Source of the DNA: a virus
Virus record (IMG/VR): IMGVR_UViG_3300027749_000046
Direction: 5' to 3' (one strand)
Length of the DNA stretch: 64,000 nt
Shown: positions 1 through 64,000 of the stretch, piece after piece
How the letters are laid out: every line of letters starts with the position of its first letter
Position numbering within the stretch: the first letter of the stretch is position 1
Position numbers and translations under genes: made by a program
The notes under the pieces: model-generated
Database searches by the model: none
What the model saw: the letters and a program-made list of their open reading frames with translations, nothing else
What the model was told of the DNA's origin: nothing

Positions 1-1883
1 GTGATGGATACGCTGCCGCCTAGAGTAGTGCTGCCATTTACAGAGAGCTTATCTGCGGGAGCGCTGTTACCTATTCCAAAGTTACCATTTGATACGTGGA
101 ATGCGGCAGTTCCAATAGTCACAGTATTCGTACTAGAAGTTAAGTTTGCAGCTGATAGCGCATTATTAACAATTAATGAGTTAGCTGTTAATGCGCCTTC
201 AACACGAAGTTTATCTGTAGGCGCACTGTTACCTATGCCAACGTTGCCGTTAGATACAAAGTAAGAGCCCGTGCCGATTGTTACTGTGTTTGTCTGAACA
301 TATAATGAAGCAGCATTTACGACAGTTGAGTTAGCGCTAAAGCTAGTTGAGTTCACACCGCTGGTGTTTACTGATGTAGCACCAATAGTTAATGCGATTG
401 ATGTGAGGTTTGCGATGGTAGTCGAGTTTGCGACTTGAACTTGAGTGCCTGAGATATTCGTATTAACGGTCGTGTTAGTTCCAACAACAAGCTGAGTGGT
501 GCTCAAGAATACGTTGCTGCTTGGACCTACTGCCGTGCTATTTACGTATGCGGTGCCTATTACTAGGTTTGCCGCAGAGAGATTAGCAGTAGAAGTAGAG
601 TTGGTAACTTGAAACAACGTGTTGTTTACTGTGGCGTTTGTACCAAGAAAAAGAGTATTCGCTAAAGTTACGTTGTTTGTTGCCTTCGCGAATGTAAAGC
701 CAGCTGCACCAGCGAGAGTACCACCGTCGTTGTACTGCATCTGAGTTGTACTGCCGGCAACCGTTGCGGCTGCCGAAGACCAGTATACAGTTCCCGTGCT
801 ACCGCCCGATGCGAGTACCTGACCTGCAGTGCCTATAGTTCCGTTTGTCTGTATTGTATTACCGGAAAGAACTAAGTTGGCAGCAAGCGTAGTACTACCA
901 CCAATGTACATCGCTCCGGATACGTTCGCGGTGCCAGTTACTTGGAGCTTTGCATTAGGGTTTGTGTTGCCTATACCGACGTTTGCTCCCGCATCGATGC
1001 GCATCACCTCATTTGTAGCGAGGGTACCGTTGGCAAAGAACTGAATTGACTTGGCTGAGGCCGTACCGATAGCCATGGTGCCATTGGCAGCATAAAGATA
1101 TCCATCGTCTGCGCCGTTGATCGTCCACGTGGTATTTGACCATCCAGAGCCGTTGATACCAAGATCGACGTAGTTAGTGGTGTCGGTGTAGTTGTCCGCA
1201 TTTATAATATAATCAGCAGAAGAAGAAGGTCCGGTGTTACTGTTGGTGAGCTGCACCTGTGCGTAGTTGTTAGCGTTTCCGTGCCAGTGCTGAAGCTGCT
1301 GGCCGCCGCCGGTTACATATCCCAACTGCACGTTGACGGAAGAATTACCAACCGTAATAGCGCCGGTTATGTAGTCGTAATTAAAGTTAGAGGCACCGGT
1401 GTTTATACCGCTGTTATTGAACAAGAAGTTGCCGTTCGCTCCAACCGCGGCACCTGTTCTACCGGCGACGTATGTGACGATAGAAGCAGAAGTGACGATC
1501 TCATTGCCTGTGCCGCCACCAGAAGTATTACTTCCTATAACAGACGAGTTAGCAAAGCTAGATACGGAGTTGATGAGAGGCGCAGTTATTGTACCAGAAG
1601 AAGTTGTCTGAATAACAAGACCCTGCGTGTACACGCTTGAGTTAAACGAGTTTGAATCGAGTATGACCACCGCGTTTGCGGTCTGGACACCTGGATTTCC
1701 TGCGTTATCTAGGTAGCCGTACTTAGAACCGCCGATCTTTAAAGCGGTTGCGCCTATACCTGTCTGAGCTCCTATGAAGAAGCTGTTAGATGCGTAAGAG
1801 TAAGCCAGCTCACCAGCGTTTAGCGTAGTTGTAGGAGTAGAAGTACTACTACTTCTTTTTATCTGAATAAGATTATTGGCCAT
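1..1883 (-). CDS. Tail fibre protein (N-terminal part; runs off the window edge)
   Basis: Missing from the ORF track because there is no stop in the window. ATG at 1883 reads MANNLIQIKRSSSTSTPTTTLNAGELAYSY, an IQIKRS...GELAY N-terminus typical of fibres, followed by repeated GIGN/VGIAN...KLxVxG beta motifs. Late-promoter-like AATAAATA lies upstream. Confidence 0.8.
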   Translation of the reverse strand, partial: MANNLIQIKRSSSTSTPTTTLNAGELAYSYASNSFFIGAQTGIGATALKIGGSKYGYLDNAGNPGVQTANAVVILDSNSFNSSVYTQGLVIQTTSSGTITAPLINSVSSFANSSVIGSNTSGGGTGNEIVTSASIVTYVAGRTGAAVGANGNFLFNNSGINTGASNFNYDYITGAITVGNSSVNVQLGYVTGGGQQLQHWHGNANNYAQVQLTNSNTGPSSSADYIINADNYTDTTNYVDLGINGSGWSNTTWTINGADDGYLYAANGTMAIGTASAKSIQFFANGTLATNEVMRIDAGANVGIGNTNPNAKLQVTGTANVSGAMYIGGSTTLAANLVLSGNTIQTNGTIGTAGQVLASGGSTGTVYWSSAAATVAGSTTQMQYNDGGTLAGAAGFTFAKATNNVTLANTLFLGTNATVNNTLFQVTNSTSTANLSAANLVIGTAYVNSTAVGPSSNVFLSTTQLVVGTNTTVNTNISGTQVQVANSTTIANLTSIALTIGATSVNTSGVNSTSFSANSTVVNAASLYVQTNTVTIGTGSYFVSNGNVGIGNSAPTDKLRVEGALTANSLIVNNALSAANLTSSTNTVTIGTAAFHVSNGNFGIGNSAPADKLSVNGSTTLGGSVSI

Positions 1884-1921
1884 CCTGGCGTTTCCTTTTT
1901 ATAGAACTTCTTATTATGACC

Positions 1922-1929
1922 TATTTATT
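1922..1929 (-). promoter_or_regulatory. T4-type late promoter variant (AATAAATA)
   Basis: One mismatch to TATAAATA; intergenic, upstream of the tail fibre gene. Confidence 0.55.
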
Positions 1930-1941
1930 CCAAAAAACCAC

Positions 1942-2196
1942 TCAAAAAGTACCACCATCTATATTCACGACCGTTACCGGTAATATCTTTACGTCATACT
2001 TGTTCGTTGTTGAATTGTATACTAAAGTAGATCCATTGTCAGGATTGCTCTCTACTACATCTAGAAGATTATGAACGTAGTTCTGGCTGATTTGAACTGA
2101 CTTGAGAACGAGATCTGGATTAGACTGAGTTGAGGTCAGCGAGTACGTATTTGCCTTTATTATAGTCGGACGCTGTACGGTTACCGATATAGTCAT
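1942..2196 (-). CDS. Small tail-associated hypothetical protein
   Basis: 84 aa with a C-terminal IDGGTF motif common in fibre-associated proteins; coupled to the upstream gene. Confidence 0.65.
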   Translation of the reverse strand: MTISVTVQRPTIIKANTYSLTSTQSNPDLVLKSVQISQNYVHNLLDVVESNPDNGSTLVYNSTTNKYDVKILPVTVVNIDGGTF

Positions 2197-2522
2197 TATC
2201 TAGTTACCCTGGGAGTTACTGTGACTATACCCTCTACTACTCTCGATATCGTGTTGGCTGCATCCGTGAGGAAGATATCGTAGACGTATCTTCCAGACTC
2301 TAGATTAGAAGTCTGATTCGCTGTTAGAGCTAGAGTAACGGATCCATTGCTGATATTAGCGGTGAATACAACTGTGGCATTCGAGCTGCTGTACCACTTG
2401 CGAATCTGAGAGTTGGCTGTGTAGCCAACTGTATCTAATGGATCACCATTCTCATCTTTGAGATCGACAATGGTGTTGAATGTGGTACCTTGGTCTATTA
2501 CTATGTTAGCCTTCGTAGCCAT
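2196..2522 (-). CDS. Conserved virion/baseplate-associated protein (BppU-like Ig fold)
   Basis: MATKANIVIDQGTTF...GRYVYDI...RVVEGIVTVTPRVT pattern, widespread in T4-like phages. Confidence 0.7.
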   Translation of the reverse strand: MATKANIVIDQGTTFNTIVDLKDENGDPLDTVGYTANSQIRKWYSSSNATVVFTANISNGSVTLALTANQTSNLESGRYVYDIFLTDAANTISRVVEGIVTVTPRVTR

Positions 2523-2526
2523 ATTT

Positions 2527-3156
2527 TTACACCGATACTAGAGTCTTGCTTATAATGAGATTTGTGTTCGTAGAAGTTGGAGTGAATAGTATGTTTACGT
2601 TTCCTGAAGCTATATTAGCAGAGAACGTTCCAATGGTGTTGTTGCTCAGTAGAGTCGCGTACTCTGTCAAGTAGACATTACCACCGCTCTGTAGAACCAG
2701 TATCTCAGTCGTCTGGTAGTTATTGACTACGTTATCGTCCACGCTTATGACATACTTTCCAGATCTATAGGTGCTGGTGCTGAAAGTGTCGATAGATACA
2801 GTAGAAGTTCCTGTAGTTGCAACGTTAGAAGACGCCATGTAAGTTAGGCCTTGACCTATGGTCAGGCTACCGTTTACAGATACAGTGTTACCTGTAAAAT
2901 TCGTGTTTGATAGAACACTGATCGCGGCGTTTGTCTGTACATTTCCGCCCCTGATACTAGTTGCGGCGATGGTATTTGAGCTAAAGATTCCGCTGACAAA
3001 TGCATTGCCCGAGGTGAGATCGCCGTTTGCAGTAAGTCCCGCGGTAACGACCACTGTGGTCAGTGCTGAAATGGCGTTATTTGTCTTTGCTATCCATCCC
3101 GTGAAAGTATCAGATGAGACATTTACTGATGGGAGTACTGCTGTGTTAACTGCCAT
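2527..3156 (-). CDS. Tail-fibre-associated structural protein
   Basis: DTFTGWIAKTN N-terminus; C-terminal IDTF...YRSGKY...YQTTEILV...YLTEYA domain seen in T4-like fibre proteins. Confidence 0.65.
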   Translation of the reverse strand: MAVNTAVLPSVNVSSDTFTGWIAKTNNAISALTTVVVTAGLTANGDLTSGNAFVSGIFSSNTIAATSIRGGNVQTNAAISVLSNTNFTGNTVSVNGSLTIGQGLTYMASSNVATTGTSTVSIDTFSTSTYRSGKYVISVDDNVVNNYQTTEILVLQSGGNVYLTEYATLLSNNTIGTFSANIASGNVNILFTPTSTNTNLIISKTLVSV

Positions 3157-3367
3157 TATTTACCGCCTGTGCTATTATTCTTAACATGTCTTTTATCTCA
3201 GAGACATCACCCTTTAGAGTATTCATCTCTGATCTTAGATTATTAAGCTCAACTGCCCTGTTTATCTGTTCTCTATACAATTTGAGCTCATCCATATTCA
3301 TATTTATAACGGCGTTTGTGCTCATATCTCGCATCAAACCTGGAACGTTAGTCTTAGCGTATTTCAT
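3146..3367 (-). CDS. Small coiled-coil hypothetical protein
   Basis: 73 aa, PGLMRDMSTNAVIN followed by a coiled coil; typical neighbour of VrlC-like genes. Confidence 0.7.
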   Translation of the reverse strand: MKYAKTNVPGLMRDMSTNAVINMNMDELKLYREQINRAVELNNLRSEMNTLKGDVSEIKDMLRIIAQAVNNGS

Positions 3368-6300
3368 TATGCAGAGACACCTATAGCTCTTATACTCGCC
3401 ACCATCGGCACGACAGATGGGTATTTAGCGAGCAATACAATCTTAAACTGCATTGTATCATAAGTATCAAACGTAACGTTATTGCCGTTGTAGTATCTCA
3501 CGACATTGTTGTTGTTCTTATTTGTGAAAGCTTGATACGGAGTACCACGCGCCGTGACATATCCAGTTGACGACAGCGCCTCTGCTCTGCCTACCAGCGA
3601 TATATTCAGTCCCGAGCCAACTACGCCGTACTGAGTTAGTACTGAATCGTTGATGTTAATAGAGGTATCGCTGTCTATAGTATTGACCACCGCTATCTGA
3701 TAGTTAGTAGGAAATAGAGGTGATGAGATCTTAACGATATCGCCTACCCTGTAGTCCAGACCAAACGTAGTTCCAATTCCAACTATATTCGTGCTGCCGT
3801 TTGCGGCTGTAACTACTCCCTGAGAAGTAAATACTACTGGCGGAGATGCAGGAAAGCCAAGCTGGTACTCTACTATATTTGATAGGTCTGTCGAGCTCGA
3901 GTATCTACTCTGGTTGGTCTTGTACTCTAGAAGCGTCCAGTCTTTATCATCGAATGGTTCTGGATCGTCTTTATTGTGAATCTTTACGTATACATACACG
4001 TCTGTATCTATAGGGCGATACGCATTTACATATGCTACGACGTCTTCTGCCGACTGATTATTAGCAAAATTTATCTTTGTAGTTATGTGCTTGGCTACTG
4101 CGTTACCGTGTCTAGTATTCTCAAGTGTCGCGTCATTGTTGATGTAGTACGAAGCGGCATACACGTCCGCATAAGAAGTAACGGGCACCTCGAAGTCGTT
4201 ATTTGAGGTGGCAGTAATCGTAAGAACAGTCTTGTTGTTTGCAGTCAGAGATCCGTTGTTAGCTATAACGACACCCTCTTGATATACCTCATTTGATCTC
4301 GACATAACCATGAGCGTGTTGCCAAAGTTAGTAAGAGTATTGGCACTTGGGTTAATAGTCAAACCGACTGGAGTCGGATGGTCTATACCATTATAGCCAC
4401 CATAGGTTACCGTACCATTTGAAGCTCTAAACCAAGGGGTAGAATACTTTATATCTATAGATAAAATACTCTTGGATTTATTAGTACTAACCGAAGGCAC
4501 TAACTTGCTTAGTTCTTGATCTACCATAACGGTATTACTGAATACTATACCGCTGTGCTCAGAACGCAGGGTAGAACCAACACTGAAGAAGAGATTAGCA
4601 CCCGTACCGCTTGATGCAGCATTAGATGAATTCTTTATGTTGTACTTCACATTTGTGACTGTGTCGTAGCTGTAGAATCCATATCCAGGATTAGTTATCG
4701 AGGTGTTAACAATAGCACCTGTGTTATTTGTTATTACGTTTGCGTAGGCGTTGACTGATTTAGAATATCCATTACCCGCGTATATCTCGATGAAGTCTGT
4801 GTTTGAGTATCCGGATCCAGTAGCGCTCTCTGTGTTTGCTCCTGGCGTGAGAGTGAGAACTGACGCGCTGTTTGCATACACGAACTGACCGGCAGATGAA
4901 GTTATGATATCGCCTATGTCTACAAACTGAGTGAGAGCAGTTCCGACGAACGTATTAGAACCAAATCCCATGCCCCTCAGAACTGCTTGTCTTCCGTTCT
5001 TCTTTGTGAGATTCGCAGGCATATCTCTCAGAGACCAGTTTATACCATCTGTTGATACCATGGTGTAAGAAGCGTGCTTTGTACCCATTCCGCCGGAAGC
5101 CATGAACACGCCGTCGCCGTATGTAACTCCGAATAGATATGAAACGCTTTTCTCAGGTGTAACGGCCCTGAATGTCCAGGTAGATCCGTCCGAAGACGTC
5201 TGTATTCCGGCTGTTCCTACAGCCACGAATAGACCATTTCCATAAGCTACGTCAAAGAACTGACCGATAGGTCCTGCGGTATCTCTAGTAGCAACTGTCC
5301 ATGTAGTTCCATTTGTAGACTTAACGAAATTATTATCGCCTACTGCAACGTATACTCCATTTCCATAGGCTGCACCCCTGAGTGCTCCATCTGTATTTGA
5401 AGTTGCCCAAGAGCGCTGAGTCCAAGTTATAGTATCTGTAGAAGATAAGACATAAGATCTTATTCTATCGTATCCAAACCGTCCAACTGCAATGTACACA
5501 CCGTTTCCATAAGCAGCTCCTCTAAGAGTATAGAGACCATCTTGATTAGGAGTTGTGGCTTGAGTCCATGTAACTGCGTTGTTTGTAGAGGTCCAGATAT
5601 TGCTGCTTCCGCCGACAGCAAAGAAAATTCCATTACCATATGAAACCGCATAGAAAGATGTATTAGAAGAAGTATTCTGATATCTCGATGTCCAAGTAGC
5701 TGCATTATTAGAAGACTGAATTGTTAGGTTCTCACCGACTGCGACAAACGCGCCGTTGCCGTATTGCACGTCGTACATCGGTGTAGAGACCGCGCCGTTA
5801 GACACAGCAAATATATTCTGGTAAGAGACTATAGGAAGATTGAGTGAGATGTACTCGATTGTATTGTTGACAAATCTAACTGTCGAGTTTGCATTGGAGT
5901 TTGTCATATAGAATGCGTCGTACAGCTTCTTCACGCCATCGAGAGGCGGAGAATCCAGCTGATCATAGTCCCAGTCAGGCGGATGATGGAAGCGATTATC
6001 AGCAAAGTAGAACTGACCAACTGGAGATATACACATCTTAGCGGTGTTATCTGAGAATGTAGGGTTAGTATCTACGGTAATCTGTGTGTTCGAGTCGATG
6101 CTGACAATCTTTCTTACGTCTGTATCGCTTCTATACGGGTCATACTGCCAAGAGCCGGTTGGATACTTGAACTTAGGCCTGTTATTGAAAGATCTGGTGT
6201 CAGTCCCCATATAGTTATTTTGAACGAGGACGATGTACATGTCGTTGTTTGGATTAGCCTTATACAGGCTGTTGAAGTTTATACTGCCGTCACTCTTGAT

Positions 6301-7131
6301 GATACGCGAGCTGGAATTTACTATGAGATTACCCGGTACGATAGGAGTAACCTGATAGATAAGATCGCCTGATGCTATGTCTCCATCCTTATATCCAACG
6401 GTAGTTATCTGTGAGTTTCCACCGTTCTTTGAGTATCTTCCACCTGCAGTTTCATAGGAGTTATATCTGTCATATACTACGAATTCTTGTGGATTCTTAT
6501 TTTTTATGAAAGACACAGTGTATGGATTAACAGCGGCGTTTGCGCCTGATGTAGATATATTATATCTTCCAACATACGCCGTGAACATAAGATCTTCGTT
6601 AGTTACTGGAATCCAGTCTATTCCAACGCCGCCAGATCCCTTCTTGTACTCGTAGTAGGCGCCGATGTTTCTTGCAAAAGATCCAGGCGACTTGGTGCTC
6701 GTTCCAACTATAACGTCATTCTGTCTGCATGTCCAGAGAAAGAAGTCTTCATTTCCATCGTAGGCTATGACAAATGCATACATGGCGCCTGTTGTAGCTA
6801 CAACTGGATTGTTGAACTTAAAGTTTGTCTTTACCCAGTTTGCCTGAGGTGTCGTTGGCGCGTTAATATTAATTCCAGCATACTCAACTCGAGCCACACC
6901 GTATCTGTCTATGTTATCAAGATCTGGTACGCTGTTGCCCTTGGTAGGAACAAAATAGACAGTAACACCGGGATTTGTAATACCAGATTTATTATTGGTG
7001 GCAGTTGGTTTTGCCTCAAAATACAGATCTACGCTAGTAACAATCACTTGCTCTGCATTCTGTACCACAGAGCTATCAATATAGAAAGTCTGTGCCAGAT
7101 TAAATAGTGTAGGCGCTGGTACCGTCATCAA
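3367..7131 (-). CDS. Large virion structural protein (VrlC-like C-terminal region) with inserted YGNG-repeat propeller
   Basis: LAQTFYI...SVDLYFEAKP start; FKIVLL...SIRAIG end; internal YGNGxFVAVG repeats. Confidence 0.75.
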   Translation of the reverse strand: MMTVPAPTLFNLAQTFYIDSSVVQNAEQVIVTSVDLYFEAKPTATNNKSGITNPGVTVYFVPTKGNSVPDLDNIDRYGVARVEYAGININAPTTPQANWVKTNFKFNNPVVATTGAMYAFVIAYDGNEDFFLWTCRQNDVIVGTSTKSPGSFARNIGAYYEYKKGSGGVGIDWIPVTNEDLMFTAYVGRYNISTSGANAAVNPYTVSFIKNKNPQEFVVYDRYNSYETAGGRYSKNGGNSQITTVGYKDGDIASGDLIYQVTPIVPGNLIVNSSSRIIKSDGSINFNSLYKANPNNDMYIVLVQNNYMGTDTRSFNNRPKFKYPTGSWQYDPYRSDTDVRKIVSIDSNTQITVDTNPTFSDNTAKMCISPVGQFYFADNRFHHPPDWDYDQLDSPPLDGVKKLYDAFYMTNSNANSTVRFVNNTIEYISLNLPIVSYQNIFAVSNGAVSTPMYDVQYGNGAFVAVGENLTIQSSNNAATWTSRYQNTSSNTSFYAVSYGNGIFFAVGGSSNIWTSTNNAVTWTQATTPNQDGLYTLRGAAYGNGVYIAVGRFGYDRIRSYVLSSTDTITWTQRSWATSNTDGALRGAAYGNGVYVAVGDNNFVKSTNGTTWTVATRDTAGPIGQFFDVAYGNGLFVAVGTAGIQTSSDGSTWTFRAVTPEKSVSYLFGVTYGDGVFMASGGMGTKHASYTMVSTDGINWSLRDMPANLTKKNGRQAVLRGMGFGSNTFVGTALTQFVDIGDIITSSAGQFVYANSASVLTLTPGANTESATGSGYSNTDFIEIYAGNGYSKSVNAYANVITNNTGAIVNTSITNPGYGFYSYDTVTNVKYNIKNSSNAASSGTGANLFFSVGSTLRSEHSGIVFSNTVMVDQELSKLVPSVSTNKSKSILSIDIKYSTPWFRASNGTVTYGGYNGIDHPTPVGLTINPSANTLTNFGNTLMVMSRSNEVYQEGVVIANNGSLTANNKTVLTITATSNNDFEVPVTSYADVYAASYYINNDATLENTRHGNAVAKHITTKINFANNQSAEDVVAYVNAYRPIDTDVYVYVKIHNKDDPEPFDDKDWTLLEYKTNQSRYSSSTDLSNIVEYQLGFPASPPVVFTSQGVVTAANGSTNIVGIGTTFGLDYRVGDIVKISSPLFPTNYQIAVVNTIDSDTSININDSVLTQYGVVGSGLNISLVGRAEALSSTGYVTARGTPYQAFTNKNNNNVVRYYNGNNVTFDTYDTMQFKIVLLAKYPSVVPMVASIRAIGVSA

Positions 7132-7158
7132 TAATTTCCTCTTAATTAGAACTATTTG

Positions 7159-7166
7159 TATTTATT
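7159..7166 (-). promoter_or_regulatory. Late promoter variant (AATAAATA)
   Basis: Intergenic, about 30 nt upstream of ORF 3367..7131. Confidence 0.5.
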
Positions 7167-7200
7167 GCGCGTTCAGATGATTATTCAAAAGTAGACGCTA

Positions 7201-10200
7201 TCAAGTGTCATCGCCTTCACCTACAGCAGTTCCAAGTCCATTTTCTTGGTTTGCAAATCCATAATCAGTTTTATTATCTTGACTATTATTCTCAGGTCCG
7301 CGATTATCCCATGCTCGGCCATTGTCACCAAGACCATTAGAAGTTTCTTCAGGAGGTGGCGGTAGAGGAGCGAGTCTAGTCGCGGGAAGACTAAATGCAC
7401 CTACAGAAGAATTATCGCTGCTCTTAACTAGAACTACCTTTTTTGTAGGATTGACATTTGTATTCTTATACAGATTATTATATGCGTACTCATCTATATT
7501 AATCATGATAAAGAAATTTGCACTGCCGCTGGCATCAGTCTGCACTTGATCTGTAACTTGACTTACCGATGTGCTTGCTGGTAGACTATCGCTCGATAGA
7601 AGTATAGCTGAGTTTGACAGTAGCTTATCATCTAGGTATATGCTGTGCTTTGTAAGAGGCTTGAGACTCTTCATCTTTATACTTACTTTTTGTCCGTACC
7701 AGATTAGAGCATTCTTATTGTCATATCTTGGTATCACTAAAGTATCAGGATCTACACTTACAGCAACGCCATTATAGATAGTAGCATCAATACCGCCCTT
7801 TGTAGCCCCAGTTGCTATATTCTGAGATACAACGCTGTACTCTTGGATATACGTAATTTTATTATTTCCGGTGTGATTTATGAGCACAGGAAGATCTGCC
7901 GGCGTGATCATACCATTTGATACTCTGGCATTATACTCGACATTATTAATATCGGTAAATGAGTAGTTTGAGAATGTATCTGTAAAGAACCCAAACTTAA
8001 ATCTATTGATACTTGGAGAAATAGAGCTCGGTATGGTAGTGTCTTTTATAGAAGTTTCCAACATCGTAAGACCAGTGTAGTACTCTAATGCGCGTATTCT
8101 TTTCTCAAGAGTTCCTATGTCTCGCATAGTATAAGCTATTGGCTGTATGCTATTTCTATTGGAGACATAGTTAGTCGTAATAGAGTGATTTTGTGATCTA
8201 ATGAAACTGTATTTCTCAGTTGCTATTCTCGTGTTAATAATATTATTAAGATTTGTAGATCTATGCAGGGGTATAGATGGATACGGCGGATTAACAACGT
8301 TACTTATAACCATAGTATTGCTTGGCGTACGAGGATTTGGTAGGCGTGTTCCCTCAGCGCTCTGGCCTTTGACTAGAGATATCTTTCCAGTAGTATCAAC
8401 TATCACGTTATCTCTTCTTCCTAAGAAGTGAGACTGATTGAAAGTTACGCCTGAACCCGGTACCGGAAATTTCTTATCAGACGTATAACTACCGAACGAT
8501 AGACTATATACTGGATTTACGTTTGCAGCAGCTGCATTGCTAGTTATCACAGCGGTGTTTACTGCGCTCGGTCTAAAGTCTATCTGGTCGATCAAATCAT
8601 AGTATCTTCCACTCGAAGCGTACATCTCAGGTATCTCAAGCGTATTATAGCTGGACCCAATACTCGACAAGTTCGATGAGTCAGTTGAGAACCGCGTGCT
8701 CAAGTTGGCGCTGACGTAAGATGATACCGTGTGTAGACTTCCGGCTGTCGTAGAGGCGTCAAATTGAACTAGAAGCCAGTTGGTAGTAGACAGACTCAAG
8801 CTTGATGTTGACTTCTTGTGGATATAGCCAAGATCATAGAAGTCTTCATTCTGGTTGTGATCGATATAGAACTCATTGGTAACATCTGAGCTGCTGGTTG
8901 ATACGTTAGAGTTGTCTGCCAGATATACATTCTTGAGGCGGAATATATCCGGAACACCTAGGCACCAAGGTCCATTTATTCCAGCTGCGTTATTAGCTAG
9001 TCTGATCTTTACAAAGCTGTCTCTGTTAGCTGTCTTTGCGTCTGCAGCCACACCGTTTCTATTGACGTTGTAGACCACAGAGACGTTTGCTGCAGAGGTC
9101 GCTGTAGTATTAACGTTGAGACTTACCGTGAGTATAGTACCGTTTGTATTGACATTTGCTACAAAATTATCTCTCTGAAGAGCTGGAGAAGACAGAGGTA
9201 TAGCCACGTTCTTTGGAAAGTATCTCGCCATACTGGCTGCTGAGTTTGAGAAAGATAGCTTGGAGTCCACATATAGGAAGCTATTATTGACTACAGCAGT
9301 TACTTTCTTTATGTCGTATACTGTTGAGTTCGCATAGAAGTAAACATAATCGCCGGCTATGAGGCCGCTGGTGGCACTTGCAAATACAGTACTCGTTCCA
9401 TATACGTTGGATGTACCGTCTGCGTTATTTGCAGCACTGGTTACGTTTGCAGTTCCCGCGAGGTCTGGAGTTATTCTCAAGCCTGCATTGAGCGGAGTTA
9501 TGATAATATCATTCTTTTGATCAAAGGTAAGAGTAGTACCGCCTACGTATTGAAACACCTCATTGGGAGAAGAAAGAAGACTTATCTGGAGCGAACCTGT
9601 ATTTGAGAGAGTTATTCCGTTATTTACGGTTCTATAGAGATAATTTAGATTGCTCACGGCGAGAGTTGATTTTGTTCCTGTATTAAACAGCATCTTATTA
9701 ACGCCGTTTATACCTCTTACTAGATTAGCTATACTTGTATTGCTAGATGCATTATAAGCCAGTAGTACGTCGGCCACACCCTTTACGGTACCGTTGTAGT
9801 TAATACCCTTTACCGAGCTGAAGTTGGCTCCAGCAATCATATTAAGATTAAAGAGATACAGTCTATATACTGCGCCGCTGAATCCGGGAGTACCAGATAC
9901 GTGAAGCATCTGACGAATATTCGCAGTGCCAATCTTATTACCAGAGTATCCAGAAGGAGGTATTGTACCTGCAGAAATTGCCGCAGTATTAGATAGATAT
10001 CCATACGCTTTGTCATAGAGATCTATTGAATCACCCGTGCTAAACATAAAGGTGCCTGCGACTTGACTGATGTCGACGTAGTTCTCATAGGATACGTTTA
10101 TACCAGATCCATTACTCGAGCTGTAGTCGATTGCCTTGATATTATCAAATGCGTAGTTGAAGAGAGTAGATACCCTAAAGCCAGATACGTATGCAGTACC

Positions 10201-11691
10201 TGGATCTACGACTATGGTGTATGTATTTGCATCAAGAGAAGTATTAGCAGGAGATTTTGTTGTAGTTAAAAACCTATCTGTAACATAGTCGCCCGCGCTC
10301 TCTGCTGTGCGAAGAGCCATCTCGTCTTCTATAGCATTATACTGCGTTACTCTATTCTGCTTGTATGGATAACCCTCCGAGAACTCAACTATGCTGAGAA
10401 AATCTGTATTTGTAGAGGCAATATCAGTATTTGATACAACGAGAACAGGCTTTATCTTAAGTCTGTCTGCACCAGGAGCCATTGAATTTGGAGTTCCGGT
10501 GGAGTTGTCGAGAAGATTTGTATCTGCATTATAGTCAACGATCGTCTCGACAGCGCCAAATCCAATTGAGACGTTATTAGGATAAGAGTTATACATGCTT
10601 ACCACCGTTGTCTGCGGGTCGACATTCAAGAAGTATCCGTTCTTGTAGATAACTCCAGAGGTAACACCAAAGGCATATCCATTGCCAATTGCATTCGCTG
10701 TGCTTGCGATCTTAATCTGACTTATATAATTGTAAGCGATAAGAGCGAGAGTACCATAGTTACCGCCTGTGGTATAGTTCTGTCTGATTGTAACATACGG
10801 TGGAACATAGTAGTTTGATCCGCCGTTGATTATAGAAAGATTCTGAATAGCGCCGATCGTGCTGTCTGTAATTATAGATGCCGTAGCGCCTGCGCCGATG
10901 ATCTCGTCGACTCCGGCCGCAGCGCCTGAAGACCCGCCGAGTATAGAATAACCGGGAACGAACTGCCACTTTGCTAGTGACACGCTCGTATTAGTGAGGT
11001 CTGTCTGAACTGGCTTGAGTGAGAGTATTGACTTTCCGGGAATAGTAGTCGTATCAATACCGTTGATGACAGCGCGACTGTTAGTCGTCGACTGCGTTAT
11101 TGTCTCGCCGTTGCTGAACGCCGTAGAAGAAGTAAGATTAGCGAGAATTGCTGGAACTATGACTACGGTGTCTGTATTAGCCCATCCTGTTGACCCATTT
11201 GTGATGGAGGTCTTACTTAGACTATTATTGCTGTCGTATATTACAATGGTATCGCCAGACGAGAAAGAAGTAAGATTGCCTGATGTGCCGCTGTTGATAT
11301 AGCGCATGTAGATTGTGTTGAGATTAGGATCTTGAGACTCATATCCGTCTGCAGAGTTTATAACTTGAGCGCGCAGATTGTTAGTTGGATTGCGAGCAAA
11401 GTGTCCAACGTATAGAGCAGGAGCAGCTAGAGTGCCATCGGTCTCTTTATCGAGAAGCTTTGCATACGGGTAGTTATCAAAGAATACGAAATTACAACCG
11501 TTGATTATAGTGCCGCGTCTATAGATGTTATTACCAAACTGCTCTATCTGATTCTGCAGTATGGCCTGAAGCTGGTTGAGCTCTCTTGTTTGAACGGCAA
11601 CAGACGGCTTGAATAGAATCCTATAGTATTCATTTGCTGGATCATAATCATCATAGTATGGAGCAACATCTAGATTTGTAGTAATAGGCAT
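7201..11691 (-). CDS. VrlC-like / DUF4815-type virion structural protein
   Basis: Diagnostic N-terminus NLDVAPYYDDYD...YYRILFKP...VQTRELNQLQ; also PGADRLKI, YTMRDIGTLEKRI and RFKFGFFTDTF motifs. Confidence 0.85.
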   Translation of the reverse strand: MPITTNLDVAPYYDDYDPANEYYRILFKPSVAVQTRELNQLQAILQNQIEQFGNNIYRRGTIINGCNFVFFDNYPYAKLLDKETDGTLAAPALYVGHFARNPTNNLRAQVINSADGYESQDPNLNTIYMRYINSGTSGNLTSFSSGDTIVIYDSNNSLSKTSITNGSTGWANTDTVVIVPAILANLTSSTAFSNGETITQSTTNSRAVINGIDTTTIPGKSILSLKPVQTDLTNTSVSLAKWQFVPGYSILGGSSGAAAGVDEIIGAGATASIITDSTIGAIQNLSIINGGSNYYVPPYVTIRQNYTTGGNYGTLALIAYNYISQIKIASTANAIGNGYAFGVTSGVIYKNGYFLNVDPQTTVVSMYNSYPNNVSIGFGAVETIVDYNADTNLLDNSTGTPNSMAPGADRLKIKPVLVVSNTDIASTNTDFLSIVEFSEGYPYKQNRVTQYNAIEDEMALRTAESAGDYVTDRFLTTTKSPANTSLDANTYTIVVDPGTAYVSGFRVSTLFNYAFDNIKAIDYSSSNGSGINVSYENYVDISQVAGTFMFSTGDSIDLYDKAYGYLSNTAAISAGTIPPSGYSGNKIGTANIRQMLHVSGTPGFSGAVYRLYLFNLNMIAGANFSSVKGINYNGTVKGVADVLLAYNASSNTSIANLVRGINGVNKMLFNTGTKSTLAVSNLNYLYRTVNNGITLSNTGSLQISLLSSPNEVFQYVGGTTLTFDQKNDIIITPLNAGLRITPDLAGTANVTSAANNADGTSNVYGTSTVFASATSGLIAGDYVYFYANSTVYDIKKVTAVVNNSFLYVDSKLSFSNSAASMARYFPKNVAIPLSSPALQRDNFVANVNTNGTILTVSLNVNTTATSAANVSVVYNVNRNGVAADAKTANRDSFVKIRLANNAAGINGPWCLGVPDIFRLKNVYLADNSNVSTSSSDVTNEFYIDHNQNEDFYDLGYIHKKSTSSLSLSTTNWLLVQFDASTTAGSLHTVSSYVSANLSTRFSTDSSNLSSIGSSYNTLEIPEMYASSGRYYDLIDQIDFRPSAVNTAVITSNAAAANVNPVYSLSFGSYTSDKKFPVPGSGVTFNQSHFLGRRDNVIVDTTGKISLVKGQSAEGTRLPNPRTPSNTMVISNVVNPPYPSIPLHRSTNLNNIINTRIATEKYSFIRSQNHSITTNYVSNRNSIQPIAYTMRDIGTLEKRIRALEYYTGLTMLETSIKDTTIPSSISPSINRFKFGFFTDTFSNYSFTDINNVEYNARVSNGMITPADLPVLINHTGNNKITYIQEYSVVSQNIATGATKGGIDATIYNGVAVSVDPDTLVIPRYDNKNALIWYGQKVSIKMKSLKPLTKHSIYLDDKLLSNSAILLSSDSLPASTSVSQVTDQVQTDASGSANFFIMINIDEYAYNNLYKNTNVNPTKKVVLVKSSDNSSVGAFSLPATRLAPLPPPPEETSNGLGDNGRAWDNRGPENNSQDNKTDYGFANQENGLGTAVGEGDDT

Positions 11692-11703
11692 CTTCTATCC
11701 TTC

Positions 11704-13734
11704 TTAAAACTCAAGAGTGAGCTTGAATGTTTCCGTCTGATCGCTTCTTCTATTTACTGCGTCGATATTCTCGATGTACAGTATATCTCCGCTTCCATAG
11801 ACTATCTCTGGATAGTATTTATTAGTAGGAGTAAATATGGCTCCAGAATTAGTTCCCCTTACGGTATTAGACGCCCCTAAGTTAAATGTGCCGATAGCTT
11901 GGGTAACATAGAGTCTATTGTAACTCCCGTAGTTTACAAGAGAGTTATACACTGCATTTGCGGTGAATGTATCAGTAGATGGAGTTATAATCTCATTATT
12001 AACAAAAGTACCAGAATTTAAAGTTCCATCATACGAGAACATCTGCACGAAAGTATCAAAACTCTTAGTCTGATTGCTTCTTGAAACTGTGTTGACAGTG
12101 GCCTTGCAACCCGTTTGACTTCCAACTATCAGATCTGAGTTGGAGAAGATGCCATATGAGTTTGTGACCTGAATTGCTCCAGTTGTAGCTTGAATAACAT
12201 AGCCGGAAGAATCAGAATCAGGAAGCGAGATGCTAGCGGAGGTATCAGTGAATATAGAGTTGGTAGTAAGAGTTAAGTAAGTGCTATTTCCTACGCTGTT
12301 TACGGTACTAAGTTGATAAGTAGTGCTGTCGTTGGATACTAAGTAGATCATATCGCCAGAATTAAACTGATTGTTAAAGTCTGTACCGCTACCAGTTACA
12401 GCTGTGCTGTATAGATTTATAGTAGCAGTTCCTACTATCTTTACTGGGTTTATTCTAAATACTTTCTCTCCTATAGAGAACGCACTGGACACCGCAGTCA
12501 GAGTCATGCTCACATTAGAGAACAGAGGATTCTTCATGATTCCTATTTGACTATAGGAGGCGTTAGCCACTATCGTATTGCCCTCGCTGTTTGCAAGATT
12601 AACGCCGATAGTTGCGTACTTCGCACCTAGTTCTGCAAATATATTAGCGCCATGACCGTCTTTTGGCGGGAGTATCGGACGAATACTAGCTTGTCTAAAG
12701 TTGCTAGAAGAAACTACTATTGGACTTGCATTTACCACTGCAGTTGCATACTTAAAGTCTCTGCCACGGCTTAGCATCTTTATAGAAGACACGCTATTAC
12801 CAGAGTAAGAGTTTATTATAGCAATTGCATATGCATTTATAGACTGAGTGTAATCTCCTATAATCTCTACTGCGGGATACAACTCATATTGAGAAGTATT
12901 ATCTGGATTTATAGGAAATGTAGAATCAAGAACTACAAACTTCTTAGTGCTATTGGCAAATGATGCCAGTACTTTCTGATACTGCCCTTGACCAGTTCCA
13001 GAAGTTATATGAAGGTAGCAGCCGGTATAGGCATTATTCGTGGTGGACGCAGAATTTGATAGGGCGTATACCAGACTGTTAGCGTTTAGTCTCGTATCGC
13101 TGACTGAGAATGTTCCCGTTAGATAGTTAAAGTATCCAGACCCACCGTCCACGACTTTTACTATGTCTATAGAACCAGGAACTGCCGCTGCAGTAACGCT
13201 CGTGTTCTCAAATACAGGAAAATAATCAGTAGTCATAAACTTATTTGTCTGACTCTGAGAAGATGTGCACATGTACTTCCACTTGTAACCATCAGACGTC
13301 TGATATATCTCATCATTTGCAGTTACTTGCGATATACTCGGCGATATAGTAGAGGCAGTATTACCGTTGTTGTCTACACACTTAAATACGTGCTTGTACG
13401 TTCCCTCTGTTACTATAGCATAGAATTCTTCATTAAAGATATTAGCATCTACATCGTCGTACATCGCGTATACCGTATTTGACTGATAGTCGTATCTTGG
13501 TATACTGAGGGCTACGTCAGAACTATAGATCTTCTTTCCATAGAGCATATTTCTATATGCATCTGATAGAGTATCATGTGTGTCATCATATGCCGTCTGT
13601 ATGGTATTAAATGGCACGCTGTATCCAGCAAAGAAATAATACCTATTATCAGCGGTCGTATCAAACGACATGATAAAGTTCTTTGCGTTATTTAGACCAT
13701 AATTCGTAGTTATTAGTTTTTGTGATTGTGACAT
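11704..13734 (-). CDS. gp8: Baseplate wedge protein gp8
   Basis: VFKCVDNN...TSDGYKWKYM motif; C-terminal SGDILYIENIDAVNRRSDQTETFKLTLEF; synteny. Confidence 0.85.
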   Translation of the reverse strand: MSQSQKLITTNYGLNNAKNFIMSFDTTADNRYYFFAGYSVPFNTIQTAYDDTHDTLSDAYRNMLYGKKIYSSDVALSIPRYDYQSNTVYAMYDDVDANIFNEEFYAIVTEGTYKHVFKCVDNNGNTASTISPSISQVTANDEIYQTSDGYKWKYMCTSSQSQTNKFMTTDYFPVFENTSVTAAAVPGSIDIVKVVDGGSGYFNYLTGTFSVSDTRLNANSLVYALSNSASTTNNAYTGCYLHITSGTGQGQYQKVLASFANSTKKFVVLDSTFPINPDNTSQYELYPAVEIIGDYTQSINAYAIAIINSYSGNSVSSIKMLSRGRDFKYATAVVNASPIVVSSSNFRQASIRPILPPKDGHGANIFAELGAKYATIGVNLANSEGNTIVANASYSQIGIMKNPLFSNVSMTLTAVSSAFSIGEKVFRINPVKIVGTATINLYSTAVTGSGTDFNNQFNSGDMIYLVSNDSTTYQLSTVNSVGNSTYLTLTTNSIFTDTSASISLPDSDSSGYVIQATTGAIQVTNSYGIFSNSDLIVGSQTGCKATVNTVSRSNQTKSFDTFVQMFSYDGTLNSGTFVNNEIITPSTDTFTANAVYNSLVNYGSYNRLYVTQAIGTFNLGASNTVRGTNSGAIFTPTNKYYPEIVYGSGDILYIENIDAVNRRSDQTETFKLTLEF

Positions 13735-16283
13735 TATGCATAATACCTGGTACTAGATGATGATCCATTGGCTATTGTTATAGTAGATAAATTTATCATA
13801 GAAGGCTGATTTATCAATGACTTTTTTGAAACCTGAGAGAAGTACTTTGTGCCAGCCACATGAAGAACTTGCTTTAGCATCTCCACGTACTTATCTAGAT
13901 TAATCGGAGTCTTTATAACATATGAGAAGTCTTGATAGTAGTTTCCATCATATAGGTATTTATTGTCACTCAAGAAACCGCCGTTTGTTCTATTATAACC
14001 AGAACCGGTTCCCTGCTTGTTAGCATAACCCTCTGCAATTCCAGATCTTAATCCATCTAGGGAAGTAAATGTAACGTTCTCACCATTTATGTATCCGAAT
14101 CCAGAGTCGACCACTTCAAGTTCATTTACTGCGCCGTTTGCGTTGCTGACGGATGTTCCTATCACGTCGTTTAAGCCTGCAAATGGGCTGTCTTGATAGT
14201 TCCATAGAGCAAGATCGGCAGTAAATCCAGAGTCTTGACCGACTATCTTGTGACTGGTATCAGTAAATCCATAGACAAAACGATCCTCGAAAGTTATTCT
14301 CCTGATATAGGCATTAGTTGAGTTTGCAAACTTGACTATGCCCTGACCGCCGCCGTTGCTCTGCTTTATGATCTCACCGGTATAGAACGTACCAGTTGCA
14401 TTGCTTAGAGTAAAGAAGAAATCTTTCTTCTGCAGGGGAGCTACCAACGGCTCGTATATCGACACGAATGGGGCATATGTGTATAGAGATCCTGGATTAA
14501 TACCAGTGAGAGATGCTACAGTTCCTAGACTATAGTGAGTAAAGTTGAGAGCCGAAGATAGAAGAAAACTTGCATTCGCATGATGAAGTGCGGCGCCGTA
14601 GTCGGATGCATTGAGAGCTACATTTCGGTATGGGTATATGTAGTCTGTTATAATAACATCTTCTTGATTTGTCAAGCTGCCTATCTGAAAAGTAGCTCCA
14701 GAACCAGATGGTATGCTACTTACAGTTCCATTTATATTACTTATAGGATCATACACGTAATTTCCAGCAAGATCATAGAAAGTATTATTTGTCGTTATAA
14801 TACCTATGTCAAACGCAATGGTATTTACAGAAGCAGTGATGACCGGACCATTCGCAGATGTATACTGATCGCTGTATATATTATTTCCGCTGACAAATAT
14901 ACCATTTGTATTATTAAGAAATAAAGTACCTGACAATCCGGAAACCGTGGTGCTCCTTACAACGCCGTTCGCCGTTTGATTACCCAAGCTATCTAATTGA
15001 AAAATATTAGATCCAACAGCAAAGTTACCGTACACCGCATTTGCATAATTTATAGAAGTATTCGTAGATAGTCCTATGACTTGTCCCTGCGCGGTCAGGT
15101 CTATAAATCCAGAGTTAACAAGATTTGCAGTCACCACATTTCCGGCATTATAAAATACCACGTTTGACTGGAGATTGCCGCTAGTCGTAGATACAAGAAG
15201 ATAACCAGAAATATTATTAGAAGTAGTTATGCTCAGTATATTTCCCTTGCCGGTAACAGAGCCGTTTGCGGCGTATGTAATGAGGTTATCGCCTACCACA
15301 AATTTTGCATTTGCAGTAGATCCATTACTGTACTTTAAGTAGTTGTACTGAACGTTTGCAATAGGCTGAACTACCGTCTCAATACTATTTAAGAAGCTGC
15401 TGTTTACCGCGTACGTAGTTGTATTTGCAAGTCTCAGTACTTTATCGGAAATAAGCACCTGTGCATCAGAAGCGTATCCCCAGCCGCCGTCTATCAGATT
15501 AAAGTTAACCTGACCATTGAGTATGGTGAGACTCTTTACGCGAGCCTTGCCCTGTTGGCCGCCGGCCTCGCTGAGATTTACTATATCTCCAATCTTAAAG
15601 TCTTTACCTCTGTCAGATGTGACTCCGAGGGCAGTAAGAGACCCTGTTACGATTGGATTATTATTGATAACTGTATTGCTATTATAGAGAGATATAGTCT
15701 CGCCTGTTATGAAGTCTTTAGTTAGACCCGATATGTAGAATATATCGATGTACTTTCCCTTGATTCTTCTGGTAACTACGTACTCGACGAACGCAAGAGC
15801 ACCAGATGTAAGTCCCTGGATCTCTTGGTTAACAAAAAGCTTGTTTTCTTGACTTGGAGTTACCTCTAGATAAGTCGGAATAAACCACGCTGCATCTGAA
15901 GTTCTAAAGACATCATTTCCCGGATAATAGGTCTCTACGTCTTGACCATATACCAGCTTGAAGAAAAGATTAATGGCTCTCTCTGTGCCCTTAGATCTAT
16001 AGAGATCTAGACTGTGCTTTACTAGAAGCTTCGTGTCTGTTGCAGTATCAAACTGGATGTTCTTTAGATACTTCTCTTTGAAGTGAACTAAGAAAGTATC
16101 TACAGTAGTGTCTATATCGCCGTAGTCAAGAATTCTTCTTGCATGATATGTTGCGTTTCCTGGCGACTCAAGCCACTCGTAGTAGGCCTTTATGAATCTT
16201 ATAAAATCAGGTCCATATATCCTGTATATATCAGGAAATTGACTTGGTATGAACGAAGATATCTTCTTGTTTATAACAGACAT
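13734..16283 (-). CDS. gp7: Baseplate wedge protein gp7-like
   Basis: FIRFIKAYYEWLE, LYRSKGTE and YYQDFSYVIK...HVAGTKYF motifs; lies between gp6 and gp8. Confidence 0.8.
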   Translation of the reverse strand: MSVINKKISSFIPSQFPDIYRIYGPDFIRFIKAYYEWLESPGNATYHARRILDYGDIDTTVDTFLVHFKEKYLKNIQFDTATDTKLLVKHSLDLYRSKGTERAINLFFKLVYGQDVETYYPGNDVFRTSDAAWFIPTYLEVTPSQENKLFVNQEIQGLTSGALAFVEYVVTRRIKGKYIDIFYISGLTKDFITGETISLYNSNTVINNNPIVTGSLTALGVTSDRGKDFKIGDIVNLSEAGGQQGKARVKSLTILNGQVNFNLIDGGWGYASDAQVLISDKVLRLANTTTYAVNSSFLNSIETVVQPIANVQYNYLKYSNGSTANAKFVVGDNLITYAANGSVTGKGNILSITTSNNISGYLLVSTTSGNLQSNVVFYNAGNVVTANLVNSGFIDLTAQGQVIGLSTNTSINYANAVYGNFAVGSNIFQLDSLGNQTANGVVRSTTVSGLSGTLFLNNTNGIFVSGNNIYSDQYTSANGPVITASVNTIAFDIGIITTNNTFYDLAGNYVYDPISNINGTVSSIPSGSGATFQIGSLTNQEDVIITDYIYPYRNVALNASDYGAALHHANASFLLSSALNFTHYSLGTVASLTGINPGSLYTYAPFVSIYEPLVAPLQKKDFFFTLSNATGTFYTGEIIKQSNGGGQGIVKFANSTNAYIRRITFEDRFVYGFTDTSHKIVGQDSGFTADLALWNYQDSPFAGLNDVIGTSVSNANGAVNELEVVDSGFGYINGENVTFTSLDGLRSGIAEGYANKQGTGSGYNRTNGGFLSDNKYLYDGNYYQDFSYVIKTPINLDKYVEMLKQVLHVAGTKYFSQVSKKSLINQPSMINLSTITIANGSSSSTRYYA

Positions 16284-16286
16284 CTA

Positions 16287-18116
16287 TTATTCTCTTATCG
16301 CCTGGATAACCAGGTTAATTTCATTTGCTTCTAGATTCAATATGTCGTTCTGACCTGCGTATATGTCTTTCTCTGCCGATATGGCGTATATCTTAAGTTC
16401 TGGACCAGAGTAAAGATCTATATTAAAGTTCACGAGATTCACTATGCCCTTAGCGTAGTCCACCGTTCCAATTGTCTTTATGGTCTCGTGGTTTAACCCA
16501 TTTGACTTTACTATCCTCACGTTACCATCCGCGTCGTCCTCGAGATAAGCAGACTGTCCTTGGTACGTGAACTCGGTAGAGTATATGGTGTGGAGATCTG
16601 TTATAGGATGCACTGCACCTATTGGAAATAGAGTATCAAGAAGAGGCACGTTGAAGTTGACTGTTATATTCTGTGCGACACCAAATTTAGGATATATCTT
16701 CTTGTACATGTAGATCTCTGTCTCGTTGCCAACTACGCTGACGTCGGAAGAGTCTATGGTCTTTGCGAGCTGGCTGTATCTCAAGACAGAATTAAACTTA
16801 TTGAGATTGTTGTTATTATATGAGATGATGGAATTCTTTACTAGAGTTGCTATCTCAGACGGTGTATTCTTTGTCAGGTTAACGTTATATCTGACTACTG
16901 AGTTTATACTATAGTAGATATGAGAAGGAGATATGAATATAGGCTGCGTCGTGAGAGGCATCCTAGGCTTTAGGAAGTCGTAGTAAGCCTGTTTCTTTGA
17001 GTCTGGAAATCCCTGTACATTGGATATATCCACGGACACAATTACCTTGCCGTATCTCGGCGGTGAGAGTGTCTCTCCCCCGTATATAGCAACCACGTTG
17101 ATCTCTGGGAATTGGCTCTTCAGTAGAGTCTCATAGTCTGCAGTGGAGACGGCGCGCTCTTGAGTCTGAAAATACCTAGGCGCATTGAATTTTACTGAGC
17201 TCACTGATTCTTTCTCAGTTCCGCCCTGCGCCGCGTTATTGGTAACAACTGTCATCTGACTGTAGAGAGTGCTATCGGTTATGTCCTGATTTATAGTAAA
17301 TCCCTTGGCACCGTTTGTCTCCATGCCGCTTGATATTCTATACTGCACGAGTATGGTGGCACCATCCTGTGGTCTGCGACCAATGACTCCATCGCCGAAC
17401 ACGATCTCGAACATACCTGTCTCTGCGCCCTGAACGAAGTATGCCTTGGAAGCCGCGTTGAGATCTAGAAGAGTTGACTTCTTTAGATATGGAATATAGT
17501 TAATACCGTTGTCCTCGACGGATGTTACAGTTATCGTTGAAGTGTCTACCATGCTGTTTGTCATGATAAATCTCTGATTGAGATCAGAATAGTTCATGAC
17601 AAATGTGTCTGATACGTAGGCACCCTCGTATATATCCAGCGGCCCTATAGACCAGTTAGTTATGATATTGCTGCTAGAGTCAATATACGTATTTGTAGAG
17701 TGATAGACCTGAGTTGAGTCGGTATAGAAATTATACGAATTGAGGCCAACGCGAGCCGTGAAGCTAGTTCCCTTAGGTATAATTATGGTGCCGCTGTTGT
17801 TCTTTGTCTGGAAGCTCAGGCCTACAGTGGCTTTAGCAGACCCCGCAGATCTCGGAAGATAGTTGAGCTCTTTTGCGTGTGAGAATACGCTGGTCTCTAG
17901 CTGAGCAGTGTCTAAGAAAGCCTCGGATGCTACCATGTTGAGATAGAAAGAGTTCAAGTAGGTGTTGTAGGACAGTATGTCCAGCAGCACATTGAAGTTA
18001 GAGCCCGTGAAGTCGTAGTCCTTGAAGCGATCTTGCGAGGATAAGTAATTTACCATCGACGCCTTGAGGGTGTCGAAGTCCAACGAGGTGAGGTCTATAG
18101 TAGAATTTGCTGCCAT
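16287..18116 (-). CDS. gp6: Baseplate wedge subunit gp6
   Basis: LDFDTLK...DYDFTGSNFNVLLDILSYNTY...EAFLDTAQ; QERAVSTADYE. Confidence 0.93.
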   Translation of the reverse strand: MAANSTIDLTSLDFDTLKASMVNYLSSQDRFKDYDFTGSNFNVLLDILSYNTYLNSFYLNMVASEAFLDTAQLETSVFSHAKELNYLPRSAGSAKATVGLSFQTKNNSGTIIIPKGTSFTARVGLNSYNFYTDSTQVYHSTNTYIDSSSNIITNWSIGPLDIYEGAYVSDTFVMNYSDLNQRFIMTNSMVDTSTITVTSVEDNGINYIPYLKKSTLLDLNAASKAYFVQGAETGMFEIVFGDGVIGRRPQDGATILVQYRISSGMETNGAKGFTINQDITDSTLYSQMTVVTNNAAQGGTEKESVSSVKFNAPRYFQTQERAVSTADYETLLKSQFPEINVVAIYGGETLSPPRYGKVIVSVDISNVQGFPDSKKQAYYDFLKPRMPLTTQPIFISPSHIYYSINSVVRYNVNLTKNTPSEIATLVKNSIISYNNNNLNKFNSVLRYSQLAKTIDSSDVSVVGNETEIYMYKKIYPKFGVAQNITVNFNVPLLDTLFPIGAVHPITDLHTIYSTEFTYQGQSAYLEDDADGNVRIVKSNGLNHETIKTIGTVDYAKGIVNLVNFNIDLYSGPELKIYAISAEKDIYAGQNDILNLEANEINLVIQAIRE

Positions 18117-18118
18117 CT

Positions 18119-18541
18119 TTATCTAACTTTGCTGAGTGATATATCTAGCTGAGCTGTGCGCTGGCTATTTATTATTGAGAAGAGTATGTTTACATAGTAA
18201 GTTTGATCTGCTTCGCTTGGATTAACATAAAGATTAAGCAAATTTGCTCTAGGCTCATAGTTCTTTATGGTATTAGTTATCTCTGTGTGAAGCGCAAACG
18301 AAGTGAGTTCATCGAGCGGCTCGAACAGCAGCTTGTATATGCCGGAGCCTATGTTTGAGTCAAATAGTCTCTCACCTGGAGCAGTCAATATCAAGTTTCT
18401 TATGGACTGCTTTATCGCCTCCTCATTGAGCAGACGAGACAAATTACCAGTAACCGGAGAGATATCCAGATTTATAGGAATATCACTGAAGAGCTCTTGT
18501 ACATTATTGAGTGGAGTAAGCTTATCTGCTCTTGTTGACAT
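18119..18541 (-). CDS. gp25: Baseplate wedge subunit gp25
   Basis: AIKQSIRNLILTAPGERLF...YEPR. Confidence 0.93.
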   Translation of the reverse strand: MSTRADKLTPLNNVQELFSDIPINLDISPVTGNLSRLLNEEAIKQSIRNLILTAPGERLFDSNIGSGIYKLLFEPLDELTSFALHTEITNTIKNYEPRANLLNLYVNPSEADQTYYVNILFSIINSQRTAQLDISLSKVR

Positions 18542-18544
18542 CTC

Positions 18545-18850
18545 TTATCCTGAGTATATGTTTAGCGAACCAGATGATATAGTCTCACCGTTGTAGCTGT
18601 CATTTAGTCTGCCTATACCTAGGCTGTTGACGAATACAGTAGACGAGTTAGTAGAAAGATATACGATGTGAGGAACGCAGCTATCTCCTGATGGTACATT
18701 ATGTACTGCGGACGCATCACCATTTCTCACTGCGCCCTTTCCATTGAAGAATACATTTGTAGAACACTGGTCAGTAACTGTGGTGGCGTCACAGCCATGA
18801 TTAGTATTTATACTGTCTGTCCCACTTCCTCTGGCTATCGGCTGACCCAT
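18545..18850 (-). CDS. PAAR-like spike tip protein (gp5.4-like)
   Basis: PIAR, AVRNGD and IGRLND repeats with His/Cys metal ligands; lies between gp5 and gp25. Confidence 0.8.
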   Translation of the reverse strand: MGQPIARGSGTDSINTNHGCDATTVTDQCSTNVFFNGKGAVRNGDASAVHNVPSGDSCVPHIVYLSTNSSTVFVNSLGIGRLNDSYNGETISSGSLNIYSG

Positions 18851-18859
18851 ATTACTTCC

Positions 18860-19579
18860 TCACGGGTTAAAATCAATTCTAGTAGCAACTGCCTTTATAC
18901 TACCGTCTGTCATAGTTATTGTAGAAGATCCTATGTTGAGTACTATGTTGTCTTTGGTCATTGTGAGAGTAGATCCACCGACCTTCAGAGTTATCTTGGT
19001 CTCACTCTCAAGGAGCATATCGCTCTTGCTGTGAGTAGTCATAGTCTTGCCTATACTCTCAGAGACATAGCCCTTGACCTGCGTCTCTATGTCTCCGCCT
19101 ATCTTGTTGTTATTATCGGTCTTTACGTCTACGTTTAAGTTACCCTTCACGCGAGACATCTGGTTACCTCTCACCGTAGAGAATACCTGACCGTCTACAA
19201 AGCTCACCGAGTTCTTATGAATAGAAGTAATATGATCGCCGCCGACAGATCTCGTAACGTCACCGACTATCTCCTCGTGGACGTCACCTCCAACCAACTC
19301 GCGGTAGTTGCCGCTGATCTTAGTATCGCTGTTGTTGTCAACCGTGGTGGTCATGCCGCCTTTGACATACTTCATGTCGTTGCCGGTTACGAGCTCGGCT
19401 TTTCTTCCATCGGGAGATATCTCATAGTAACTTCCGGTCCTATGGGCTATTCTTATTCTCTCACTTCCGGGAGTATTATCGAACTCAAGTTCGTGTCCAC
19501 CCTCATACAGTACTTTATTGTTGTATGGGTACTGGGCGTTGTACTTTGTCTTAGGATGACGTGTATCTGGAGCTGCCAT
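18860..19579 (-). CDS. gp5 C-terminal portion (beta-helix spike)
   Basis: YPYN...GHELEFDNTPGSERIRIAHRTGSYYEI followed by VxG repeats. Confidence 0.85.
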   Translation of the reverse strand: MAAPDTRHPKTKYNAQYPYNNKVLYEGGHELEFDNTPGSERIRIAHRTGSYYEISPDGRKAELVTGNDMKYVKGGMTTTVDNNSDTKISGNYRELVGGDVHEEIVGDVTRSVGGDHITSIHKNSVSFVDGQVFSTVRGNQMSRVKGNLNVDVKTDNNNKIGGDIETQVKGYVSESIGKTMTTHSKSDMLLESETKITLKVGGSTLTMTKDNIVLNIGSSTITMTDGSIKAVATRIDFNP

Positions 19580-20793
19580 TATCTATTCTTTCTCGGTATA
19601 TTAGTGGAGAAATTTGTATTTCCAACTTCAACGGATGTAACTACGGCCGAGTTAGTAATTCCATTAGATGTTACTTGTATCTTCTGCTGATTTGTAATAT
19701 TCGGGTTCATCAGATTCAACTGATTATTTCTAGGTATATTGAGAGGTCTGTCAGTTATAGAGAGAATATGAATATTACTCGATGCAGTATTGATGAACAC
19801 GGCGTTAACTGATACGTCAGAGAGCAGTATTCCTCCCTGCCCGCCGACATTTCCACCGAGTCCACCAGGCCCGCCGTTGCTACCCAGTGGAAGCGATGGA
19901 GGTAGAGGAGGATACAGCGGGGGAGTTGAAGGAGTTGCAGGAGGGTTGGCTGGAACTGCAGGCTGCAGAACATATCCAGCGCAGCTTAGTGCCCTAGACA
20001 AAGCAGAGAATGCGTTCAGCAGTCCGAGGGCATCAGCAATGGCCGCAAATAGAGACTCGATCATGTCTAGTATCTTACTCATGAAGTCAAAGCTACCAAT
20101 ACCGCGCTTACCAATCGTCGTGGGTAAGTTAAGATCTTTAAAGAGCTCGTCGATGAGTGTCTTAAGAAGACCGCATATGTTGAGGTTACCTAGTATCTCG
20201 TCTATAAGCTTGCTCATGCATATAGAGCTGAGACTTGGTACCACACCACCGCTCAACTCAGCTGCTGCAGCGTTCGCGAGAGAACTTATAGCTTTAAATG
20301 GATCTAGAACTCCATTTAGTAGATTGGTTAGAGACTGGCCGGCTAGAGCGGCGAGACCCGCTAGGTTACCTAGGCCGCCTGATGCAGAGCCGATAGGGCC
20401 GCATGGATTAGAGCAGAAAGTATTAATCAACGCGTTGTAAAGAGATGAAGTAAGAATGCTCTCGAACTCCTTGAGAGCATTCTCAACGCCGCTCAAGAGA
20501 GATCCGAGGATATCGCCTATGTTGAATCCATTTGCTAGAGAGCTTATAGCCTGCATGAGATTCTGTATGGCGTGCATTGCATTCAGGGCCGCGCGAATGA
20601 CACCGCTGAGATTACAGGCGTCGAGACTGATTAGAGTATCTAGAAGCTTCTTGCCGTCAAATGGAACTGCTCCTATAGTCGCCATAGTTCCAGATAGTAG
20701 ATTCTGAGCTCCATGCTCGATGATGCTTATCCCGTTTAATATAGGGTTAACATCTTTTCCGCCCATCAGCGGTAGATCATTCTGCGCTACCAT
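19579..20793 (-). CDS. Hypothetical helical, Cys-containing protein between the gp5 halves
   Basis: 404-aa ORF, Leu/Ala/Gly-rich with a Pro-rich linker; TAATG overlap with the gp5 C-terminal ORF. Confidence 0.7.
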   Translation of the reverse strand: MVAQNDLPLMGGKDVNPILNGISIIEHGAQNLLSGTMATIGAVPFDGKKLLDTLISLDACNLSGVIRAALNAMHAIQNLMQAISSLANGFNIGDILGSLLSGVENALKEFESILTSSLYNALINTFCSNPCGPIGSASGGLGNLAGLAALAGQSLTNLLNGVLDPFKAISSLANAAAAELSGGVVPSLSSICMSKLIDEILGNLNICGLLKTLIDELFKDLNLPTTIGKRGIGSFDFMSKILDMIESLFAAIADALGLLNAFSALSRALSCAGYVLQPAVPANPPATPSTPPLYPPLPPSLPLGSNGGPGGLGGNVGGQGGILLSDVSVNAVFINTASSNIHILSITDRPLNIPRNNQLNLMNPNITNQQKIQVTSNGITNSAVVTSVEVGNTNFSTNIPRKNR

Positions 20794-20802
20794 GTATTAA
20801 CC

Positions 20803-21156
20803 TCAGGCTTTTATCTGGCCGCCGGTGGCGCCAGAAGTTGCATCTTTGGAAGTATTTGACTTATATATCGTGCCGAATACAACTGGTATCTGCTTGTCTT
20901 TATCCATCCAGAATCCAACTACAGTGGCTCCCTCTGTGACGAATGTAGGAGAAGTACCAATGTTATTATGACTCGAGCTCGTGATAGGAAGCACTGGGTA
21001 GGCCCACGGCAGATCTGTATCCGGTAAGTTTGTCTCGTCGTCGTGATAGCCGTAGATTCTAATCTTCAGCTTACCAGATTGAGTATCATCATTTTTTCTA
21101 TCTACTACTTTTGCCAAGAACCAATCGAATGTGGTCCCCATGTGTCTCTCTGTCAT
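20803..21156 (-). CDS. gp5 N-terminal OB-fold domain (stand-alone ORF)
   Basis: WFLAKVVDR...GKLKIRIYGYH...LPWA...VVGFWMD...PVVFG. Confidence 0.85.
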   Translation of the reverse strand: MTERHMGTTFDWFLAKVVDRKNDDTQSGKLKIRIYGYHDDETNLPDTDLPWAYPVLPITSSSHNNIGTSPTFVTEGATVVGFWMDKDKQIPVVFGTIYKSNTSKDATSGATGGQIKA

Positions 21157-22382
21157 TGTGCATCCTCTTTATAAGATCCCTTGATTCCCTCTATTGCGCA
21201 CGTGTATCTTGGCTTTGATCTAGGAGGTCCAATCATATGCCTAACTGCGGATATCAAGTACTTTCCCGATATGAACTTCTCTTCTGAGCTCGCGCCCGTA
21301 GAGAAGCCGGGATTAGTTATATTAGACTGGAATCCCATTCCAGCAGTGAGCTCTGAGTCTCCAATAACGTGAATCATGAGACTTCCCTGAGCTACTTGAG
21401 ATAAGAAAGCTCTCTGATTAGCCATCGTATCAGGTAAGAAAGTATCTGGCTTATGACTGTCTATTGGTATAGTGCTGTATACCGCAAAGCTATCGCTATT
21501 ATCATCAAAGAACTTTTGATTATTAGTCGACTTCATAGCGCCTTCTGCGGAGCTCATTCCAGCCAGCTTACCACCGCCGTACGGCTGGGTGTCTGTCTTT
21601 TCATAGCTCGTGTTGGCTATATTGAACTTTCTCGTTTGAACTTTTGGCTTGAGCAGCGTAGTATCGTACTGCTGTGGCTGATTGTAGCCTATTATATTTC
21701 TAAATGAGGGCTTGAAGAAGTCACCTCTTACCGTGATGTCGTTGGTGAATACCCTATCGCCGACGTCAATTTCCTTGAATAACTTCTCTAGGGACTTATA
21801 GTGATAGCCCTTTTGATTCTCAAACAAAAGGAAAGCCGATGACTTATCTTCAGAAGATATACTTCTCTTTCTCATCATATTTATGGCGTCAAAAGGTCTC
21901 AGACTCTGTATCAACAGCGGCTGCACTCCCTTGGTCTCCTGCACGTCGATGCTCTTCTGAGTCTTAAGCTGATTTGTGAGTACGTCCTTGACCATGTTTG
22001 ATATATTCGTGTTGTACGACTTCGTCATGTGCGTGAACTTATTCTTCTGAACTTCTTTAGAAGCGCACACGAGGGTATAAGATCTCGATTGGAGGGTTAC
22101 TTCTGAAACGCTGTTCTTCATTGATATGAGAGCAAACTCGTATTTTGCAGAGCTCTTTCCAGGCGTCTTAAATTCTAAGGTTACCGTCTCACCGCCGACG
22201 AGAGGCAGAATACTCGCCATGTTGCTGTTGTCTCTTATAGAGATCTCGGCGTATATTCCAGGAAAGAATATTGACTCGTACACAGACATAAACAACAGGA
22301 GCTCAGTTGCATTGACAGTCCCATTTTTGGACTTAAGACTGATGGTGTCTATCTCCACTTCACCTTCTACGGCTGGCATCAT
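21153..22382 (-). CDS. Baseplate hub protein (gp27-like)
   Basis: SVYESIFFP...LPLVGGE, FLLFEN and SGKYLISAVRH motifs; lies between gp53 and gp5. Confidence 0.7.
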   Translation of the reverse strand: MMPAVEGEVEIDTISLKSKNGTVNATELLLFMSVYESIFFPGIYAEISIRDNSNMASILPLVGGETVTLEFKTPGKSSAKYEFALISMKNSVSEVTLQSRSYTLVCASKEVQKNKFTHMTKSYNTNISNMVKDVLTNQLKTQKSIDVQETKGVQPLLIQSLRPFDAINMMRKRSISSEDKSSAFLLFENQKGYHYKSLEKLFKEIDVGDRVFTNDITVRGDFFKPSFRNIIGYNQPQQYDTTLLKPKVQTRKFNIANTSYEKTDTQPYGGGKLAGMSSAEGAMKSTNNQKFFDDNSDSFAVYSTIPIDSHKPDTFLPDTMANQRAFLSQVAQGSLMIHVIGDSELTAGMGFQSNITNPGFSTGASSEEKFISGKYLISAVRHMIGPPRSKPRYTCAIEGIKGSYKEDAQ

Positions 22383-22383
22383 A

Positions 22384-23295
22384 TCAAGAGAGCTCCGCTT
22401 TTAAGTTCTTTGTTACACTATTATATAGACTCTTGTCTAGGACTTTAACTGTATTCTTATCGCTGTTCTTTTCTGTCTCATAGTCATACGCGTATACCGG
22501 CGCCCAGTATGTGTACTCTCCCTGATTTATACTCCATATCGGCGTGGTATTTGCTACTGTTATACTCTGGGTGTAGCCAGAAGACAACCCATTTATATTC
22601 ATGCCGGTCGTTATAGAAGCAGTAGACAAGTTGTTCTTGAGAGTTACCACCGTGCTGTTCGAGTAGACTACCTCTCCAGTTCCAATTAAATTTACGTTAG
22701 AAGAATCATACACCTTGGCTAACTCGCCTGCGGTATAAGAAGTACCGGTGTTCGACGCGTTCACGCCATATGTAACTACGTAGTTTGTAGTTGAAATGAG
22801 CTCTTCTGGCTTTCTCTCGTAGTATATTATTTTCTCAAAGTTATCAAAAACTGGTCTCCAGTACTTCTTTAGATCTACCGGAATGACAGTACCGTTCATC
22901 ACGACACCTACGTCGAGAAGATCATAGGCAGCTTTATCTATTCTTCTCTCGTCCTCGTACCAGTTAGATCTGAAGAAAAGTATCTTCTGCTGTGATATCT
23001 CTATGCTTCCATACTTGTCTATTAGATAAGAGTTTAATGTATCTTGACTCAGCTTCCAGTCGTAGTAGGGATCTACGACTCCATTTGACATGTATATAAT
23101 CCAAGATGCATAAGCGTCTTGATAGTACTTCTCGGCTATATAGTCTGGTCTCTGATCATTAATTATAGTATAGTCATAGTAGGTATATGGACTGTACTTT
23201 GCCGTCTGAGATATCACGACTCTGCTCAGCAGATTGCGAACTGTATTATTTGCGTATGTTATCTTCTGAAACTTATCGAAGTACTTCTCAGACAT
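22384..23295 (-). CDS. gp53: Baseplate wedge protein gp53
   Basis: YFDKFQKITY; RPDYIAEKYY...WIIYMSN..DPYYDW; YDYETEKN. Confidence 0.88.
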   Translation of the reverse strand: MSEKYFDKFQKITYANNTVRNLLSRVVISQTAKYSPYTYYDYTIINDQRPDYIAEKYYQDAYASWIIYMSNGVVDPYYDWKLSQDTLNSYLIDKYGSIEISQQKILFFRSNWYEDERRIDKAAYDLLDVGVVMNGTVIPVDLKKYWRPVFDNFEKIIYYERKPEELISTTNYVVTYGVNASNTGTSYTAGELAKVYDSSNVNLIGTGEVVYSNSTVVTLKNNLSTASITTGMNINGLSSGYTQSITVANTTPIWSINQGEYTYWAPVYAYDYETEKNSDKNTVKVLDKSLYNSVTKNLKAELS

Positions 23296-23306
23296 TAATA
23301 TCTTCC

Positions 23307-24305
23307 TTATTGACCAACTGATTGTATAGCGCTATCCACATTCTGTATTACTCTAGCTCCAAGGGAGCCCGAGGCGCCTATGTTCTGTTCTGCTCCTTCT
23401 ATATCGTCTGAAGTCCAGATCTGAACTTCTTGAAATGATATAGAGAGCTCTATTGTAGTCGGCGCATTGCTTGTTACAAAGAACGAGGGTGTTGGATTTG
23501 GTGAGTAGTTGATGACTATGCCTGTAACTACAGCGGGCTTAAACTTATACATGTTATCGCCTTCTGGAGACAGCGATATATTGACCATGTCTGGAATAGT
23601 GAATATAGGATTACCTGCTACTATAGTTGGAAGGGAGTGTTTCTTAAATGTGTTTATTATATTACGAAGAGAAGCTGTTTCTTCTATACTCTGCGGATTA
23701 AATCTCCACTTGAATGAGTGGGACTTTAGATCCATACCCTTAAACAATAGAGTTAAGTAGGGATTCTGAGCTACGCCGAGATCTTGAAGTACGGCCCCAG
23801 TAAGACCAGGTGCAGCAACTGAAGCAGCTATAATACCACCATATACGCCTAATCCTGCTACGGTAACAGCAACATCTTTAGCAATACCCTTATAATCGTA
23901 TGAGTCGCCAGATCTATAGTGCTCTAGACCGCCGTATTTATTTTCTACTGTATCTAGAAGATAACCGGCTGCGCCGAGTTCCGTCGCAGAGTAGCTAGGC
24001 TTATAACTATCCACTAGATTATTTGGTATTGGAAGAGCCACGCGGGGACCAGAAACTGTTCTAATTGGATCTTTTGCAGAAGCTCTATTATATGCAACAA
24101 AGCTAAAGAGCATCTTATACTTACCAATATCTGATGGAAAGTAGTCAACCGCGCCGCTGCTTGTATTATTCACAACTACATTAGGGTCTGAGTTGTTATT
24201 ATTTTTGTTTATACCGGTATTATACACGGTATTATTATTGGTGGGAGGATTCACCGTTGGCGATTGTATATTGTGAGCTGCTAGTGTTATATCGCCCGTG
24301 ATCAT
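23307..24305 (-). CDS. gp48: Baseplate tail-tube cap gp48
   Basis: NPYLTLLFKGMDLKSHSFKWRFNPQS...IELSISFQE. Confidence 0.82.
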   Translation of the reverse strand: MITGDITLAAHNIQSPTVNPPTNNNTVYNTGINKNNNNSDPNVVVNNTSSGAVDYFPSDIGKYKMLFSFVAYNRASAKDPIRTVSGPRVALPIPNNLVDSYKPSYSATELGAAGYLLDTVENKYGGLEHYRSGDSYDYKGIAKDVAVTVAGLGVYGGIIAASVAAPGLTGAVLQDLGVAQNPYLTLLFKGMDLKSHSFKWRFNPQSIEETASLRNIINTFKKHSLPTIVAGNPIFTIPDMVNISLSPEGDNMYKFKPAVVTGIVINYSPNPTPSFFVTSNAPTTIELSISFQEVQIWTSDDIEGAEQNIGASGSLGARVIQNVDSAIQSVGQ

Positions 24306-24316
24306 TCTGGTTCCTT

Positions 24317-24324
24317 AATAAATA
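24317..24324 (+). promoter_or_regulatory. Late promoter variant (AATAAATA)
   Basis: 5 nt upstream of the gp4 ATG, in the divergent gap. Confidence 0.55.
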
Positions 24325-24329
24325 GTGGT

Positions 24330-24770
24330 ATGGCTCATAAAGGATTCTTTAAACCTAGAAACCCCTCTAAATACAGGGGAAATCCATCTAACATTATTTA
24401 TCGGTCCGGCTGGGAACTTAAGTTCATGATGTGGCTCGATGAGCATAAAGACGTGTTTGAATGGAGTTCTGAGGAGTTCTTTATACCCTATCGCAGTCCT
24501 GTAGACGGAAGAATACACAGGTACTTTCCGGACTTCTACGTGAAGAAGAAGAGCGCAGACGGTAAAATAGAGAGTCTAGTCATAGAGGTAAAACCCCTGC
24601 ACCAGACGCAAGAGCCAAAGAAGCAGTCTAAGCCCTCGAGAAGATACATCAATGAAGTCATGACTTGGGGAGTAAATGAATCAAAGTGGAAGGCCGCTAA
24701 TGAGTACTGTCTAGATCGCGGATGGCAGTTCAGATTAATAACCGAGAGAGAACTAGGAATTAAATTCTAA
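24330..24770 (+). CDS. gp4: Head completion nuclease gp4
   Basis: YKG-like start, IIYRSGWE, WSSEE...HRYFPDF, IEVKP, NESKWKAA. Confidence 0.93.
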   Translation: MAHKGFFKPRNPSKYRGNPSNIIYRSGWELKFMMWLDEHKDVFEWSSEEFFIPYRSPVDGRIHRYFPDFYVKKKSADGKIESLVIEVKPLHQTQEPKKQSKPSRRYINEVMTWGVNESKWKAANEYCLDRGWQFRLITERELGIKF

Positions 24771-25375
24771 TGGCAGAGTATTCATTTCAGTCACTAGCGC
24801 AAAAGGGCTCATCGGGAGCAAAGACCCCGAGCTCTATGCAGGCCACCAAGTGGTTTGGTGACGTCGCGAAGAGCATAAACAACGTCAACATAAGTAAGCT
24901 GCAGAAGTCTGAGCCGGGAAGACTCGTAGACAATATAACCAGCAGCTCAATAGGCCGCATGTACTCGTTCTTCTATGATCCAAAGCTCAAGCACACACTA
25001 CCCTACTACGACAGGTATCCTCTCGTATTTCCAATCGAGCTCTATAGCGATGGCTTCCTGGGAATAAACATGCACTATCTACCGCCGTTTCTACGCGCAA
25101 AACTGATGGACGCTCTCTATACTACTATAAATAATACTAAATTCGACGATACGACTAAGATAGTAGTTTCTTATAATATACTCAATGGCGCTTCTAGATT
25201 TAAGTACTTTAAGCCGTGTATAAAGAGATACCTACACAGTCACGTAAAGTCAAAGTACATGGACATAAGTCCAACACACTGGGATATGGCACTCATGCTG
25301 CCGACAGAGAGATTCGTAGGGGCTGACGCTGGAACCGTTCAGGGTGAATCAGCAGACAAGATAAGCAGGAAGTAA
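24770..25375 (+). CDS. gp2: DNA end protector protein gp2
   Basis: GRMYSFFYDPKLKHTLPYYDRYPL...GINMHYLPP...KPCIKRYL. Confidence 0.93.
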   Translation: MAEYSFQSLAQKGSSGAKTPSSMQATKWFGDVAKSINNVNISKLQKSEPGRLVDNITSSSIGRMYSFFYDPKLKHTLPYYDRYPLVFPIELYSDGFLGINMHYLPPFLRAKLMDALYTTINNTKFDDTTKIVVSYNILNGASRFKYFKPCIKRYLHSHVKSKYMDISPTHWDMALMLPTERFVGADAGTVQGESADKISRK

Positions 25376-26127
25376 TGCCAGTAAGTATCAACCAGTTCAA
25401 GTCAAATCTCCAGCAGGGAGTTCTCGTTCCCAATAGGTTCGAGGTGACTATAACTCCCGGCAGCCGAGTGTACAATAGTCTCAATAGGGCTGTATTCAAT
25501 CGCGTGTCCGGCTCAAACATTAGATTCTTTATCAACGGCGTTAATCATCCCGGTATATCAGCTCTAACCACAGATACTATGAGATATGGGTATGGTGTGC
25601 CGCAGAAGATGCCTTATGGAGTAAGATACACCGACCTATCAGTTTCTGCATTGATAGACAATGACGGCAAGATTCTAAATATGTTTAGAACTTGGATGAA
25701 GATGGTAGTCAACTATGACATACCAGAGAATCAAACTATAAATGATCGCACGGGCGTTAATCCTCAGCATAATCCATATGAGGTGGCTTATCACGATGAG
25801 TACACAACTAATCTCAGAATAAGTGTCTATGATACTAGCGATTTTGTCGTATCTGAGATCAACTTTGTCGAGGCGTATCCTATATCTATTGGAGACATAG
25901 GCCTAAACTGGAATGCAGGTAGTCAAGCTCTACTTTCAGTTACATTTGCCTACAAGTACTGGTATGGTTCGGGAAACAGCGCGCTTCCTATAAACAACAG
26001 TACCGGCAGTATTAAAGTAAGACTTGCTGGAGGTGACCAGCCTCAGCCGTCGAGCGATACCATACCCTATCCTGGATATAATAAATTAATATCGCCTATT
26101 CAGGGAACACCTATACCACCACCTTAA
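25375..26127 (+). CDS. gp54: Baseplate tail-tube initiator gp54 (tube-like fold)
   Basis: PNRFEV...EAYPISIGDIGLNW...VTFAYKYW; synteny. Confidence 0.75.
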   Translation: MPVSINQFKSNLQQGVLVPNRFEVTITPGSRVYNSLNRAVFNRVSGSNIRFFINGVNHPGISALTTDTMRYGYGVPQKMPYGVRYTDLSVSALIDNDGKILNMFRTWMKMVVNYDIPENQTINDRTGVNPQHNPYEVAYHDEYTTNLRISVYDTSDFVVSEINFVEAYPISIGDIGLNWNAGSQALLSVTFAYKYWYGSGNSALPINNSTGSIKVRLAGGDQPQPSSDTIPYPGYNKLISPIQGTPIPPP

Positions 26128-26142
26128 TAATGGAGCTACATA

Positions 26143-26853
26143 ATGCCTCTACCTAAGATTGAGCACCCAATACTCGAGTGCATACAACCTTCTACAAACA
26201 AGCCTATAAAGTATCGTCAGATGCTGGTAAAAGAAGAGAAGATTCTTCTCATGGCAAAAGTATCGGACAACATCGCCGACATATACACCAGTATCAAGCA
26301 GGTAGTAAACAACTGCGTTCTAGAAGATAAGTTCGATGTAGACATGATACCGATCTTTGATCTTGAGTTTATCTTTCTAAAGATCAGGGCGGCTTCAGTA
26401 GACAACATCGCTAAGATAAGCTTTAAGGATAGCGAGGACGATAAGGTATACGACTTTGAGATTAATCTCGATGAGATCAAGGTGGTGTTTCCAGATAAGA
26501 TCGATCGCGTAGTAAAGGTAAACAAGCAGGTCGGCTTTACACTGAACTATCCAAACGGCAAGCAGTACGACAACATGGACTTCTTGACTGAGAAAGATAG
26601 AGCCTTTGAGCTCATGGTCATCGGCTGCATAGATAAGATCTTTGATGGAGATGAGATCATCGATCCGATAACCACTCCTAAAGAAGAGCTCTTTGAGTTC
26701 ATCGAGAGTCTAGACACAAAGACCTATGATAAAGTCAGAAGCTTCTTATCGTCAGTTCCATCAATCAGCCATACTCTTAATTATAAGAATTCACTCGGCA
26801 ATAAAAAAGAGATAGTGCTGAATACGTTAACTGATTTTTTTACGTTTCGTTGA
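26143..26853 (+). CDS. gp26: Baseplate hub assembly protein gp26
   Basis: MPLPKI...LVKEEKILLMA...FDLEFIFLKIRAASV; ends TDFFTFR. Confidence 0.9.
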   Translation: MPLPKIEHPILECIQPSTNKPIKYRQMLVKEEKILLMAKVSDNIADIYTSIKQVVNNCVLEDKFDVDMIPIFDLEFIFLKIRAASVDNIAKISFKDSEDDKVYDFEINLDEIKVVFPDKIDRVVKVNKQVGFTLNYPNGKQYDNMDFLTEKDRAFELMVIGCIDKIFDGDEIIDPITTPKEELFEFIESLDTKTYDKVRSFLSSVPSISHTLNYKNSLGNKKEIVLNTLTDFFTFR

Positions 26854-27026
26854 GTCATAATACACTAGATAATTACTACAAGACTATATTTGCTTTGACT
26901 CAACATCATAAATACTCTATTAGTGATTTAGAGAATCTCATAGTATTCGAGAGAGACATATATGTAGATATGCTCTCGAAGTATCTAAGAGATCTAGAAG
27001 AGAGGCAGAGCAAGAAAAATGGGTAA
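26850..27026 (+). CDS. gp51: Baseplate hub assembly catalyst gp51 (58 aa; weak TTG start, possibly reached by -1 frameshift)
   Basis: Hand-translated: LSHNTLDNYYKTIFALTQHHKYSISDLENLIVFERDIYVDML..., matching the gp51 pattern; below the ORF-track cut-off. Confidence 0.85.
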   Translation: MSHNTLDNYYKTIFALTQHHKYSISDLENLIVFERDIYVDMLSKYLRDLEERQSKKNG

Positions 27027-27486
27027 TCCTTTTGTAGACGAAGATGACGCTAACGCATCTCCGACTGTAGTGCTAAACAGCGCCGTAAGTCCATCTACTA
27101 TTATGGCTCAGCAGACTGTGCAGATGGCGTCAACTCAGGCCACTGCTCAGGCTCAAGCTTCTGTTGGTCTGGCTCAAGCAAATATTGACAATAAAGTCGT
27201 AGATGCTCAGCTGCAGAAGGAAGATGAGCACTGGGTAAAGTCATATTGGAGACCAGCAATGGGCTGGCTCTATATGGCTATCAACTTAATGGACTTCATT
27301 GTATTTCCCGCCATAAGCATGTTCATTCCGATTGTATATAAGGCATTTGGCGTGCCACTTGGTTATACCGCTTGGGTTCCACTGACTCTATCTAACGGTG
27401 GATTGATTCATCTTTCGTTTGCTGCTATTCTAGGCGTGGCTGCATACACCCGCGGGCAAGAGAAGCTAGCAAAAGTGAGCTCATAA
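27019..27486 (+). CDS. Holin-like membrane protein (GTA 3TM holin type)
   Basis: WRPAMGW...hydrophobic segments...ILGVAAYTRGQEK. Confidence 0.7.
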   Translation: MGNPFVDEDDANASPTVVLNSAVSPSTIMAQQTVQMASTQATAQAQASVGLAQANIDNKVVDAQLQKEDEHWVKSYWRPAMGWLYMAINLMDFIVFPAISMFIPIVYKAFGVPLGYTAWVPLTLSNGGLIHLSFAAILGVAAYTRGQEKLAKVSS

Positions 27487-27489
27487 GAC

Positions 27490-29046
27490 ATGGTGGACAT
27501 ACCGGGCGGTATCTACAGGACAGTAACTGGTGCCGCCAAGGCAGTTGGCAGAGAGACTCTCGCCGGAGTAGTAGGTCCGCGCGGAGCCGACGCACTTATA
27601 AGAAACTTCTCAAGCGCAGCTGCTACTAACACGAGCGCCATGCAGGGAGTTATGCGCGCTGTAGTTGAGTCTAATAGATTAAACACTCAGATCTACAAGG
27701 AAGTTCGCTCTCAGAGTGTTCTTCTCGACAGCATGAACATGAATATGCTGGCGATAAAGAACGGCATAGCGAACTTGACATATCAATTGTCCGGCGGTGG
27801 AAATAGATCTACCAATGTAATATCACAGAGTGGAAACTCGGAAGACACAGGTCTGCTGGGTATGATTACATCTGGCGCAGTAGACTCTGTGGTACCAATT
27901 ATTGTTCCAGTTGTAGCCGCCGTGCTGGCCGGAATATTTGGGGCTAACTATAAAGATATAGTAAAATACTTAAAAAAAGACCCCTATGAAAAAGGCGGTA
28001 GCACAGGTCAAGAATCTCGTACTCGCAATAACTACGCTCGCGATCCAGAGACCGGTCAGTACTCAGAAGAAGCATTTAAGAAAGAGACGACAAGACCGGG
28101 TTTCAATCCCGACAACTTAGTATATGACTACAATAGCGATGTTAAGTCGGGTGCACCAGTTCCCCCTTATATAGAGAAGTACGTTGAGCAGCTCAGAGAC
28201 GAATCCAAAAAGAGGGGAGAAGAAACTCCTAAGTCAAGTACAAACTTAGGATTTAAGCAAGATATCTCTCCGACTCCATCACCCGATACGACAAAGTCAT
28301 CTGTTCTGGGCATGCCTATAGAGAGAGTCCATGAGCTCTATAAGAAGTTTGGTGCGCCCGGTCCATCTGGTTCAAATGGAATGCTTCCCGATAACGCTCT
28401 GACTACAGTAGATGGAACTAAAGCAGAATCAGCAACTGCCGCAGACTATCTCAAGATGAAAGAAGCAGCTGCGAAAGACGGCGTAAGCTGGGGTAAGCCG
28501 AGCGGTTATAGAACTTACGACGAGCAGGTAGCACTCGCTGAGCAGAAAGGAATATACGGGCACGGCGGACTGGCCGCTACTCCTGGAAGATCTAACCATG
28601 GTCTCGGCATGGCCTTTGACCTAAGCGGTATGAACGACAAGGCCTTCAAGTGGCTTGAGCAGCATGGTACAGACTATGGATTTAAGACTATACCAGGAGA
28701 AAAGTGGCACTGGGAGCATACAGCACAGAGACAAGCCGCTCTTGGAACAGGCGCCAGCAGGCAGGCGAGCGAAGAGTCATCAAGCAAAGTTGCAATGCTA
28801 GAGCCGGGCAATAGTACTGGCGATAATATAGCGAGTAACTCTATAAAGAGAGAAGAACAGCAAGCAGTATCTCCTTCAGTTATCATGCAGAGTTCTGCGT
28901 CCGATACAGATCACGCGAGAGCCAATCCTATAATGCCAAAAGGCGCAAATGATCCAAGTCCACACAGCGTGCCGGATGTGCATAGTAGGTCCATCATAGC
29001 GAGTCTGTTTGGCATGGACGCCGACCCTAGACTAGGAACTGCATAG
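27490..29046 (+). CDS. Virion-associated protein with M15 (D-Ala-D-Ala carboxypeptidase-like) peptidase domain
   Basis: SGYRTYDEQ...ATPGRSNHGLGMAFD...EKWHWE. Confidence 0.85.
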   Translation: MVDIPGGIYRTVTGAAKAVGRETLAGVVGPRGADALIRNFSSAAATNTSAMQGVMRAVVESNRLNTQIYKEVRSQSVLLDSMNMNMLAIKNGIANLTYQLSGGGNRSTNVISQSGNSEDTGLLGMITSGAVDSVVPIIVPVVAAVLAGIFGANYKDIVKYLKKDPYEKGGSTGQESRTRNNYARDPETGQYSEEAFKKETTRPGFNPDNLVYDYNSDVKSGAPVPPYIEKYVEQLRDESKKRGEETPKSSTNLGFKQDISPTPSPDTTKSSVLGMPIERVHELYKKFGAPGPSGSNGMLPDNALTTVDGTKAESATAADYLKMKEAAAKDGVSWGKPSGYRTYDEQVALAEQKGIYGHGGLAATPGRSNHGLGMAFDLSGMNDKAFKWLEQHGTDYGFKTIPGEKWHWEHTAQRQAALGTGASRQASEESSSKVAMLEPGNSTGDNIASNSIKREEQQAVSPSVIMQSSASDTDHARANPIMPKGANDPSPHSVPDVHSRSIIASLFGMDADPRLGTA

Positions 29047-29047
29047 T

Positions 29048-30559
29048 ATGGCAGATTCACCAGGTGGGCTATATAGGACAACTACTGAAGATCAAATATC
29101 CTCTGCAACAAAGAGCTTTGCGGGACAGACAGCTTCATTTAGAAATGTATCTAGCGCTGTTACCACATCTAATAGAATAACTAATCAGGTCTATAAAGAA
29201 GTCAGAAATAATACCGCTCTTCTCAATAGTATAAACTTGAATATGATAGGTCTAAAGAACGGCATAGCGAACTTGAGCTATCATCTCTCTAGACAGACGT
29301 CAAATAAACCTGATACAATTGGTTCACAAAAAAGAGAAAATGGAAGAGGAATCACAGAGTACCTCATACCTGTTGCCGCTGGTGTTATAGCAGCTCTGGG
29401 ACTATCTTCTACTACAACTAATGCCAAAGACGATAAACCGCCACCAGAGAGCAGTGGTTCTACTGCGTCGCCTGATGTCAAAAAAAGTGATGTGCCGTCT
29501 GACGTTAAAAAGAGTGACACAACTGGACAAAGTATTCCTGCGCCAGAGGGTAGAACAGAAGCTCCAGCCGCAGCGCCTGTAAAGTCTCAGCCTGCTCAGT
29601 CGCTGCAAACACCAGCGAGTAAAGCGCCTGATGCAGAGAAAGTACAGCAAGCTCCTGCAGTGCCTGCACCAGCAAGTCCATCTGTACCCCCTATAGCTGC
29701 AACTCCACTTCCGCCTCTCAAAGAAGCTAAATCAGAGAAACCAGCGCCAGTTCAAGGGCCTCATACTCCTGGATCTCCATGGAATAAAGATCGTATAGAG
29801 GGAAAAGATATCCCTCCGCCCGCAGAGAAGCCAGTTCCTCTCCCTCCTGTAAGACCGCCAGAAGAGAAGAATGAGCCAGTTAAAAAAGATAAAGCTGCTG
29901 GTGATTCTAATTTAGTACGCATGAATAAACGCACATATGTGGGTAAGCCTGAATTTATATCCGCATCAGACATACTCAGCTATCTCATGGGTAAGACTGA
30001 TAGAGTTCATGCAATAGGTATCATTGCAAACATGGAGCGCGAGTCGAGCTTCAGTCCAAATGTTCTTGGGGATGATAAAACATCAGGGGGACTATTTCAG
30101 CACCATCTTGATAGATTCAAAGCGATGAAGGACTACGTGGGTCCAAACTGGACTAGTGATTGGAAGAAGCAGATCGACTATGCCTTCAATGAGAAACAAA
30201 TGAATGATTATCTGGCTAAGAAATTCAAGAATAGCGAGGCCGCGGCTTCTGAATTTGTTGATATATTTGAACGTCCTAAAGATGGGACAAAGGCAAAAAG
30301 CGGTGCTATAGCAAACGCAAAGAAATACGATAAGTCATCTGATGCTGGAGATACTCTCAATGATAGGTCTATGAATACAGAGGCTAATAGAACTGCAATG
30401 GCAAACAGACCCATCGTACTTCCTGTTCCAAGCCAGAGAGGCACGCAGATGACTGCCAATAGAGGTTCAGGCTCTGGAAGATCTGGTAGAAGTAATCCAC
30501 TCTTTGCCGGTGAGATCATCGGTCATCTGTTTGGATTGGATGACCATCAGGCTGCATAA
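29048..30559 (+). CDS. Virion-associated protein with phage tail lysozyme domain
   Basis: GIIANMERES...GGLFQ...QIDY...FERP, preceded by a Pro-rich linker. Confidence 0.8.
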   Translation: MADSPGGLYRTTTEDQISSATKSFAGQTASFRNVSSAVTTSNRITNQVYKEVRNNTALLNSINLNMIGLKNGIANLSYHLSRQTSNKPDTIGSQKRENGRGITEYLIPVAAGVIAALGLSSTTTNAKDDKPPPESSGSTASPDVKKSDVPSDVKKSDTTGQSIPAPEGRTEAPAAAPVKSQPAQSLQTPASKAPDAEKVQQAPAVPAPASPSVPPIAATPLPPLKEAKSEKPAPVQGPHTPGSPWNKDRIEGKDIPPPAEKPVPLPPVRPPEEKNEPVKKDKAAGDSNLVRMNKRTYVGKPEFISASDILSYLMGKTDRVHAIGIIANMERESSFSPNVLGDDKTSGGLFQHHLDRFKAMKDYVGPNWTSDWKKQIDYAFNEKQMNDYLAKKFKNSEAAASEFVDIFERPKDGTKAKSGAIANAKKYDKSSDAGDTLNDRSMNTEANRTAMANRPIVLPVPSQRGTQMTANRGSGSGRSGRSNPLFAGEIIGHLFGLDDHQAA

Positions 30560-30582
30560 AAAAAGGGGGCCGAAGCCCCCTT
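30558..30582 (-). terminator. Intrinsic terminator between convergent operons
   Basis: Minus strand GGGGG-C-TTCG-G-CCCCC-TTTTTTT (UUCG tetraloop hairpin plus U tract), downstream of gp32. Confidence 0.9.
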
Positions 30583-30586
30583 AATC

Positions 30587-31501
30587 TTACCTAGCTGCTA
30601 GGTTCTTAAAGAACTCAAGACCCTCGTCATCTTCCTCGTCCAGCTTAGGCGCTGGAGCCGCCTTGAACTTAGGCGCAGGGGATTCATCCTTCCACGGGAG
30701 GTCGTCGTCCTCGGCCTTCGTACGGGCGATAGCGCGGGCTCCAGATGCAGAGCCGTCGGTACCGAGAACCTTGGCCAACTTGGCCGAGAGCTCCTCGTAC
30801 GTCTTGAAGTTCGACGGCGCGAGGAACTCCTGAAGAGAGCTCTCTTGCTTCCACAGTCCCTCGAGCTCTGAGTCGTCCTGCAGGAGAGGAGCTGACTTAG
30901 CGAACTCAGACTTATCGTAGTTGCGATAACCCTCAACCTGACGAATCTTGAGCTTGAAGTTCGCGCCGGCCCAGAAGTCAAACGGGTTGACCGCCTCTTC
31001 GTCTTGGAACTGTGGGTTCATCAGCTCGTTGAGCTTGTCGAAGATCTTCTTGCCGTACTTGAACAAGAATACCTTGCCCTCGTTATCGGGATTGCCCGGA
31101 TCGTTCACGACGTAGATGTTGCTGATGAAGTGAAGGCGGCGCTTCTGCTTGCGCGCGACTTCCTTGTCGGACTCAAGGCCAGAGTTCCAGAGCTTTGAGT
31201 TGTGCTCAGAGACTGGATCGTTCTTGCCGATAGTCGTGAGTGAGTTCTCGATGTACCACGTGCCGGTCGGGCCTTGGAAACCGTGATCCCAAACGCGAAC
31301 GAAGGGCATGTCTTCATTTGGAGGTGCTGGGAGGAAGCGGAATACGGCATAGCCATTGCCCGCCTTGTCTACTGTCGGCGACCAAAAGCGATCGTCCGAC
31401 TTGCGTTCCTGCTGATTAGTTGCAAGCTTGCTGAGGTCTGCTGCGAGCTTGTCGAGTCCAGACTTGCCGGACTGCTTCTTGAGTTGTGAAAAGTCTACCA
31501 T
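30587..31501 (-). CDS. gp32: Single-stranded DNA-binding protein gp32
   Basis: DDRFW...GNGYAVFRFLP...HGFQGPTGTWYIENSLTT...YRNYDKSEF; acidic tail; start taken at MVDFSQL after GGAG. Confidence 0.96.
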   Translation of the reverse strand: MVDFSQLKKQSGKSGLDKLAADLSKLATNQQERKSDDRFWSPTVDKAGNGYAVFRFLPAPPNEDMPFVRVWDHGFQGPTGTWYIENSLTTIGKNDPVSEHNSKLWNSGLESDKEVARKQKRRLHFISNIYVVNDPGNPDNEGKVFLFKYGKKIFDKLNELMNPQFQDEEAVNPFDFWAGANFKLKIRQVEGYRNYDKSEFAKSAPLLQDDSELEGLWKQESSLQEFLAPSNFKTYEELSAKLAKVLGTDGSASGARAIARTKAEDDDLPWKDESPAPKFKAAPAPKLDEEDDEGLEFFKNLAAR

Positions 31502-31565
31502 TGTATTCTCCGTATGTTGCGATGTATTTTCGTATGTATACACTGAGCTGAATGTCGCTCAATAT

Positions 31566-31599
31566 TATTTATACTATCATCATTGCTGATATTTGTCAA
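31566..31599 (-). promoter_or_regulatory. Overlapping sigma70-like (TTGACA-17-TAGTAT) and late (TATAAATA) promoters for gp32
   Basis: TTGACA at 31594-31599; TATAAATA at 31566-31573. Confidence 0.7.
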
Positions 31600-32176
31600 C
31601 AATAATTTCTCTCATCTTTTCCTCGTCGTACTTGAGGAAAGGCTTGTACTTGGTGATAATGAGTTCTATCTCATCCCATATTGGATCACCTTCCATCTTA
31701 TTATTCCAGTATCTCAGACACTTTGCAACGTGAACTAATATCACGAGAGTCTCGAGCGATATCTCTCCGCGCATGTATAGCTTAAGCAGGTGCGGGTGCT
31801 GGCCGTCTTCTATCTTGAAGTTGCTGTCGAAGTCCTCGTTCAGCTTGGACAACTCAGACTTAAAGATATAGCTCAGAGACTGGATCTTCTTCTGCCACTC
31901 GTCGTGGATACGCTGGGCCTGCTCGTTGTATGCGATATCCTTAATCCACATCTTATTGTTATGGATCATATTGGACAGCATAAAGCTGTGCGGATCGGGA
32001 TGCTTGGCCAGCTTAGCGAAGAATATCTTATCGCGGCGTCCCTCGAAGCTGGACAGCTTGGCGTTCACCTTGCCGTTGTACTTCAGGTAGTCGTATCCCC
32101 TGCGGCTGAAGTGCTGCTTTAAAGCTAGGTACTCTTGGTAGCACTCAAATGGCGTCACTTTTTTCCTCGGTATCAT
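31580..32176 (-). CDS. gp59: Helicase loader gp59
   Basis: YLALKQHF...YDYLKYNGK...ISLETLVIL...KYKPFL; lies between gp33 and gp32. Confidence 0.88.
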   Translation of the reverse strand: MIPRKKVTPFECYQEYLALKQHFSRRGYDYLKYNGKVNAKLSSFEGRRDKIFFAKLAKHPDPHSFMLSNMIHNNKMWIKDIAYNEQAQRIHDEWQKKIQSLSYIFKSELSKLNEDFDSNFKIEDGQHPHLLKLYMRGEISLETLVILVHVAKCLRYWNNKMEGDPIWDEIELIITKYKPFLKYDEEKMREIIVDKYQQ

Positions 32177-32409
32177 ACCGGCAGTCTCGCGCCCTTCTTC
32201 AGAACGTTGATGTTCTCGGCTTCGGTCTGCATCTTTGACTTTAGTACTGGATCTTTCTTGATCATATTTGCTGCGTATTCTACTTCTAGATTATTCTTCT
32301 GACACCAGAAGATCACAGCGTCGATGTAGTCGAGGTTCTTAGAGTTTACGAGTTTCTCTATCTCAGTCGAGAAGATAGAATTAGAATTCACAATGCTGAT
32401 GATACTCAT
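32173..32409 (-). CDS. gp33: Late transcription coactivator gp33
   Basis: FSTEIEKLV...YIDAVIFWC...LKSKMQTEAE...ARLPV. Confidence 0.88.
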   Translation of the reverse strand: MSIISIVNSNSIFSTEIEKLVNSKNLDYIDAVIFWCQKNNLEVEYAANMIKKDPVLKSKMQTEAENINVLKKGARLPV

Positions 32410-32588
32410 TCTGTATCGTCATTCTTTTCAAATTCAAGAACTAAAATATTATTCTTTATCATCATTATCCATACTCCAATTATAATAGACGAAGATACCA
32501 GACTTCCAGTAACAAACATATTAAAGGCAAAGACGAGCATTGCGACTGATAAGAAAACTACCCATATGGGCACCACGTGCATACTCAC
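32406..32588 (-). CDS. Small membrane protein
   Basis: 60 aa with two hydrophobic segments; GAGG RBS. Confidence 0.6.
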   Translation of the reverse strand: MSMHVVPIWVVFLSVAMLVFAFNMFVTGSLVSSSIIIGVWIMMIKNNILVLEFEKNDDTE

Positions 32589-32614
32589 TCGTACCTCGCT
32601 TTAATTTATATAGA

Positions 32615-32706
32615 TGGTAGGCGTGGAGGGATTCGAACCCCCTCGAGAACGGTAATCTGCCGCTGAAAGGCTTATAAGGCCTCCCTGTGTACCAACACCC
32701 ACGCCT
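32615..32706 (-). tRNA. Atypical tRNA with UAU anticodon (Ile-like acceptor, 4-nt D-loop, long variable arm)
   Basis: AGGCGTG/CACGCCT-A-CCA acceptor; GAGGC-CTTATAA-GCCTT anticodon arm; GGTTCGAATCC T-arm; 92 nt. Confidence 0.8.
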
Positions 32707-32711
32707 ATGAT

Positions 32712-32787
32712 TGGCGATCACCAAGGGACTCGAACCCCTAACCTAGAGAGTAGAAATCTCTTGCTCTTCCAGTTGAGCTAGGTGACC
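32712..32787 (-). tRNA. tRNA-Arg(UCU)
   Basis: Canonical 76-nt cloverleaf; AGAGA-TTTCTAC-TCTCT anticodon arm; CCA encoded. Confidence 0.95.
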
Positions 32788-32794
32788 AATTAAA

Positions 32795-33010
32795 TTATTT
32801 TTTGTCAATAAATGCTTTTAACTCTTCTGCCAATAAAATAATATCCGATTTGCTTGGATATTTCAAAGCATTCATAGCAGCAATTCGATTTGGGGAATTT
32901 GGTTCGGTTGTATCTCTGATACGTTCCATGGCCGCAAAATATTCACCAGTTAACTGGCTTTGCGCATAATGAAGAAGATCAAAACGAATTTCAAATGGTG
33001 TTTTTGTCAT
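32795..33010 (-). CDS. Conserved hypothetical phage protein
   Basis: Likely start MTKTPFEIRFDLL after AGGAG; the longer ORF call would overlap the tmRNA. Confidence 0.7.
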   Translation of the reverse strand: MTKTPFEIRFDLLHYAQSQLTGEYFAAMERIRDTTEPNSPNRIAAMNALKYPSKSDIILLAEELKAFIDKK

Positions 33011-33041
33011 AGTAGTCTCCTGTGTCTGTGTTTGTGTAGTG

Positions 33042-33350
33042 AGTCCGTTATTTGATAGGGTGGAACTCATACCCCAGACTTATCTTTTAAGCAGCAATTT
33101 TCATTGCGGAATAATTAATATTGTCATTATGTGCTTTTTTTGCAGATAACTTATTTATGCAGTCGTCTCGGTCCGCTTTTAACACACCTGTCGATCCTAT
33201 TTCGCCCCCATCAAAGATACATCGGGTGTTCGGAGAAACCTATTACACCATATTTGTTCCGACTATGGAGACCGATGTATCCATGGTGGAGGCGGCGGGT
33301 ACCGCCCCCGCGTCCAGTATGTCTATTCTGCTTTCGTCATCAACAACAGC
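33042..33350 (-). ncRNA. ssrA: tmRNA, circularly permuted two-piece (alphaproteobacterial type)
   Basis: Acceptor piece ends CGCCTCCACCA (33284), then an intervening hairpin, then the coding piece starting GGGGGCGAAATAGGATCGAC (33209); G3-U70 pair; tag ORF ends NDN...IAA* (33087-33143); outer ends approximate. Confidence 0.9.
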
Positions 33351-33356
33351 ATATAT

Positions 33357-33387
33357 TATTTATACCACGTTTTAGATTATTTGTCAA
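33357..33387 (-). promoter_or_regulatory. Composite promoter for the tmRNA/tRNA unit: TTGACA-17-TATAAA merged with late TATAAATA
   Basis: TTGACA at 33382-33387; TATAAATA at 33357-33364. Confidence 0.75.
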
Positions 33388-33808
33388 TAACTAAATCAGG
33401 TCCTACTACATTAATTTTAACTAGTCGAGTAATGTTGAGATCTTTGCCGCCCCAGCGAGTGTACTCACGACCGCCGTCGACAAATACGGAATTGTCTGGA
33501 CTGCCGCGATAGTCGTGACGGAATCGACTGTAGATCACGTCACCGTTGTCAGCTACTATGCCATCGAACGGCTCGGTTGCAGAGTCGGCTTTGCAGATCA
33601 TCACATCTTTATCATAGACATACATGCCGAAGTAGTTAGACATCTCAGGAGGTGGGTGCGGTTGGTAGAACACGGCGGCTGGTTGATAGCTCCACCCGCC
33701 GTCTTTCGTCTTGAGACTGGAGTCACAGACATACTTGGCGCGATACGTCTCCTCGATCTTCTCGATAGACTCTTTAGGAAAGACGATAGACTCATTTAGG
33801 ATCTTCAT
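33377..33808 (-). CDS. Conserved hypothetical protein
   Basis: 143 aa; YSRFRHDY...VDGGREY motif. Confidence 0.75.
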   Translation of the reverse strand: MKILNESIVFPKESIEKIEETYRAKYVCDSSLKTKDGGWSYQPAAVFYQPHPPPEMSNYFGMYVYDKDVMICKADSATEPFDGIVADNGDVIYSRFRHDYRGSPDNSVFVDGGREYTRWGGKDLNITRLVKINVVGPDLVIDK

Positions 33809-33809
33809 G

Positions 33810-34910
33810 TCAGATAACTTTCAGTAAGATTGTGTTCTCATTGATGCGAGGATTGAACGTATTAGACTTAAGATCTGCTAGGACTTTCTTAAGTCCGGCC
33901 TTGGTTGCCTTGGCTACGGCGTCTGCGACCACAGCCGTCTTACGACCAGTCTTATAGCTCGCGGACTGAGTCTCGTCGAACGCAGCGATAGTCGTGCCCT
34001 TGACTTTAAGACCACCTCGGTCTAGCGCCCGGAAGATCGTGATGATACCGTACTTAGAGTTGAAAGCCCAGAGCTCTTGTGCGCCGATGATCTTCTGTGG
34101 ATCTACAGACGCCAGCTTGTACTCGGCGGACTCTTTCTGATACTTAAAGTTCTTAAGCATCTTATCGACAGATACAGGCCGCGGCTTGCGCACTGCGCGG
34201 GTCTTCTTGGTCACACTGCCGTAGCGCTCTGCGTCTTCTACTAGCTGAAGATAGAAACTCATTCGAGTCTTGAGCTTGGCTTTATTCCAGTTCTCATACC
34301 CATCGATATTACCCGACACGGCGTCGATGAATTCATTTAAGACCGGCGCGTAGTACTCAACGATCTTACTCGCGTACATAGCTGGGATCTCATTCTTCTG
34401 CAGCCACGTATAGAGTGAGAAGGGCTCGTCTTTGTCGATGAGCTCCTCGATATCACCTATGATTTCATAGCCGCGCTCCTTGATGCGATCTTGAATAGAA
34501 GGCTTGTCTGCCTTAGGCTTATCTTTAGGCTCTTCTGGAGTCACTTTCTTGATAGACTCGATGATCATCTCGAGAGAGCGATCGCTGATCTTAGTTCCGG
34601 TGCGTGTTGCGATACGGCAGTTCCACGCCGCGGTGAATGGAATCCAGTTATCAGGAATAAGCGATACAGACTTTACTAGAGCGGCCTGATGCTGAGACAG
34701 ATAGTCCACCAGATAGTCGCGTGCGTCGTCTTTAGAAGCCATAGAGCCGTACCATGAGTAGGCTCGCGCATAGTCAGATACGGACTTGATCTTAGCTGAA
34801 TCCGGCTCGTCGCCGAGGTACTTGAAGTTAACGAGATATGCCTCGGACCGAGTAATCTTTGGCTTCTTGGTATTTCTACCCTTATTCAGAAGCTTGCTTT
34901 TTACTGCCAT
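33810..34910 (-). CDS. Conserved hypothetical protein of T4-like phages
   Basis: 366 aa; SVDPQKIIGAQELWAFN...RINENTILLK C-terminus. Confidence 0.8.
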   Translation of the reverse strand: MAVKSKLLNKGRNTKKPKITRSEAYLVNFKYLGDEPDSAKIKSVSDYARAYSWYGSMASKDDARDYLVDYLSQHQAALVKSVSLIPDNWIPFTAAWNCRIATRTGTKISDRSLEMIIESIKKVTPEEPKDKPKADKPSIQDRIKERGYEIIGDIEELIDKDEPFSLYTWLQKNEIPAMYASKIVEYYAPVLNEFIDAVSGNIDGYENWNKAKLKTRMSFYLQLVEDAERYGSVTKKTRAVRKPRPVSVDKMLKNFKYQKESAEYKLASVDPQKIIGAQELWAFNSKYGIITIFRALDRGGLKVKGTTIAAFDETQSASYKTGRKTAVVADAVAKATKAGLKKVLADLKSNTFNPRINENTILLKVI

Positions 34911-35040
34911 TTAATAACTCCATTGCAAATTTAGGGTTTACGATACCCGCGACTATGAGCATAAGTCCGAGGAATACCACGAGGAGGCGTGCTGCCACCT
35001 CGCAGTAGACTATGTGAAGGGCTTGAGATATCTCGCTCAT
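34882..35040 (-). CDS. Small membrane protein (52 aa, not in the ORF track)
   Basis: MSEISQALHIVYCEVAARLLVVFLGLMLIVAGIV...; ATGA-coupled to the DUF932 stop; fills the gap. Confidence 0.5.
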   Translation of the reverse strand: MSEISQALHIVYCEVAARLLVVFLGLMLIVAGIVNPKFAMELLNGSKKQASE

Positions 35041-35999
35041 GCCGCGTCGGCGAACTCAATCGCCGTCTCAAGCGCCTTGATCTTGAGGTTCTTGTTTCCG
35101 CCGTACCAAGCTGACTGGAGACGGGTGTCGCGCGAGCGACCGAGTGTGTGGTCGGTCATGTACGTGACGGTGTTGAACGCCTGCCACCAGGTGCCCTCAC
35201 CCATGTCAGCGCCAGGCTGTGTGTACATGTAGATGAGTGCGTCGGCTGCATTGCGCGACATCTCTTTCTTGGTGTCTTCCTTAGGGCGGTTGAGCGGGAA
35301 GATCGACTTGAAGTAGTCGACGATGTTGTTACCATTGTAGCGCTTGGTGCCGAGGTACTCAGCCATCTCCTTGTACTTAGCCATCTTCTCGTGTGCTACG
35401 CCAAGCATAACCTTGACGCTCTCTGGATCGAACTTCTTGCGATGAGAGATCTTCACCATGTTCTGAACGCGAGCGTTAAGCGAGGCAGTAAGCGTGTTGT
35501 TGCATACCACGCGGATAGGCGAGAAGCGTACGTCGGTAGCGAAGCCAAAGCGGTGGAAGTTAGTAAAGAGGAGATAAGAGTCGACGACGTCCTTGCCACC
35601 AAAGAGCTCAAATGACTCCTTGACTTTTGCAAGACCCCAGACAATCTGGCCGTCGCGCAGGGAGCCGGCTGTTTCCATGGACATGTCACCTGCCATAACG
35701 AAGTCGTTGAAGAACTCAAACGCCTCTTCGTTCTGGATTGGATTCCAATCTTCAGAAACGACGTCCAGTACCGAGTCATCGAGAGAGCGAACGAGTGCCG
35801 ACTGTCCGATAGCGATCTTCTTGCCGTTGATCTCCGCGTAGGCGGGAATCTTCTCGACGGTCCAGTCGAGGCCAGCAGCCTCGAGCATCTGGACTGGTGT
35901 TAAGTCTGCTGGTACCTTCGTACCGAGACCATGCCAAGGCGTCTCACCCGTGTAAGCCATCTGAGCCTTGCCGTTAATTTCTTCAATCATGTGTGCCAT
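35037..35999 (-). CDS. DUF932-family protein
   Basis: PWHGLG...AGLDWTVEK...QNEEAFEFF...ETAGSL...PIRVVCNNTL...GTWWQAFN. Confidence 0.9.
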   Translation of the reverse strand: MAHMIEEINGKAQMAYTGETPWHGLGTKVPADLTPVQMLEAAGLDWTVEKIPAYAEINGKKIAIGQSALVRSLDDSVLDVVSEDWNPIQNEEAFEFFNDFVMAGDMSMETAGSLRDGQIVWGLAKVKESFELFGGKDVVDSYLLFTNFHRFGFATDVRFSPIRVVCNNTLTASLNARVQNMVKISHRKKFDPESVKVMLGVAHEKMAKYKEMAEYLGTKRYNGNNIVDYFKSIFPLNRPKEDTKKEMSRNAADALIYMYTQPGADMGEGTWWQAFNTVTYMTDHTLGRSRDTRLQSAWYGGNKNLKIKALETAIEFADAA

Positions 36000-36051
36000 T
36001 ATATAGATCCTTGAGTTTGGTTTTGATTTGCTGTATTCATATTATATTAAG

Positions 36052-36080
36052 ATATTATCATAAGAAAGATTATTTGTCAA
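36052..36080 (-). promoter_or_regulatory. sigma70-like early promoter (TTGACA-17-TAATAT)
   Basis: Upstream of the DUF932 gene. Confidence 0.65.
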
Positions 36081-36549
36081 CCCTCCTACTCAACTTTTTT
36101 TGATCACGATTCCAGGCGAAGTAATCAGATGCCAGCTTATCCTGCATGGCGTAGGCCTCTACTTCCCATGGTAGATCGCGATAGGGAGTATCAGGGGATA
36201 CTGGGGAACCATGCCAGTGGGCGTCTTTACGAACGTACTCCTTGAGTTCGTTCTTTGCCCACTGCTTTATGTGCACCATCTCGTGTGCCAGAGTGCGAAT
36301 CATTGCAATACGTCCGAGAGAAGCTTCAAGCTCGATCTCAAACTCACGTGGACGAGCGTGGTCGTCAATTGGAACGCACCATGCAAAAACATTATCGAGC
36401 TTCATGAGGTTCTTACGGATCTTGATGAACGTAAGAACTTTTATTGACAGCCTAGGTGTCAATAATTTGTCAGCAAAGAAGTTCACTGCCTGTCGAATCT
36501 CAGCGCGGGTTATCTTCGTCGGTGAAGAACCTAGAATCTTAACTCTCAT
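36070..36549 (-). CDS. Putative zinc metallopeptidase-like protein
   Basis: LAHEMVHIKQ (HExxH) and PWEVEAY. Confidence 0.7.
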   Translation of the reverse strand: MRVKILGSSPTKITRAEIRQAVNFFADKLLTPRLSIKVLTFIKIRKNLMKLDNVFAWCVPIDDHARPREFEIELEASLGRIAMIRTLAHEMVHIKQWAKNELKEYVRKDAHWHGSPVSPDTPYRDLPWEVEAYAMQDKLASDYFAWNRDQKKLSRRVDK

Positions 36550-36574
36550 GTGATCTCCTATTGATTATAGGATT

Positions 36575-36603
36575 ATAATATCATAAAAAAGAATTATTGT
36601 CAA
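36575..36603 (-). promoter_or_regulatory. sigma70-like early promoter (TTGACA-17-TATTAT)
   Basis: Intergenic, upstream of the HExxH gene. Confidence 0.7.
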
Positions 36604-36607
36604 CCCC

Positions 36608-36823
36608 TTATTTATGATCAGAAGTCCATCTCTCTAGCTCTCTTTCATACCAGTCGATTGTCTTCCTGAGTTGGAGCTTCTCGTACTTCATCTCTTTTAT
36701 CTTATCGTAAGACGTATTAGACTGAGAGTCAATAATTTTCTGGTCCAAATCCCGATGGGACTGGACCAGATGCTCCAAGTGTCTCTGCATGGCCCTTATC
36801 TTTGGGCTGGTTGTATCTTTCAT
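36608..36823 (-). CDS. DUF465-like coiled-coil protein
   Basis: HRDLDQKI...MKYEKLQLRKTI. Confidence 0.65.
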   Translation of the reverse strand: MKDTTSPKIRAMQRHLEHLVQSHRDLDQKIIDSQSNTSYDKIKEMKYEKLQLRKTIDWYERELERWTSDHK

Positions 36824-37506
36824 CCAAATAACTCCCTTACTCTGCCTGTATATAGGGACTTCTGCTTCTTAAACACCAGTGGTTCTGGGGCGTCGTCTAC
36901 CATAATTATGATGACGATCTGCGGTACCTGAATTCCATGTCTCTCTTCTGCCATGAGCGCATAGCACGTGGCCTGAAGAAAGTAGCTCTCGATCATGCTC
37001 TCTGTCTTATTGCCGCGAGAGGTCTTGAAGTCGATGATAGATGTCACACCGTCGTAGTCGGCAATAACGTCCGTCGCACCAGCCGTCTTTAACTCGTCAG
37101 AGTAGAGGAAGTGCTCGATCCCGTAGATGGTATCAACGTGCTCGTCTAGAACTCTCTTAGCCATCATAAAAGTCTCGACGTTGGCCGGCATGGCACCCTT
37201 CGTCCAGAACTGCTCGTTGAGGAGATATCTCTCCGCTATATCGTGAACTGCGGTACCACGACGAGCAGCGAGGTTAGAGACCTTAGCAGCCTCCACCTCG
37301 CCCACTCTCTTCTTCCAGTCCTCAAGACCCTTCTTGCTCAGCTTCTCGCCGAGAATGGTGGTCACAGACTTGTACGCTTGGCCTTCGGCGGTGACGTAGT
37401 GTCTCTTTTCATCTATCTCAACACGCTCGAGCTCGATGCGCTCGAGCAGACTATGCGTGAAGATCTTCCCTTCGTTCCTTTTGACGGGTGTATCTGTCTT
37501 TAGCAA
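36820..37506 (-). CDS. PD-(D/E)XK exonuclease
   Basis: SVTTIL...RGTAVH...AGATD...IIDFKTS...YFLQATCYALM; true start may be slightly downstream. Confidence 0.85.
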   Translation of the reverse strand: MLKTDTPVKRNEGKIFTHSLLERIELERVEIDEKRHYVTAEGQAYKSVTTILGEKLSKKGLEDWKKRVGEVEAAKVSNLAARRGTAVHDIAERYLLNEQFWTKGAMPANVETFMMAKRVLDEHVDTIYGIEHFLYSDELKTAGATDVIADYDGVTSIIDFKTSRGNKTESMIESYFLQATCYALMAEERHGIQVPQIVIIIMVDDAPEPLVFKKQKSLYTGRVRELFG

Positions 37507-38230
37507 TGATATATTCCTTCACCATTCTTGATCTAACAATATCTTGAATCTCAAATTCAATAAACTCAAAGGCCTTCATGGTCTTTATGATGTTTATAAA
37601 ATCCCTCAGTCCTGACTTCTCTTGTTCACGAGTAAAGTCAGTCTGCCTAAAGTCACCTGAGAATATAATCCTGCAGTTGTCGCCGACTCGAGTTATAATC
37701 GAGTCGATCTCATGGTACGTCATATTCTGAACTTCGTCAACTATTATTACGCAGTTGGATAGAGTTATACCTCTTATGTACGAGGTAGAGATGAACTCTA
37801 TGTAGTCCTTTGTCTTTAGCACCTCATACGCATCGCCACGACCAAACAACTCTGTGGCTATGGCCATATAAGGCGCCTCGTATACCTTTGACTTCTCTTT
37901 TGTGTTTCCAGGTAAGAAACCCATGTCTCTAGTAGGAACCGCGCTCCTTACTATGAATATCTTGTTGTACTTGTCGCTACCCGATGTCAGCTCTCTTATT
38001 GAGAGATAAAGTGATAAAAACGTCTTACCAGTTCCGGCAATTCCATGGAGAAGTAAGTTCTTTCCATTTTCAAATGCCTCAAATGTTTTTCTTTGGTTCT
38101 CAGTTAGAGGATCTATATTCTTTAGCTTAAAATTAGATCTAAATCCCGTGTCTTGATTACCAAGCACTCCTTCCTGTCTTAAGATTCTTCTTTGTTTTTT
38201 TGTTAATCTCTGAGTGACAGTTTCTGACAT
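37451..38230 (-). CDS. phoH: PhoH-family ATPase
   Basis: GIAGTGKT, GFLPG, YIRGITL, IIVDEVQN, SGDFRQTD, DIVRS. Confidence 0.95.
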   Translation of the reverse strand: MSETVTQRLTKKQRRILRQEGVLGNQDTGFRSNFKLKNIDPLTENQRKTFEAFENGKNLLLHGIAGTGKTFLSLYLSIRELTSGSDKYNKIFIVRSAVPTRDMGFLPGNTKEKSKVYEAPYMAIATELFGRGDAYEVLKTKDYIEFISTSYIRGITLSNCVIIVDEVQNMTYHEIDSIITRVGDNCRIIFSGDFRQTDFTREQEKSGLRDFINIIKTMKAFEFIEFEIQDIVRSRMVKEYIIAKDRYTRQKERREDLHA

Positions 38231-38257
38231 TTACGCTCTTTCTTATTAGAGCGCTCC

Positions 38258-38500
38258 CTAGAATGTGTTTACAGTAGACCTAGATATGCCTCTTGAGTTC
38301 TTCTTCTTAATATCCCTCAAGAGATCTCTAAATCCGTTATCTGGTTTTTGATTACCTCGTCCTGATACAATCATAGGAGCGCCGTTTACGAGTTGGGTTA
38401 TGCTGGGGTTATCCTTTAGATATTCATCCAGCTGCGACATAGACATAAACATAGTGTACTCTTCACCACTATCATTATTTAGAAATCCATAAGTTGGCAT
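38258..38500 (-). CDS. FmdB-like small protein (lacks Cys ligands)
   Basis: MPTYGF...GE start; usual neighbour of phoH in T4-like phages. Confidence 0.65.
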   Translation of the reverse strand: MPTYGFLNNDSGEEYTMFMSMSQLDEYLKDNPSITQLVNGAPMIVSGRGNQKPDNGFRDLLRDIKKKNSRGISRSTVNTF

Positions 38501-38685
38501 TAGTATCCATAATCCTCATCATAATCAACAAGCCGGTCAACATTCTTCGTCTTGATTGCCTGTTGAAGGCGCTTCATTCTATTCTTACTCTTCTCACTTT
38601 TTAGCTTAGATATAGTCGTCTCTTCGCCGTCGTAGTACTTACGTTCTTCATAACGAAAATTAAAATTACGCTTTGTCTTGCTCAT
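38500..38685 (-). CDS. Hypothetical protein
   Basis: 61-aa basic ORF with coupled start and stop. Confidence 0.55.
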   Translation of the reverse strand: MSKTKRNFNFRYEERKYYDGEETTISKLKSEKSKNRMKRLQQAIKTKNVDRLVDYDEDYGY

Positions 38686-39094
38686 TGATAAGCCCTGGAA
38701 ATGCTTCTTTTACGATTGCCTCAGTTAATCCCTTATATGGGAGCTTCTTGTCCTTTATAGCCGCGAGTAGCTCTGCGTCTGCTGGTGCCAGCGACTCTAG
38801 TAGCTCAATGAACAGGGTCTCTCTCCTGAGCTGCTTTAGATTTGGATTACCGCCTTCTACAAAGAGATATAACTTTCTGATCTCAGAGTACAGAACGCTC
38901 TCTAGGTCTTCAAGATCATTCTTCTTGTATGGCACCTCGCCAGGAGGCAGAAGCCACTTGATATCCTTGCTATAGGCGCCCTGCAGGATAGTTCTAATGG
39001 CGTAGTTATCGTTCTGCCTTAGAGCTGCAATCTTTTCATCTTTGGTCTTTAGACTTGCGATCTTTCCTAAGATCTCAGCAATTCCTAGTTTCAT
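38666..39094 (-). CDS. Conserved hypothetical protein (RNase H neighbour)
   Basis: LPPGEVPY...RRETLFIELLESL...VKEAFPGLI. Confidence 0.8.
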   Translation of the reverse strand: MKLGIAEILGKIASLKTKDEKIAALRQNDNYAIRTILQGAYSKDIKWLLPPGEVPYKKNDLEDLESVLYSEIRKLYLFVEGGNPNLKQLRRETLFIELLESLAPADAELLAAIKDKKLPYKGLTEAIVKEAFPGLINEQDKA

Positions 39095-39957
39095 TAAAAT
39101 TCCCCAATATGCTCGACGAGCATCTTCAATTTGTTTACGATAAAGTAGTTAAGAAGCTTGCTTCTATCTCTACTGTCCTGAACTATATATGATTCTTTGA
39201 TTTTCTCGGATATATCAGCAGGTATGCACGTTAGGTCGATAAGCTGCTGGTTTCTGGCGTAGTTGCGTGCGAGAGCGTGATTTAGATCCATGGCTATATT
39301 CTGCTCTATAAAAGCATCGATCTTCTTCTGAGTGAGAGGCTTCTGACGCTCACCTACCACAAAGCAGTTATCAGAAGATAGAACATTAGGGATACCATCG
39401 CCTGAGTCACCCTTGAGAACGTGCTCTTGAAGATAGCGTATAGGATCTGCGTGAGTTATAAACTTCTTTCTCACGGGGTCGTACTGTCTCACGTGGAGGT
39501 ACTTGTGCAGCTGGATGAAGTCCTTATCACCAGATAAGATCAGTACCTTTGCGTCTTCACCGATGGACGCCGCGGCTGTCATCTTAACGAGCGTGGCGAT
39601 GATATCGTCTGCCTCTGCCGACTCGATGTCGATCACGCGATACGGAAAGAACTCCTTGAGCTCTGCGCGAAGCTTGTTCATGCACTCAAAGATAGATACC
39701 CAGTCGAGCTCAGACTTCTCTATGTTCTTCTTGCGATTTGCCTTGTAGTAGGGAAAGATCTTCTTGCGCCAGTAGTTCTTATTATCGCAGGCGATGATCA
39801 TCTCGCCGTACTCACTGCAGAATCTATTACGATAAGATCTAATTGAGTTGAGAACCATATGCCTGATCATGTTCTCTTCGATCTTGGCGTTGGTATGATT
39901 GCCTATCTGCATCATTAAGTTAGAAAGCATCACCTGTGATAGGTCTAGTATAATCAC
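39094..39957 (-). CDS. rnh: T4-type RNase H (5'-3' exonuclease)
   Basis: YKANRKK, EADDIIA, ILSGDKDFIQL, GDSGDGIPN. Confidence 0.93.
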   Translation of the reverse strand: MIILDLSQVMLSNLMMQIGNHTNAKIEENMIRHMVLNSIRSYRNRFCSEYGEMIIACDNKNYWRKKIFPYYKANRKKNIEKSELDWVSIFECMNKLRAELKEFFPYRVIDIESAEADDIIATLVKMTAAASIGEDAKVLILSGDKDFIQLHKYLHVRQYDPVRKKFITHADPIRYLQEHVLKGDSGDGIPNVLSSDNCFVVGERQKPLTQKKIDAFIEQNIAMDLNHALARNYARNQQLIDLTCIPADISEKIKESYIVQDSRDRSKLLNYFIVNKLKMLVEHIGEF

Positions 39958-40346
39958 TCTTTTAATTCCTTCTCTATGTCATCATAGAATCGCGTGTCTA
40001 GCTCTATATTCAGCTTATTGACTATCCTGAGACTGCCGTCCTCTTCAGGGATAAAGATCTCTTGCGCTATCTGCTGAAATGGATGGTCCATCTCATAGTT
40101 ATACATCAACATGGATCTTATAGACTCGACTATGAAAGCCCCATACTTGAGCTCAAGACCGTCTTCCTGAAAATCAAAACCAGCTATATTCAACTGCTCA
40201 AAGAGCATAGGAACTACGACGGATATTGTCTCTCCTATATGAACGTGTCTTATCATGTCCATATTTGAATTTATCTCCTCAAGGGATGTTGGTCCCTTGA
40301 TATTCTGATTGATCTTTGGAAAAGATATTATGTTATTGCTATCCAT
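39954..40346 (-). CDS. Hypothetical protein
   Basis: 130 aa; NNIISFPK start; HPFQ motif. Confidence 0.7.
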   Translation of the reverse strand: MDSNNIISFPKINQNIKGPTSLEEINSNMDMIRHVHIGETISVVVPMLFEQLNIAGFDFQEDGLELKYGAFIVESIRSMLMYNYEMDHPFQQIAQEIFIPEEDGSLRIVNKLNIELDTRFYDDIEKELKE

Positions 40347-40360
40347 GTTGACCTTTATTT

Positions 40361-40400
40361 AATATATCACACGGGTGAATTTCTGTCAACTCACCCGTGT
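40361..40400 (-). promoter_or_regulatory. sigma70-like promoter (TTGACA-17-TATATT) overlapping a 10-bp inverted repeat
   Basis: Arms ACACGGGTGA (40369-40378) and TCACCCGTGT (40391-40400); the -35 box lies in the loop. Confidence 0.65.
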
Positions 40401-40404
40401 TAAA

Positions 40405-41379
40405 TTAGATTATTTTATATGAGAACATCTGCTTTGGTAGTTCTCTCGGAGAGTCCACATGACTCTTTAAGAACGCCTCCCACTGAGCGATCCTGCTATC
40501 CCAGCTATAGAAAACATCCATATAGGCCTTCTGATTCTTGAGTCTAGAATTCATAGTATCAGTACCAATATCGCCGATGATTGAGTCTAATACCGTGTAG
40601 AACATCTGCGCGTGAGAGTTCTTATCCTCATTCCACTGGTACATGAAAGTCCAGTTGCTCGCCGTCTCAGGTAGCGCGCCGAAGTTTGGATGCGCGCACG
40701 CCAGTCCAGCGCTCATTGCCTCCATTAGACACAGGCAGGAGGTCTCTTGCCAAATTGATGGATACGCAAAGATATGAGCCTGCTCAAGCGCAGATCTTAC
40801 GACCTCATTAGACTGTGTGCCGTGGTAGTTGATCTTTGGATGAGCCTCGAGCGATTCAAAGAGCTGCGTATATGGATTATCTCTCTCTTCCCAGCCGTAT
40901 AGCTTAAAGGACGAGAAGACATCTAACTCGATGTTGTCGTGCTTCTCACAGAGCTTGTTGAACACGGCGTATAAGATATCTAAACCGCGATGAGGCGTTG
41001 GTGTGTAGATCAGCTTGATCTTATCTTTTGGCTTCTCGACGAGATTAAGTGGGTTTATGGCATTGTGTATTACCATGCACTTAGACCACGGGATATTGTA
41101 CATCTCGATAAAACCACGCATCTGCCAGTGAGACGAGAATATCAGCTTAGCGAAGTTTCTCCAACCGCCGTCTTTGAGATGCTCACTTGCTGGATCACCA
41201 GCTAGATCTTGAAGCCATAAGATTCTAACGTGTTTATCTGATAGATCCTCGTGCACGCGAGACACAAAGATCTGGAAGTTATCAAGCAACTCAGGATCAA
41301 TTCTTTCTATCAACCCGTTCTTCATGATCTCAGTTCCGCCCATGGCATTACCTGCGATCTTATCAACTGCAAAAGGCAT
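40405..41379 (-). CDS. Glycosyltransferase (GT-B, family 4-like)
   Basis: GGTE, PHRGL, YPSIWQETSCLCLMEAMSAG...GALPET. Confidence 0.85.
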   Translation of the reverse strand: MPFAVDKIAGNAMGGTEIMKNGLIERIDPELLDNFQIFVSRVHEDLSDKHVRILWLQDLAGDPASEHLKDGGWRNFAKLIFSSHWQMRGFIEMYNIPWSKCMVIHNAINPLNLVEKPKDKIKLIYTPTPHRGLDILYAVFNKLCEKHDNIELDVFSSFKLYGWEERDNPYTQLFESLEAHPKINYHGTQSNEVVRSALEQAHIFAYPSIWQETSCLCLMEAMSAGLACAHPNFGALPETASNWTFMYQWNEDKNSHAQMFYTVLDSIIGDIGTDTMNSRLKNQKAYMDVFYSWDSRIAQWEAFLKSHVDSPRELPKQMFSYKII

Positions 41380-41390
41380 ATTATACTCCG

Positions 41391-42407
41391 TTATTTAATC
41401 CAATCACGGTTCTCATCGAACCAACGCGCGAGCTGTGGAATTGCATCTGCCGCTTTGTACTCTTGCTCCCAGCCTATCGCTCTTAGGTACTCGCCGGATA
41501 TGCTGTACTTAAAATCATGACCGGGACGATCTTTGCTTGGGTCTATGAGCTCGTAGTTGAGCTCTGTTCCAACGCCAGAAGCCAGTATCGATGCTACCTC
41601 AAGATTATTTAGCTCTTCTGTAGAAGCAATATTAATCTTAACGCATCTTCCAGACGTAGTATTCTCTGGTATGACAAGCGTGGGCTGCTTCAGGATGAAT
41701 AGAAGTGCGCTGGCCACGTCCTTTGCATGAAGATAGCAGCGGCCGCCGATCTTTCCTGTCTTGCTGTCGTAGTGAATAGTCAGCTTATCGTCGTTGATGA
41801 TCTTCTTCATGCATAGCGGTATAAACTTCTCTGTGCTCTGTCTCTCACCGTATACGTTCATGGTGTGAGTGATATAGATAGGAAGATTATACGTATTCTC
41901 ATAGGCCACCGCCATGGCCTCACCGGCTGCCTTAGAAGCAGAGTATGGATTTGTAGGGTTGAACCTGTCGTACTCTTTGAAAGTAGTATCAGGAACTGCG
42001 GGACCGAATACCTCATCTGTAGAGAAGTAGACTAAGCGCTCTAGATTATTTAGCGTCCTTGCAAATTCAAGGATGTTCACCGTTCCGTTGACATTATTCT
42101 CAACGAACTCCATTGGATACTTGATAGAGCGGGTAACGTGAGAAGAAGCACCGAGATGCAAGACGATATTAATATCGCCAATGAGATCTGCCGTGTGCTC
42201 GTTGACTGAAGCTCTAAGGTCGTGATAGACGATCTTTACTCGCTTTGCATCGCGACGATTCTTTAAGATGTCATGCAGGCGGTTTAGACTTCCAGAGAAG
42301 TCGAGCCTGTCTAAGCTGACTATCTCGAAGTCTGTATTGTCGAGAAGATACTCAATGAGATGGTGCCCGATAAATCCGGCACCGCCAGTAACCAATACTC
42401 TCTTCAT
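41391..42407 (-). CDS. NAD-dependent sugar dehydratase/epimerase (dTDP-glucose 4,6-dehydratase-like)
   Basis: VTGGAGFIG, SHVTRS, STDEVFG, YSASK, RPGHD. Confidence 0.9.
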   Translation of the reverse strand: MKRVLVTGGAGFIGHHLIEYLLDNTDFEIVSLDRLDFSGSLNRLHDILKNRRDAKRVKIVYHDLRASVNEHTADLIGDINIVLHLGASSHVTRSIKYPMEFVENNVNGTVNILEFARTLNNLERLVYFSTDEVFGPAVPDTTFKEYDRFNPTNPYSASKAAGEAMAVAYENTYNLPIYITHTMNVYGERQSTEKFIPLCMKKIINDDKLTIHYDSKTGKIGGRCYLHAKDVASALLFILKQPTLVIPENTTSGRCVKINIASTEELNNLEVASILASGVGTELNYELIDPSKDRPGHDFKYSISGEYLRAIGWEQEYKAADAIPQLARWFDENRDWIK

Positions 42408-42409
42408 GT

Positions 42410-42775
42410 TCAGGCCTGGCGCTGCAAGAATGCTGCTTTATGGCCTGTTATCTTGAAGTACTTAACAGCGCAGTCTAGAACAGTCTGTGGGTCAAATGTC
42501 TTGCAAGAAAATACGTCGAGATAGAACGTATTGTTCTCTTCTACAAAGTGCGCGCAGATATTTGAAGTCTCAATGAGCTGCACTAGGGTATAGCCGAGTT
42601 TATTTCCAGAACCAAAGTGGATTACCTGAGGTTCGCCATATGGCACCATGTCGATCTCTTTAACGAGCTCGCGTGCAAAGTTAGCGATGTTCTCGCCGTT
42701 TGAGATTGACTCTGGGTCTGCACCCGAGCAGTCGAGAATGAGGTGGTAACCCCAAGATGGTACTTCATTTTCCAT
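42410..42775 (-). CDS. speD: S-adenosylmethionine decarboxylase proenzyme
   Basis: GYHLILDC...GYTLVQLIETSNICAHF...YLDVFSCK. Confidence 0.82.
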   Translation of the reverse strand: MENEVPSWGYHLILDCSGADPESISNGENIANFARELVKEIDMVPYGEPQVIHFGSGNKLGYTLVQLIETSNICAHFVEENNTFYLDVFSCKTFDPQTVLDCAVKYFKITGHKAAFLQRQA

Positions 42776-42794
42776 TATTTACTCCATTTATATT

Positions 42795-42980
42795 TTAAGG
42801 ATTTGTGACAGCGTTTAGCGTGTCGTACTCGCTCGGTGAGAGCATAGCGGCGAAGTCTTTTCCATCGCGCGTAATAATAATTATCTTATTATCATTATCA
42901 ACTAGAGAGAGATAGTAATCAAAATCTCTCTCTAGTTCAGTCATATTTATTCGAATCTTACGTGATTCGTCTTCGCTCAT
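42795..42980 (-). CDS. Phd/YefM-like antitoxin-fold protein
   Basis: MTELERDFDYYLSLV...IIITRDGKDFAAMLSPSEYD; start reassigned to the ATG coupled to the upstream stop. Confidence 0.6.
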   Translation of the reverse strand: MSEDESRKIRINMTELERDFDYYLSLVDNDNKIIIITRDGKDFAAMLSPSEYDTLNAVTNP

Positions 42981-43267
42981 CAGTAGTTGTCTACAAACTG
43001 AACGTACTCGACGGTACTGATTCGAAAAGATCTCCAACCGCCTTTCTCCATGTCCCAAACAGCCATGACGTCAGGGTTCTTTGCGTGGAACTCTTTCTCT
43101 TCATTGATGTTGTGATTAGGAGGAAGCATCTGTGGTGCGAGCGTTGCTCGCATCTTGCGGGGAGTTCCATCTACCTTGGTAAAGTGAATCTCAACCACAC
43201 CGCGCTTTAGATCTTTAAGAAGCGTGGTACGGCCTTCGTCTGTTAGGCCTACAATCTCTTCGTTCAT
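42980..43267 (-). CDS. SH3/WYL-like beta-barrel protein (DUF2693-like)
   Basis: FTKVDGTPRKMRATL...VWDMEKGGWRSFR. Confidence 0.8.
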   Translation of the reverse strand: MNEEIVGLTDEGRTTLLKDLKRGVVEIHFTKVDGTPRKMRATLAPQMLPPNHNINEEKEFHAKNPDVMAVWDMEKGGWRSFRISTVEYVQFVDNY

Positions 43268-43533
43268 AGTATAACTCTCTCATTTAGAAGTTGCTGATTA
43301 TTTTGTTGACTCGATACATGTTCCCTGAGTTCTTTATAGCCACCGATGTGATATCCATCGACAATAATAACTGGAAATGTCTTTGCTGTTGGATACTTCT
43401 CAAGGAGGAATTCTTTGGTAAAGTTCACGTCGAGCTTATGCTCGAGAAACTCTATGTTCTTCTGGCGAAGAAATCCAACCGCCATCTCGCAGTAGCTGCA
43501 ACCGCTCGTGCTGTACATCTCTATGCTGCTCAT
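43264..43533 (-). CDS. nrdC: Glutaredoxin
   Basis: CSYC, TFPVI, IGGY. Confidence 0.9.
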   Translation of the reverse strand: MSSIEMYSTSGCSYCEMAVGFLRQKNIEFLEHKLDVNFTKEFLLEKYPTAKTFPVIIVDGYHIGGYKELREHVSSQQNNQQLLNERVIL

Positions 43534-43648
43534 TTTTGTTTACTAACCTCTCCCAATAAAGTGCAATATCTTTTTTATCTGCTGGATCATAACCAACTGC
43601 GATCATATCTCTACCAACTAAAATCTCAAGTTCGCTAAGTAGACTCAT
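43436..43648 (-). CDS. Hypothetical protein
   Basis: Coupled to the upstream ORF; long 3' overlap with the glutaredoxin lowers confidence. Confidence 0.4.
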   Translation of the reverse strand: MSLLSELEILVGRDMIAVGYDPADKKDIALYWERLVNKNEQHRDVQHERLQLLRDGGWISSPEEHRVSRA

Positions 43649-43860
43649 TAATCATGTTCCTCTATCTTATATATCTTGTACGTAACGTAGTCAAGATATA
43701 CATCGATTCTCTTTTTATCAACCATATCATACTGGATGCTGCAGTTATCAAAAATCAAGTTGACAACACATCCATCTGACTCAGCGATAGCCTGAAGCTT
43801 ATCAGCATGATCATCGTAGAAATCGCCTATGAATCTATCGTATTTCATATCTCTTCTCAA
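43648..43860 (-). CDS. Hypothetical protein
   Basis: 70-aa ORF immediately downstream of the tRNA. Confidence 0.55.
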   Translation of the reverse strand: MRRDMKYDRFIGDFYDDHADKLQAIAESDGCVVNLIFDNCSIQYDMVDKKRIDVYLDYVTYKIYKIEEHD

Positions 43861-43864
43861 AATT

Positions 43865-43940
43865 TGGTGGACCCGGCAGGACTCGAACCTGCAACCAGAC
43901 CGTTATGAGCGGCCGGCTCTAACCATTGAGCTACAGGTCC
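43865..43940 (-). tRNA. tRNA-Ile2(CAU) (lysidine type; could be miscalled as Met)
   Basis: GGACCTGTAGCTCAATGGTTAGAGCCGGCCGCTCATAACGGTCTGG...CCACCA; closely resembles alphaproteobacterial Ile2 sequences as I recall them. Confidence 0.9.
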
Positions 43941-43948
43941 ATAACACT

Positions 43949-43977
43949 AATATACACTAGTTTAGAATATTTGTCAA
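43949..43977 (-). promoter_or_regulatory. sigma70-like promoter (TTGACA-17-TATATT) for the tRNA-Ile2 operon
   Basis: The -10 box ends 8 nt upstream of the tRNA 5' end. Confidence 0.7.
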
Positions 43978-44391
43978 CTATATTTTTACGTGAGCTTTGT
44001 GGACTTTAACTGATATCCAGCTGTTGTACCACTCGTCGCTCTCGAGAACTTTGTTCTCAAACTGGTACTTTGCTTCCCAGTAGTTGCACTCGCCCTTTGT
44101 CTTACAGAGCCTGAGTATCTCTCGCTTGAAGTTGCTAGAGTGAACTCCTTCGACATTGAGATCTACCAAGAGATCTTTGCTAGACCCATAGTAGTCTTTC
44201 CAGTCGGAGTCGATCTTAACTCTCTTTCTCTTACCCTTGATCTTCTTTGATCGAGTAAACTTAAAGAGCTTCTTTCCGATGTATTTTTTATTACTGGTGA
44301 GATTAGTGATTAGATATACGAAGCCGACGTAGTCTTCAGACTCAAGATCAATAATCTCACCGTTGTATAGCCAAGGATTTTCATAAGACAT
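43978..44391 (-). CDS. GIY-YIG-family nuclease (catalytic domain only)
   Basis: GFVYLITN...KKYIGKK...YYGSS...FKREIL...E...YN; start at MSYENPW. Confidence 0.8.
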   Translation of the reverse strand: MSYENPWLYNGEIIDLESEDYVGFVYLITNLTSNKKYIGKKLFKFTRSKKIKGKRKRVKIDSDWKDYYGSSKDLLVDLNVEGVHSSNFKREILRLCKTKGECNYWEAKYQFENKVLESDEWYNSWISVKVHKAHVKI

Positions 44392-44417
44392 AGTGGGACT
44401 CCCTCCCACTATTTATT
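44390..44417 (-). promoter_or_regulatory. RBS-sequestering hairpin with overlapping late promoter
   Basis: AATAAATA runs into ATAGTGGGA-GGGAG-TCCCACTAT-G, a 9-bp stem that includes the AT of the start codon. Confidence 0.7.
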
Positions 44418-44685
44418 AGAACCTATCGCGATCCTGATTGTCCCAAACATCGTCCTCATCTTCGAGATAAGGAATGACGTCGTCGTCTACCTCATCTAGA
44501 GACTCATTGTATGCGCTGTCGTAGACGCTGTCGATCTTCTTTGCGGACTTTGGTTCCACATCTATATCGCTGTTATTGATAAGACTGATTAGCTCTTCAT
44601 AGAGAGAGCGCCTCTCATTCTGATCCGTAACATTTAACTTTATAGTCTCTACTAGGTCTATAAGAAATCTATCATTACGTCCCAT
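44416..44685 (-). CDS. Hypothetical acidic protein
   Basis: 89 aa; TAATG-coupled. Confidence 0.65.
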   Translation of the reverse strand: MGRNDRFLIDLVETIKLNVTDQNERRSLYEELISLINNSDIDVEPKSAKKIDSVYDSAYNESLDEVDDDVIPYLEDEDDVWDNQDRDRF

Positions 44686-45158
44686 TATTTGGTCTCCACG
44701 TATTTCTTATATGCTGCGATCCAGTCCTTAGCGATCTCCTGCTGAGCGGTCTTCATGTCAACTTTTCCATCACAGATCAACTTATGTAGTCTATTCTCTA
44801 GGGCATCCTTGATGTGAGCATTGTATGGAGTTGTAGTATACGACTGAGGCCATAGATTCTTGATGTCATTTGCGCCGCCTAGCTCGAGAGAGATAAGGTG
44901 GTCGATCTCGAACTTATCGGTCGACGGATCAATGTGGTACGCTGCGAATACTTGTTTTTTTAGTGAGTCAGGCACATTGCGTACTCCTGGCTGCGAGGTA
45001 TAACCAGAAACGCAGATCATCTCCTTGGTTGCAGCCGGATTGACTACACCTGGAGTAAGCTTTGGGTCTGGCGACTGCGGAAGATCTGCAGCGAGAGCCA
45101 TCGACCCAAGAGCCATGACAAAAGATAAGCTATAGAGAGAAATTCTTAAAAGTTTCAT
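44685..45158 (-). CDS. Secreted HNH-like nuclease-fold protein
   Basis: Signal-peptide-like MKLLRISLYSLSFVMALGSMALA; EIDHLISLELGG...NLWPQ...KDALEN. Confidence 0.7.
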   Translation of the reverse strand: MKLLRISLYSLSFVMALGSMALAADLPQSPDPKLTPGVVNPAATKEMICVSGYTSQPGVRNVPDSLKKQVFAAYHIDPSTDKFEIDHLISLELGGANDIKNLWPQSYTTTPYNAHIKDALENRLHKLICDGKVDMKTAQQEIAKDWIAAYKKYVETK

Positions 45159-46215
45159 TATTAACATCCTTCTTAACGCCACCACCTACATAGCTGGTGA
45201 TCTCAGTTTCTTGTGGAGCTACCTGTACTTCAGCGCCGCTAATCCACTTCTGTGTCCACGGCAGAGGATTAGACCCAGTCTTATACGGACAGGAAAGACC
45301 AACTGCGGTCATGCGCTTATTTGCTATCCATTCTATATATTCATTTAGTAGAGCCTTATTGAGACCGATCATAGAGCCATCTTTGAATAGATAGTTAGCC
45401 CATGCTTTCTCTTGGTCGACCGCGTCGATGAACATCTTGATGCACTCTTCTTTAGTTTCATCACGAATAATTGCAAAGTCAGGATCATCAGTCGGCAGCA
45501 CTTTAAGCAGCTGCTGAGTGCCCGCTAGATGAAGGTTCTCATCGCGTGCGATAAGCTTGATGATCTTGGCATTACCCTCCATCTTCTTCACCTCAGCAAA
45601 AGCCCACGAGCATGCAAAGCTGACGTAGAAGCGAACACCCTCGAGAATATTGACTGACATAAGTGTCAGCCACAATGCTTTCTTATGACCATACCCGCTG
45701 TTTGAAACTGATTTGTTATTATATTCAATAAGATCATCATAGTACTTGCTGATGTCACCAGCGCAGTCTACGATCTCCTTCATGTCCATCATACCGTCGA
45801 AGATAACCGACGGATCAGAGTATACGTTCCTAATGATGTGAGTGTAACTGCGTGAGTGGATAGATTCGCTGAATGCCCACGTAAGAATCCAGTTCTCGAG
45901 TTCAGGAAGTGAGCAGATAGGACTGAATGCTGCTGTTGGTGCGCGCCCTTGAACGGAGTCGAGAAGGATCTGTCGCTTGAGATTTGAGGTAAAGATGTGC
46001 TGCTCATGTGTGGTCAACGCCTTAAAGTCTTTTGCATCGCGATATACGTCGATCTCCTCTGGTCTCCAGAAGAAGCCGAGCTGCGACTGTGTGAGCTTCT
46101 CTAAGAATGGATACTTCTGCTTATCATAACGAGCGATAGTTACAGGATCGTCAAAGAACGCCTTGACTTTGGTTGGATCTTTATGATTAGTTGCATCGAA
46201 TACTGACATCACCAT
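45130..46215 (-). CDS. nrdB: Ribonucleotide reductase class Ia beta subunit
   Basis: FFWRPEE, ESIHSRSY, EGVRFYVSF, RDENLH, QVAPQETEITSY. Confidence 0.97.
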   Translation of the reverse strand: MVMSVFDATNHKDPTKVKAFFDDPVTIARYDKQKYPFLEKLTQSQLGFFWRPEEIDVYRDAKDFKALTTHEQHIFTSNLKRQILLDSVQGRAPTAAFSPICSLPELENWILTWAFSESIHSRSYTHIIRNVYSDPSVIFDGMMDMKEIVDCAGDISKYYDDLIEYNNKSVSNSGYGHKKALWLTLMSVNILEGVRFYVSFACSWAFAEVKKMEGNAKIIKLIARDENLHLAGTQQLLKVLPTDDPDFAIIRDETKEECIKMFIDAVDQEKAWANYLFKDGSMIGLNKALLNEYIEWIANKRMTAVGLSCPYKTGSNPLPWTQKWISGAEVQVAPQETEITSYVGGGVKKDVNNETFKNFSL

Positions 46216-46406
46216 CTCCCATCGTCGACATAGATTACGATCTTTAAGAATAGAACTTTAACTACTAGATCAAGTTTCAGTCCTGGATCCATATCGCTCT
46301 GTGTATTAATATGAAAGTAGAATGGCGTCTTTAACCAGTTAAATGGATTTAGAACGAATGTAAGTATTATATTAGAGTGCTTTATATAGTTAATTATGTT
46401 GTTCAT
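46209..46406 (-). CDS. Hypothetical protein
   Basis: 65 aa, between nrdA and nrdB; overlaps its neighbours. Confidence 0.55.
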   Translation of the reverse strand: MNNIINYIKHSNIILTFVLNPFNWLKTPFYFHINTQSDMDPGLKLDLVVKVLFLKIVIYVDDGRW

Positions 46407-46597
46407 TTGTTAAACTGCTCCACTAGTGCAATTCTAGATTCCCTGCTGTATCTATTCTCTAGTATGAGAATAGCTCGTCTGAGCATGCCAACCGCCAGTA
46501 GTACGACATCGTCTGCTGTATCGGTCATCATTATCTGCGTCTCAACGGGCAGCATCATCTTTGCTATCTTAATTTCCATCTTCTCTTTGTCTGTCAT
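46403..46597 (-). CDS. Hypothetical protein
   Basis: 64 aa; ATGA-coupled to nrdA. Confidence 0.6.
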   Translation of the reverse strand: MTDKEKMEIKIAKMMLPVETQIMMTDTADDVVLLAVGMLRRAILILENRYSRESRIALVEQFNK

Positions 46598-48876
46598 ATC
46601 TTACAGCTCTCGCAATCTTCATCGTCTGTTGCGCCTAGCGCCAGCTCCTGGTGAACGTCGATCTCGCCGGCCTGATCGTTCGTGTTAAAGTAGTAGAGCT
46701 GCTTGCCACCGTATTTATAGAACATCAGGAGATGCTGGAGCATAGTGGACATTGGTATCTGCTCTTCTGGATAGAACTTAGGGTTGTATGAGGTGTTTAC
46801 TGATATTCCCTGATCGATAAACTTCTGCAGCACGCTAGCGATCTTAATATATCCTTCTGGGGAAACTTGGTCCCAAAGAAGATCGTACTTTCTCTTAAGG
46901 CGTCTGACTTCTGGTACGACCTGCTTGAGAACGCCGTCTTTGCTCTGCTTAACAGATACGAGAGATCTAGCAGGTTCGATCCCGTTGGTTGAGTTTGAAA
47001 TCTGAGCGGAGGTTTCGGCTGGCATGAGCGCCATGAGGGTAGAGTTTCTGATTCCATATTGTTTAGCCCTTTCACGAAGTAAGTTCCAGTCCAACTTGTA
47101 ATCTGGATTTACAAGTTCGTCTACTTCTCTCTTATATGTGTCGATAGGCATGATGCCTTGGGAGTACTTGGTCTCATTAGACTTAGACGGAGCTCCGACT
47201 TCAGCTGCGAGATCAATAGAGGCTTTAATGAGATAGTAAGACCAAGCTTCGGCGTACTCATGTATCTTCTTTAAACCTTCAGAGCCAATATGCTGATAGC
47301 TAAGATCATTGCGAGCCAACCAATAAGCGAGATTAATGATACCCACACCAAGGGGTCTTCGTGCCATAGTTGAGTTCCTTGCTGCAAGGACAGGATAGTC
47401 CTGATAGCTGAGTAGCTCATCCAGAGCGCGAACGACAAGAGTACAAGGACGCTCAAAGTCATTTGGATCTTTAATCTTTCCCCAGTTGATGGCTGCTAGT
47501 GTACAGAGCGAGATCTCACCGTTCTCATCGTTTAGATCAGTGAGCGGCTTAGTGGGCAGGTTGATCTCAGAGCAGAGATTTGACATGCGAATTGGGGCGA
47601 GCTCCTTGATGAACGAGCCGTGATCGTTCGCGTGATCGACGTTCTGTAGGTAGATGCGGCCCGTGTCCTTGCGCTCCTGCATGAACGCAGAGAAGAGATC
47701 GATGGCCGACACTACTTTCTTTCTCAGCCTAGTGGAGCGCTCGTACTTCTCATAGAGTTCTTTAAACTTTTCCACGTCAGTAAAGAACGCATCATATAGA
47801 TCTGGTACATCAGAAGGGCTGAACAGGGTAATAGAGCCACCGCTAAGAAGTCGCTCGTACATAATTCTGTTGAATTGAACGCCGTAGTCAAGATGTCTAA
47901 CACGATTGTCCTCTGTTCCCTTGTTGTTCTTTAATACGAGGATGTCTTCGACTTCCAGATGCCATAGAGGATAGTAAAGTGTTGCTGCACCTCCGCGTAC
48001 GCCTCCCTGACTGCAGCTCTTGACTGCTGACTGAAAGTGCTTATAGAAAGGTATAACACCCGTATGAGAAGCATCCCCATTTCGAATAGGAGAACCAATA
48101 GCCCTAATACGACCAGCTCCAATACCAATGCCGGCTTTTTGAGAAACGTACTTGACGATCGAAGAAGACGTTGCATTAATGGAGTCGAGTGAGTCGTCTG
48201 TCTCAATAAGAACACACGAACTGAACTGCTTTTGAGGAGTGCGAAGACCCGCCATGATAGGAGTAGGGAGCGAAATTTCGAAATTAGATACTGCATCGTA
48301 TAGGTCTCTGATCCACTTTAGTCTGTCTGTCTTATAGTTTCTAAATAGCACCATGGCGATAAGCATCATCGCCATCTGTGGTGTCTCATAGTATTTATTA
48401 GTCACGCGATTCTTCACTAGATACTTACCGCGGAACTGCTCCATGCCGGCGTACGTGAGGTTGAAGTCGCGCTTGTGATCGATAAATGCGTTCAACTGAA
48501 TGAGATCATCGAGGTTGTACCACTTGAGTAAGTCTGGATCGTAGTAACCCGCTGATACCACGTTCTGTATGTGCTGGTGGAGATGAACTGGATCGTAGTT
48601 ATTATAAACATTCTTGCGGAGGTGGTAATTGATTAAGTTTCCGGCTACGTACTGGTAGTTTGGTGTTTCCTCGCTGATTAGGTCCGCTGAGGCCTTGATG
48701 AGAGTCTCTTGGATATCACTAGTCTTGATGCCGTTGTAGAACTGGATCTGAGACCTAAGCTCGATCTCGCTCTCAGAAACGCCGGTGATATCCTCGCAAG
48801 CCCACGCTACAACCTTGTGGAATTTATCTAAGTCGAGAGGCTCGCGCTCTCCGTTCCTCTTTAGTACGTTGATCAT
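46594..48876 (-). CDS. nrdA: Ribonucleotide reductase class Ia alpha subunit
   Basis: ATP cone, SLPTPIM, SSCVL, SNLCSEI, C-terminal CESCKI. Confidence 0.97.
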   Translation of the reverse strand: MINVLKRNGEREPLDLDKFHKVVAWACEDITGVSESEIELRSQIQFYNGIKTSDIQETLIKASADLISEETPNYQYVAGNLINYHLRKNVYNNYDPVHLHQHIQNVVSAGYYDPDLLKWYNLDDLIQLNAFIDHKRDFNLTYAGMEQFRGKYLVKNRVTNKYYETPQMAMMLIAMVLFRNYKTDRLKWIRDLYDAVSNFEISLPTPIMAGLRTPQKQFSSCVLIETDDSLDSINATSSSIVKYVSQKAGIGIGAGRIRAIGSPIRNGDASHTGVIPFYKHFQSAVKSCSQGGVRGGAATLYYPLWHLEVEDILVLKNNKGTEDNRVRHLDYGVQFNRIMYERLLSGGSITLFSPSDVPDLYDAFFTDVEKFKELYEKYERSTRLRKKVVSAIDLFSAFMQERKDTGRIYLQNVDHANDHGSFIKELAPIRMSNLCSEINLPTKPLTDLNDENGEISLCTLAAINWGKIKDPNDFERPCTLVVRALDELLSYQDYPVLAARNSTMARRPLGVGIINLAYWLARNDLSYQHIGSEGLKKIHEYAEAWSYYLIKASIDLAAEVGAPSKSNETKYSQGIMPIDTYKREVDELVNPDYKLDWNLLRERAKQYGIRNSTLMALMPAETSAQISNSTNGIEPARSLVSVKQSKDGVLKQVVPEVRRLKRKYDLLWDQVSPEGYIKIASVLQKFIDQGISVNTSYNPKFYPEEQIPMSTMLQHLLMFYKYGGKQLYYFNTNDQAGEIDVHQELALGATDDEDCESCKI

Positions 48877-48888
48877 TATTGTTCTTTC

Positions 48889-49593
48889 TTATAGTTCTAG
48901 TGAGTCCCGAAGTGAGGGGAAGTATTGTGTTATCTGGTACCACGCGTCTGTTGCTATCGCCCTGTGCTCTTTCTGCGTGCCGCTAGCCATGCGTAGCTCG
49001 CAGTAGTGTATCCAACTTCTAAGAGAACCAGCCATATAAAGACGAGAGACAGTAAGGCCTTCTGGCAGAACTGCACGAGCTTGTTCTTTTGCAATACCAT
49101 TACGAATTGCCCATTCATATTCTTTTTGTGCATATTCAATTACTATCTTTTGACGCTCATTCCAACCGTGTTTGAGCTCTGGATCGTCTTTAACTTCAAT
49201 CGAGTTCTGTCTGTTTTTTGGATCTTGCAAACGGGCCTCACGAGTGACGAACCCGAGGTCGCTGGTCGGATCTGCATAGCGCTGACTGAACTCCTGGAAT
49301 GAGAATGAACGATGACGTAGGATCTGACGAGCGATGTCGCGAGTCGTATTTATCTCCATGGTAATGTGAACCATCTCAAATGGAGACCAGTGCTTGTTCT
49401 TTATGAGATACTTGAGGAGCTTCTGAGAGGTCTCCCTGTTGTTCTGATTGGATGGGTTGGATACCCGCGCGACGTAGGCTATGAAGTCGTCTACGTCCAT
49501 ATTGAGTGGTCTAGTTAAAGCAATGATATCAGCTGTGTTCATCTTGTCTCTCTTGAATAGTTCTAATTGCAAGCTCACTAAGCCCTCCTCCAC
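48889..49593 (-). CDS. thyX: Flavin-dependent thymidylate synthase
   Basis: HWSPFE, RHRSFSFQEFSQRY, EQARAVLP; real start probably MNTADII (about 49542). Confidence 0.95.
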   Translation of the reverse strand: MEEGLVSLQLELFKRDKMNTADIIALTRPLNMDVDDFIAYVARVSNPSNQNNRETSQKLLKYLIKNKHWSPFEMVHITMEINTTRDIARQILRHRSFSFQEFSQRYADPTSDLGFVTREARLQDPKNRQNSIEVKDDPELKHGWNERQKIVIEYAQKEYEWAIRNGIAKEQARAVLPEGLTVSRLYMAGSLRSWIHYCELRMASGTQKEHRAIATDAWYQITQYFPSLRDSLEL

Positions 49594-50612
49594 CTCTGCA
49601 GCGCCATCTTAGCCTGCAGGTCCCTGTAAGTATTCTGGTCTATTATATACCGAATGAAGTCGGATGTCAACCCCGCCATCACCATGTCGTTGATGTCCTT
49701 GTGCTCGAGGTTCTCAGGCCAGATGCAGACACCGTAGCCCTGCATGATCGCCTTGTCGATCTTCTTTATCGTATCGACCGACCTAGGCTCGTTGTCGTAC
49801 ACCACTACCAAGGAAGACTTATGTACGGATAGAAGAGTACCGAGAGCAGAAACAAGATCACCGCCAGCAGTAGCAATACTATTAGGGATAAACATAGAAT
49901 CAATTGGACCCTCCATCACGTAAGTCGTCTTATCGAAGTTGACGGTGTCGAGCCCATAGACCTTGGGCTGCGTGTCATCTACCACTATTGTTATATATTT
50001 GGTCTTGGACTTAGGGTTCATAGAGCGCCCCTGGAACGCATGCATCTTCTGGTCTCTATTTAAGAATGGAATAAGGAGTCTGGTCTCATCGCGCTCTAGT
50101 ACAGAACCCTCGAACTTACCAGGTATGATCTCATTGGACCATGCAAAGAAGTTAGTGCACTTGAACAGCTTTGCATGATATGGATTAGGGATATTACGAT
50201 CTACAACGTACTTCTTCATACTGTCGTCAGGAGACAGCTGACTGATCTTCTTGAGGCCCTTGAACGGGCTGGACTTCATGAAAACTGGAGGCTTCATCTT
50301 CTTGACAAAGTCCTCGAGATCTACCTGCTGAGGTGACTTCTCCTCGCGCATCTTCTCCATAACGTACTCGTTGTAGAGAGACTGGTCTATAGACCTGATG
50401 AAGTTGGGAACGTTGGTGGATACGCTGCAGTTGAAGCAGTGGTACGTGAGTCTACCCTTGGTCGTGTAGATATTGCCTCTGGCCTTGCGCTTGTCAGTCT
50501 GACTGTCGCCGCATACTGGACACGAGAAGTTGTACCTGCCAGATCCCTTCCGCTTGAAGTTCCTCAGTCTACCGGATACCAATCCTATGTACTTCTCTTC
50601 TAACCAACTCAT
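49578..50612 (-). CDS. gp61: DNA primase gp61
   Basis: CPVCGDS...CFNC zinc finger; EGPIDS, DNEPR, KDINDM. Confidence 0.95.
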   Translation of the reverse strand: MSWLEEKYIGLVSGRLRNFKRKGSGRYNFSCPVCGDSQTDKRKARGNIYTTKGRLTYHCFNCSVSTNVPNFIRSIDQSLYNEYVMEKMREEKSPQQVDLEDFVKKMKPPVFMKSSPFKGLKKISQLSPDDSMKKYVVDRNIPNPYHAKLFKCTNFFAWSNEIIPGKFEGSVLERDETRLLIPFLNRDQKMHAFQGRSMNPKSKTKYITIVVDDTQPKVYGLDTVNFDKTTYVMEGPIDSMFIPNSIATAGGDLVSALGTLLSVHKSSLVVVYDNEPRSVDTIKKIDKAIMQGYGVCIWPENLEHKDINDMVMAGLTSDFIRYIIDQNTYRDLQAKMALQRWRRA

Positions 50613-50631
50613 TCAACGTATCCTATTCTCA

Positions 50632-50674
50632 CTGACCATAGTATGATTATACCACAGTCAGAAAAAATGTACAC
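50632..50674 (-). promoter_or_regulatory. Extended -10 promoter (TGGTATAAT) inside an imperfect 13-bp inverted repeat upstream of primase
   Basis: CTGACTGTGGTAT-AATC-ATACTATGGTCAG. Confidence 0.55.
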
Positions 50675-50686
50675 TGTTATTTTTGG

Positions 50687-51094
50687 CTAGTGCACTAGTA
50701 TTTTGAAATAGTTTGCTAAGTATGACAGTACCCAAGTTATCGTGATACCACCTCCAATAGCCATCCAGATGTATCTCTCCATCTGGGTTATTCTCTCGTT
50801 CAACTTGCTATGTTGAGAAGTCGATTCCTCGCGGAGCTTCTTGATCTCATCTATAATACCATTATCTTGAGATCTCATGGTGTTGTATACCCCGTCTATC
50901 TTACTGTCTAGATCCCTGCGTCTCTGTTCTACCAGTTCTTCTATATAGTCGTGGTGCTTCTCGTGCTGACCTAGTCTCTGCTCGTGGACCGCGAGCATCT
51001 GCTTTATATCTACTGACACCTCGGTTAGACGCTCTATTACGCTTTCCATTCTATCTATTCTCGGATTTACTACGTCTAGAACTTGAATTGTCAT
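50687..51094 (-). CDS. Coiled-coil protein with C-terminal TM segment
   Basis: LAVHEQRL...ERYIWMAIGGG. Confidence 0.75.
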   Translation of the reverse strand: MTIQVLDVVNPRIDRMESVIERLTEVSVDIKQMLAVHEQRLGQHEKHHDYIEELVEQRRRDLDSKIDGVYNTMRSQDNGIIDEIKKLREESTSQHSKLNERITQMERYIWMAIGGGITITWVLSYLANYFKILVH

Positions 51095-51095
51095 G

Positions 51096-51263
51096 TCATG
51101 ATCCTACTGGTAGCTGTCGCTTTAGTATCACGCGAAGAGGCTGCTTTTTCTTCTGAAGTGGCTTGAGAAGTAGAGGATCAAATGTCTGTATCGGGCCCGA
51201 TGTAGAACTCGAAGGACCCATTTGATTTGCTGGTACTACAGCGCCGTCTTCTTCTTTAATCAT
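51096..51263 (-). CDS. Small hypothetical protein (55 aa, not in the ORF track)
   Basis: MIKEEDGAVVPANQMG...IQTFDPLL; fills the gap; TGATG-coupled. Confidence 0.55.
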   Translation of the reverse strand: MIKEEDGAVVPANQMGPSSSTSGPIQTFDPLLLKPLQKKKQPLRVILKRQLPVGS

Positions 51264-51652
51264 CAGATATTCCTTAGTACTCTAATTACATTCTCATCCA
51301 TGACTATGGCATCAGTGCTTATGATCGCCTCATCTCCTACATTATATATCTTTTCAGGAAGAACATTGAGTAGAATCAAGAAAGGCTTGATATATGTCAT
51401 CTGCTTCTTGACTTTCAAGTATAGTATCTTGCAGAGGTACTCTGGAGCAAATACATTGCTGAGCACTATCAGGTGATTCAGTATGAGTCTCTCTTTAAGC
51501 TCACCGGTATCTATGTATCTCGTTATCAGCTTCTTGATGTACTTTATTCGCTTTAAGTCCTCGAGAAACTCCTCTGTGGAATTCAACTGAGGATTATCGT
51601 AGTGCTTTGCGCAGTATATCAAGAAGTTATCATCAGTCAATTTTTCACTCAT
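51263..51652 (-). CDS. Conserved hypothetical protein of T4-like phages
   Basis: LTDDNFLIYCAKHYDNPQ...EFLEDLKRIKYIK...ERLILNHLIVL. Confidence 0.85.
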   Translation of the reverse strand: MSEKLTDDNFLIYCAKHYDNPQLNSTEEFLEDLKRIKYIKKLITRYIDTGELKERLILNHLIVLSNVFAPEYLCKILYLKVKKQMTYIKPFLILLNVLPEKIYNVGDEAIISTDAIVMDENVIRVLRNI

Positions 51653-52008
51653 GCCCAGCTATTAATAGCAGCCCTCGCCCATGTGTTTGCGGCTATACAA
51701 ACATATATGTAGTTTGTATCAAAGGCAATCTGACCTGTTTTACCAACCGATGTGCTATTTGATGGAGCCGCTTTGTTTAGATTTACGCTCAGAAAACCAG
51801 AACTGGTGTTTATGTATAAATTATCGCCAACTATAACAGTTCCTCTTGTATTAGAAGAAGCATATGGCAGAGAGTTTGCTAAGTTAGTGAGAGCTATAGT
51901 GCGCGCAGACGCGCTGCCGCTGGCATTGGCTAGTATAACTAGCCTGTCTGTGCCAGCAGCAGAGTTCGTCGTCGGAAGTGCCGATAACTTCTTCTGGTCG
52001 TTTGCCAT
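51649..52008 (-). CDS. Small virion-associated protein
   Basis: KKLSALP start; GQIAFDTNYIYVCIAANTWAR fibre-like C-terminus. Confidence 0.7.
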   Translation of the reverse strand: MANDQKKLSALPTTNSAAGTDRLVILANASGSASARTIALTNLANSLPYASSNTRGTVIVGDNLYINTSSGFLSVNLNKAAPSNSTSVGKTGQIAFDTNYIYVCIAANTWARAAINSWA

Positions 52009-52024
52009 TATTTAACTCCTTCTA

Positions 52025-53020
52025 TCAGGAGTCTAGGAAGATAACGTCTTCCGCATCAGCAGTCGTAGCAGGAGCTGCACCAGCTTGAATACCGGTCTGA
52101 GCACCAAGAGATCCCATGGCAACTAGAACTTCATAGTGTACACGTCCGGCGCGGCCGCCAGAACCTTCTGTACGAAGAACCCAACCGGCATGCGCGACGC
52201 CATTGTTCTTTCCGCCGCCGACTGTTACGTCACCAACTGCTGTATCTCCTTGAATCGTATGTACCTCACCGGTAGCCGTAGTTCTAGCGTCGGTGATGTC
52301 AATATTAGCTCCACCCTTTGCTGTCGCGAGGGCGATAGTAGTGGTGTTTGCGAATGAGACATAGTAGTACGTATTACCCGAGAGAGGAGCAATTGGCGTA
52401 TTGCTCGTAGGAACTGCGTAGTACAGTCTATCGCCAACCTGCCACTTTGAGTTGGCGGTTGATACTGCGATTGTGTCAGTGGTATTGCTGAATCCGACTG
52501 AGTTGGCCGTGATGTTGATAGCAGCAGGAGCCGCTATAGTGATATTTGGAGGGCTGATGTATCCAGAGCCAGCAGTTGAGATGTTAAGCTGCGTGATCTT
52601 ACCTGCAAGCGTAGTTGAGTTTGCGAAGGCGTTTACTACACCAGACGATCCACCCTGCACTACTGTTACTGTAACCGCAGCGTTCGCGCCGTATCCCGAA
52701 CCAGAAGATACTACGATGGCTGTAGCGAGACCACCTGAGTTTATTCCGGCCTCGATAACATCTACGCCAAAGGCTCCAACAGCCTTACCTGGTATGAATG
52801 CGCTCTGTGTAGTATTGCCAAACATAGTGGAATCTACGGCAGCGCGTGAGCCCGCCGAGGTATTACCATAGTGAGCATTTGCCCCATCGACGCGTACTGA
52901 TGTATTTCCGCCGCCAGCCTTGACGAGCGTGTTTATTCCAATCGGACAACCATTAGATGTCTCCTTGGTAGTTGTACTATTGGCAGTGACCGCCTGGTCG
53001 TTTCTACCCCATTGTGCCAT
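52025..53020 (-). CDS. Virion structural protein
   Basis: MAQWG start; GSGY repeats; HAGWVLRTEGSGGRAGRVHYEVLVAM. Confidence 0.75.
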   Translation of the reverse strand: MAQWGRNDQAVTANSTTTKETSNGCPIGINTLVKAGGGNTSVRVDGANAHYGNTSAGSRAAVDSTMFGNTTQSAFIPGKAVGAFGVDVIEAGINSGGLATAIVVSSGSGYGANAAVTVTVVQGGSSGVVNAFANSTTLAGKITQLNISTAGSGYISPPNITIAAPAAINITANSVGFSNTTDTIAVSTANSKWQVGDRLYYAVPTSNTPIAPLSGNTYYYVSFANTTTIALATAKGGANIDITDARTTATGEVHTIQGDTAVGDVTVGGGKNNGVAHAGWVLRTEGSGGRAGRVHYEVLVAMGSLGAQTGIQAGAAPATTADAEDVIFLDS

Positions 53021-53054
53021 CTTAGTGTTCTCCTTGTAAGAATAAGCTTTTGAT

Positions 53055-53062
53055 TATTTATT
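53055..53062 (-). promoter_or_regulatory. Late promoter variant (AATAAATA)
   Basis: Upstream of 52025..53020. Confidence 0.5.
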
Positions 53063-53282
53063 CATCATCGAGGGTTAACATATCGAGAAGATACTGTGAT
53101 TTCTTACCTATTGGCTTTACTTTACCATTGACAATCAACACGTGATCTTCAGAAGCACTCGAGCTAGAATTCTCGCGATTCTTGATGAAGTCGCTTGTAT
53201 TCTTTGCTCGAGCCTGCTGCTCTATTAGTCTTGCCATCTCGTCTGCAGAGATGTTATTCGCACTACCGATAGATATAGCCAT
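53058..53282 (-). CDS. Hypothetical protein
   Basis: 74-aa ORF in the operon. Confidence 0.6.
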   Translation of the reverse strand: MAISIGSANNISADEMARLIEQQARAKNTSDFIKNRENSSSSASEDHVLIVNGKVKPIGKKSQYLLDMLTLDDE

Positions 53283-53284
53283 TT

Positions 53285-56200
53285 TTATCTCTTGCTACCG
53301 CCTAGAGATACCCTAGGCTTAGGCGCGTACGACTTGCCGGTGATCATCGACTTAAATCCGCGCTCTACTGCGTCCTTCATCTCAGCGCCCTGTGCCGCGT
53401 GATAGCTGCCTAGGAACTTCTGAACGTGCTTCAGGTGAACCTTATGCTTCTCGCCGTCGATATCTAGAGTGAGGTGACCGTTGTTGTCTGGCTTCTTGTC
53501 GCTGATCTGAGCTACGAGGTTAGCCCTATTCTCCGATGGAGTATCACCGTCTTCCGACTTTGCCTTCTTAGGACGACCTTTGCCGCGCTTGGCTTCTTCT
53601 TCCTCGATGAACTTTGCGAGAAGAGAGATAGAATTGTGTGACTCGTTCGCTAGTTTTTCAAAATCGCTCTGTGACATTGATTGTCCCTTATTTGCCCTGT
53701 ACTTGGCGGTACCGCCTGTTGTGTATTTACTGGTGTCTGAACTTGGATACGTGTCTGTCATCTGCGGAGTATTAACAGACTTACCCTTTACCATATTTAA
53801 TTTATTAGCGGCATACTGTCTCTCTGCCGCAGCTAGAGTATCACCGTCAGAATCTTCTTTTACAATTCTTAAGTTTTCTTTAGGAAATTGAGATGATCTG
53901 TCACCATGATATACTGTATAGTATAGTTTTTTACTTCCAGGTATACCACGATGAATTTTACCAACAGTACCTTTTTTACCGTGGAGGCTACTGCCAGGAT
54001 TATGTATTGTAACTTCATTGCCTAATTTGAATGCTGATTTAATTGCTTCGTCGAGAGTTTCTTCTTTATGAAGCAGCCTGAAGTCTTTAGCGTCAATCTT
54101 ACCGTTATGATTCTTGTCGAGCTTATACTGCTTACCGACGAGCTTCTTCTCATCGCTGATGTCATAGCGAGCGGTGCTGTTGGTTGGGTTCTCTCCGCTC
54201 TGGTCGCCTTTCTCGCCGGCTTGATTGCCGATAGTCGGCCTGTTCATCGGGAGCTTCATTGACTTCTTTGCCTCAGCGAGAGAAGCAAAGTGAGCTAGCT
54301 CGTCCGCCGTGAAGATAATGCTCTCATTTGTATCCGTATCGTCTTCAGCGTCAGGATATATATCTTTGGCTTTTGCTCTATATTCAGGTTTTTTCTTGAA
54401 ATAATCTTTGACATCACCAGCAGTGCGACCAGGATCTTGTTTATCTCTATTTTGATCTTTATTAACTAAGCCTGCAACTGTCGTTGAAAGTCTTGGCTTA
54501 GTTTGAGGGGCAACAGACGGGGTAGTATCTGGCTTAGATGCTGGCTTAGAGTCCGGAACTTCAGATGGGCGAGTACCCGATGATACACCCGGATTCTTTG
54601 GCTCAGCTGGCTTAGAGTCTGGAACTTCAGATGGACGAGTACCTGACGATACACCTGGATTAGCTGGCTCGTCTACGCTCTTTGGATTGCTGACGTACTT
54701 CTCGCCGGCGACGTTTGTCTGGTATTCTTTACCTTTATATGTGAACTTACCACCTGCGCCGCCGGCTTTCTTACGAGCTGAAGCGAATGCACTGCCGAAG
54801 CTGTCGTCCTCATGCATGAGGTTGATCTTCTCGATAAGATCTAGCTCGCCTGCGCCGAGAACCGACTCGATGGTATTCATGCCGGTATCGGCGCCGCCGT
54901 ATCCCTTGCCAGCCGGTGGGTTCATACCGCCTTGGTTTGAATCAATATTGGCGTTCTTGTCCTTCGGCTTCTTCGGAGGAAGAGGCACGCTGCTCGATGC
55001 GGTATCTTTTGGTCTTACTGGTGGTAGTGGAACTGTTGCCATCTTTGCATCTTCCTTATAAAAACTTAGGGTTTTGTTAATGTCTTTTCCAAATCTCTTG
55101 CGATCTTCTGGTGAGATGATAGTATTAAAGTAGTCTGAAGCGTCTTTTCTGGTTGCTGTTCCAGCTTTGCTCTTGTCTAGTAGATCTTTAGTAGCAGCAG
55201 AAGCAGCTTGTGCCTGCTCAGGTGTCTTACCTGCAGACTTACTGACCGCGCTCATTACATCGGGCATCTTATCTAGAGCGGAAGATAGCTTCTTTACTGG
55301 ATCTTGATCGTCTTGACTGTCATTATTATCACCGGCGTGAAGGTTCATCTTGCGCGTAGAGCTCTGCTTCTCGAGCTCGCGACGACGGCTGAGTGCCGCT
55401 CTCATCTTTGATTGAATACCAGTGCCTATGTTTCCGAAGTGAATTTCCTGCTCGTCGATCTCAGAGTCCTCTTTGTTTAGTCTCTTTGCGGCCTGAAGGG
55501 ATACCCTAACGTTCTTCTTCAAGTCAGCTGGATCGTAATTTCTGTTATTGAGAACTCCGCCGTCACCCATAGAGGACATAATGTGGTGGTCGGCACGGGC
55601 CTGTACTTGCTTGAGAGCGTTCTTTCCAGCTGGAGTATTGCCGACTTCGTCGAGCTGCTCAGCTTCTTCTTTCTGTATCTCCTTGTTGAAGATACCCTGG
55701 TCCTTGAAGATCTTCTTGCTCTTTGCAGGCGACTTGTCTGTCTCGGTATCTCTATCGACTGTCTTTGGATGGATATCAATCTCAGTTACCCCACCCTTAA
55801 CAGCGCGAGCTGAATGAAGACTTTGATCGCCGCCCTTAACTTCATTGACTCTCGTGTTGATTTGGCTAATTTCTTCTTTTGAAAAGATTTTTCTATTGAA
55901 GTTACCAAAGAATTTATCGACTGGGCCCTGATCATTTGGACCAATACCTATTTTTGAAGCACCCTGTGGTATAGAAACTGGATCTGAAGTGCTTGAAGTG
56001 GGTAGCGATACAGGAACTGAAGCCTGAGATGTTTTCTTAGCAAGCATACTAGCTTTATCTTTATCTAACATTCCCTGGATGCGATCGCCCTGTGCTTTAA
56101 AATCAGCACCAAAATTATCGTCTTCTTTTTCTAGTTTTCTTGTATTGGCTTCATTTACAGACATCGGTCCATCATTTTCTGAACCAAGATCTCTATATTT

Positions 56201-56569
56201 TTGTGTGGTGCTTCTGTGAAATTTTTCTGCATCAGATGCATTCTTAAATTTGAACGCAACGCCCTTATCAGAGCTATAGTGATATTCCCCACCGTGATTT
56301 TTTACGTGTTTGTGGAACTCATCAGACTTTAATTTTTCTGCGCCTTTTTTATCATATACTTTAACATGAACTGAGTGAATCGTTGACTGCTCATCGATGA
56401 TCTTTACCTTGATCTCGGCCTGCTTGGCGAGCTTAGACAACTCATCGGTAGGAGCGACGTCGTCAGGACGAGCTACGTTCTTTACTTTCTCACGAGCCTT
56501 GGTGTTGCGATCTACAGCCGCAGCCTCCATGACTCTCCTGATCTGAGCTTCTACCGATGTGTACTTCAT
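53285..56569 (-). CDS. Large modular charged protein, probable internal-head polyprotein
   Basis: 1094 aa of short modules separated by hydrophobic-x-E motifs. Confidence 0.75.
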   Translation of the reverse strand: MKYTSVEAQIRRVMEAAAVDRNTKAREKVKNVARPDDVAPTDELSKLAKQAEIKVKIIDEQSTIHSVHVKVYDKKGAEKLKSDEFHKHVKNHGGEYHYSSDKGVAFKFKNASDAEKFHRSTTQKYRDLGSENDGPMSVNEANTRKLEKEDDNFGADFKAQGDRIQGMLDKDKASMLAKKTSQASVPVSLPTSSTSDPVSIPQGASKIGIGPNDQGPVDKFFGNFNRKIFSKEEISQINTRVNEVKGGDQSLHSARAVKGGVTEIDIHPKTVDRDTETDKSPAKSKKIFKDQGIFNKEIQKEEAEQLDEVGNTPAGKNALKQVQARADHHIMSSMGDGGVLNNRNYDPADLKKNVRVSLQAAKRLNKEDSEIDEQEIHFGNIGTGIQSKMRAALSRRRELEKQSSTRKMNLHAGDNNDSQDDQDPVKKLSSALDKMPDVMSAVSKSAGKTPEQAQAASAATKDLLDKSKAGTATRKDASDYFNTIISPEDRKRFGKDINKTLSFYKEDAKMATVPLPPVRPKDTASSSVPLPPKKPKDKNANIDSNQGGMNPPAGKGYGGADTGMNTIESVLGAGELDLIEKINLMHEDDSFGSAFASARKKAGGAGGKFTYKGKEYQTNVAGEKYVSNPKSVDEPANPGVSSGTRPSEVPDSKPAEPKNPGVSSGTRPSEVPDSKPASKPDTTPSVAPQTKPRLSTTVAGLVNKDQNRDKQDPGRTAGDVKDYFKKKPEYRAKAKDIYPDAEDDTDTNESIIFTADELAHFASLAEAKKSMKLPMNRPTIGNQAGEKGDQSGENPTNSTARYDISDEKKLVGKQYKLDKNHNGKIDAKDFRLLHKEETLDEAIKSAFKLGNEVTIHNPGSSLHGKKGTVGKIHRGIPGSKKLYYTVYHGDRSSQFPKENLRIVKEDSDGDTLAAAERQYAANKLNMVKGKSVNTPQMTDTYPSSDTSKYTTGGTAKYRANKGQSMSQSDFEKLANESHNSISLLAKFIEEEEAKRGKGRPKKAKSEDGDTPSENRANLVAQISDKKPDNNGHLTLDIDGEKHKVHLKHVQKFLGSYHAAQGAEMKDAVERGFKSMITGKSYAPKPRVSLGGSKR
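54539..54670 (-). repeat. Tandem 66-bp coding duplication (EPxNPGVSSGTRPSEVPDSKPA x2)
   Basis: Two copies visible at both protein and DNA level, with mostly synonymous differences. Confidence 0.9.
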
Positions 56570-56573
56570 CTCT

Positions 56574-57011
56574 TTATGCCTTTAATATTGACTTAAGCAT
56601 CCAGTCGTGCTTATAGTGTCTGTCTACTCTGTCTTGCAAGAAATTGGCGAGGCCAACAGCGTTCTCTTTCTCTGCCATCTTCTGGGCTTCCTTGAGCAAC
56701 TCTATTACAGCGATGTTGTCAGACTGGAGCTTAGATATCATAGACATAGCGGGAGGTATGTTGGTCTCGTCTTTTACTATAGATAGATCTGTATAGCGCA
56801 CGAACGAGCCGGGAGCGTAAGATCCAAGAGTTCTGATCTCTTCTGCAATAGTGTCTACAGAATCGTGAATTTCCTCGTACAGATCATTCAGGAATGAATG
56901 ATACTGCGGAAAGTTAGGACCCTCTACATTCCAGTGAAAATAGTGCGCCTTTAGGTACAGCGCAAAAACGCTGGCCAGCACCACCTTCATCTTCTCAACT
57001 AGTTCATTCAT
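56574..57011 (-). CDS. dps: Dps / ferritin-like protein
   Basis: KAHYFHWNVEGPNFPQYH...DTIAEEIRTLG...HYKHDWML. Confidence 0.92.
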   Translation of the reverse strand: MNELVEKMKVVLASVFALYLKAHYFHWNVEGPNFPQYHSFLNDLYEEIHDSVDTIAEEIRTLGSYAPGSFVRYTDLSIVKDETNIPPAMSMISKLQSDNIAVIELLKEAQKMAEKENAVGLANFLQDRVDRHYKHDWMLKSILKA

Positions 57012-57012
57012 A

Positions 57013-57246
57013 TTAATCAGCCTTCTTTTTTCTTCCGCGCTTTACTTTTTCTACTACTTCTTTAACTTCTTCTGCTACAGCACCTACTACGACGGTCTCG
57101 ATATTAGGAACTTCTTCTTTTACTTTTGCTACCACCTCGGCGGCGACTTCTTTAACTGCCTCTTCTGCGGTCTCTTTCTTAGTGAGCATCTTATAGACCA
57201 CCGCGATTAAAACTGCAATACCTAATCCTACAATAATAAAATCCAT
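57013..57246 (-). CDS. Small membrane-anchored protein
   Basis: N-terminal TM; E/V/K-rich; KRGRKKK tail. Confidence 0.7.
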   Translation of the reverse strand: MDFIIVGLGIAVLIAVVYKMLTKKETAEEAVKEVAAEVVAKVKEEVPNIETVVVGAVAEEVKEVVEKVKRGRKKKAD

Positions 57247-57257
57247 TTTTACCTCCG

Positions 57258-57428
57258 TTATGAACCACCATCTCCACCGCCAGAGCTTCCGCTCTTTCCG
57301 GGTGGATGCTTTTCTATCTTCCCCGATGCCATGCGAATGGCAACCATTGGTGCAGACACTTCTTTTCTCTTTCCAGTCGTGCCTTGGGGTACACTCAATT
57401 CTCTAAGAAGCTCACTGAACTTCTTCAT
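57258..57428 (-). CDS. Small protein with capsid-targeting-like N-terminus (56 aa, not in the ORF track)
   Basis: MKKFSELLRE-LSVPQG...; ATGA-coupled. Confidence 0.65.
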   Translation of the reverse strand: MKKFSELLRELSVPQGTTGKRKEVSAPMVAIRMASGKIEKHPPGKSGSSGGGDGGS

Positions 57429-57841
57429 CTATTTAGTATTCTTCTCATCGTATCAACGTGATCTCTGTCTTTCTGCTTCTCTGGCTCAGGGAGCTCAGAG
57501 TAAGGCACGTGTTGAGATGCGTTGTAGTCAGCTTTAGGGTTTCTCTTCATCCACTCTTTGTGCACGTGATCGGCTGCAGCCTCTGTGTCTTTGCCGTGCT
57601 TACGTAGAGCTACAAGCGCGGCCTTGCCAGCCTCAATATTCTCTTTCTGCCAATCTGGATGAAGCTTATTAAATGGAACATTGATGTTACCCTCGGTACC
57701 GTCGCTGTTCTTCTTTATTCTCTCTTTTCCAGTATTCTCAGGGTCAAAAGTACTACGCCACTTGTCATGTTGAATTGCAGCAAACTGTCTCACGGCGTCT
57801 CTACCTCTTCCCTCGATAATATACTCAATAAAGCTTTTCAT
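57425..57841 (-). CDS. RyR-repeat domain protein with capsid-targeting-like N-terminus
   Basis: Two A..HxxW...PF/YxxL repeats, the second ending VPYSELPEPEKQKDRD. Confidence 0.7.
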   Translation of the reverse strand: MKSFIEYIIEGRGRDAVRQFAAIQHDKWRSTFDPENTGKERIKKNSDGTEGNINVPFNKLHPDWQKENIEAGKAALVALRKHGKDTEAAADHVHKEWMKRNPKADYNASQHVPYSELPEPEKQKDRDHVDTMRRILNR

Positions 57842-57842
57842 T

Positions 57843-58748
57843 TTAGCAGTCCCAAGCTCTGCGCGACCAGTAGTTAGCCGACGTCTTATTCGTTAGATTA
57901 CCCTGACCGCTTGAGCGTGCGCAGTACGAGCGCTTGCGAGCCGGAATATTCTTCTTAATGCTCAGGGTCTTATCGCCGAAGTTAACTTTCTTTACGTTGC
58001 CGGTCGTTGGGTCCTTGACGAACACTTTCGACTTCTTTACGTCACCCTTCATTGGCTTATTTAGAGGCACCTCACGACCTTGGTATTTCGCTTCATTTAT
58101 AGCGCATGGGCACGTTCCCGAGGAGCACTCGTTAAGCTCATACGACTCGCGAACTGTCTTCTTGATGGTAGAGATCTTCTTGCCGTGCTGACCTGGAGTT
58201 GCATTCTTATAGATTCTGACTGCCGAGTCTGTGGCGTCGAACCTCGAGTCTGAATCGTCTGGATTTGTCGACTGGAGCTCAGACGTCTCTGGGGTCTTGA
58301 AGTGCTTTGAGCTCTTGTGGATAGATCTGGCTGTATCGAGCGACTCATTCTGAGCTGCCCTGAAGTCGGCTGCAGTGGGACGGCCTTTCTCTCCAGGTCT
58401 GCGCATGTGCTCTCCAGAACCGCGCTTGATGCGCTCTTGCTTAGCGTGGATATTATCCCAGAGGCCTCTTATTTCTTGTAGATCTTTATCCATGTGCGCT
58501 GCTGCTCCGCCTGCTATAAATGAATTTACTCTGTTGAATGCATACTGCTCAGGAGACTCATTGAGTACCTGATCTGTATAATAGCTATCTATGCCACGAG
58601 TATAGACCTCTTCTAGAGTGTCTATATTATAACCACTTTTCTTTGATTTTTTGTATAGTGACAGCCTTATGGCGTCAGTAACTACGGCACTCCCGCGACT
58701 TTGCTCGGCAAAGTCTAGCTGAGGACTAGGGAGATATTTCTTTACCAT
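57843..58748 (-). CDS. Modular hypothetical protein (probable internal head protein)
   Basis: QYAFNRVNSF module, GLWDNIHAK module and AKYQGR...SANYWS module, separated by x-x-E sites. Confidence 0.75.
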   Translation of the reverse strand: MVKKYLPSPQLDFAEQSRGSAVVTDAIRLSLYKKSKKSGYNIDTLEEVYTRGIDSYYTDQVLNESPEQYAFNRVNSFIAGGAAAHMDKDLQEIRGLWDNIHAKQERIKRGSGEHMRRPGEKGRPTAADFRAAQNESLDTARSIHKSSKHFKTPETSELQSTNPDDSDSRFDATDSAVRIYKNATPGQHGKKISTIKKTVRESYELNECSSGTCPCAINEAKYQGREVPLNKPMKGDVKKSKVFVKDPTTGNVKKVNFGDKTLSIKKNIPARKRSYCARSSGQGNLTNKTSANYWSRRAWDC

Positions 58749-58811
58749 TGGAGTTTCCCTTGGGCTTATCCATGAACATTGCGCAGGATTGCCGTAGCCT
58801 TACTGCATCGC
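58672..58811 (-). ncRNA. Structured RNA element of unknown class
   Basis: Long closing stem CAGTAA/CTACGGCA/TCCTGCG pairs with CGCGGGA/TGCCGTAG/TTACTG; begins just after TATAAATA. Confidence 0.55.
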
Positions 58812-58816
58812 ATGTT

Positions 58817-58824
58817 TATTTATA
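58817..58824 (-). promoter_or_regulatory. T4-type late promoter TATAAATA
   Basis: Exact consensus, intergenic. Confidence 0.8.
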
Positions 58825-58845
58825 ATTTTTAATTATTTGCCGTGT

Positions 58846-59463
58846 TTAAGCCTTATGGTGTGTTATACGTACAGATCCATCTGACATGTGCTGAACGTGA
58901 TGTCCATGGAACTCAACATTCGGGTGCTTCTTCTTGAGTGCCAGCATGCCGTTGATATTATCTATTGAATCATCGTAGAGGTGCACCCTCTTGTGGCCGT
59001 GCCGGCTGATGGCGTCTGATATGATCTTGGCCTTAGCGGCCGCGGGCTTAACGCCGGTTATATTACCTGCGCGACGCACGTGAATCTTGCCTATGTCTAC
59101 GCCGTAGGACTTCCACTTGTCTGCGAACTTCTTCTTGTCGTCGAAGTCAGATCGCGCCGTGAGTATCTCGACATGTCCGCCGTTCCTGTGTATTGCCTTC
59201 ATCTTGCCGAGCATGCTGCGGATAGGCTTTGCTCCCTGCGCGAACTTCTTTGCCGACTTAAACTCAGAGAAGTCGTAGCTGTGTCCAGGAGGCAGCTTGT
59301 GATCGTTGAACTCAGATGAATTCAGGCTCTGTACTGTCTTACCGCGTGGGTCTTTTACGTGCACCCTGACGTTAGACCCGCTGGTGTGCATGAGTGTGTC
59401 ATCTACGTCGAAGTAGTGGATGCTGTGCTGGCTCTCGGTTAAGAATAAACCAAAAGACTTCAT
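58846..59463 (-). CDS. HAD-superfamily phosphatase with capsid-targeting-like N-terminus
   Basis: FDVDDTL (motif I), ILTAR (II), K (III), YDDS (IV). Confidence 0.8.
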   Translation of the reverse strand: MKSFGLFLTESQHSIHYFDVDDTLMHTSGSNVRVHVKDPRGKTVQSLNSSEFNDHKLPPGHSYDFSEFKSAKKFAQGAKPIRSMLGKMKAIHRNGGHVEILTARSDFDDKKKFADKWKSYGVDIGKIHVRRAGNITGVKPAAAKAKIISDAISRHGHKRVHLYDDSIDNINGMLALKKKHPNVEFHGHHVQHMSDGSVRITHHKA

Positions 59464-60107
59464 GTCTTGCTTTTCTTAGGCTTTGGCGTCATACCAGTAG
59501 CAACATCGTTATACATCTCTCTCGCGTGACTATCTGACATAGTAGACGGTACACCCTGACGAAATCCGTAGTAGTCGTTGTTGCGAACGTGCTCTCTCAT
59601 CTTAGATGCCGACATGCCACCGACACCCTCTGAGTCTGGATCTCTATCACCAGAAGAGACATACTCTATCTTCTTGAAGTTAAAGGGAATATTACCAGAC
59701 TTGTCTGCCTGACCGTTGTAGCGAGATATGAGCTTCTGATACTCAGGCAGTCTGTCGCTGCCTGCCACGAACACTAGGTGATTGTGTCCAGCTTGATGAA
59801 GTCTAGTGAGGTGGTGAATCAATGTCGGCTGATCGGGAGTAGCCGCAGTTATGTTAGCTCCAGGAAATGCTCTTCTTGCGTGCTTTACTTTCTGCTGAGA
59901 AGATAAAGGATTCTTATCTGGGTCTTGAGATCCAGATAAGACTATCTCGTGATGAGCCTTTCGTCTAGCAGCTTCTTCCATGACTTTATTTACTAGGGCC
60001 TCGTGACCAGATGTCGGAGGATTCATCCTACCGAAAGAGAACACCACCGGGTTCATCTTAGGACGACCTACGACACCCTCGGATATAAAGCGAATAAAGC
60101 TCTTCAT
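59460..60107 (-). CDS. HxGH-type (cytidylyltransferase-like) nucleotidyltransferase
   Basis: FGRMNPPTSGH, KNPL, VAGSDR, MSASKMR. Confidence 0.88.
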   Translation of the reverse strand: MKSFIRFISEGVVGRPKMNPVVFSFGRMNPPTSGHEALVNKVMEEAARRKAHHEIVLSGSQDPDKNPLSSQQKVKHARRAFPGANITAATPDQPTLIHHLTRLHQAGHNHLVFVAGSDRLPEYQKLISRYNGQADKSGNIPFNFKKIEYVSSGDRDPDSEGVGGMSASKMREHVRNNDYYGFRQGVPSTMSDSHAREMYNDVATGMTPKPKKSKT

Positions 60108-61375
60108 CAGCTGCCTCCTGCTATTCTACCCATGCCGGCGAGGTTGGCCGCGGCGAATCCCTCTGGGCTCTGGTCGACGAGCTTCTGCATGTTGCCTTGT
60201 GGGTCAACGTGTACGTAACCCTCGTGGCCTGTTGCTCTGTTTCCTATAGACTGACGAGTAGGAGAGTTTGCGTCGAGTGCTCTAACGAGTACGTTCTTTG
60301 CCCTGCTGAGGTGTCCCTCGAGATCGATAGCCTTGCCGAAGTGCTCTCTGTTGTTAGCTACCGACTGGAGCATCTCTCCGTATCTGTCCATTACTCTCTT
60401 CTTAGCAGCTTCAGTCTTAACTTTAGCTGCCTCTTTGGCTGCAGCTTCACTGAGGTGCTTTGTATATCCCTCGACGCTCGGTTTCTCTGGCTTCTCACCG
60501 GGCTGCATAGTGGCGCTTTTTCTAATAACGCCGTTGAGATAAGTCTCTAGTGGTATCTCATGACCGCGCATGGCCTCTAGAGCTTCCGGCTTCATGCTGC
60601 GATAGACTCTCTTGGCGCGTTCCTTGTGATCTTCATACTCACGCTGCATCTCTGGCGTATAGTTATCGGGATTGATCTTTACCCTAGGATCTACATCATG
60701 AACGTCGGGATGCTGCTGGAAGTCCTCGCGATTAACGTCAGGCGTCGCAGTCATGTTCTCTAGGCTGTTGCCCTTGTATCTCGTGTGAGTTACTATACCG
60801 AACTTAGAGCGCAGTGCTTTCTGAGCCTCGCCTGAGTTCTTAGGCAGCTTGTATCTCACCGTGTTTGGCTGGAAAGAAACCTCGTCGCCGTTTGTCTCAA
60901 TATCTTTCTTTCCAGAGTGCATCGCGTCTCCCTGATAGACTTGGTCTGGATAGCGATTACCAATTTTCTTTGGCTTAGGCATGATCTTAGGCAAGTTCTC
61001 AAGTGCGGCCTTGAGCTTCTCAACTAGTCCTGGGGCATGCCCGTGATTTCTCTCGATATCTTCTGGCGTGTAGTTGATCTTTGGATTCTTATTGAAGGCA
61101 GACTTACTGGCTACAAAGAACCTACCTGTCTCTGGGTGATGCCCATAGACTATAGATGGAGCGCCATCGTACTTAGTTGTAAGCGAGTGCCTGCCGCCTC
61201 TTGGCTTCTTACCTTTGACAATCGACTCAACTGCATCTAGTGAGTCAGATGCTCTAGAAACACCCTCATTACCGCCAGTTATAGGCAGGCGATTTAAGTG
61301 CTCTAGGTGCTTTAGCTTTTGACCCTCAGGAGAAGCTTCTTCTTGTTCTAATATAAATCTCTTAAAACTAATCAT
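60107..61375 (-). CDS. Putative ATP-dependent ligase-fold protein (DUF6267-like)
   Basis: HLEHL, TKYDG (KxDG), YQGD, EGYV, KLVD. Confidence 0.65.
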   Translation of the reverse strand: MISFKRFILEQEEASPEGQKLKHLEHLNRLPITGGNEGVSRASDSLDAVESIVKGKKPRGGRHSLTTKYDGAPSIVYGHHPETGRFFVASKSAFNKNPKINYTPEDIERNHGHAPGLVEKLKAALENLPKIMPKPKKIGNRYPDQVYQGDAMHSGKKDIETNGDEVSFQPNTVRYKLPKNSGEAQKALRSKFGIVTHTRYKGNSLENMTATPDVNREDFQQHPDVHDVDPRVKINPDNYTPEMQREYEDHKERAKRVYRSMKPEALEAMRGHEIPLETYLNGVIRKSATMQPGEKPEKPSVEGYTKHLSEAAAKEAAKVKTEAAKKRVMDRYGEMLQSVANNREHFGKAIDLEGHLSRAKNVLVRALDANSPTRQSIGNRATGHEGYVHVDPQGNMQKLVDQSPEGFAAANLAGMGRIAGGS

Positions 61376-62544
61376 CTACCTAGACTTTCTTCATCTGAAC
61401 TAAATTGAGAACCGCCGTGCATTCCTGAAGAAGGTAGCTTTACTTTATTTTTAGTGGGAAGCACCGATGACTTATTAACAACTGGCTTTCTTGTTAGATA
61501 AGGCGCTTGAGTAGTAGAGTTAAATCCCTTTGTAGGGCCGCTCCCCTTTTTAATTCCCTGTGTTAACACGGGAGTAAAGTCAGACTCACCTTTTCTTCTA
61601 CCTTCTATCTTTACACTAATACCTCCGCTATGTGGAGCAGTCCTGAGCTCTTCATAATCATTGAGAGTATTGCGTGCGTCTTGAACGTCATTCATGTGAT
61701 GAGATAAATCTACACCATTTCTTCCAACTTGGCCGTGATATCTAAAATGCTGAAAGGTAGTCTTAGGTGCAACGATATCATTAACATAATTTTTGAGATC
61801 ATTAGTATTCTTTTTTGCAAGACTCTTTGTGAGAGCACCAGCTACGTTTCTTTGAACTTCACCAGCAGACTTTTCAGCGTCAGCGGCTGCTTGTCTTTCT
61901 TTAGGATTCTGACTGTCTCTAAATCTCTTAAAGGTATCATGACTGTCGATACCAAGCTCTTTAAGACGCTTTGCGTGTCTATCTCTGTGGCTAACCAGAT
62001 CTGATTCATTTGCTCCGGACATTCTGGCTAGTGTTTCAAATCCATTATTTCTAAGATTAGGTGTCTTCATAGTACCGTATTTTAAGCTTATACCTACAGG
62101 TCCCTTGTTAGTCTGAAGCATAACATCGGCATCACTGTTTGTATCTTTCTTGCCGGTAAAGCTCTCGTGATCTGAAGGCTGAGAAGTCCAAGCACCGTGA
62201 TGAATGGTATGATGTCCAGCTGCAGCAAGTTGCTGTCTTATATTGGCCGCGGCCTGTGCAGAATGCTTTGCGATCTGATCATACATACCAGGATATCTTG
62301 CATCTAATTCTGTCTTGATCTTATCGTGGATATCGCTTGGTGTCTTGCCCTCTTCATCTCTGAAATGCTGCAGCATTTCATTAGGTCCACCGTGTTTTGG
62401 GTGAGTTCCACTGTGGAGATGCGATCCAGTTAAGATCTCAAATAGCTTACCTTTAGCATCGTTTAAGTTAAAACTTTTCTCTTTTTCTTTCTTTGGCTTT
62501 ATTACTCTTGCCTCAGATAGAATAAATTGCTTAAATGGTATCAT
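61372..62544 (-). CDS. Putative PD-(D/E)XK-like nuclease with capsid-targeting-like N-terminus
   Basis: GKLFE...DADVML...GISLK. Confidence 0.55.
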   Translation of the reverse strand: MIPFKQFILSEARVIKPKKEKEKSFNLNDAKGKLFEILTGSHLHSGTHPKHGGPNEMLQHFRDEEGKTPSDIHDKIKTELDARYPGMYDQIAKHSAQAAANIRQQLAAAGHHTIHHGAWTSQPSDHESFTGKKDTNSDADVMLQTNKGPVGISLKYGTMKTPNLRNNGFETLARMSGANESDLVSHRDRHAKRLKELGIDSHDTFKRFRDSQNPKERQAAADAEKSAGEVQRNVAGALTKSLAKKNTNDLKNYVNDIVAPKTTFQHFRYHGQVGRNGVDLSHHMNDVQDARNTLNDYEELRTAPHSGGISVKIEGRRKGESDFTPVLTQGIKKGSGPTKGFNSTTQAPYLTRKPVVNKSSVLPTKNKVKLPSSGMHGGSQFSSDEESLGR

Positions 62545-62578
62545 GTCGTAAGCCTCATGGAAGTTAGATTGTTCTCAA

Positions 62579-62586
62579 TATTTATA
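62579..62586 (-). promoter_or_regulatory. T4-type late promoter TATAAATA
   Basis: Exact consensus, upstream of the 62544 operon. Confidence 0.8.
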
Positions 62587-62590
62587 TAAT

Positions 62591-62620
62591 AAAAAAGGGA
62601 AGCCCCTAAGAGCTTCCCTT
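62591..62620 (-). terminator. Intrinsic terminator
   Basis: GGGAAGCTC-TTAG-GGGCTTCCC-TTTTTT. Confidence 0.85.
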
Positions 62621-62740
62621 TACGACGTGGACAGGAGGAACCCCACCTACCGTATACTGGCGACCTGTCAATTCCAATCCTCGCGGCTTGCCTCTTGTGC
62701 TGCAGGCACAAACGCGTCGAAGTATTCACAAGATATGTGC
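62621..62740 (-). ncRNA. Candidate small structured RNA (own late promoter and terminator)
   Basis: Multi-stem fold: CGACG/CGTCG, TTGTGC/GCACAA, GACAGG/CCTGTC; no credible ORF. Confidence 0.6.
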
Positions 62741-62745
62741 ATACA

Positions 62746-62955
62746 TTATTTATAACCAGAAACAGTATTTTCAAACTTTTCTACAAATATTTTTTTCAAT
62801 ACAAAAGACGGAGTCCAGCCATCAAAAGCCCCACCTAGATTCAAGAAGCGACAGCGTGTTTTCATTTCTTTTTCTACACCAAAGGCAACGATATGGTCCG
62901 TTGACTTCTCGACGATAGCGTACGTGTTCTTCTTTTGAATAACTTTATAGTTCAT
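62746..62955 (-). CDS. Conserved small protein downstream of gp41
   Basis: LNLGGAFDGWTPSF motif; TAATG-coupled to gp41. Confidence 0.75.
   Translation of the reverse strand: MNYKVIQKKNTYAIVEKSTDHIVAFGVEKEMKTRCRFLNLGGAFDGWTPSFVLKKIFVEKFENTVSGYK
62747..62754 (-). promoter_or_regulatory. T4-type late promoter TATAAATA
   Basis: Exact consensus, overlapping the stop of 62746..62955. Confidence 0.75.
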
Positions 62956-64000
62956 TACTTAAACCCCGCAAATTTAGCTTTGTCAAACTTCTTACCCTTC
63001 TTGCCTCTCTCTTTATCCTCGTCGCCGAAACCGGTAGAGTCAAATACCGGGCCGTCTAGAAGATCAGACTGAGAAGACTGCTCTGTGTCGTACAGTCTCA
63101 TCCTAGACCTGTCGATACCAATCACGAACCTCCTGTTCATTGCCGGATCATTATAGCGATTCTTGAGCTGCTTTACCATGAGCTGATTTAAGCCCTGCAG
63201 CTCTTCAGTGGAGATAAGTGCGAACATGAAGTCGGCCGTTGCCGGAAGACCAAATGACTCGGATGTGTCCTCGAGACCGACATCAGAGCTGGAGTAGCCG
63301 GTACGAGTAGTCTGAGTTGCAGACATAATCGGAACGTTGAACTCGACGGCTAGGCCGCGGAGCTCCTCGGCGATGGCCTTGATGTAGGTGTACGAGTTTA
63401 CGTTAGCACTGAACTTAAGTCGAGAAGACATGCAGATATTAAGGTAGTCGATATAGATAATATCCGGCGTGAAGTTCTTCTTGAGCTTGAGCTCGTTGAG
63501 TAGATGCCTGAAGTTGGCAGAGCCAGCTGAGGCAGTTGGGTACTCCTTGATGATCAGCTTGCCGACCGTCTTAGACCTTACCTTCTCTACTTTCTTGTCG
63601 TATAGATCCCTTGGTAGCAGCGAGAGCTCGTCCATCGTCACATTGAGGAGGTTTGCGTCAATACGCTTGGCGATCTCCTCCTCGGCCATTTCCATAGTGA
63701 TGTAGAGCACTCGCTGCCCCTTGGTTAGGTTACCCGCAGCGCAGTGGCCCATGAAGAGCGACTTGCCGACGCCAGTGCCCGCGAGTGCAATGTTGAGCGT
63801 CTTGTTGGGTAACCCGCCGTTCGTGATCTGATTGAAGTAATCAAGATCGAACGGAACTCTGTTTAGTTTTTGGTGGTAGAACTCATATCGACTATCGGCG
63901 TCTTCTAGGAAGTCGTGACCGATATGAGTGTCGAAGCTGACGCCGAGTGCGTCGCTCAAGATCTGCGGGATAGCTCCAGCAGACTGCTTTCCAGTCTTGT
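62955..64000 (-). CDS. gp41: Replicative DNA helicase gp41 (partial; 5' end outside the window)
   Basis: AGTGVGKS, YITMEMAEE, IDYLNIC, SATQTTR, DTSESFGLPATAD, QLKNRY. Confidence 0.97.
   Translation of the reverse strand, partial: KTGKQSAGAIPQILSDALGVSFDTHIGHDFLEDADSRYEFYHQKLNRVPFDLDYFNQITNGGLPNKTLNIALAGTGVGKSLFMGHCAAGNLTKGQRVLYITMEMAEEEIAKRIDANLLNVTMDELSLLPRDLYDKKVEKVRSKTVGKLIIKEYPTASAGSANFRHLLNELKLKKNFTPDIIYIDYLNICMSSRLKFSANVNSYTYIKAIAEELRGLAVEFNVPIMSATQTTRTGYSSSDVGLEDTSESFGLPATADFMFALISTEELQGLNQLMVKQLKNRYNDPAMNRRFVIGIDRSRMRLYDTEQSSQSDLLDGPVFDSTGFGDEDKERGKKGKKFDKAKFAGFK

Follow-up and report, generated by a model that had tools for sequence, protein, structure and literature searches.

A phage tRNA(UAU) family with a conserved GAU hairpin in its variable arm, and its probable role in reading AUA

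The tRNA(UAU) locus and its surroundings

The window, i.e., the whole stretch of 64,000 nucleotides of viral DNA that was analyzed, contains four RNA genes according to ARAGORN, all on the minus strand: a tRNA with a UAU anticodon (hereafter X), a tRNA-Arg(tct), a permuted tmRNA, and a tRNA(cat) (Table 1). X was called as a 92-nt tRNA-Ile(tat). In the sense orientation, it shows a GUGU-UGGU-ACAC D hairpin, the loop CUUAUAA on a 7-bp stem, and a variable stem AGCGG/CCGUU. All the parts described in the original prediction, namely the 92-nt tRNA(UAU), the D hairpin, the anticodon stem, the variable stem, and the A-CCA end, are present in the sense sequence. The 7-bp acceptor, the 5-bp T stem, the T loop (UUCRANY), the discriminator, and the CCA end are canonical; the G at position 8 (no U8), the missing A14, the 4-nt D loop, and the 7-bp anticodon stem are not. 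Nothing in Rfam matched X at the gathering score, RF00005 included, and the best clan match at a loose threshold was tRNA-Sec (38.2 bits for a cut-off of 47). Some copies of X go uncalled by ARAGORN.

Table 1 RNA genes of the window and the parts of X
Feature	Position	Strand	Evidence or remark
tRNA(UAU) gene X, including CCA	32615-32706	-	ARAGORN; own covariance model R1, 111 bits
X acceptor stem, 5' strand (7 nt)	32700-32706	-	Partner strand 32619-32625
X discriminator A73 and CCA	32618 (A73); 32615-32617 (CCA)	-	Both invariant, 70/70 copies
X linker G8 (32699) and D hairpin (4-bp stem, UGGU tetraloop)	32687-32699	-	
X anticodon arm (7-bp stem, 7-nt loop)	32665-32685	-	UAU at 32674-32676
X variable arm (5-bp stem, loop CAGAUUA)	32648-32664	-	GAU "pseudo-anticodon" at 32655-32657
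X linker CUNGA (5 nt), variable arm to T arm	32643-32647	-	
X T arm (5-bp stem, loop UUCGAAU)	32626-32642	-	
tRNA-Arg(UCU), immediately upstream of X	32712-32787	-	ARAGORN; Rfam tRNA 62.4 bits
Permuted two-piece alpha-type tmRNA	33038-33391	-	Rfam 94 bits
tRNA(CAU), probable second AUA tRNA	43865-43940	-	ARAGORN and Rfam

X lies just upstream of homologs of gp33, gp59, and gp32, which identifies the window as DNA of a T4-like phage; its gp32 is ~60% identical to that of cyanomyoviruses. These T4-type genes recur near X, together with other lineage ORFs of unknown function and spurious ORFs over tRNAs, and no synthetase or modification enzyme that might be a dedicated partner was found among the annotated recurring clusters. 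X is an accessory gene and is absent from the closest relative (L001, gp59 71% identical), which has the tmRNA and the Arg(UCU) tRNA.

In 32 of the 129 X loci, a tRNA-Arg(UCU) gene precedes X by no more than 60 nt, and the two genes may form a mobile two-tRNA cassette for AGA and AUA. The tmRNA adjoins tRNA-Arg(UCU) in L001, L005, L006, L018, L021, L027, and L028; in L012, L014, and L015, it is present and no Arg(UCU) was called by ARAGORN. For the tmRNA tag, the same program predicts a sequence of the type ANDN...LAA in the relatives and, in the window, the odd AKKAHNDNINYSAMKIAA. The pairing of an Arg(UCU) with a UAU tRNA was also seen on a Legionella MAG contig and in Acinetobacter phage qsb1 (L154 2756-2932; L177 1423-1592). 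The stretch itself is present in freshwater metagenome runs, and a single contig from an RNA library, belonging to a relative, covers X, with DNA carry-over being possible.

Family, fold, and relation to tRNA-Sec and allo-tRNAs

The X family comprises at least 119 IMG/VR viral contigs, obtained in a first scan whose pattern fixed the D hairpin and left the anticodon free, and 7 MAG contigs. Although free to vary in the search, the anticodon was TAT in every match listed. A 30-nt piece of X had exact matches in 15 IMG/VR contigs. When two X patterns were run against the genomes of 185,579 species, only the 7 MAG contigs matched; X is essentially a phage gene. It had no blastn match among 50,697 GenBank phage records, and relatives in cultured phages were reached only through a second type of tRNA(UAU), X2, described below.

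Seventy distinct full-length copies among the matches listed were aligned without gaps (alignment A1). On a 7/5 cloverleaf of 28 pairs, 99.1% of the cells hold a standard pair, compared to 83% after shuffling, and 17 of the pairs have changed on both sides. Compensatory changes were found in 5 of the 7 acceptor pairs (99.8% paired) and in all 5 pairs of the T stem (100% paired). The outermost pair of the anticodon stem (columns 22-42) is formed in 70/70 copies with 16 double changes, and the innermost (columns 28-36), beside the loop, is mismatched in 16/70. The UAU, U33, and A37 of the anticodon loop are invariant, as are the C, U, G, and A of the CUNGA linker in A1; this linker was set by the search pattern for the MAG members, just as the D stem was for A1. 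Members retrieved through a variable-arm pattern have other D stems (GACU/AGUC, GCAU/AUGC, and GCGU/ACGC, with NGGN loops), showing that the D hairpin covaries too; these variants are on MAG contigs, mostly within tRNA arrays. A covariance model built from A1 (R1) scores the family at 86-111 bits and ordinary tRNAs at no more than 39 bits. X, with 70 distinct homologs that keep their pairing at the level given above, is neither a product of chance nor a pseudogene.

Outside the helices, the base at the junction of the D and anticodon arms (column 21, window 32686) co-varies with the middle base of CUNGA (column 62, window 32645), the combinations in A1 being A:C (42 copies), G:U (22), G:A (5), and G:C (1), with an MI of 0.87, equal to that of true pairs. 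The two bases may form a tertiary wobble-type pair, and their co-variation suggests a compact, specific core in X.

Two members have an unusual setting. A complete X (L151 1966-2057, plus strand, 95.7 bits), uncalled by ARAGORN, was found in the 3.9-Mb chromosome of a Roseovarius MAG, with an integrase/helicase fragment on one side and host glycosidase genes on the other. Locus L153 carries two identical, inverted copies (6324-6415, plus strand, and 7656-7747, minus strand), each adjoining a tRNA-Arg(tct), the result of an inverted duplication or else an artefact of assembly.

The original prediction had drawn the acceptor branch as 7/5 or 8/4 and had related X to the tRNA-Sec-like allo-tRNAs with an 8/4 branch. 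The fifth pair of the T stem (columns 65-81) is formed in 70/70 copies with covariation (CG 57, GC 8, AU 2, UA 2, UG 1), and the alternative eighth acceptor pair (columns 8-81) in only 10/70; the branch is therefore 7/5, and covariation in A1 rules out the 8/4 fold, which can be drawn for the window copy and a few others. Consequently, the feature that defines allo-tRNAs, an 8/4 or 9/3 split, is missing, and the proposed relation does not hold. The "Ile-type acceptor" had a narrower validity than proposed: the window copy has A1-U72 and C4-G69, but the family has G1.U72 in 57/70 copies and C4-G69 in 29/70.

The allo-tRNA(UAU) of Acidobacteria (PMC5389517) shares with X its detection by the tRNA-Sec model, the D tetraloop, the long anticodon stem, the long variable arm, the UAU anticodon, and a five-stem junction. 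The published description nevertheless sets the two apart, as allo-tRNA(UAU) has an 8/4 branch and G73 or U73, whereas X is 7/5 with A73 in 70/70 copies. Allo-tRNAs are also marked by a long variable arm and by a D arm that combines a long stem with a tetraloop; X has the variable arm and an NGGN D tetraloop, the latter on a stem of 4 bp. Their settings differ as well, X being found in phage tRNA sets and allo-tRNA(UAU) near toxin-antitoxin or transposon genes (PMC5389517). No acidobacterial genome contig matched the variable-arm/linker motif of X. Since allo-tRNA(UAU) was described as abundant in soil metagenomes (PMC5389517), part of that count could be related to the X family. With tRNA-Sec (RF01852), X shares the UGGU D tetraloop, the extended anticodon stem, and the long variable arm, but its acceptor/T branch has 12 bp instead of 13 in the 7/5 arrangement, its D stem 4 bp instead of 6, its anticodon is UAU and not UCA, it has A73, and its score stays below the tRNA-Sec cut-off. 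In appearance, X is closest to tRNA-Sec and allo-tRNA(UAU), and it falls outside both. Its fold, with an upper half of the 7/5 type, a D hairpin like that of tRNA-Sec, and an anticodon stem of 7 bp, widens the known range of tRNA shapes that phages maintain.

The GAU hairpin of the variable arm

The long variable arm noted in the original prediction is present, and its telling feature, which had not been listed, is a conserved GAU at the center of the loop. In A1, the three central positions are G in 70/70, A in 70/70, and U in 69/70 copies, and the four flanking positions vary; the stem is 100% paired, and its two loop-proximal pairs covary. The loop sequence was free both in the first scan, whose pattern included the opening AGC of the stem, and in a scan that put no constraint on the variable arm, where this AGC is retained as well.

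GAC takes the place of GAU in one lineage (L083, L018, L125). A recoding of AUA to Val in this lineage was considered and found no support, the residues at 38 usable ATA sites being I (26%), T (21%), M (16%), and V (7%). No complementary partner co-varying with GAU was found in A1, and base-pairing between the GAU loop and the T-loop AUC was not supported either, as it showed no covariation. The position of the variable loop equivalent to U33 (column 49, window 32658) is A, C, or G in the 70 copies of X and never U, and it is A in 11 of 11 copies of X2, the sole exception being a deviant 91-nt copy (L157). This absence of U suggests selection against a real U-turn loop.

X2 was found in the tRNA array of locus L156. 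It is a different 92-nt tRNA(UAU), with U8/A9, a 7-nt D loop, and a 5-bp anticodon stem, in which the anticodon arm is followed by a hairpin and then by a 5-nt linker. When X2 was searched for without constraining its variable arm, 18 IMG/VR contigs were obtained with 11 distinct sequences, in which all four pairs of the variable stem covary without a mismatch and the loop reads YAGAUNN in 11/11, mostly CAGAUUA as in X. Cultured copies are present in Acinetobacter phage vB_AbaS_qsb1 and in Vibrio phages henriette 12B8 and Achelous, the two Vibrio phages being those inspected out of 43 matching records. These three copies have a normal body, a length of 91-93 nt, and a short GAU hairpin with the loop CAGAUAA, and they are annotated as plain "tRNA-Ile" in GenBank. 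The cultured long tRNA-Ile(UAU) and X2 thus share with X the UAU anticodon, A73, a length of 91-93 nt, and the loop CAGAUAA or CAGAUUA, but differ from it by U8/A9, a 7-8-nt D loop, a 5-bp anticodon stem, and R1 scores of 29-41 bits.

All the distinct tRNAs of at least 84 nt in the fetched loci served as a control set. A GAU centered in a 7-nt, stem-borne loop was found in 84/84 long UAU tRNAs and in 0/97 other long tRNAs (6/97 of which have GAU anywhere in the variable region), and the hairpin thus goes together with the UAU anticodon in three body plans. As for its origin, the 92 nt of X equal a 75-nt tRNA plus a 17-nt arm, and R1 places the anticodon arm of a neighboring tRNA-Ile(GAU) on the variable arm of X; arithmetic and alignment both fit an arm that would derive from a duplicated Ile anticodon arm.

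Locus L156 also holds the 5' half of an X gene (~5511-5545, minus strand), broken right past the anticodon loop, besides the intact X2 (4735-4826, minus strand), which looks like one tRNA(UAU) type replacing the other. In Vibrio phage Achelous, a tRNA-Ile(GAU) (L179 69-144, plus strand) lies directly upstream of the long tRNA(UAU) and has an apparent C instead of U at position 33 (CCGAUAA).

Probable decoding of AUA and possible routes of charging

ATA is the commonest Ile codon of the window (560 of 1290, 43%, or 29 per 1000 codons), and AGA the commonest Arg codon (45%). To assess the meaning of AUA, the window ORFs were aligned to the fetched loci, and the relatives' residue was counted only where their codon was not ATA. 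Across 256 ATA sites, this count gave I (30%), V (22%), and L (18%), which resembles the outcome at ATT/ATC sites (I 41%, V 17%, L 13%), while Leu-codon sites gave L in 55% and Ser-codon sites S in 34%. Judged from these alignments, AUA is Ile in these phages, so that any abundant reader of this codon would have to carry Ile or do harm.

In 35 of the 129 X loci, at least 10 other tRNAs lie within 5 kb; 28 of these 35 sets include a tRNA-Ile(GAU), and 24 contain a single CAU tRNA or none. In such tRNA sets, X takes the position of the AUA reader. No clear link was found between X and ATA usage across the X-bearing contigs (median ATA share 0.215), the loci being small and noisy. The tRNA(CAU) of the window has C4-G69 and C5-G68, its only matches in E. 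coli genomes are annotated as tRNA-Ile (PGAP), and its homologs in T4-like phages are annotated as Met or Ile. It is probably of the lysidine-dependent Ile2 type, in which case AUA would be served twice, by this tRNA and by X. Along with tRNA-Arg(UCU), they would cover AGA and AUA, the two rare-type codons that the phage uses most.

In ARAGORN, the Ile(tat) call survives deletion of the variable arm in 54/70 copies. The GAU arm was also considered as the true anticodon arm and rejected, since removing the UAU hairpin left no tRNA in 70/70 constructs. Among the three options of the original prediction (a TilS-independent AUA decoder, a decoder mischarged with Ser or Leu, and a nuclease-resistant or decoy tRNA), the first is the best supported, by the invariant UAU in a U33/A37 loop, A73, the CCA end, the placement in tRNA sets, and the heavy use of AUA at Ile-like sites, and nothing in the data favors a decoy or nuclease-resistant molecule. 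We consider it likely that X is a real translational AUA-to-Ile decoder and, with slightly more reserve, that it is a working phage tRNA reading AUA as Ile without the host TilS.

Bacteria normally read AUA through lysidine, which is made by TilS. The kcat/Km of E. coli IleRS for tRNA-Ile2 is 360-fold lower with a UAU than with a lysidine anticodon, the Trp responsible for this rejection is conserved in tilS-bearing bacteria, and a UAU tRNA misreads AUG on E. coli ribosomes; Mycoplasma mobile solved the problem with an altered IleRS (Arg865) (PMC3575796). The identity of E. coli tRNA-Ile relies on A73, A35, U36, A37, A38, and G34 or lysidine-34, and also on C4-G69, C29-G41, and G16, D20, and D21 in the D loop, with t6A37 acting as an IleRS determinant (PMC9976931). 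Among these, A73, A35, U36, and A37 are invariant in X, and position 38 is A in 56/70 copies. The rest of the set is largely missing: U34 is invariant, C4-G69 is confined to the minority of copies mentioned above, the D loop consists of just UGGU, and the pair matching C29-G41 (columns 26-38) is G-C in 61/70. With those elements missing elsewhere, the variable arm carries G-A-U and a C-G third pair.

As a phage cannot change the enzyme of its host, X would have to be charged by the unaltered host IleRS, which might use A73 and A35-U36-A37 plus, as a new element, the GAU hairpin with the usual Ile anticodon at the center of its loop, the latter supplying the missing identity signal to an enzyme that poorly recognizes U34. 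The normal upper half of X (7-bp acceptor and 5-bp T stem) would suit EF-Tu, and the charged tRNA would read AUA with its UAU loop, so that the anticodons read by the synthetase and by the ribosome would sit on separate arms. We tentatively propose the GAU hairpin as an IleRS handle that would physically separate the two anticodons and bypass TilS and lysidine, a reading that is possible rather than probable. IleRS is a monomer, and its anticodon-binding end is far from its active site. Since the variable loop is not at the anticodon position, a handle would require another stacking of the arms or a two-step capture; in an alternative coaxial stacking, the 5-bp GAU arm and the 5-nt linker could mimic a normal anticodon arm and variable loop. 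Such a handle is not obligatory, as cyanophage S-T4 has an ordinary 72-nt tRNA(UAU) without an extra arm.

That X reads AUA as Ile with a hairpin that is something other than a synthetase handle seems rather unlikely to us. The hairpin could then be a relic, left over from a duplication of the tRNA-Ile(GAU) anticodon arm and retained for the sake of folding; it could also be bound by a different factor, for instance a modification enzyme, or limit AUG misreading. The length arithmetic and the R1 alignment agree with a relic, the pseudo-loop has neither U33 nor A37, the GAC variant is tolerated, and the geometry speaks against simultaneous binding by a monomeric IleRS. However, a relic should drift, yet GAU is fixed while its flanks vary, the stems covary, and the motif recurs in three tRNA architectures; nor does any complementary partner co-vary with GAU. 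A role outside translation, as an anticodon-nuclease decoy, an IleRS sponge, or a regulatory RNA, is still less probable. Such a role was suggested for the acidobacterial allo-tRNA(UAU), six of which were inactive as suppressors in E. coli, with two being toxic (PMC5389517), and it would agree with the lack of U8/A14, the 7-bp anticodon stem, the Ile2-type tRNA that the phage already has, and the absence of X from close relatives. Against it stand the canonical 12-bp acceptor/T branch, the T loop, A73, CCA, and U33-UAU-A37 loop of a molecule that sits in the place of the AUA decoder in otherwise complete tRNA sets and matches the heavy use of AUA in the window, and the toxin-antitoxin or transposon context was not seen near X.

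The mischarged decoder, in which a LeuRS or SerRS that ignores the anticodon would charge X, so that a part of the AUA codons would be translated as Leu or Ser, appears very improbable, even though X has a long variable arm and A73, the Leu discriminator, the nematode nev-tRNA-Ile(UAU) is leucylated in vitro (PMC3333845, PMC4300185), and allo-tRNAs insert Ser at sense codons (PMC5389517). The alignments at AUA sites resemble those at Ile codons rather than those at Leu or Ser codons, and missense at 29 per 1000 codons would reach nearly every protein. The D loop of X lacks the core elements used by LeuRS, A73 is not the Ser discriminator (most allo-tRNAs, taken as Ser acceptors, have G73 or U73; PMC5389517), and the junctions of the variable arm (0 nt 5' and 5 nt 3' of the arm) are unlike those of Ser, Leu, and Tyr tRNAs.

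If the preferred reading of X as an AUA-to-Ile decoder holds, X would work most like the tRNA-Ile(UAU) of tilS-less bacteria. The tRNA-Ile2(UAU) of M. mobile (PMC3575796) has in common with it the lysidine-free reading of AUA and A73, but is an ordinary class I tRNA served by an adapted IleRS (Arg865), where X would rely on the host IleRS and the GAU hairpin. The anticodon-arm mimic at the tip of the variable arm has its counterpart in engineered tRNAs whose V arm carries a pseudo-anticodon that recruits the anticodon-binding domain of a synthetase and enhances aminoacylation, for which a synthetase with an extra anticodon-binding domain was needed (PMC7590224). Those tRNAs are synthetic, specific for His, and used with a fused-domain synthetase, whereas X is natural and would accept Ile from an unmodified host enzyme. 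The nematode nev-tRNA-Ile(UAU) has the class II shape and UAU anticodon of X but is eukaryotic and leucylated in vitro, with no GAU loop reported (PMC3333845), and the AUA sites of the window are Ile-like. Our literature search turned up neither an account of the X family nor a natural tRNA whose variable arm carries a pseudo-anticodon.

By reading AUA despite the rejection of UAU by IleRS, such a widespread phage tRNA would offer viruses a route round a host bottleneck at a codon that they use heavily. If the GAU hairpin were a charging signal, X would be the first case in nature of a tRNA with an identity arm built as a pseudo-anticodon. It would then uncouple identity from decoding, which synthetic biologists have so far had to engineer, and would provide a ready-made scaffold for codon reassignment. 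Such genes are missed or mislabeled by current annotation: X falls below the gathering score of the Rfam tRNA model, some of its copies escape ARAGORN, and the relatives in cultured phages appear as plain tRNA-Ile in GenBank.

A few further features of these loci were noted. In the tRNA array of L157 (8968-9045, plus strand), ARAGORN called a 78-nt "tRNA-SeC(tca)", which could be an opal suppressor, and in that of L025 (1307-1382, minus strand) a tRNA whose anticodon has only two bases. In the window, positions 27490-30559 (plus strand) encode two large neighboring proteins, the one with a VanY-type peptidase domain and the other with a phage tail lysozyme domain; both match tape-measure PHROGs.

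Follow-up and report, generated by a model that had tools for sequence, protein, structure and literature searches.

The decapeptide at the start of six genes of this phage is, we think, probably (at about 0.7) a capsid targeting sequence (CTS) of the T4 type, and the proteins of the cassette that carries it would be made late, packaged, cleaved and injected with the DNA. The window analysed, a 64-kb stretch, comes from a freshwater T4-like phage; with ~30% protein identity to HTVC008M and cyanophages, it belongs to the cyanophage/pelagiphage-like branch and not to the T-evens. The six open reading frames of the original prediction all exist on the minus strand, and their start coordinates and N-termini are as quoted there; they span 62544-57258 (Table 1) and share the start M-x-x-F-x-x-[FYL]-[IL]-x-E, in strict form in four genes and as close variants in two. 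A head-loading tag of the T4 type on late proteins implies that the virion probably carries these and delivers them along with the DNA; packaging, cleavage and injection in this phage are what we infer from its sequence and from the analogy to T4.

Table 1. Positions of the cassette genes, their control elements and neighbouring genes in the window
Feature	Coordinates	Strand	Remarks
Intrinsic terminator, 12-bp stem and T-run	62594..62621	-	ends transcription arriving from gene 41 helicase side
T4-type late promoter box TATAAATA	62579..62586	-	35 nt 5' of first cassette gene (390 aa)
Nuclease-fold protein, 390 aa	61372..62544	-	11-residue leader MIPFKQFILSE, 62544-62512
DUF6267 ligase-fold protein, 422 aa	60107..61375	-	10-residue leader MISFKRFILE, 61375-61346
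HIGH-motif nucleotidyltransferase, 215 aa	59460..60107	-	10-residue leader MKSFIRFISE, 60107-60078
HAD-superfamily phosphatase (predicted), 205 aa	58846..59463	-	10-residue leader MKSFGLFLTE, 59463-59434
Second late promoter box TATAAATA	58817..58824	-	heads second operon
Modular basic protein, 301 aa	57843..58748	-	15-residue leader variant ending F-A-E
RyR-like / DUF7701-like protein, 138 aa	57425..57841	-	10-residue leader MKSFIEYIIE, 57841-57812
Micropeptide gene, 56 aa	57258..57428	-	10-residue leader MKKFSELLRE (from 57428) and 46-residue basic peptide starting LSVP
Protein with N-terminal hydrophobic helix, no leader, 77 aa	57013..57246	-	same operon as 56-aa gene
Dps/ferritin-like protein, acidic, no leader, 145 aa	56574..57011	-	same operon; PF00210 E 4e-23
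Basic repeat-rich protein, 1094 aa	53285..56569	-	end of late operon

Position 4 is F in all six leaders and position 7 is F, Y or L; in five of the genes I or L at position 8 is followed by E at position 10, and in the 390-aa protein the E stands at position 11. By amino-acid composition the strict motif would be expected 0.013 times among the ~79 ORFs of the window. A scan of the window with a loose regular expression, run from every possible start codon in six frames, gave five other matches, all of them internal starts or short antisense ORFs, and no further plausible gene with the motif. Because the Ser, Phe, Ile, Leu and Glu codons differ synonymously among the six leaders, what is conserved is the protein sequence and not an RNA element. 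Across 85 non-redundant related ORFs the consensus is M-[KLIT]-[STN]-F-[KS]-x-[FY]-[LI]-x-E, with F at position 4 in 71, F or Y at position 7 in 76 and L, I or V at position 8 in all 85, E at position 10 being fixed by the search pattern. A DNA pattern for the motif gave 15 matches in five T4-like genomes, T4 ipII and ipIII among them, versus one with the reversed control.

Orthologues in dozens of related contigs keep the tag. F4 and E11 of the 390-aa protein are nearly invariant in 34 homologues, and of the 342 homologues found for the 138-aa protein, the 120 listed include 48 with the leader pattern, most of the others being shifted variants by eye. Several of these homologues have shifted or degenerate leaders, and a transferase orthologue is without a leader in two related contigs (L031 and L033). 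Where the DUF6267 protein and the transferase are fused (600-710 aa), there is a single leader and a plain acidic linker between them; when the transferase is encoded separately, a leader of its own precedes its first strand by 8-10 residues, so that split forms bear two tags. The tag is thus inherited per polypeptide, not per domain. The AlphaFold models of the 390-aa and 422-aa proteins show the leader as a short helix and then a linker of low confidence.

The cassette is predicted to be transcribed late, in view of its promoter boxes and of the terminator directly upstream of the first of them. The original prediction had placed the genes behind exact late promoters, and exact boxes are indeed present; they number two only rather than one per gene, each at the head of an operon with overlapping or abutting genes. 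The strong terminator is predicted to shield the first operon from upstream transcription. In a lake metatranscriptome, 17 contigs match the region at >=99% identity, and the region may thus be transcribed. The cassette extends beyond the six genes to the 301-aa protein, with its long leader variant, and to the 1094-aa protein of the late operon, in which 13 [LIV]-x-E sites are found, beginning after residue 15. Between these, the 77-aa protein matched no Pfam family, and the 145-aa protein scores below the cut-off of the Dps equivalogs. Plausible genes with the motif are confined, within the window, to the cassette, and in a 99% complete relative (G001) all three tagged genes belong to operons with TATAAATA at their head, at -25 and -27, against a baseline of 22/232 ORFs. 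Of the genes tagged in our cassette only the ligase-like protein and the transferase are tagged in that relative, and the tagged gene set varies from phage to phage among relatives.

For the T4 internal proteins (IPs) and for Alt, injection is known, and the CTS of the IPs is taken off by the prohead protease gp21. T4 ipII and ipIII both start MKTYQEFIAE (NC_000866), the sequence which the original prediction had correctly quoted for IPIII, and mutational mapping of the CTS assigns residues 4 and 7 to targeting and residues 8 and 10 to processing (PMC9026906). The leaders described here match the T4 CTS at all four of these positions. As in IPI, IPII and IPIII, a ten-residue tag with aromatics at 4 and 7, I or L at 8 and Glu at 10 stands in front of unrelated basic bodies, and a longer leader variant occurs in both systems, of 19 residues in IPI and 15 in our 301-aa protein (PMC9026906). 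The T4 IP cargo, however, is small and non-enzymatic, IPI being a restriction inhibitor, whereas the putative cargo here consists of 138-422-aa enzyme folds and a peptide. Alt, an ADP-ribosyltransferase packaged in the T4 head and injected, provides a precedent both for an enzyme as cargo and for additional [LI]-x-E cuts: it is loaded by way of a short N-terminal propeptide that is cleaved at I-T-E, and L-T-E is cleaved as well (PMC5694885). Alt belongs to another enzyme class, and its propeptide is six residues long and is not the decapeptide motif.

The 301-aa protein carries internal [LI]-x-E motifs at its module joints, after residues 92 and 219. PHROGs 28338, 16028 and 7595 each match a separate third of it, and in relatives its modules occur on their own, with leaders that end at this same joint. 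In fusions of relatives, as in the 301-aa protein, [LI]-x-E falls exactly at the leader end of the free-standing forms. Similarly, the LSVP peptide always follows [LI]-x-E, also where it forms the end of a fusion with a 138-aa tagged protein; the 56-aa protein is 70-84% identical in 11 related ORFs, and the micropeptide originally proposed is thus a conserved gene.

The virion proteome published for cyanophage S-CREM2 brings protein-level evidence to bear on this reading. All four strict-motif genes of that phage (gp6, gp13, gp136 and gp154) are in it, 4/4 versus 46/208 (Fisher p 0.0028), and so are gp14 and gp12, which have leader variants. Among the non-structural proteins only tagged ones are in the proteome, and the untagged DUF6267 homologue is absent from it: in S-CREM2, virion detection tracks the tag, not the enzyme family. 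Our 215-aa transferase is an orthologue of tagged gp154 (29% identity), found in the virion by mass spectrometry, with three peptides only, and the authors cautioned that virion preparations may contain abundant late proteins through co-purification. The virion-associated 'non-structural' proteins reported so far include a cytidylyltransferase, an APH-like kinase and a nuclease in S-CREM2, and kinases in S-CRM01 and S-TIM5; the other such proteins of S-CREM2 bear the same leader as our cassette. Contamination was left open in the S-CREM2 paper, which had no loading mechanism; the leader provides both a mechanism and a prediction, and we found no paper tying the decapeptide tag to these phages. 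A gp21-family protease (PF03420) is encoded in the two largest related contigs, twice in G001 and also in G002, and is annotated in S-CREM2. The head genes of our phage, including the protease, lie outside the window. The T4 CTS positions, the per-polypeptide tag, the [LI]-x-E joints and the S-CREM2 proteome together lend the capsid-targeting reading of the original prediction good, if indirect, support.

By family, structure and motif searches the bodies behind the leaders have unrelated folds, as was proposed, and five of the six predicted identities held, those of the four enzymes at the level of fold or motif and that of the micropeptide as a gene. The 390-aa protein matched no Pfam or PHROG family, and its AlphaFold model (pLDDT 87.7) has a HinP1I/MspI-like restriction-endonuclease fold, with Z 10.8 to HinP1I (2fkc_A; 211 residues aligned, rmsd 4.3) and 9.2 to MspI, the next unrelated structure being at 5.5. 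The PD-(D/E)XK class is defined by this fold plus a catalytic D ... (E/Q/N)-x-K triad; here S137-D138 ... S153-x-K155 is found, with D138, D140 and K155 conserved and Ser153 at the middle position of the triad. This position is Gln in HinP1I and Asn in MspI. The 422-aa protein belongs to PF19782 (DUF6267; E 8e-75) and is modelled (pLDDT 87.6) with the nucleotidyltransferase fold of RNA/DNA ligases: its top 47 structural matches are all ligases (Z 8.8-6.0, ~185 residues, rmsd 3.6-4.7), led by Naegleria RNA ligase at 8.8, REL1 at 8.4, T4 Rnl2 at 8.1 and T4 Rnl1 at 7.8. With K68, D70 and G71 of motif I (K-x-D-G) invariant in 18 orthologues, fold and motif place it in the ligase superfamily with predicted activity, and since its sequence matches no PDB chain it would be a distant member at best.

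The 215-aa protein passes PF01467 (22.4 bits, cut-off 21) and matches phrog_3041 (E 4e-56). This HIGH-motif transferase is annotated 'cytidyltransferase' in phage records. An assignment as nicotinamide/nicotinate mononucleotide adenylyltransferase (NMNAT) is not supported, the equivalogs scoring far under their cut-offs (TIGR00482 13.5 bits versus 112); only the general PF01467 superfamily model passes. In the 205-aa protein the HAD motifs D19-x-D21-x-T23, T102, K144 and D164-D165 are invariant in 13 orthologues; carrying motifs I-IV, it is a predicted phosphatase of the HAD superfamily. It matches phrog_415 (E 1e-9), the Atlas places it structurally next to viral HAD IIIB-like proteins (TM 0.90), and it had no Pfam match and no PDB match by profile. 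For the candidate RyR domain of the 138-aa protein the Pfam matches are sub-threshold, PF02026 reaching 16.8 bits versus a gathering score of 27.4 and DUF7701 20 versus 27; the nearest Atlas cluster is named 'RyR domain-containing protein' (score 0.92, 99% viral), and some homologues carry PF02026 in precomputed tables.

Let us consider what else the cassette might be. The tagged proteins are all strongly basic (pI 9.1-10.2), like DNA-binding internal proteins, the same operon encodes a Dps-like DNA-binding protein (untagged, pI 5.5) as well as a small basic peptide, and T4 core proteins are targeted by the same route (PMC5694885). The proteins might then be targeted into the prohead to serve there in the core or in condensing DNA, or to work on the packaged DNA, for instance by sealing nicks, without being injected effectors. 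We consider this improbable: K-x-D-G in the ligase fold and the four HAD motifs are invariant across orthologues, which favours enzymes over packing material; the tagged set varies among relatives, unlike essential assembly parts; and T4 ejects the proteins that this tag has loaded (PMC9026906). Still less probable, in our opinion, is that the shared N-terminus has some other role, as an amphipathic helix for a membrane or a complex, as a stability signal or as a translation-start context, with late intracellular enzymes being carried over into virion preparations. The caution of the S-CREM2 authors about contamination would fit such a picture, as would the metatranscriptome, which says only that the region may be transcribed. 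Yet the match between leader and T4 CTS falls on precisely the four positions with a mapped function, the leader codons differ between genes, excluding an RNA element, and detection in S-CREM2 follows the tag rather than the enzyme family. Nor would a start context or a membrane helix explain why Glu, with [LI] two residues earlier, recurs at internal joints.

A different question is whether the injected proteins would form one preloaded pathway for RNA repair, of the kind known from T4 Pnkp/Rnl1, that counters host anticodon nucleases at once, in which the phosphatase heals, the ligase seals and the transferase rebuilds ends. RNA ligases are the nearest structures to the ligase fold, the phosphatase matches a PHROG annotated as polynucleotide kinase, and ligase and transferase are often fused. 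We nevertheless regard this as unlikely, considering that the cassette has no kinase domain, that its first gene has the fold of a DNA restriction endonuclease, that the phosphatase resembles HAD IIIB acid phosphatases and not the Pnkp domain, and that relatives gain and lose the members independently of one another, down to the ligase-like protein and transferase in G001. Because the tagged gene set differs from phage to phage, the cargo does not look like one fixed pathway.

Returning to targeting by a T4-type CTS, we envisage the following course. Once the cassette is transcribed late from its two TATAAATA promoters, the N-terminal helix, with its aromatics at 4 and 7, would bind the scaffolding core of the assembling prohead, so that each tagged polypeptide would become enclosed. 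A gp21-family prohead protease would cut after the Glu of [IL]-x-E, leader residue 10 or 11, and the same protease would cut the same motif between the modules of the 301-aa protein. The mature basic proteins would remain with the DNA in the filled head, exit with it at infection, and be present ahead of any phage gene expression. The cargo folds suggest action on nucleic acids or nucleotides as soon as infection begins, and the role would most likely be counter-defence or end repair. The polyvalent and MuF-fused effectors described by Iyer, Aravind and co-workers (PMC9503650) are likewise enzymes preloaded into the head, co-delivered with the DNA and acting before gene expression, but the loading of those effectors relies on fusion to MuF or portal-type domains within giant multidomain proteins, whereas here the proteins are separate and small, each with a putative cleavable decapeptide.

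More tentatively, the decapeptide together with [LI]-x-E might be a general plug-in loading system in the cyanophage/pelagiphage branch of T4-like phages (Kyanoviridae and freshwater relatives), by which this phage delivers a toolkit of restriction-type nuclease, ligase, nucleotidyltransferase and phosphatase; this broader view is possible but, we think, less likely than not. If it is true, any gene that gains the tag would become virion cargo, the toolkit would set to work on nucleic acids of the host or the phage within seconds of infection, before transcription, and the injected proteome of uncultured phages would be readable straight from sequence.

Six minus-strand genes of the late cassette (62544-57258) start with the leader M-x-x-F-x-x-[FYL]-[IL]-x-E, and both their N-termini and their coordinates are exactly those of the original prediction. 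From composition, 0.013 occurrences of the strict pattern would be expected in the window, and a looser pattern applied to all start codons in all frames of the 64 kb returned no further credible gene. The leaders differ from one another in synonymous codons, indicating that selection acts on the peptide. The late promoters ascribed to these genes are present as exact copies of TATAAATA, the T4-type late promoter box, except that two boxes head two operons rather than one box preceding each gene. The cassette is located on the minus strand between genes 41 and 61, and the terminator just ahead of the first box separates it from transcription arriving from gene 41. In a lake-water metatranscriptome run, 17 contigs match across the cassette (window 53000-64000) at 99% identity or above, with pieces bridging the junction of the 390- and 422-aa genes and the second promoter region; since DNA may be present in such an RNA library, neither timing nor level of expression can be read from these contigs.

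Features of the cassette locus, in window coordinates
Feature	Position	Strand	Description
Gene 41	62955-63998		
Strong terminator	62621-62594	minus	Directly before the first TATAAATA box
First TATAAATA box	62586-62579	minus	
First operon		minus	Four overlapping or abutting genes (390, 422, 215 and 205 aa)
Second TATAAATA box	58824-58817	minus	
Second operon		minus	Genes of 301, 138, 56, 77, 145 and 1094 aa
Gene 61	49578-50612		

A third TATAAATA box (62754-62747, minus) overlaps the stop of an ORF of 69 aa located downstream of gene 41, and the same strong terminator follows some 125 nt later; the interval 62754-62594 may form a short late unit of transcription with just a 24-codon ORF; Rfam had no match either in the cassette or in this putative unit. 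The window comes from the genome of a T4-like myovirus and includes baseplate and neck genes (gp48-, gp53- and gp5-like, gp4, gp2), gp32, the gene 41 helicase, the gene 61 primase, td and nrdAB; the head genes of this phage fall outside it. At the protein level (~30% identity), the nearest isolates are Pelagibacter phage HTVC008M, Methylophilales phage Melnitz, phage C48C1 and cyanophages, all Kyanoviridae. The window DNA is present in freshwater metagenomes, and no record matched it at the DNA level over more than ~100 bases, nor did an exact-match scan of viral contigs return any match. The phage also encodes a permuted tmRNA of the alpha-proteobacterial type (33038-33391, minus; Rfam RF01849, 94 bits, and RF04321, 93 bits), with a tag peptide given by ARAGORN, a possible hint that its host is an alphaproteobacterium. 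Transfer RNAs lie at 32615-32787 and 43865-43940, tRNA-Ile(TAT) and tRNA-Arg(TCT) adjoining the tmRNA and tRNA-Met further on.

The leader closely resembles the capsid targeting sequence (CTS) of phage T4. In the T4 genome (NC_000866), MKTYQEFIAE starts both ipII and ipIII, and ipI has a leader of 19 residues that starts MKTFKEF and ends I-T-E. Mutational work on the T4 CTS assigned targeting mainly to residues 4 and 7, and processing to residues 8 and 10 (reviewed in PMC9026906). Across related contigs, 85 non-redundant leaders give the consensus M-[KLIT]-[STN]-F-[KS]-x-[FY]-[LI]-x-E, which agrees with the T4 sequence at all four of these positions, and the preference for K2 and T/S3 is also common to both. 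When a DNA pattern for the motif was applied to five T4-like genomes, 15 matches were obtained against one for the reversed control, those in T4 being ipII, ipIII and gene 61.1. The last of these (NC_000866 18966-19130; locus L087, 1467-1631, minus) encodes a hypothetical protein of 54 aa that begins with a perfect CTS-like decapeptide, MKTFKEFIKE, the first seven residues being the same as in ipI, followed by an acidic low-complexity body (pI 5.0); its position, like that of the cassette, is between genes 41 and 61. In the AlphaFold models of the 390-aa and DUF6267 (422-aa) proteins, the leader forms a short helix, and the linker after it is modelled with low confidence.

Comparison among relatives shows that the tag goes with the polypeptide rather than with the domain. 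An IMG/VR scan with the DUF6267 protein gave 80 loci at 40-50% identity, and the leader starts nearly every orthologue. In many related phages, DUF6267 and the HIGH-motif transferase form a single fusion protein of 600-710 aa, which has just one leader and joins its two parts through a plain acidic linker; a transferase encoded separately, as in the window, has a leader of its own, 8-10 residues ahead of the first strand. Most orthologues of the HAD phosphatase carry the leader, F4 and E11 are nearly invariant among 34 sequences of the 390-aa family, and the RyR-like family has the leader in shifted variants. The 56-aa gene product consists of the leader and a basic peptide starting LSVP, with 70-84% identity in relatives. 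In two contigs this LSVP peptide forms the C-terminal end of a fusion with a 138-aa tagged protein, with L-N-E immediately before LSVP at the joint, and in the free-standing forms LSVP is preceded by I-K-E, L-R-E, I-D-E or I-S-E. Similarly, the middle and C-terminal modules of the 301-aa protein are separate genes elsewhere, and its joints, L-Q-E and I-N-E, sit exactly where the short leaders of those genes end (V-I-V-E, V-I-L-E, L-E-E); at the N-terminus it has a leader variant of 15 residues, the last three being F-A-E, the version in one relative beginning closer to the standard leader. Processing by a gp21-type protease would leave just this pattern, a mature end that stays constant after [LI]-x-E in every case while the sequence ahead of it changes; the cut sites in T4 Alt are I-T-E and L-T-E (PMC5694885).

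The bodies behind the leaders belong to several folds. The 390-aa protein has no family match in Pfam or PHROG; its model (pLDDT 87.7) aligns with the restriction endonucleases HinP1I (Z 10.8, 211 residues, rmsd 4.3) and MspI (Z 9.2), the next row being far lower at 5.5, and its conserved S137-D138 and S153-x-K155 are placed where these two nucleases have catalytic residues, with Ser as the middle residue, so that nuclease activity is only putative. In the structural comparison of the DUF6267 model (pLDDT 87.6), RNA or DNA ligases take each of the first 47 places, with the Naegleria RNA ligase at the top (Z 8.8), then REL1, T4 Rnl2 and T4 Rnl1; K68-x-D70-G71 is invariant. All four HAD motifs are present and invariant in the 205-aa protein, whose structural neighbours are viral HAD IIIB-like proteins. 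The 215-aa protein scores above cut-off in a general cytidylyltransferase-like model only; assignment as NMNAT was rejected, as it fails the NMNAT equivalogs on score. The RyR domain assigned to the 138-aa protein in the original prediction is kept in softened form, weak evidence suggesting that it may be RyR-like. Single-sequence searches of the PDB with four cassette proteins, profile searches of the PDB with the 390-aa and HAD families, and the PADLOC defence models gave no match. Most members of the 390-aa family also end in a tail, H-G-G-x-x-[FW]-x-x-P-x-E (window 61372-61440), which likewise ends the HAD orthologues of some contigs (loci L013-L015 and L023, ~7930-8004; L016, ~7940-7999) and is a second peptide common to unrelated bodies. 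We rejected the idea that this tail goes with the DNA immediately preceding the DUF6267 gene, since other tails occur there in most loci. T4 Alt has a C-terminal propeptide. One might suppose that such a cargo makes up a single RNA-repair pathway. We consider this unlikely because the cassette contains no kinase, its first gene has a DNA-nuclease fold, and its members vary among relatives.

Two proteins without the leader are encoded between tagged genes inside the late operon: an acidic, Dps/ferritin-like protein (56574-57011, minus) and the 77-aa protein (57013-57246, minus), which has an N-terminal hydrophobic helix. The Dps gene is kept at the same place in 39 related ORFs. All the tagged proteins have a pI of 9.1-10.2, compared to 5.5 for this untagged neighbour in the same operon. 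The 1094-aa protein (53285-56569, minus) is basic and contains a proline/serine-rich unit of ~19 residues repeated in tandem, as well as a weak EF-hand-like match; it has only scattered modules in common with the large proteins of relatives at the same position, and its N-terminus, with V-M-E after residue 15, resembles their conserved start.

Genes for gp21-family proteases are found in both of the largest related contigs, with two copies in G001 (IMGVR_UViG_3300032093_000012), the closest near-complete relative (99% complete). The Peptidase_S77 matches of G001 are at 143687-144124 and 97-525 (loci L094 and L096; 138 and 103 bits), and the second, at the contig end, could be either a paralogous gene or a terminal repeat in the assembly. 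In a whole-genome census of G001, the 3 tagged genes among 232 ORFs all lie in operons, two in number, headed by TATAAATA at -25 and -27, against a baseline of 22/232 ORFs with the box within 90 nt.

Several cyanophage proteome papers reportedly list virion enzymes (cytidylyltransferases, kinases, nucleases) with no loading mechanism and with contamination openly suspected. For the cyanophage S-CREM2 (OR473000), a relative, 52 proteins were found by mass spectrometry in CsCl-purified virions, and its authors, pointing to the frequent occurrence of cytidylyltransferases and kinases in cyanophage virions, offered carriage or contamination as explanations (PMC10665884). We rebuilt this genome from its record and scanned all called ORFs for the strict motif. 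Four ORFs carry it (gp6, gp13, gp136 and the transferase gp154), and all four are in the virion list, compared to 46/208 of the other ORFs (Fisher p 0.0028). The list also contains the kinase gp14, with the motif behind a GTG start, and the nuclease gp12, with a longer leader ending F-M-A-E; TATAAATA precedes gp6, the gp15-gp12 operon and gp154. The S-CREM2 homologue of DUF6267 (58890-59777; loci L085, L086 and L088) is shorter, at 295 aa, has no leader and is encoded in the tail-fibre region; the tagged transferase is in the virion list and this untagged homologue is not, a single case in which absence is weak evidence. None of these families is in the list of 23 proteins from the proteome of cyanophage S-SCSM2R, a result that weighs neither way.

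The most economical account of these observations is that a distantly related branch of the T4-like phages uses the T4 loading system and that its cargo consists of enzymes. For the phage of the window, we put the probability of packaging with cleavage at roughly 0.7, and we regard delivery of the cargo into the host as somewhat less probable than that. Both the tag and the way it works are well established from T4. The CTS has been suggested to let T4-like phages load varied proteins (PMC9026906). Our literature search, which covered few subscription journals, returned T4 reviews only for the CTS with cyanophages or T4-like marine phages, and no paper linking the tag to the cyanophage/pelagiphage branch or its virion enzymes. 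A shared T4-type tag would explain the enzymes in cyanophage virion preparations. It marks the DUF6267 and HinP1I-like families, both unstudied, as candidate first-contact effectors worth biochemical work. As the T4 tag is already in use for loading foreign proteins into heads, its counterpart here could serve to load them into the heads of non-coliphages. Lastly, the tag would give a sequence rule predicting the particle-borne proteins of uncultured T4-like phages, a group that ranks with the most abundant phages of oceans and lakes.

Follow-up and report, generated by a model that had tools for sequence, protein, structure and literature searches.

The window (the whole stretch of viral DNA that was analysed, 64,000 nt) carries on its minus strand four adjacent genes, which encode a restriction-endonuclease-like protein, a protein of family DUF6267 with ligase motifs, a HIGH-family (HxGH-class) nucleotidyltransferase and a HAD phosphatase (Table 1). 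A T4-type late promoter precedes the first gene and a terminator lies just upstream of that promoter, while a second late promoter stands where the four-gene unit ends and the following unit starts. There is strong support that a T4-like marine myovirus transcribes 58846-62586 (-) as a single late unit. The genes overlap by 4, 1 and 4 nt in order of transcription, and on the sequence it is strongly supported that the four proteins are translationally coupled, each with a T4-type capsid-targeting leader. The last three genes had been described as coupled ORFs in an earlier, sequence-only reading; all of them were found again on the minus strand at the same positions, with the junctions ATGA, TGATG and ATGA. 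The upstream gene 61372-62544, in the same late unit, and the capsid-targeting-type leaders on all four proteins were overlooked in that reading.

Table 1. Features of the cassette and its surroundings, in order of transcription
Feature	Position	Strand	Remarks
GC-rich hairpin + T-run terminator	about 62595-62640		just upstream of late promoter
T4-type late promoter TATAAATA	62579..62586	-	35 nt upstream of 390-aa gene
Restriction-endonuclease-like gene	61372..62544	-	390 aa; first in unit; leader MIPFKQFILSE
Junction 390-aa gene/DUF6267	61372-61375	-	ATGA
DUF6267 ligase-like gene	60107..61375	-	422 aa
Capsid-targeting-type leader MISFKRFILE	61346..61375	-	DUF6267 residues 1-10
Motif I K68-Y-D70-G71 (TKYDG)	61163..61174	-	invariant; K68 predicted nucleotidyl-accepting lysine
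Motif III-like Q148-G149-D150 (YQGD)	60926..60934	-	invariant
Helical bundle, residues 241-368	60272..60655	-	between motifs IIIa and IV; model secondary structure
Motif IV E385-G-Y-V388 + motif V K398 (QKLV)	60182..60223	-	invariant
Junction DUF6267/nucleotidyltransferase	60107	-	TGATG, one base in common
Nucleotidyltransferase gene	59460..60107	-	215 aa
T32-S-G-H35 of nucleotidyltransferase	60003-60014	-
MSASKMR of nucleotidyltransferase	59595-59615	-
Junction nucleotidyltransferase/HAD	59460-59463	-	ATGA
HAD phosphatase gene	58846..59463	-	205 aa; leader MKSFGLFLTE
HAD motif I D19-V-D21-D-T23	59395-59409	-
Next late promoter TATAAATA	58817..58824	-	four-gene unit ends, following unit starts
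DUF5824-containing gene	57843-58748		in unit downstream of 58817..58824 promoter

The ligase-like protein DUF6267

The only Pfam match of the 422-aa protein was PF19782 (DUF6267, E 8e-75). Ligase motifs I, III, IV and V had been noticed in its sequence, and their residues K68, D70, G71, Q148, D150, E385, G386 and K398 were invariant in 33 close homologues and also in 24-26 homologues down to 23% identity, a distant set which includes Syn9 gp183, S-CAM9 and HTVC008M. The KxDG lysine, on whose conservation the ligase proposal had been made to depend, is thus kept throughout. With this invariance, and with a family of 3,822 clusters (50% identity, E <= 0.001), the motifs reflect conservation and not chance. 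Motif IIIa (H197-T-x-Y200) was invariant too, motifs III, IIIa, IV and V stand in canonical order, and motif V is a single lysine. Three extra invariant histidines of the ligase-like domain (H23, H26 and H197) presumably lie outside the standard ligase motifs. The helical insert of about 130 aa is shorter in Syn9 gp183, as seen from alignment gaps.

An AlphaFold model of the protein had a pLDDT of 89. The KxDG lysine, the motif order and the nucleotidyltransferase-domain fold are those of the lysine nucleotidyltransferase superfamily. In a second structural search with the model, 49 of the 50 best matches were polynucleotide ligases, in agreement with the ligase fold proposed before, and RNA ligases were the top matches beyond the DUF6267 family among viral models (E 1.5e-3). 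A Foldseek search against PDB gave nothing significant, with CorA helices as top rows.

Rnl1, Rnl2 and Rnl5 had been named for a fold comparison. At the sequence level, profile comparisons placed DUF6267 outside Rnl1, Rnl2 and gp30. No real similarity to T4 Rnl1 was seen in hhalign, and the probability was 0.1% for the Rnl2 family profile and 0.2% for T4 gp30; the sole local alignment, motif IV-V with T4 Rnl1 residues 224-240 (IEGYV...K), was not significant alone. Membership in Rnl2/Rnl5 was rejected on the missing PF09414 match and a model with neither the Rnl2 C-domain nor the Rnl5 N-domain. A gp30-type ATP-dependent DNA ligase was rejected as well, with no PF01068 match and no OB-like domain past motif V, since the protein ends 24 residues later. 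For DUF6267 no match was found in NCBIfam or by PDB sequence search with the protein alone, the family profile search returned only a coiled-coil artefact, the ESM Atlas search gave no named relatives beyond the family, and no mention was found in the full texts of a literature search. Based on the model and the conserved motifs, it is strongly supported that DUF6267 belongs to the lysine-nucleotidyltransferase (ligase/capping) fold as a branch that is an orphan by sequence, with nick-sealing RNA ligases as its structurally nearest relatives. A bacterial origin of the family was also rejected: all 68 'genome' matches were contigs that resemble phages in size or content, most of them from metagenome bins.

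Partner enzymes and their linkage

In the nucleotidyltransferase, T32, G34 and H35 of the motif GRMNPPTSGH and G164, S166 and R171 of GMSASKMR were invariant. The (H/T)xGH motif, the ISxxxxR-type motif and a Rossmann-like fold place it in the HIGH/HxGH superfamily, where it had already been assigned. The family has its own invariant motifs (GRMNPP, KNPL, AGSDR and RDPD), and its weak profile matches to PPAT have the KNPL stretch in common. Its score against the NMNAT equivalog TIGR00482 was 13.5 bits, below the cut-off of 112.45, and NMNAT and PPAT could not be separated for it by fold alone. PDB sequence search with this protein alone gave no match. The protein is named 'cytidyltransferase' in cyanophage annotation, and cytidyltransferase is a core gene of cyanomyoviruses. 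A literature search for 'cytitidyltransferase' found no papers, and the cassette genes were not mentioned in the cyanophage expression-timing papers.

Directly downstream of DUF6267, the nucleotidyltransferase was found in 75 of 80 IMG/VR viral loci, and 18 of 78 DUF6267 genes were fused to it. Fusions in the reverse order (nucleotidyltransferase followed by DUF6267) were found too, so that both orders exist. The functional linkage that had been proposed is borne out for these two genes, and it is strongly supported that the nucleotidyltransferase is a near-obligate, often fused partner of DUF6267. It is also fused to P-loop kinases and to DUF5824/DUF6321 domains. The HAD gene was adjacent in 30 of the 80 loci and missing from more than half.

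No kinase gene is present in the cassette under study. This part of the sequence-only reading, that no kinase is visible and the chemistry may be new, holds for the present phage only, since a Zeta/AAA_33 P-loop kinase was found within the cassette of HTVC008M and other relatives. This Pnk-like kinase lies between the DUF6267 and nucleotidyltransferase genes or is fused to either of them, a kinase-DUF6267 fusion included, and aligns over the full kinase domain of T4 Pnk (E 3e-4, pairwise).

A very unlikely function for the pair would be end modification, in which DUF6267 attaches a nucleotide (as capping enzymes do) or itself to a 5' end in phage DNA or RNA with a donor supplied by the nucleotidyltransferase, and the end is marked or shielded against host nucleases or sensors. 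The fold is common to capping enzymes, an mRNA-capping enzyme was among the weak viral-model matches (E 0.03), the three extra histidines could fit such a chemistry, and plain ligation leaves the tight fusion with a nucleotide-activating enzyme unexplained. However, ligases far outranked capping enzymes in every structural search, no triphosphatase or methyltransferase partner was seen, and a gp2-type DNA end protector is already encoded by the phage.

For the HAD protein, D19, D21, T23, T102, K144 and D164-D165 make up all four HAD motifs and were invariant in 15 homologues, confirming the earlier DxDxT assignment; from these residues it is strongly supported that the phosphatase is catalytically intact. 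Its match in PHROG was phrog_415 ('polynucleotide kinase', E 1.4e-9). Of 15 family members, 9 matched HAD IIIB acid phosphatase, and for one homologue the match was to the HAD found in RNA-repair proteins called 'Swiss Army Knife'. With T4 PseT, only motif I was paired by hhalign, and BLASTP was not significant. PDB searches with the protein alone and with the HAD profile gave no match, and the NCBIfam scan gave noise only.

The first protein of the unit is, with strong support from sequence comparison, restriction-endonuclease-like, of putative PD-(D/E)xK type. An Atlas search with it led to HaeIII/HinP1I/MspI-type clusters. Its family conserves E36, D140 and S153-x-K155, and in 14 of the 80 loci a member of this family stands immediately upstream of DUF6267. 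Pfam and PHROG scans of it gave no match.

Capsid leaders and probable delivery

The leaders were evaluated by a rule for the N-terminal residues (about 10), with an aromatic or hydrophobic residue at 4 and 7, I/L at 8 and E at 10. Five adjacent genes matched it exactly, and the 390-aa protein follows it with the E one residue later, at position 11. The cassette pattern is MxxFxxFIxE (MKSFIRFISE in the nucleotidyltransferase), and in DUF6267 F4 and E10 were invariant among the 33 close homologues. By direct comparison the leaders closely resemble MKTYQEFIAE of T4 IPII/IPIII. In the T4 capsid-targeting leader, residues 4 and 7 serve targeting, and residues 8 and 10 serve processing (PMC9026906), and the cassette leaders agree with these roles. 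A prohead-protease cut is predicted after I/L-x-E, and the gp21 protease family was found in five of five related genomes.

Published virion detection covers the cyanophage cytidylyltransferase homologue only, which was present in virions of S-SM1 (25 peptide counts) and S-CREM2 (PMC3037559, PMC10665884). The leader is absent from cyanophage DUF6267 homologues. At about 15 loci a nucleotidyltransferase without leader stands beside a leader-bearing DUF6267, and the reverse is seen in Syn9, which is suggestive of one leader per pair co-packaging both proteins. This suggestion is weakened, since no protein recognisable as an upstream DUF6267 was seen in the S-CREM2 virion protein table.

The earlier idea that the enzymes are pre-packaged gained support from the T4-type leaders, the late promoter, the gp21 protease of relatives and the published virion proteomes. 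On these grounds the four cassette proteins are probably injected with the DNA. They might instead serve mainly in the structure or charge balance of the head interior, as internal proteins that keep an enzyme fold only as a relic. T4 IPII and IPIII, small basic proteins without known enzymatic role, offer a precedent, and small leader-bearing proteins without enzyme fold are among the cassette neighbours. Relic folds would lose their invariant catalytic residues, but all catalytic residues of the three enzymes are invariant across thousands of clusters, which makes this explanation extremely unlikely.

Possible functions and comparison with known systems

The reading preferred here, with about an even chance of being right, is that the cassette is a capsid-delivered, injected kit for healing and sealing nucleic-acid ends. 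The leaders would load the proteins into the prohead core, a gp21-type protease would trim them past I/L-x-E, and the enzymes would be ejected together with the DNA and act ahead of any phage gene expression. The HAD phosphatase would then remove 3'-phosphates, the Pnk-like kinase of relatives would phosphorylate 5'-OH ends, and DUF6267 would nucleotidylate itself at K68 and seal the break. The nucleotidyltransferase may act on a phosphate monoester, either a 5'-phosphate end or the precursor of a cofactor, and adenylylate it, or alternatively may reverse abortive adenylylation. Cleaved host or phage RNA, or nicks of the incoming genome, are candidate substrates. Against the kit, its most tightly linked partner, the nucleotidyltransferase, is not needed in classical heal-and-seal, the present cassette has no kinase, and HAD is missing from so many loci. 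The negative profile comparisons with Rnl1, Rnl2 and gp30, the leaderless DUF6267 homologues of cyanophages and the S-CREM2 virion table also count against it.

A further point against the kit is that cofactor enzymes such as NadR and CoA synthase likewise combine a HIGH nucleotidyltransferase with a P-loop kinase. Restoration of NAD+ or another adenylylated cofactor, by enzymes injected to make good what host defences deplete, is judged unlikely. The nucleotidyltransferase would be an NMN/NaMN (or phosphopantetheine/FMN) adenylyltransferase, the HAD protein a nucleotidase and the relatives' kinase one that acts on nucleosides or cofactors, like that of NadR or CoA synthase, while DUF6267 would use the product, like NAD+-dependent ligases, or act on a small molecule. 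The weak PPAT matches with KNPL and the nucleotidyltransferase-kinase fusions agree with this. The best Pfam match of the HAD family is class B/C acid phosphatases, a family that includes NMN nucleotidases. An NMNAT role of the cyanophage nucleotidyltransferase was already speculated (PMC10665884). Opposed to it are the failed NMNAT equivalog, the match of the relatives' kinase to AAA_33/Zeta and its alignment with T4 Pnk, and a scan of neighbour families against Pfam in which no Nampt-, Nudix- or PRPP-synthetase-type partner was found. In addition, no small-molecule role is known for the ligase fold, yet the module always centres on DUF6267. Of the earlier proposal, heal-and-seal or NAD/nucleotide restoration by pre-packaged enzymes, the pre-packaging gained support, and the results do not discriminate between the two functions.

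DUF6267 could also supply the DNA ligase that is missing from marine T4-like phages without a gp30-type ligase, sealing phage DNA nicks in the incoming genome or in recombination/replication intermediates; this is quite unlikely. HTVC008M, Syn9, S-CAM9 and a 99%-complete IMG/VR genome have DUF6267 and lack PF01068/PF01653. Synechococcus phages were outside the ten commonest organisms in a T4 gp30 tblastn, and DUF6267 was found in 367 Synechococcus phage records; the gene adjoins the replication/recombination genes uvsX and gp41. However, DUF6267 and a canonical ATP-dependent ligase coexist in one complete genome, and the late promoter, preceding terminator and capsid leader suit a virion protein, not a replication enzyme.

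A bolder form of the end-healing kit, rather improbable, is that DUF6267 and the nucleotidyltransferase form a capsid-borne two-enzyme machine for first-responder repair with chemistry foreign to known ligases. At the break, an activated nucleotide would be produced or recycled by the nucleotidyltransferase through direct 5'-adenylylation, pyrophosphorolytic rescue of abortive App-ends or an NAD-like donor, and the targets would be the incoming genome or host translation RNAs. If true, a new class of function, injected for counter-defence or damage tolerance, would be common among ocean phages.

Among the genes of marine T4-like phages that lack an explanation, 'cytidyltransferase' and DUF6267, the latter with 466 phage records, are some of the most widespread. 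If DUF6267 is read as a ligase-fold enzyme that is linked to a nucleotidyltransferase and addressed to the capsid, two uninformative annotations become a hypothesis that biochemistry can test. This reading points to an enzyme kit injected by ocean phages, beyond anti-restriction proteins, and may explain break handling in phages without canonical DNA ligase.

Compared with nick-sealing RNA ligases of Rnl5/Rnl2 type (NgrRnl of Naegleria gruberi, T4 Rnl2 and Trypanosoma REL1), DUF6267 has in common the KxDG-type lysine motif, the acidic motif III, the EGxV motif IV, the motif V lysine and the lack of an OB domain. It differs in having no sequence-profile similarity, a helical bundle of about 130 aa between IIIa and IV, one motif V lysine instead of KxK, an N-terminal helix (with H23 and H26) in place of the Rnl5 N-domain or Rnl2 C-domain, a capsid-targeting leader and a near-obligate HIGH-family nucleotidyltransferase partner.

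The T4 Pnkp and Rnl1 tRNA heal-and-seal system likewise combines a phage-encoded HAD phosphatase with a ligase-fold enzyme, and a Pnk-like kinase occurs in the relatives. T4 Pnkp and Rnl1 are expressed early and are not known to be packaged, whereas the cassette has a late promoter and capsid leaders. In addition, the fusion partner of the relatives' kinase is the nucleotidyltransferase or DUF6267 and not HAD, and the present cassette lacks a kinase and has an extra nucleotidyltransferase and a nuclease-like protein.

With small HIGH-family adenylyltransferases (bacterial PPAT/CoaD and archaeal NMNAT), the nucleotidyltransferase shares the T/HxGH and ISxxxxR-type motifs; unlike them it scores below the cut-off of the curated NMNAT model, carries invariant motifs of its own and is fused to DUF6267, P-loop kinases and DUF5824/DUF6321.

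The T4 internal proteins IPI/IPII/IPIII and Alt resemble the cassette in the leader M-K-[ST]-[FY]-x-x-F-I-x-E (compared with IPII and IPIII), the I/L-x-E cleavage context, late expression and clustering of variable cargo genes. The T4 cargo consists of small basic proteins, an anti-restriction protein or an ADP-ribosyltransferase, while that of the cassette would be nucleic-acid or nucleotide enzymes conserved throughout a phage family.

Layout of the four-gene late unit

A T4-like myovirus accounts for the final 11 kb of the window: genes for the gp41 helicase, gp32, RNR, the gp2 end protector, the baseplate hub and the tape measure were recognisable. Its closest relatives are cyanophages and the Pelagibacter phage HTVC008M, all marine Kyanoviridae. 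Four genes overlap start to stop on the minus strand. Upstream of the first ATG, at a distance of 35 nt, is a T4 late promoter, TATAAATA, itself immediately preceded by a strong hairpin-T-run terminator, and another TATAAATA box follows the final stop codon. The sequence-only reading had described the last three genes, and its observation of the ORFs, their motifs and their coupling was confirmed. Since a late promoter stands before the 390-aa gene and the next box after the last stop, that trio forms the distal part of a four-gene late unit.

Features of the late unit and its surroundings
Feature	Position	Strand	Remark
Non-coding stretch, ~160 nt	62591-62754	-	between two TATAAATA boxes, downstream of gp41 region
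390-aa nuclease-like protein	61372-62544	-	ATGA junction to next gene
Ligase-like protein DUF6267, 422 aa	60107-61375	-	TGATG junction to next gene, one base shared
Nucleotidyltransferase, 215 aa	59460-60107	-	ATGA junction to next gene
HAD protein, 205 aa	58846-59463	-	last gene, no further junction
301-aa protein	57843-58748	-	own late promoter (58817-58824), no capsid leader
138-aa protein	57425-57841	-	capsid-targeting-type leader
56-aa protein	57258-57428	-	capsid-targeting-type leader
Dps/ferritin-like protein	56574-57011	-	PF00210, E 4e-23; no capsid leader
1094-aa protein	53285-56569	-	low complexity

For the 390-aa protein, Atlas leads pointed to HaeIII/HinP1I/MspI-type enzymes; E36, D140 and S153-x-K155 were conserved in its family, which adjoins DUF6267 in 14 of 80 IMG/VR loci.

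The non-coding stretch terminates in a strong terminator and may be a small late RNA. The 301-aa protein contains a DUF5824 piece, which in many relatives is fused to the nucleotidyltransferase C-terminus, sometimes with DUF6321, and it probably belongs to the functional neighbourhood of the cassette. The 138-aa protein showed weak RyR/DUF7701 similarity. The Dps/ferritin-like gene, which keeps its synteny with the cassette in 35 of 80 related loci, may serve to protect DNA. In the 1094-aa protein an EF-hand-like loop and tandem copies of PGVSSGTRPSEVPDSKPA were seen, with a weak PHROG match and nothing further.

The ligase-like protein and its partners

The ligase-like protein matches Pfam DUF6267 over its full length (E 8e-75), a family of 3,822 clusters at 50% identity in a full HMMER scan, with no mention in the full-text literature searched. 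Its ligase motifs hold up as genuine, conserved features: K68-x-D70-G71, Q148-G149-D150, H197-T-x-Y200, E385-G386-x-V388 and K398 were invariant in 33 close homologues, and the same residues in 24-26 homologues with identity down to 23%, including Syn9 gp183, S-CAM9 and HTVC008M. The AlphaFold model was confident (pLDDT 89, pTM 0.85). In it an N-terminal helix is followed by a beta-rich domain with motifs I to IIIa; four helices (residues 241-368) are inserted before the strands that bear motifs IV and V. Foldseek gave nothing significant against the PDB, and among predicted viral structures RNA ligases were the first matches from outside the family. Sequence-profile comparison found no connection to gp30, Rnl1 or Rnl2, the sole local pairing with Rnl1 being motifs IV-V. 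Because the motifs are conserved and the first viral structural matches outside the family are RNA ligases, yet profiles fail against gp30, Rnl1 and Rnl2, the protein was filed as a predicted member of the ligase/capping fold that belongs to no named ligase family; by sequence, its family is new.

The nucleotidyltransferase, the 'cytidyltransferase' of cyanophage annotation (phrog_3041), has a confident model (pLDDT 90) and invariant GRMNPPTxGH and GxSxSKMR motifs. In 75 of 80 IMG/VR loci its gene immediately follows DUF6267, most of the remaining five being truncated contigs. The two are fused in 18 of 78 DUF6267 genes; the reverse order and a kinase-DUF6267 fusion also occur. More distantly related phages, HTVC008M among them, have a P-loop kinase (Zeta_toxin/AAA_33) that lies between the two or is fused to the nucleotidyltransferase and that aligns over the entire kinase domain of T4 Pnk.

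The HAD gene adjoins in 30 of 80 IMG/VR loci, mostly upstream. Its product has retained the four HAD motifs in full, among them the Asp+2 characteristic of phosphatases; it matches a phage family annotated as polynucleotide kinase and, at family level, class B acid phosphatases, and one homologue matched an RNA-repair HAD. In two IMG/VR relatives (L052:2168-3136 and L059) an additional HExxH domain, with a weak M78/IrrE-like match, stands near the N-terminus of the HAD homologue, behind the capsid leader.

All 68 'genome' matches resemble phage contigs in metagenome bins; to that extent the family is phage-specific. A short stretch 76% identical to DUF6267 residues 70-134 was observed inside a 5.2-Mb Anaerolineae MAG scaffold (L139); either a prophage remnant or a chimeric assembly might explain it.

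Capsid leaders and proposed delivery

The four cassette proteins begin, in gene order, with MIPFKQFILSE, MISFKRFILE, MKSFIRFISE and MKSFGLFLTE, and the two small neighbours with MKSFIEYIIE and MKKFSELLRE, comparable to MKTYQEFIAE of T4 IPII and IPIII. In the T4 leader, capsid targeting depends on residues 4 and 7, and cleavage on residues 8 and 10 (PMC9026906). Among close DUF6267 homologues F4 and E10 did not vary, and they were nearly invariant in the nucleotidyltransferase alignment. Each of the five related genomes tested contained the gp21 prohead protease family. The homologous cytidylyltransferase was found in the virion proteomes of S-SM1 (25 peptide counts, exceeding the portal protein) and S-CREM2 (PMC3037559, PMC10665884); the Syn9 homologue gp184 starts with MKKFSAFLSE. 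We infer that this phage packages its own cassette proteins.

Proposed end healing and sealing compared with known systems

The reading with the best support is that the cassette encodes an injected kit for end healing and sealing, whose parts would be the ligase fold, the phosphatase and, in relatives, the Pnk-like kinase. The sequence-only reading had proposed such RNA repair or else NAD/nucleotide restoration, and this interpretation was partly supported. The nucleotidyltransferase failed the curated NMNAT model. Cofactor restoration is still the main rival to healing and sealing. As for the substrate, the predicted structure leans toward RNA ligases. A canonical DNA ligase was absent in four of five related genomes carrying DUF6267; the fifth, a complete 170-kb relative, encodes both a canonical ATP-dependent DNA ligase (L155, G002:C1:143922-144515) and DUF6267.

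Classical repair does not need a HIGH-family nucleotidyltransferase, whereas here it is the most constant partner. The cassette would work like T4 Pnkp and Rnl1 combined with the T4 internal-protein delivery route, and it is a member of neither the Pnkp/Rnl1 set nor the T4 internal proteins.

Follow-up and report, generated by a model that had tools for sequence, protein, structure and literature searches.

What occupies the gap between the helicase gene gp41 and the genes behind it is the question raised by one end of the IMG/VR virus record IMGVR_UViG_3300027749_000046, of which a stretch of 64,000 nt was analysed (hereafter the window). At this end of the window every gene is on the minus strand, in the order gp41 (3′ part), the small ORF p69, the octamer TATAAATA, the RNA region, a terminator, a second TATAAATA and a gene encoding a 390-aa protein, with the ATG of the latter at position 62544, 34 nt past the second octamer (Table 1). 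An earlier note on this DNA had pointed to an exact TATAAATA upstream and a second one before the next gene, with about 120 nt of GC-richer sequence and a strong terminator between them, and had inferred a self-contained, late-expressed small RNA of a class that it could not name. Both octamers are indeed present, the terminator is an intrinsic one with a 12-bp stem, and the G+C-richer stretch measures ~125 nt, with a G+C content of 0.56 at positions 62600–62699 versus 0.30–0.34 in the flanks. The octamer occurs nine times in the window, with 3.6 copies expected, and 8/9 copies are on the gene strand. The RNA gene of this lake-water T4-like phage, flanked by the helicase operon and a late gene cassette, belongs to a real, apparently new family of phage non-coding RNA, which has strong comparative support and to which no function can be assigned.

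Table 1. Positions of the RNA gene, its structural elements and the neighbouring features in the window
Feature	Position	Strand	Remarks
gp41, DnaB-type helicase (3′ part)	62955-63998	minus	Pfam DnaB_C
p69, 69-aa ORF, motif LN-x-GGGFDGWTP-x-F	62746-62955	minus	usual neighbour of the RNA gene
77-aa TTG-started ORF, formally spanning the RNA region	62541-62774		
Late promoter motif TATAAATA of the RNA gene	62754..62747	minus	exact octamer; overlaps the stop of p69 and the two codons before it
5′ leader	62720..62741	minus	start near 62741 inferred from the usual T4 spacing
P1, 5′ strand CGACGCG	62713..62719	minus	all 7 pairs change on both sides; 89.7% of cells paired
P2 hairpin TGTGC-CTGCA-GCACA	62710-62696	minus	all 5 pairs change on both sides; top mutual-information pairs
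J2/3 joining strand AGAGGCAAG	62687..62695	minus	family consensus A-G-N-G-G-C-A-M-R; near-invariant
P3, window version CC-GCGA-GG	62679..62686	minus	2 bp, GNRA loop; hairpin variable across the family
J3/4 joining strand ATTGGAATT	62670..62678	minus	family consensus GGAAUA; near-invariant
P4, 5′ strand GACAGG	62664..62669	minus	99.3% of cells paired
P4/P5 5′-side insertion	62649..62663	minus	4–6-nt A-rich bulge in most members, small hairpin in some
P5 mini-hairpin AGG-UGGGGUU-CCU	62636..62648	minus	invariant loop L5 at 62639-62645
P4, 3′ strand CCTGTC	62630..62635	minus	pairs with GACAGG; P4 encloses GGTGGGGTTCC
P1, 3′ strand CACGTCG	62623..62629	minus	pairs with 62719-62713
Intrinsic terminator	62621..62594, T run to 62591	minus	12-bp stem, 4-nt loop, T run
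Second late promoter motif TATAAATA	62586..62579	minus	for the downstream cassette, outside the RNA

The sequence of the window alone could not decide how this RNA folds, and relatives were therefore examined. For the single sequence, the MFE fold (z = −3.08) differs from the fold supported by covariation, which lies 3.4 kcal/mol above it (−48.1 versus −51.5 kcal/mol). The three helices named in the earlier note, a closing CGACG/CGTCG, a hairpin with the loop CTGCA and a GACAGG/CCTGTC stem, all exist in the covariation-supported fold, where they form part of a four-way junction of P1 to P4 together with P5. In the window P1 consists of CGACG/CGTCG (62719-62715 / 62627-62623), which the family extends to 7 pairs with one C-A mismatch. 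The plan shared by the members comprises the promoter motif, a short leader, P1, a 2-nt linker, P2, J2/3, P3, J3/4, P4, a bulge or insertion, P5 (3 bp) with its loop L5, and the 3′ strands of P4 and P1, followed after a short spacer by the terminator.

Scanning IMG/VR with a fragment of gp41 yielded 80 loci with 66–85% identity, and an nhmmer search with the intergenic region detected a homologous element downstream of gp41 in ~19/80 of these, three times on the opposite strand; blastn and nhmmer both recovered the element downstream of gp41 in relatives with a gp41 identity of 66–85%. The pattern formed by three conserved segments (GGCA, GGAA and L5) was present at no fewer than 120 places in IMG/VR (at least 120). 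MAFFT alignments (A1–A3) misplaced the variable stems, and RNAalifold on A1 recovered only P4 and P5; the consensus structure was set by hand, with P3 left out, and used to build the covariance model R1. This model has one match in the window (66.9 bits), matches 30/81 gp41-anchored sources at E ≤ 1e-9, and gave 95 matches, of which 93 are distinct, in 100 sources from uncultured T4-like phages.

Outside these phages the family was hardly found. A blastn search of the RNA against 50,697 phage records returned nothing real, and R1 had no match in the cultured marine T4-like phages P-TIM68, S-CREM1, AG-345-L05 and HTVC008M or in T4. None of the cultured phages is close to the window at the DNA level, and the best matches of gp41 among them are cyanomyoviruses, at ~70% protein identity. 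Among prokaryotes, 185,579 species were scanned for the pattern, with one genome per species; of the 26 places matched, a single one is a true member, located on a 1.7-kb contig of a metagenome-assembled genome (MAG) and probably representing mis-binned phage DNA, which suggests, as far as a pattern scan of sequences allows, that the family is restricted to phages. Exactly one copy of the RNA is present in a 164-kb genome that is 99% complete. The RNA has been lost in three relatives, one without the whole unit (L028), one which kept the promoter and terminator with the RNA body gone (L078) and one with a decayed copy of 24 bits that lacks both GGCA and the L5 loop (L005), and the gene is therefore dispensable there.

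The earlier note had proposed covariation among relatives as a test, and when carried out this came out in favour of the structure. In alignment A4, 91.4% of cells contain standard pairs, versus 66% with shuffled partners and 33–51% when the partners are slid by 1–3 columns; changes on both sides were found in 21/21 modelled pairs, and 0/500 shuffles attained any of five measures. Alignment A4 had been fitted to R1, which favours pairing. P4, parsed from anchors independently of the R1 fit, has 6/6 pairs in each of the 23 sequences collected first, among which its stem occurs in 10 different versions, and in the alignment >99% of the cells of both P4 and P5 contain a pair, with a freely varying sequence. 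When all column pairs were ranked by APC-corrected mutual information, 13 of the top 15 were modelled pairs, with the other two involving the P3 region, where the signal lies between columns 66 and 90 that flank P3. The P3 segment itself occurs in 73 distinct versions, ~80% of which have a predicted stem of at least 3 bp, with loops including GNRA and UUCG. Pairs of the G-U type outnumber A-C pairs by 120 to 29, which assigns the structure to the strand bearing the promoter and terminator. We regard a real, conserved RNA structure on the minus strand as practically certain.

The same figures bear on whether the region might instead be a site acting at the DNA level (for origin function, recombination or packaging) or a small protein gene, an idea for which the 77-aa ORF that formally spans the region can be cited, and which we consider as good as dismissed. 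The excess of G-U over A-C pairs is a strand-specific signature of RNA, the compensatory changes keep pairing and not codons, and stops are present in each sense frame in 74–80% of members. Core lengths are not multiples of three, indels do not come in threes, and the 77-aa ORF has no PHROG match. Judged by its sequence, the element is a non-coding RNA and neither a peptide gene nor a DNA site.

Three single-stranded segments are held nearly or fully constant within this structure. The L5 loop UGGGGUU is identical in 93/93 members, a set that was largely selected for L5; it is also exact in the 30 gp41-anchored R1 matches, which were not selected for it, and a pattern without L5 (J2/3 and J3/4 only) retrieved 38 distinct true members that all have the exact loop, next to 28 other matches which are unrelated. 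As the closing pair of P5 varies freely (CG 46, AU 36, UA 8, GC 2), it is the loop and not the hairpin that is held constant. In J2/3, G55 and A60 are each conserved in 92/93 members and GGC in 93/93, with the same conservation in the gp41-anchored set, and in J3/4 the counts are 93/93 for G97, 91/93 for G98 and 93/93 for both A99 and A100. The invariance of these two joining strands is partly a selection effect, since most members were gathered with a pattern that fixes GGCA, GGAA and L5. Local pairings of the UG of L5 with the CA of J2/3, and of the GUU of L5 with the AAU of J3/4, are possible; the positions concerned are invariant, which places these pairings beyond a test by variation.

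The signals for transcription accompany the RNA throughout the family. A TAAATA motif ends 5–29 nt (mostly 8–12 nt) before P1 in 93/93 members, and is an exact TATAAATA in most; the leader between motif and P1 is 26–27 nt in the window and in two relatives (L001 and L009), versus 8–12 nt elsewhere. The criterion for a T4-type late unit, a TATAAATA-type −10 element close to the start without a −35 element, is met. Use of TATAAATA-type promoters by a gp55-type factor is established for T4 and cyanomyoviruses. On the 3′ side, a run of five T residues follows within 110 nt after P1 in 85/93 members, and the terminator hairpins of the 79 scorable members have a mean of −18 kcal/mol, with a median spacer of 10 nt after P1. 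One group of relatives (L063, L074, L080, L128 and others) has the entire block of promoter, RNA and terminator in the reverse orientation, where it converges with p69, which keeps its position after gp41. From the motifs and this inversion we infer that the element is very probably an autonomous late transcription unit, with the use of late promoters in this clade being assumed from what is known of T4 and cyanophages. The self-contained late unit of unnamed class proposed in the earlier note is accordingly upheld by covariation, by a promoter and terminator that travel with the RNA, by the inversion and by the lack of an Rfam match, with no transcript seen. Small shares of the window (0.18 and 0.05) are contained in two lake-water metatranscriptomes, which indicates that the phage occurs in lake water. 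The six short metatranscriptome contigs have a depth of 2–6, four of them with 100% and two with at least 99% identity; none lies over positions 62591-62745, and they are too sparse to inform on the RNA.

The most frequent neighbour of the RNA is p69, which adjoins it in 77/94 matches, tandem upstream in 65 and convergent in 12. It also occurs without the RNA at ~13 loci, and is therefore not an obligate partner. No Pfam, PHROG or cultured-phage match was found for p69, and a word-based search for homologues gave 5 relatives only. Its AlphaFold model (pLDDT 82) has three strands and a helix, without a significant relative when compared with the PDB (Foldseek E ≥ 0.3; best VIA Z 3.8); the similarity to the AP2 and integrase N-terminal DNA-binding folds, at Z 2.4–3.3, was rejected as too weak to serve as evidence. 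The adjacency is one of synteny, and a functional link is possible and remains unproven.

With the RNA directly after p69 in these 65/94 matches, and with a terminator that would also stop gp41 transcripts, the region might merely serve the gp41-p69 operon as a 3′ UTR, insulator or stabiliser, with an incidental TATAAATA and a fold that ends or protects early or middle transcripts. This we find hardly credible: TAAATA is located at a fixed short distance in 93/93 members, a terminator needs no invariant loop or junction sequences, and the relative L078 has kept the promoter and terminator and lost the RNA body. In addition, the RNA of the inverted subclade is on the strand opposite to gp41 and p69, a position that excludes its being the 3′ UTR of that operon.

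The inversion also weighs against a cis-acting riboswitch or attenuator, in which the junction would be an aptamer and the terminator would control whether transcripts from the first late promoter continue into the late cassette downstream. There is some ground for this idea, as the conserved junction nucleotides are aptamer-like, the terminator follows at a median of 10 nt, and for 19/64 downstream ORFs no separate TAAATA can be recognised. However, where the unit is inverted its terminator points at the 3′ end of p69; no gene lies behind it to be regulated, and the RNA is not a leader. The genes downstream are unrelated between members and most have their own late promoter, with a TAAATA placed after the terminator and ahead of the next ORF on that strand in 45/64. 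Duplexes of the core with its own terminator arm (−8.2 kcal/mol) are no stronger than those with the arms of other members (−8.5 kcal/mol; p = 0.43 and 0.32), and this absence of excess complementarity gives no sign of an expression platform. No Rfam riboswitch matched either, and we consider regulation in cis very improbable. The riboswitch and 3′ UTR readings are those most clearly opposed by the data.

Regarding the downstream genes themselves, 19/64 of the ORFs start with a leader resembling that of internal proteins (M-x-x-F-x-x-F/Y/L...). The 390-aa protein encoded downstream in the window had no relatives when searched for in viral contigs. A DUF6267 ligase-like cassette lies within 3 kb in 7/11 RNA-bearing loci with full flanks, versus 4/18 without the RNA (Fisher p = 0.048); this comparison is confounded by phylogeny, and the link of the cassette to the RNA was not relied on.

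A comparison with known RNA families, one of the checks advised in the earlier note, did not reveal any to which the RNA belongs. Rfam 15 at gathering thresholds gave nothing at the RNA in the window, and at E ≤ 10 the RNA region had only matches driven by the terminator hairpin (such as sbrA, with 22 bits versus a threshold of 45); in 14 other members, no family recurred over the RNA at E ≤ 5. ARAGORN and the Rfam tRNA model detected no tRNA or tmRNA at the RNA locus, whereas the three tRNAs of the window and its two-piece tmRNA, all located elsewhere, were found by ARAGORN. The remark in the earlier note that tRNA features are lacking is borne out by these searches, and the loop UGGGGUU is not a T-loop. 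The note had likewise recognised no ribozyme core, in agreement with the absence of matches to known self-cleaving families in the Rfam scans: the hammerhead, twister, twister-sister, pistol, hatchet and HDV-like models gave none at E ≤ 10 in the window or at E ≤ 5 in the 14 members. In the literature no paper describing this RNA was found, and the core motif recurs only in chance tRNA-Tyr sequences.

Self-cleaving ribozymes are common in phage genomes, and a small, complex junction with invariant nucleotides and no cis-regulatory logic could belong to a new class of ribozyme, self-cleaving or other, with the junction and L5 as the active site. Against this stand the lack of any match to the self-cleaving models, even at such permissive thresholds, and the nature of the element as a stand-alone unit, without flanking RNA that obviously needs processing. 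We judge a ribozyme improbable, with the caveat that activity is untested.

On balance we think it probable that uncultured T4-like phages carry in this element a single-copy gene whose product is a small, stable, structured non-coding RNA, which acts in trans and of which the core binds a partner, with the reservation that no transcript has been observed. The late machinery would start transcription at the TATAAATA that overlaps the end of p69, and the strong intrinsic terminator would stop it ~150 nt further on, giving an RNA of ~115–150 nt in most relatives. This RNA folds into a four-way junction closed by P1, with P2 and the variable P3 as hairpins, and with a P4 arm that carries the A-rich bulge or insertion and ends in the 3-bp P5 with its unchanging 7-nt UGGGGUU. 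The purine-rich J2/3 and J3/4 are located at the junction, and may form with L5 a single recognition surface or pocket, or a tertiary core. The partner, so far unidentified, would be bound late in infection, and may most probably be a phage or host protein and less probably a small molecule, for which the RNA could be a scaffold, cofactor or decoy. To the specific step of partner binding in trans through the invariant core, which is inferred, we give an even chance.

Action in trans could also take the form of base pairing, with the structure as a scaffold that presents UGGGGUU or the joining strands as a seed to a phage or host RNA, the translation or stability of which would change late in infection. 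A stand-alone unit with an intrinsic terminator and U tail is found in many bacterial sRNAs, and an invariant single-stranded 7-mer fits such a seed. Nevertheless, the complementary AACCCCA is not enriched in the window, with 3 sites (one of which is the RNA gene itself) versus 2.65 expected, nor in 706 kb of family loci, where the sole recurring context is the antisense of the gp41 coding sequence (the host genome was not scanned). Three invariant segments in a four-way junction also exceed the needs of a seed, and we hold a base-pairing sRNA to be unlikely. A structural or assembly RNA is a further, rather remote alternative. UGGGGU is a classic former of four-stranded RNA G-quadruplexes, and L5 could through this sequence join copies of the RNA into a homo-oligomer, which might be a late scaffold or cofactor for the adjacent capsid-targeted enzyme cassette or be packaged with it; formation of a G-quadruplex is untested. 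If true, such an RNA would be the T4-type counterpart of the phi29 pRNA and of the multimeric ornate RNAs described recently.

To our knowledge, very few stand-alone structured phage RNAs have been described beyond tRNAs and tmRNAs. Each of those that are understood, among them pRNA, antitoxin RNAs and anti-CRISPR RNAs, brought a new mechanism to light. The family described here is common in abundant uncultured T4-like phages of freshwater and marine origin, and with its junction, its three invariant or near-invariant single-stranded segments and its freely varying paired stems it has the features of a functional RNA built around a defined three-dimensional core. There is no cultured host, and the core of ~100 nt is a well-defined and easily synthesised target for structure probing, pull-downs, cryo-EM and crystallography.

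In its architecture the RNA resembles the tRNA cloverleaf, with a four-way junction, a 2-nt linker after P1, three arms of which the last runs straight into the 3′ strand of P1, and a 7-nt terminal loop. It differs from tRNA in its long joining strands (9 nt and 6–10 nt) and in lacking a T-loop, an anticodon-loop signature and a CCA end. Among RNAs of T4-like phages, the manA and wcaG motifs come almost exclusively from marine metagenomes and T4-like phages, and they are located in the 5′ UTRs of metabolic genes and thought to be cis-regulatory (Weinberg et al. 2010, PMC2864571). Both motifs are in Rfam and have no match to the RNA reported here, which is an autonomous unit. A catalogue of structured RNAs from IMG/VR contains 8,495 candidates with covariation, of which 1,241 have terminators (Fremin et al. 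2023, PMC10690425). These candidates derive from the same source data as our family (IMG/VR contigs), and the family may be among the unnamed ones; the text of that publication does not describe a late-promoter RNA beside gp41.

The phi29 pRNA is likewise a phage-encoded, stand-alone structured RNA (~120–170 nt). It acts in trans in the virion-assembly machine and multimerises via loop contacts; the phages that have it are phi29-like podoviruses, in which an early promoter drives its synthesis. As far as we know, the packaging motors of T4-type phages need no RNA. The RNA described here has no Rfam match to pRNA, and an assembly role for it is speculation.

Also comparable are the RNAs rnaC and rnaD of T4 (species 1 and 2), which are processed out of the transcript of a tRNA cluster. 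R1 finds nothing in the whole T4 genome (E ≤ 10), the sequences have no motif in common, and rnaC ends in a tRNA-like T arm, unlike the RNA described here, which also differs from both in having its own late promoter and terminator. With lengths of 139 and 119 nt, rnaC and rnaD resemble our family in being small, stable and non-coding, in coming from a T4-type phage and in having no known function, and they lie ~2.5 kb from the internal-protein gene ipI, just as the RNA here is often immediately upstream of genes with internal-protein-like leaders. The family offers a possible handle on the use of RNA by T4-type phages late in infection, a question that has been standing since rnaC and rnaD.

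In one subclade of the relatives, the late promoter motif, the structured non-coding RNA and its terminator were all flipped together. The inverted unit is convergent with p69, the small ORF that follows the DnaB-type helicase gene gp41, and the terminator region is common to both. These inverted RNA copies are longer, with a core of 116–124 nt, a long P3 and a hairpin insertion in P4. Relatives also displayed three stages of RNA loss: a degenerate copy lacking both the GGCA of J2/3 and the UGGGGUU loop of P5 (locus L005), removal of the RNA body with only ~20 nt remaining between the T4-type late promoter octamer TATAAATA and the terminator (L078), and complete absence of the unit (L028).

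Coordinates of features in the window and in relatives (L-numbers, loci or contigs from viral collections)
Feature	Location	Strand
Inverted RNA unit	L063:4706-4823; likewise L074, L080, L128, L142, L136 and others	(-)
Stages of RNA loss	L078:4220-4300; L028:4186-4240; L005:2475-2565	
p69	window 62746-62955; further examples L007:4035-4235, L063:4481-4669	(-) in window
Two-piece tmRNA and three tRNAs	window 32996-33391, 32615-32787, 43865-43940	(-)
Unrelated ~150-nt sequence	among L232-L330, e.g. L234, L239, L243, L251, L255	
T4 region with rnaC, rnaD and ipI	L231 (T4 70908-71171 and 73591-73878)	

The p69 family (55–90 aa) has an invariant LN-x-GGGFDGWTP-x-F motif and a constant position, always after gp41, and no relatives were found in Pfam, PHROG or cultured phages. 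Its predicted fold consists of three strands and one helix (pLDDT 82), and the model showed only a weak, non-significant resemblance to AP2 and integrase N-terminal DNA-binding domains.

Over both strands of the window TATAAATA occurs 9 times, versus 3.6 expected, with 8/9 on the minus (gene) strand; judged from sequence, this excess and strand bias are consistent with a putative late-promoter role across the whole window. One TATAAATA (33364-33357) lies within the called range of the tmRNA, which is of the alphaproteobacterial, two-piece (permuted) type and scored 94 bits. The three tRNAs are Ile-TAT, Arg-TCT and Met-CAT. Two-piece tmRNAs were described previously in pelagimyophages and the OM43 phage Melnitz (PMC9004378).

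Contigs from two lake-water metatranscriptomes (two studies, both 2017) match portions of window positions 60000-64000 at 99–100% identity, and these matches place the phage in fresh water.

The search pattern built from J2/3 and J3/4 without L5 also matched a recurring sequence in many viral contigs, unrelated to the RNA, which starts with TCAACTTGTTTAAATGTCAGTGCGAATATAAGGG and continues through GAGAGGCAAG and beyond.

No homology of the window RNA to T4 rnaC or rnaD, small stable RNAs of unknown function, was found. About 2.5 kb separates these T4 RNAs from ipI, an internal-protein gene, and the window RNA adjoins genes with internal-protein-like leaders, a loose parallel in position.
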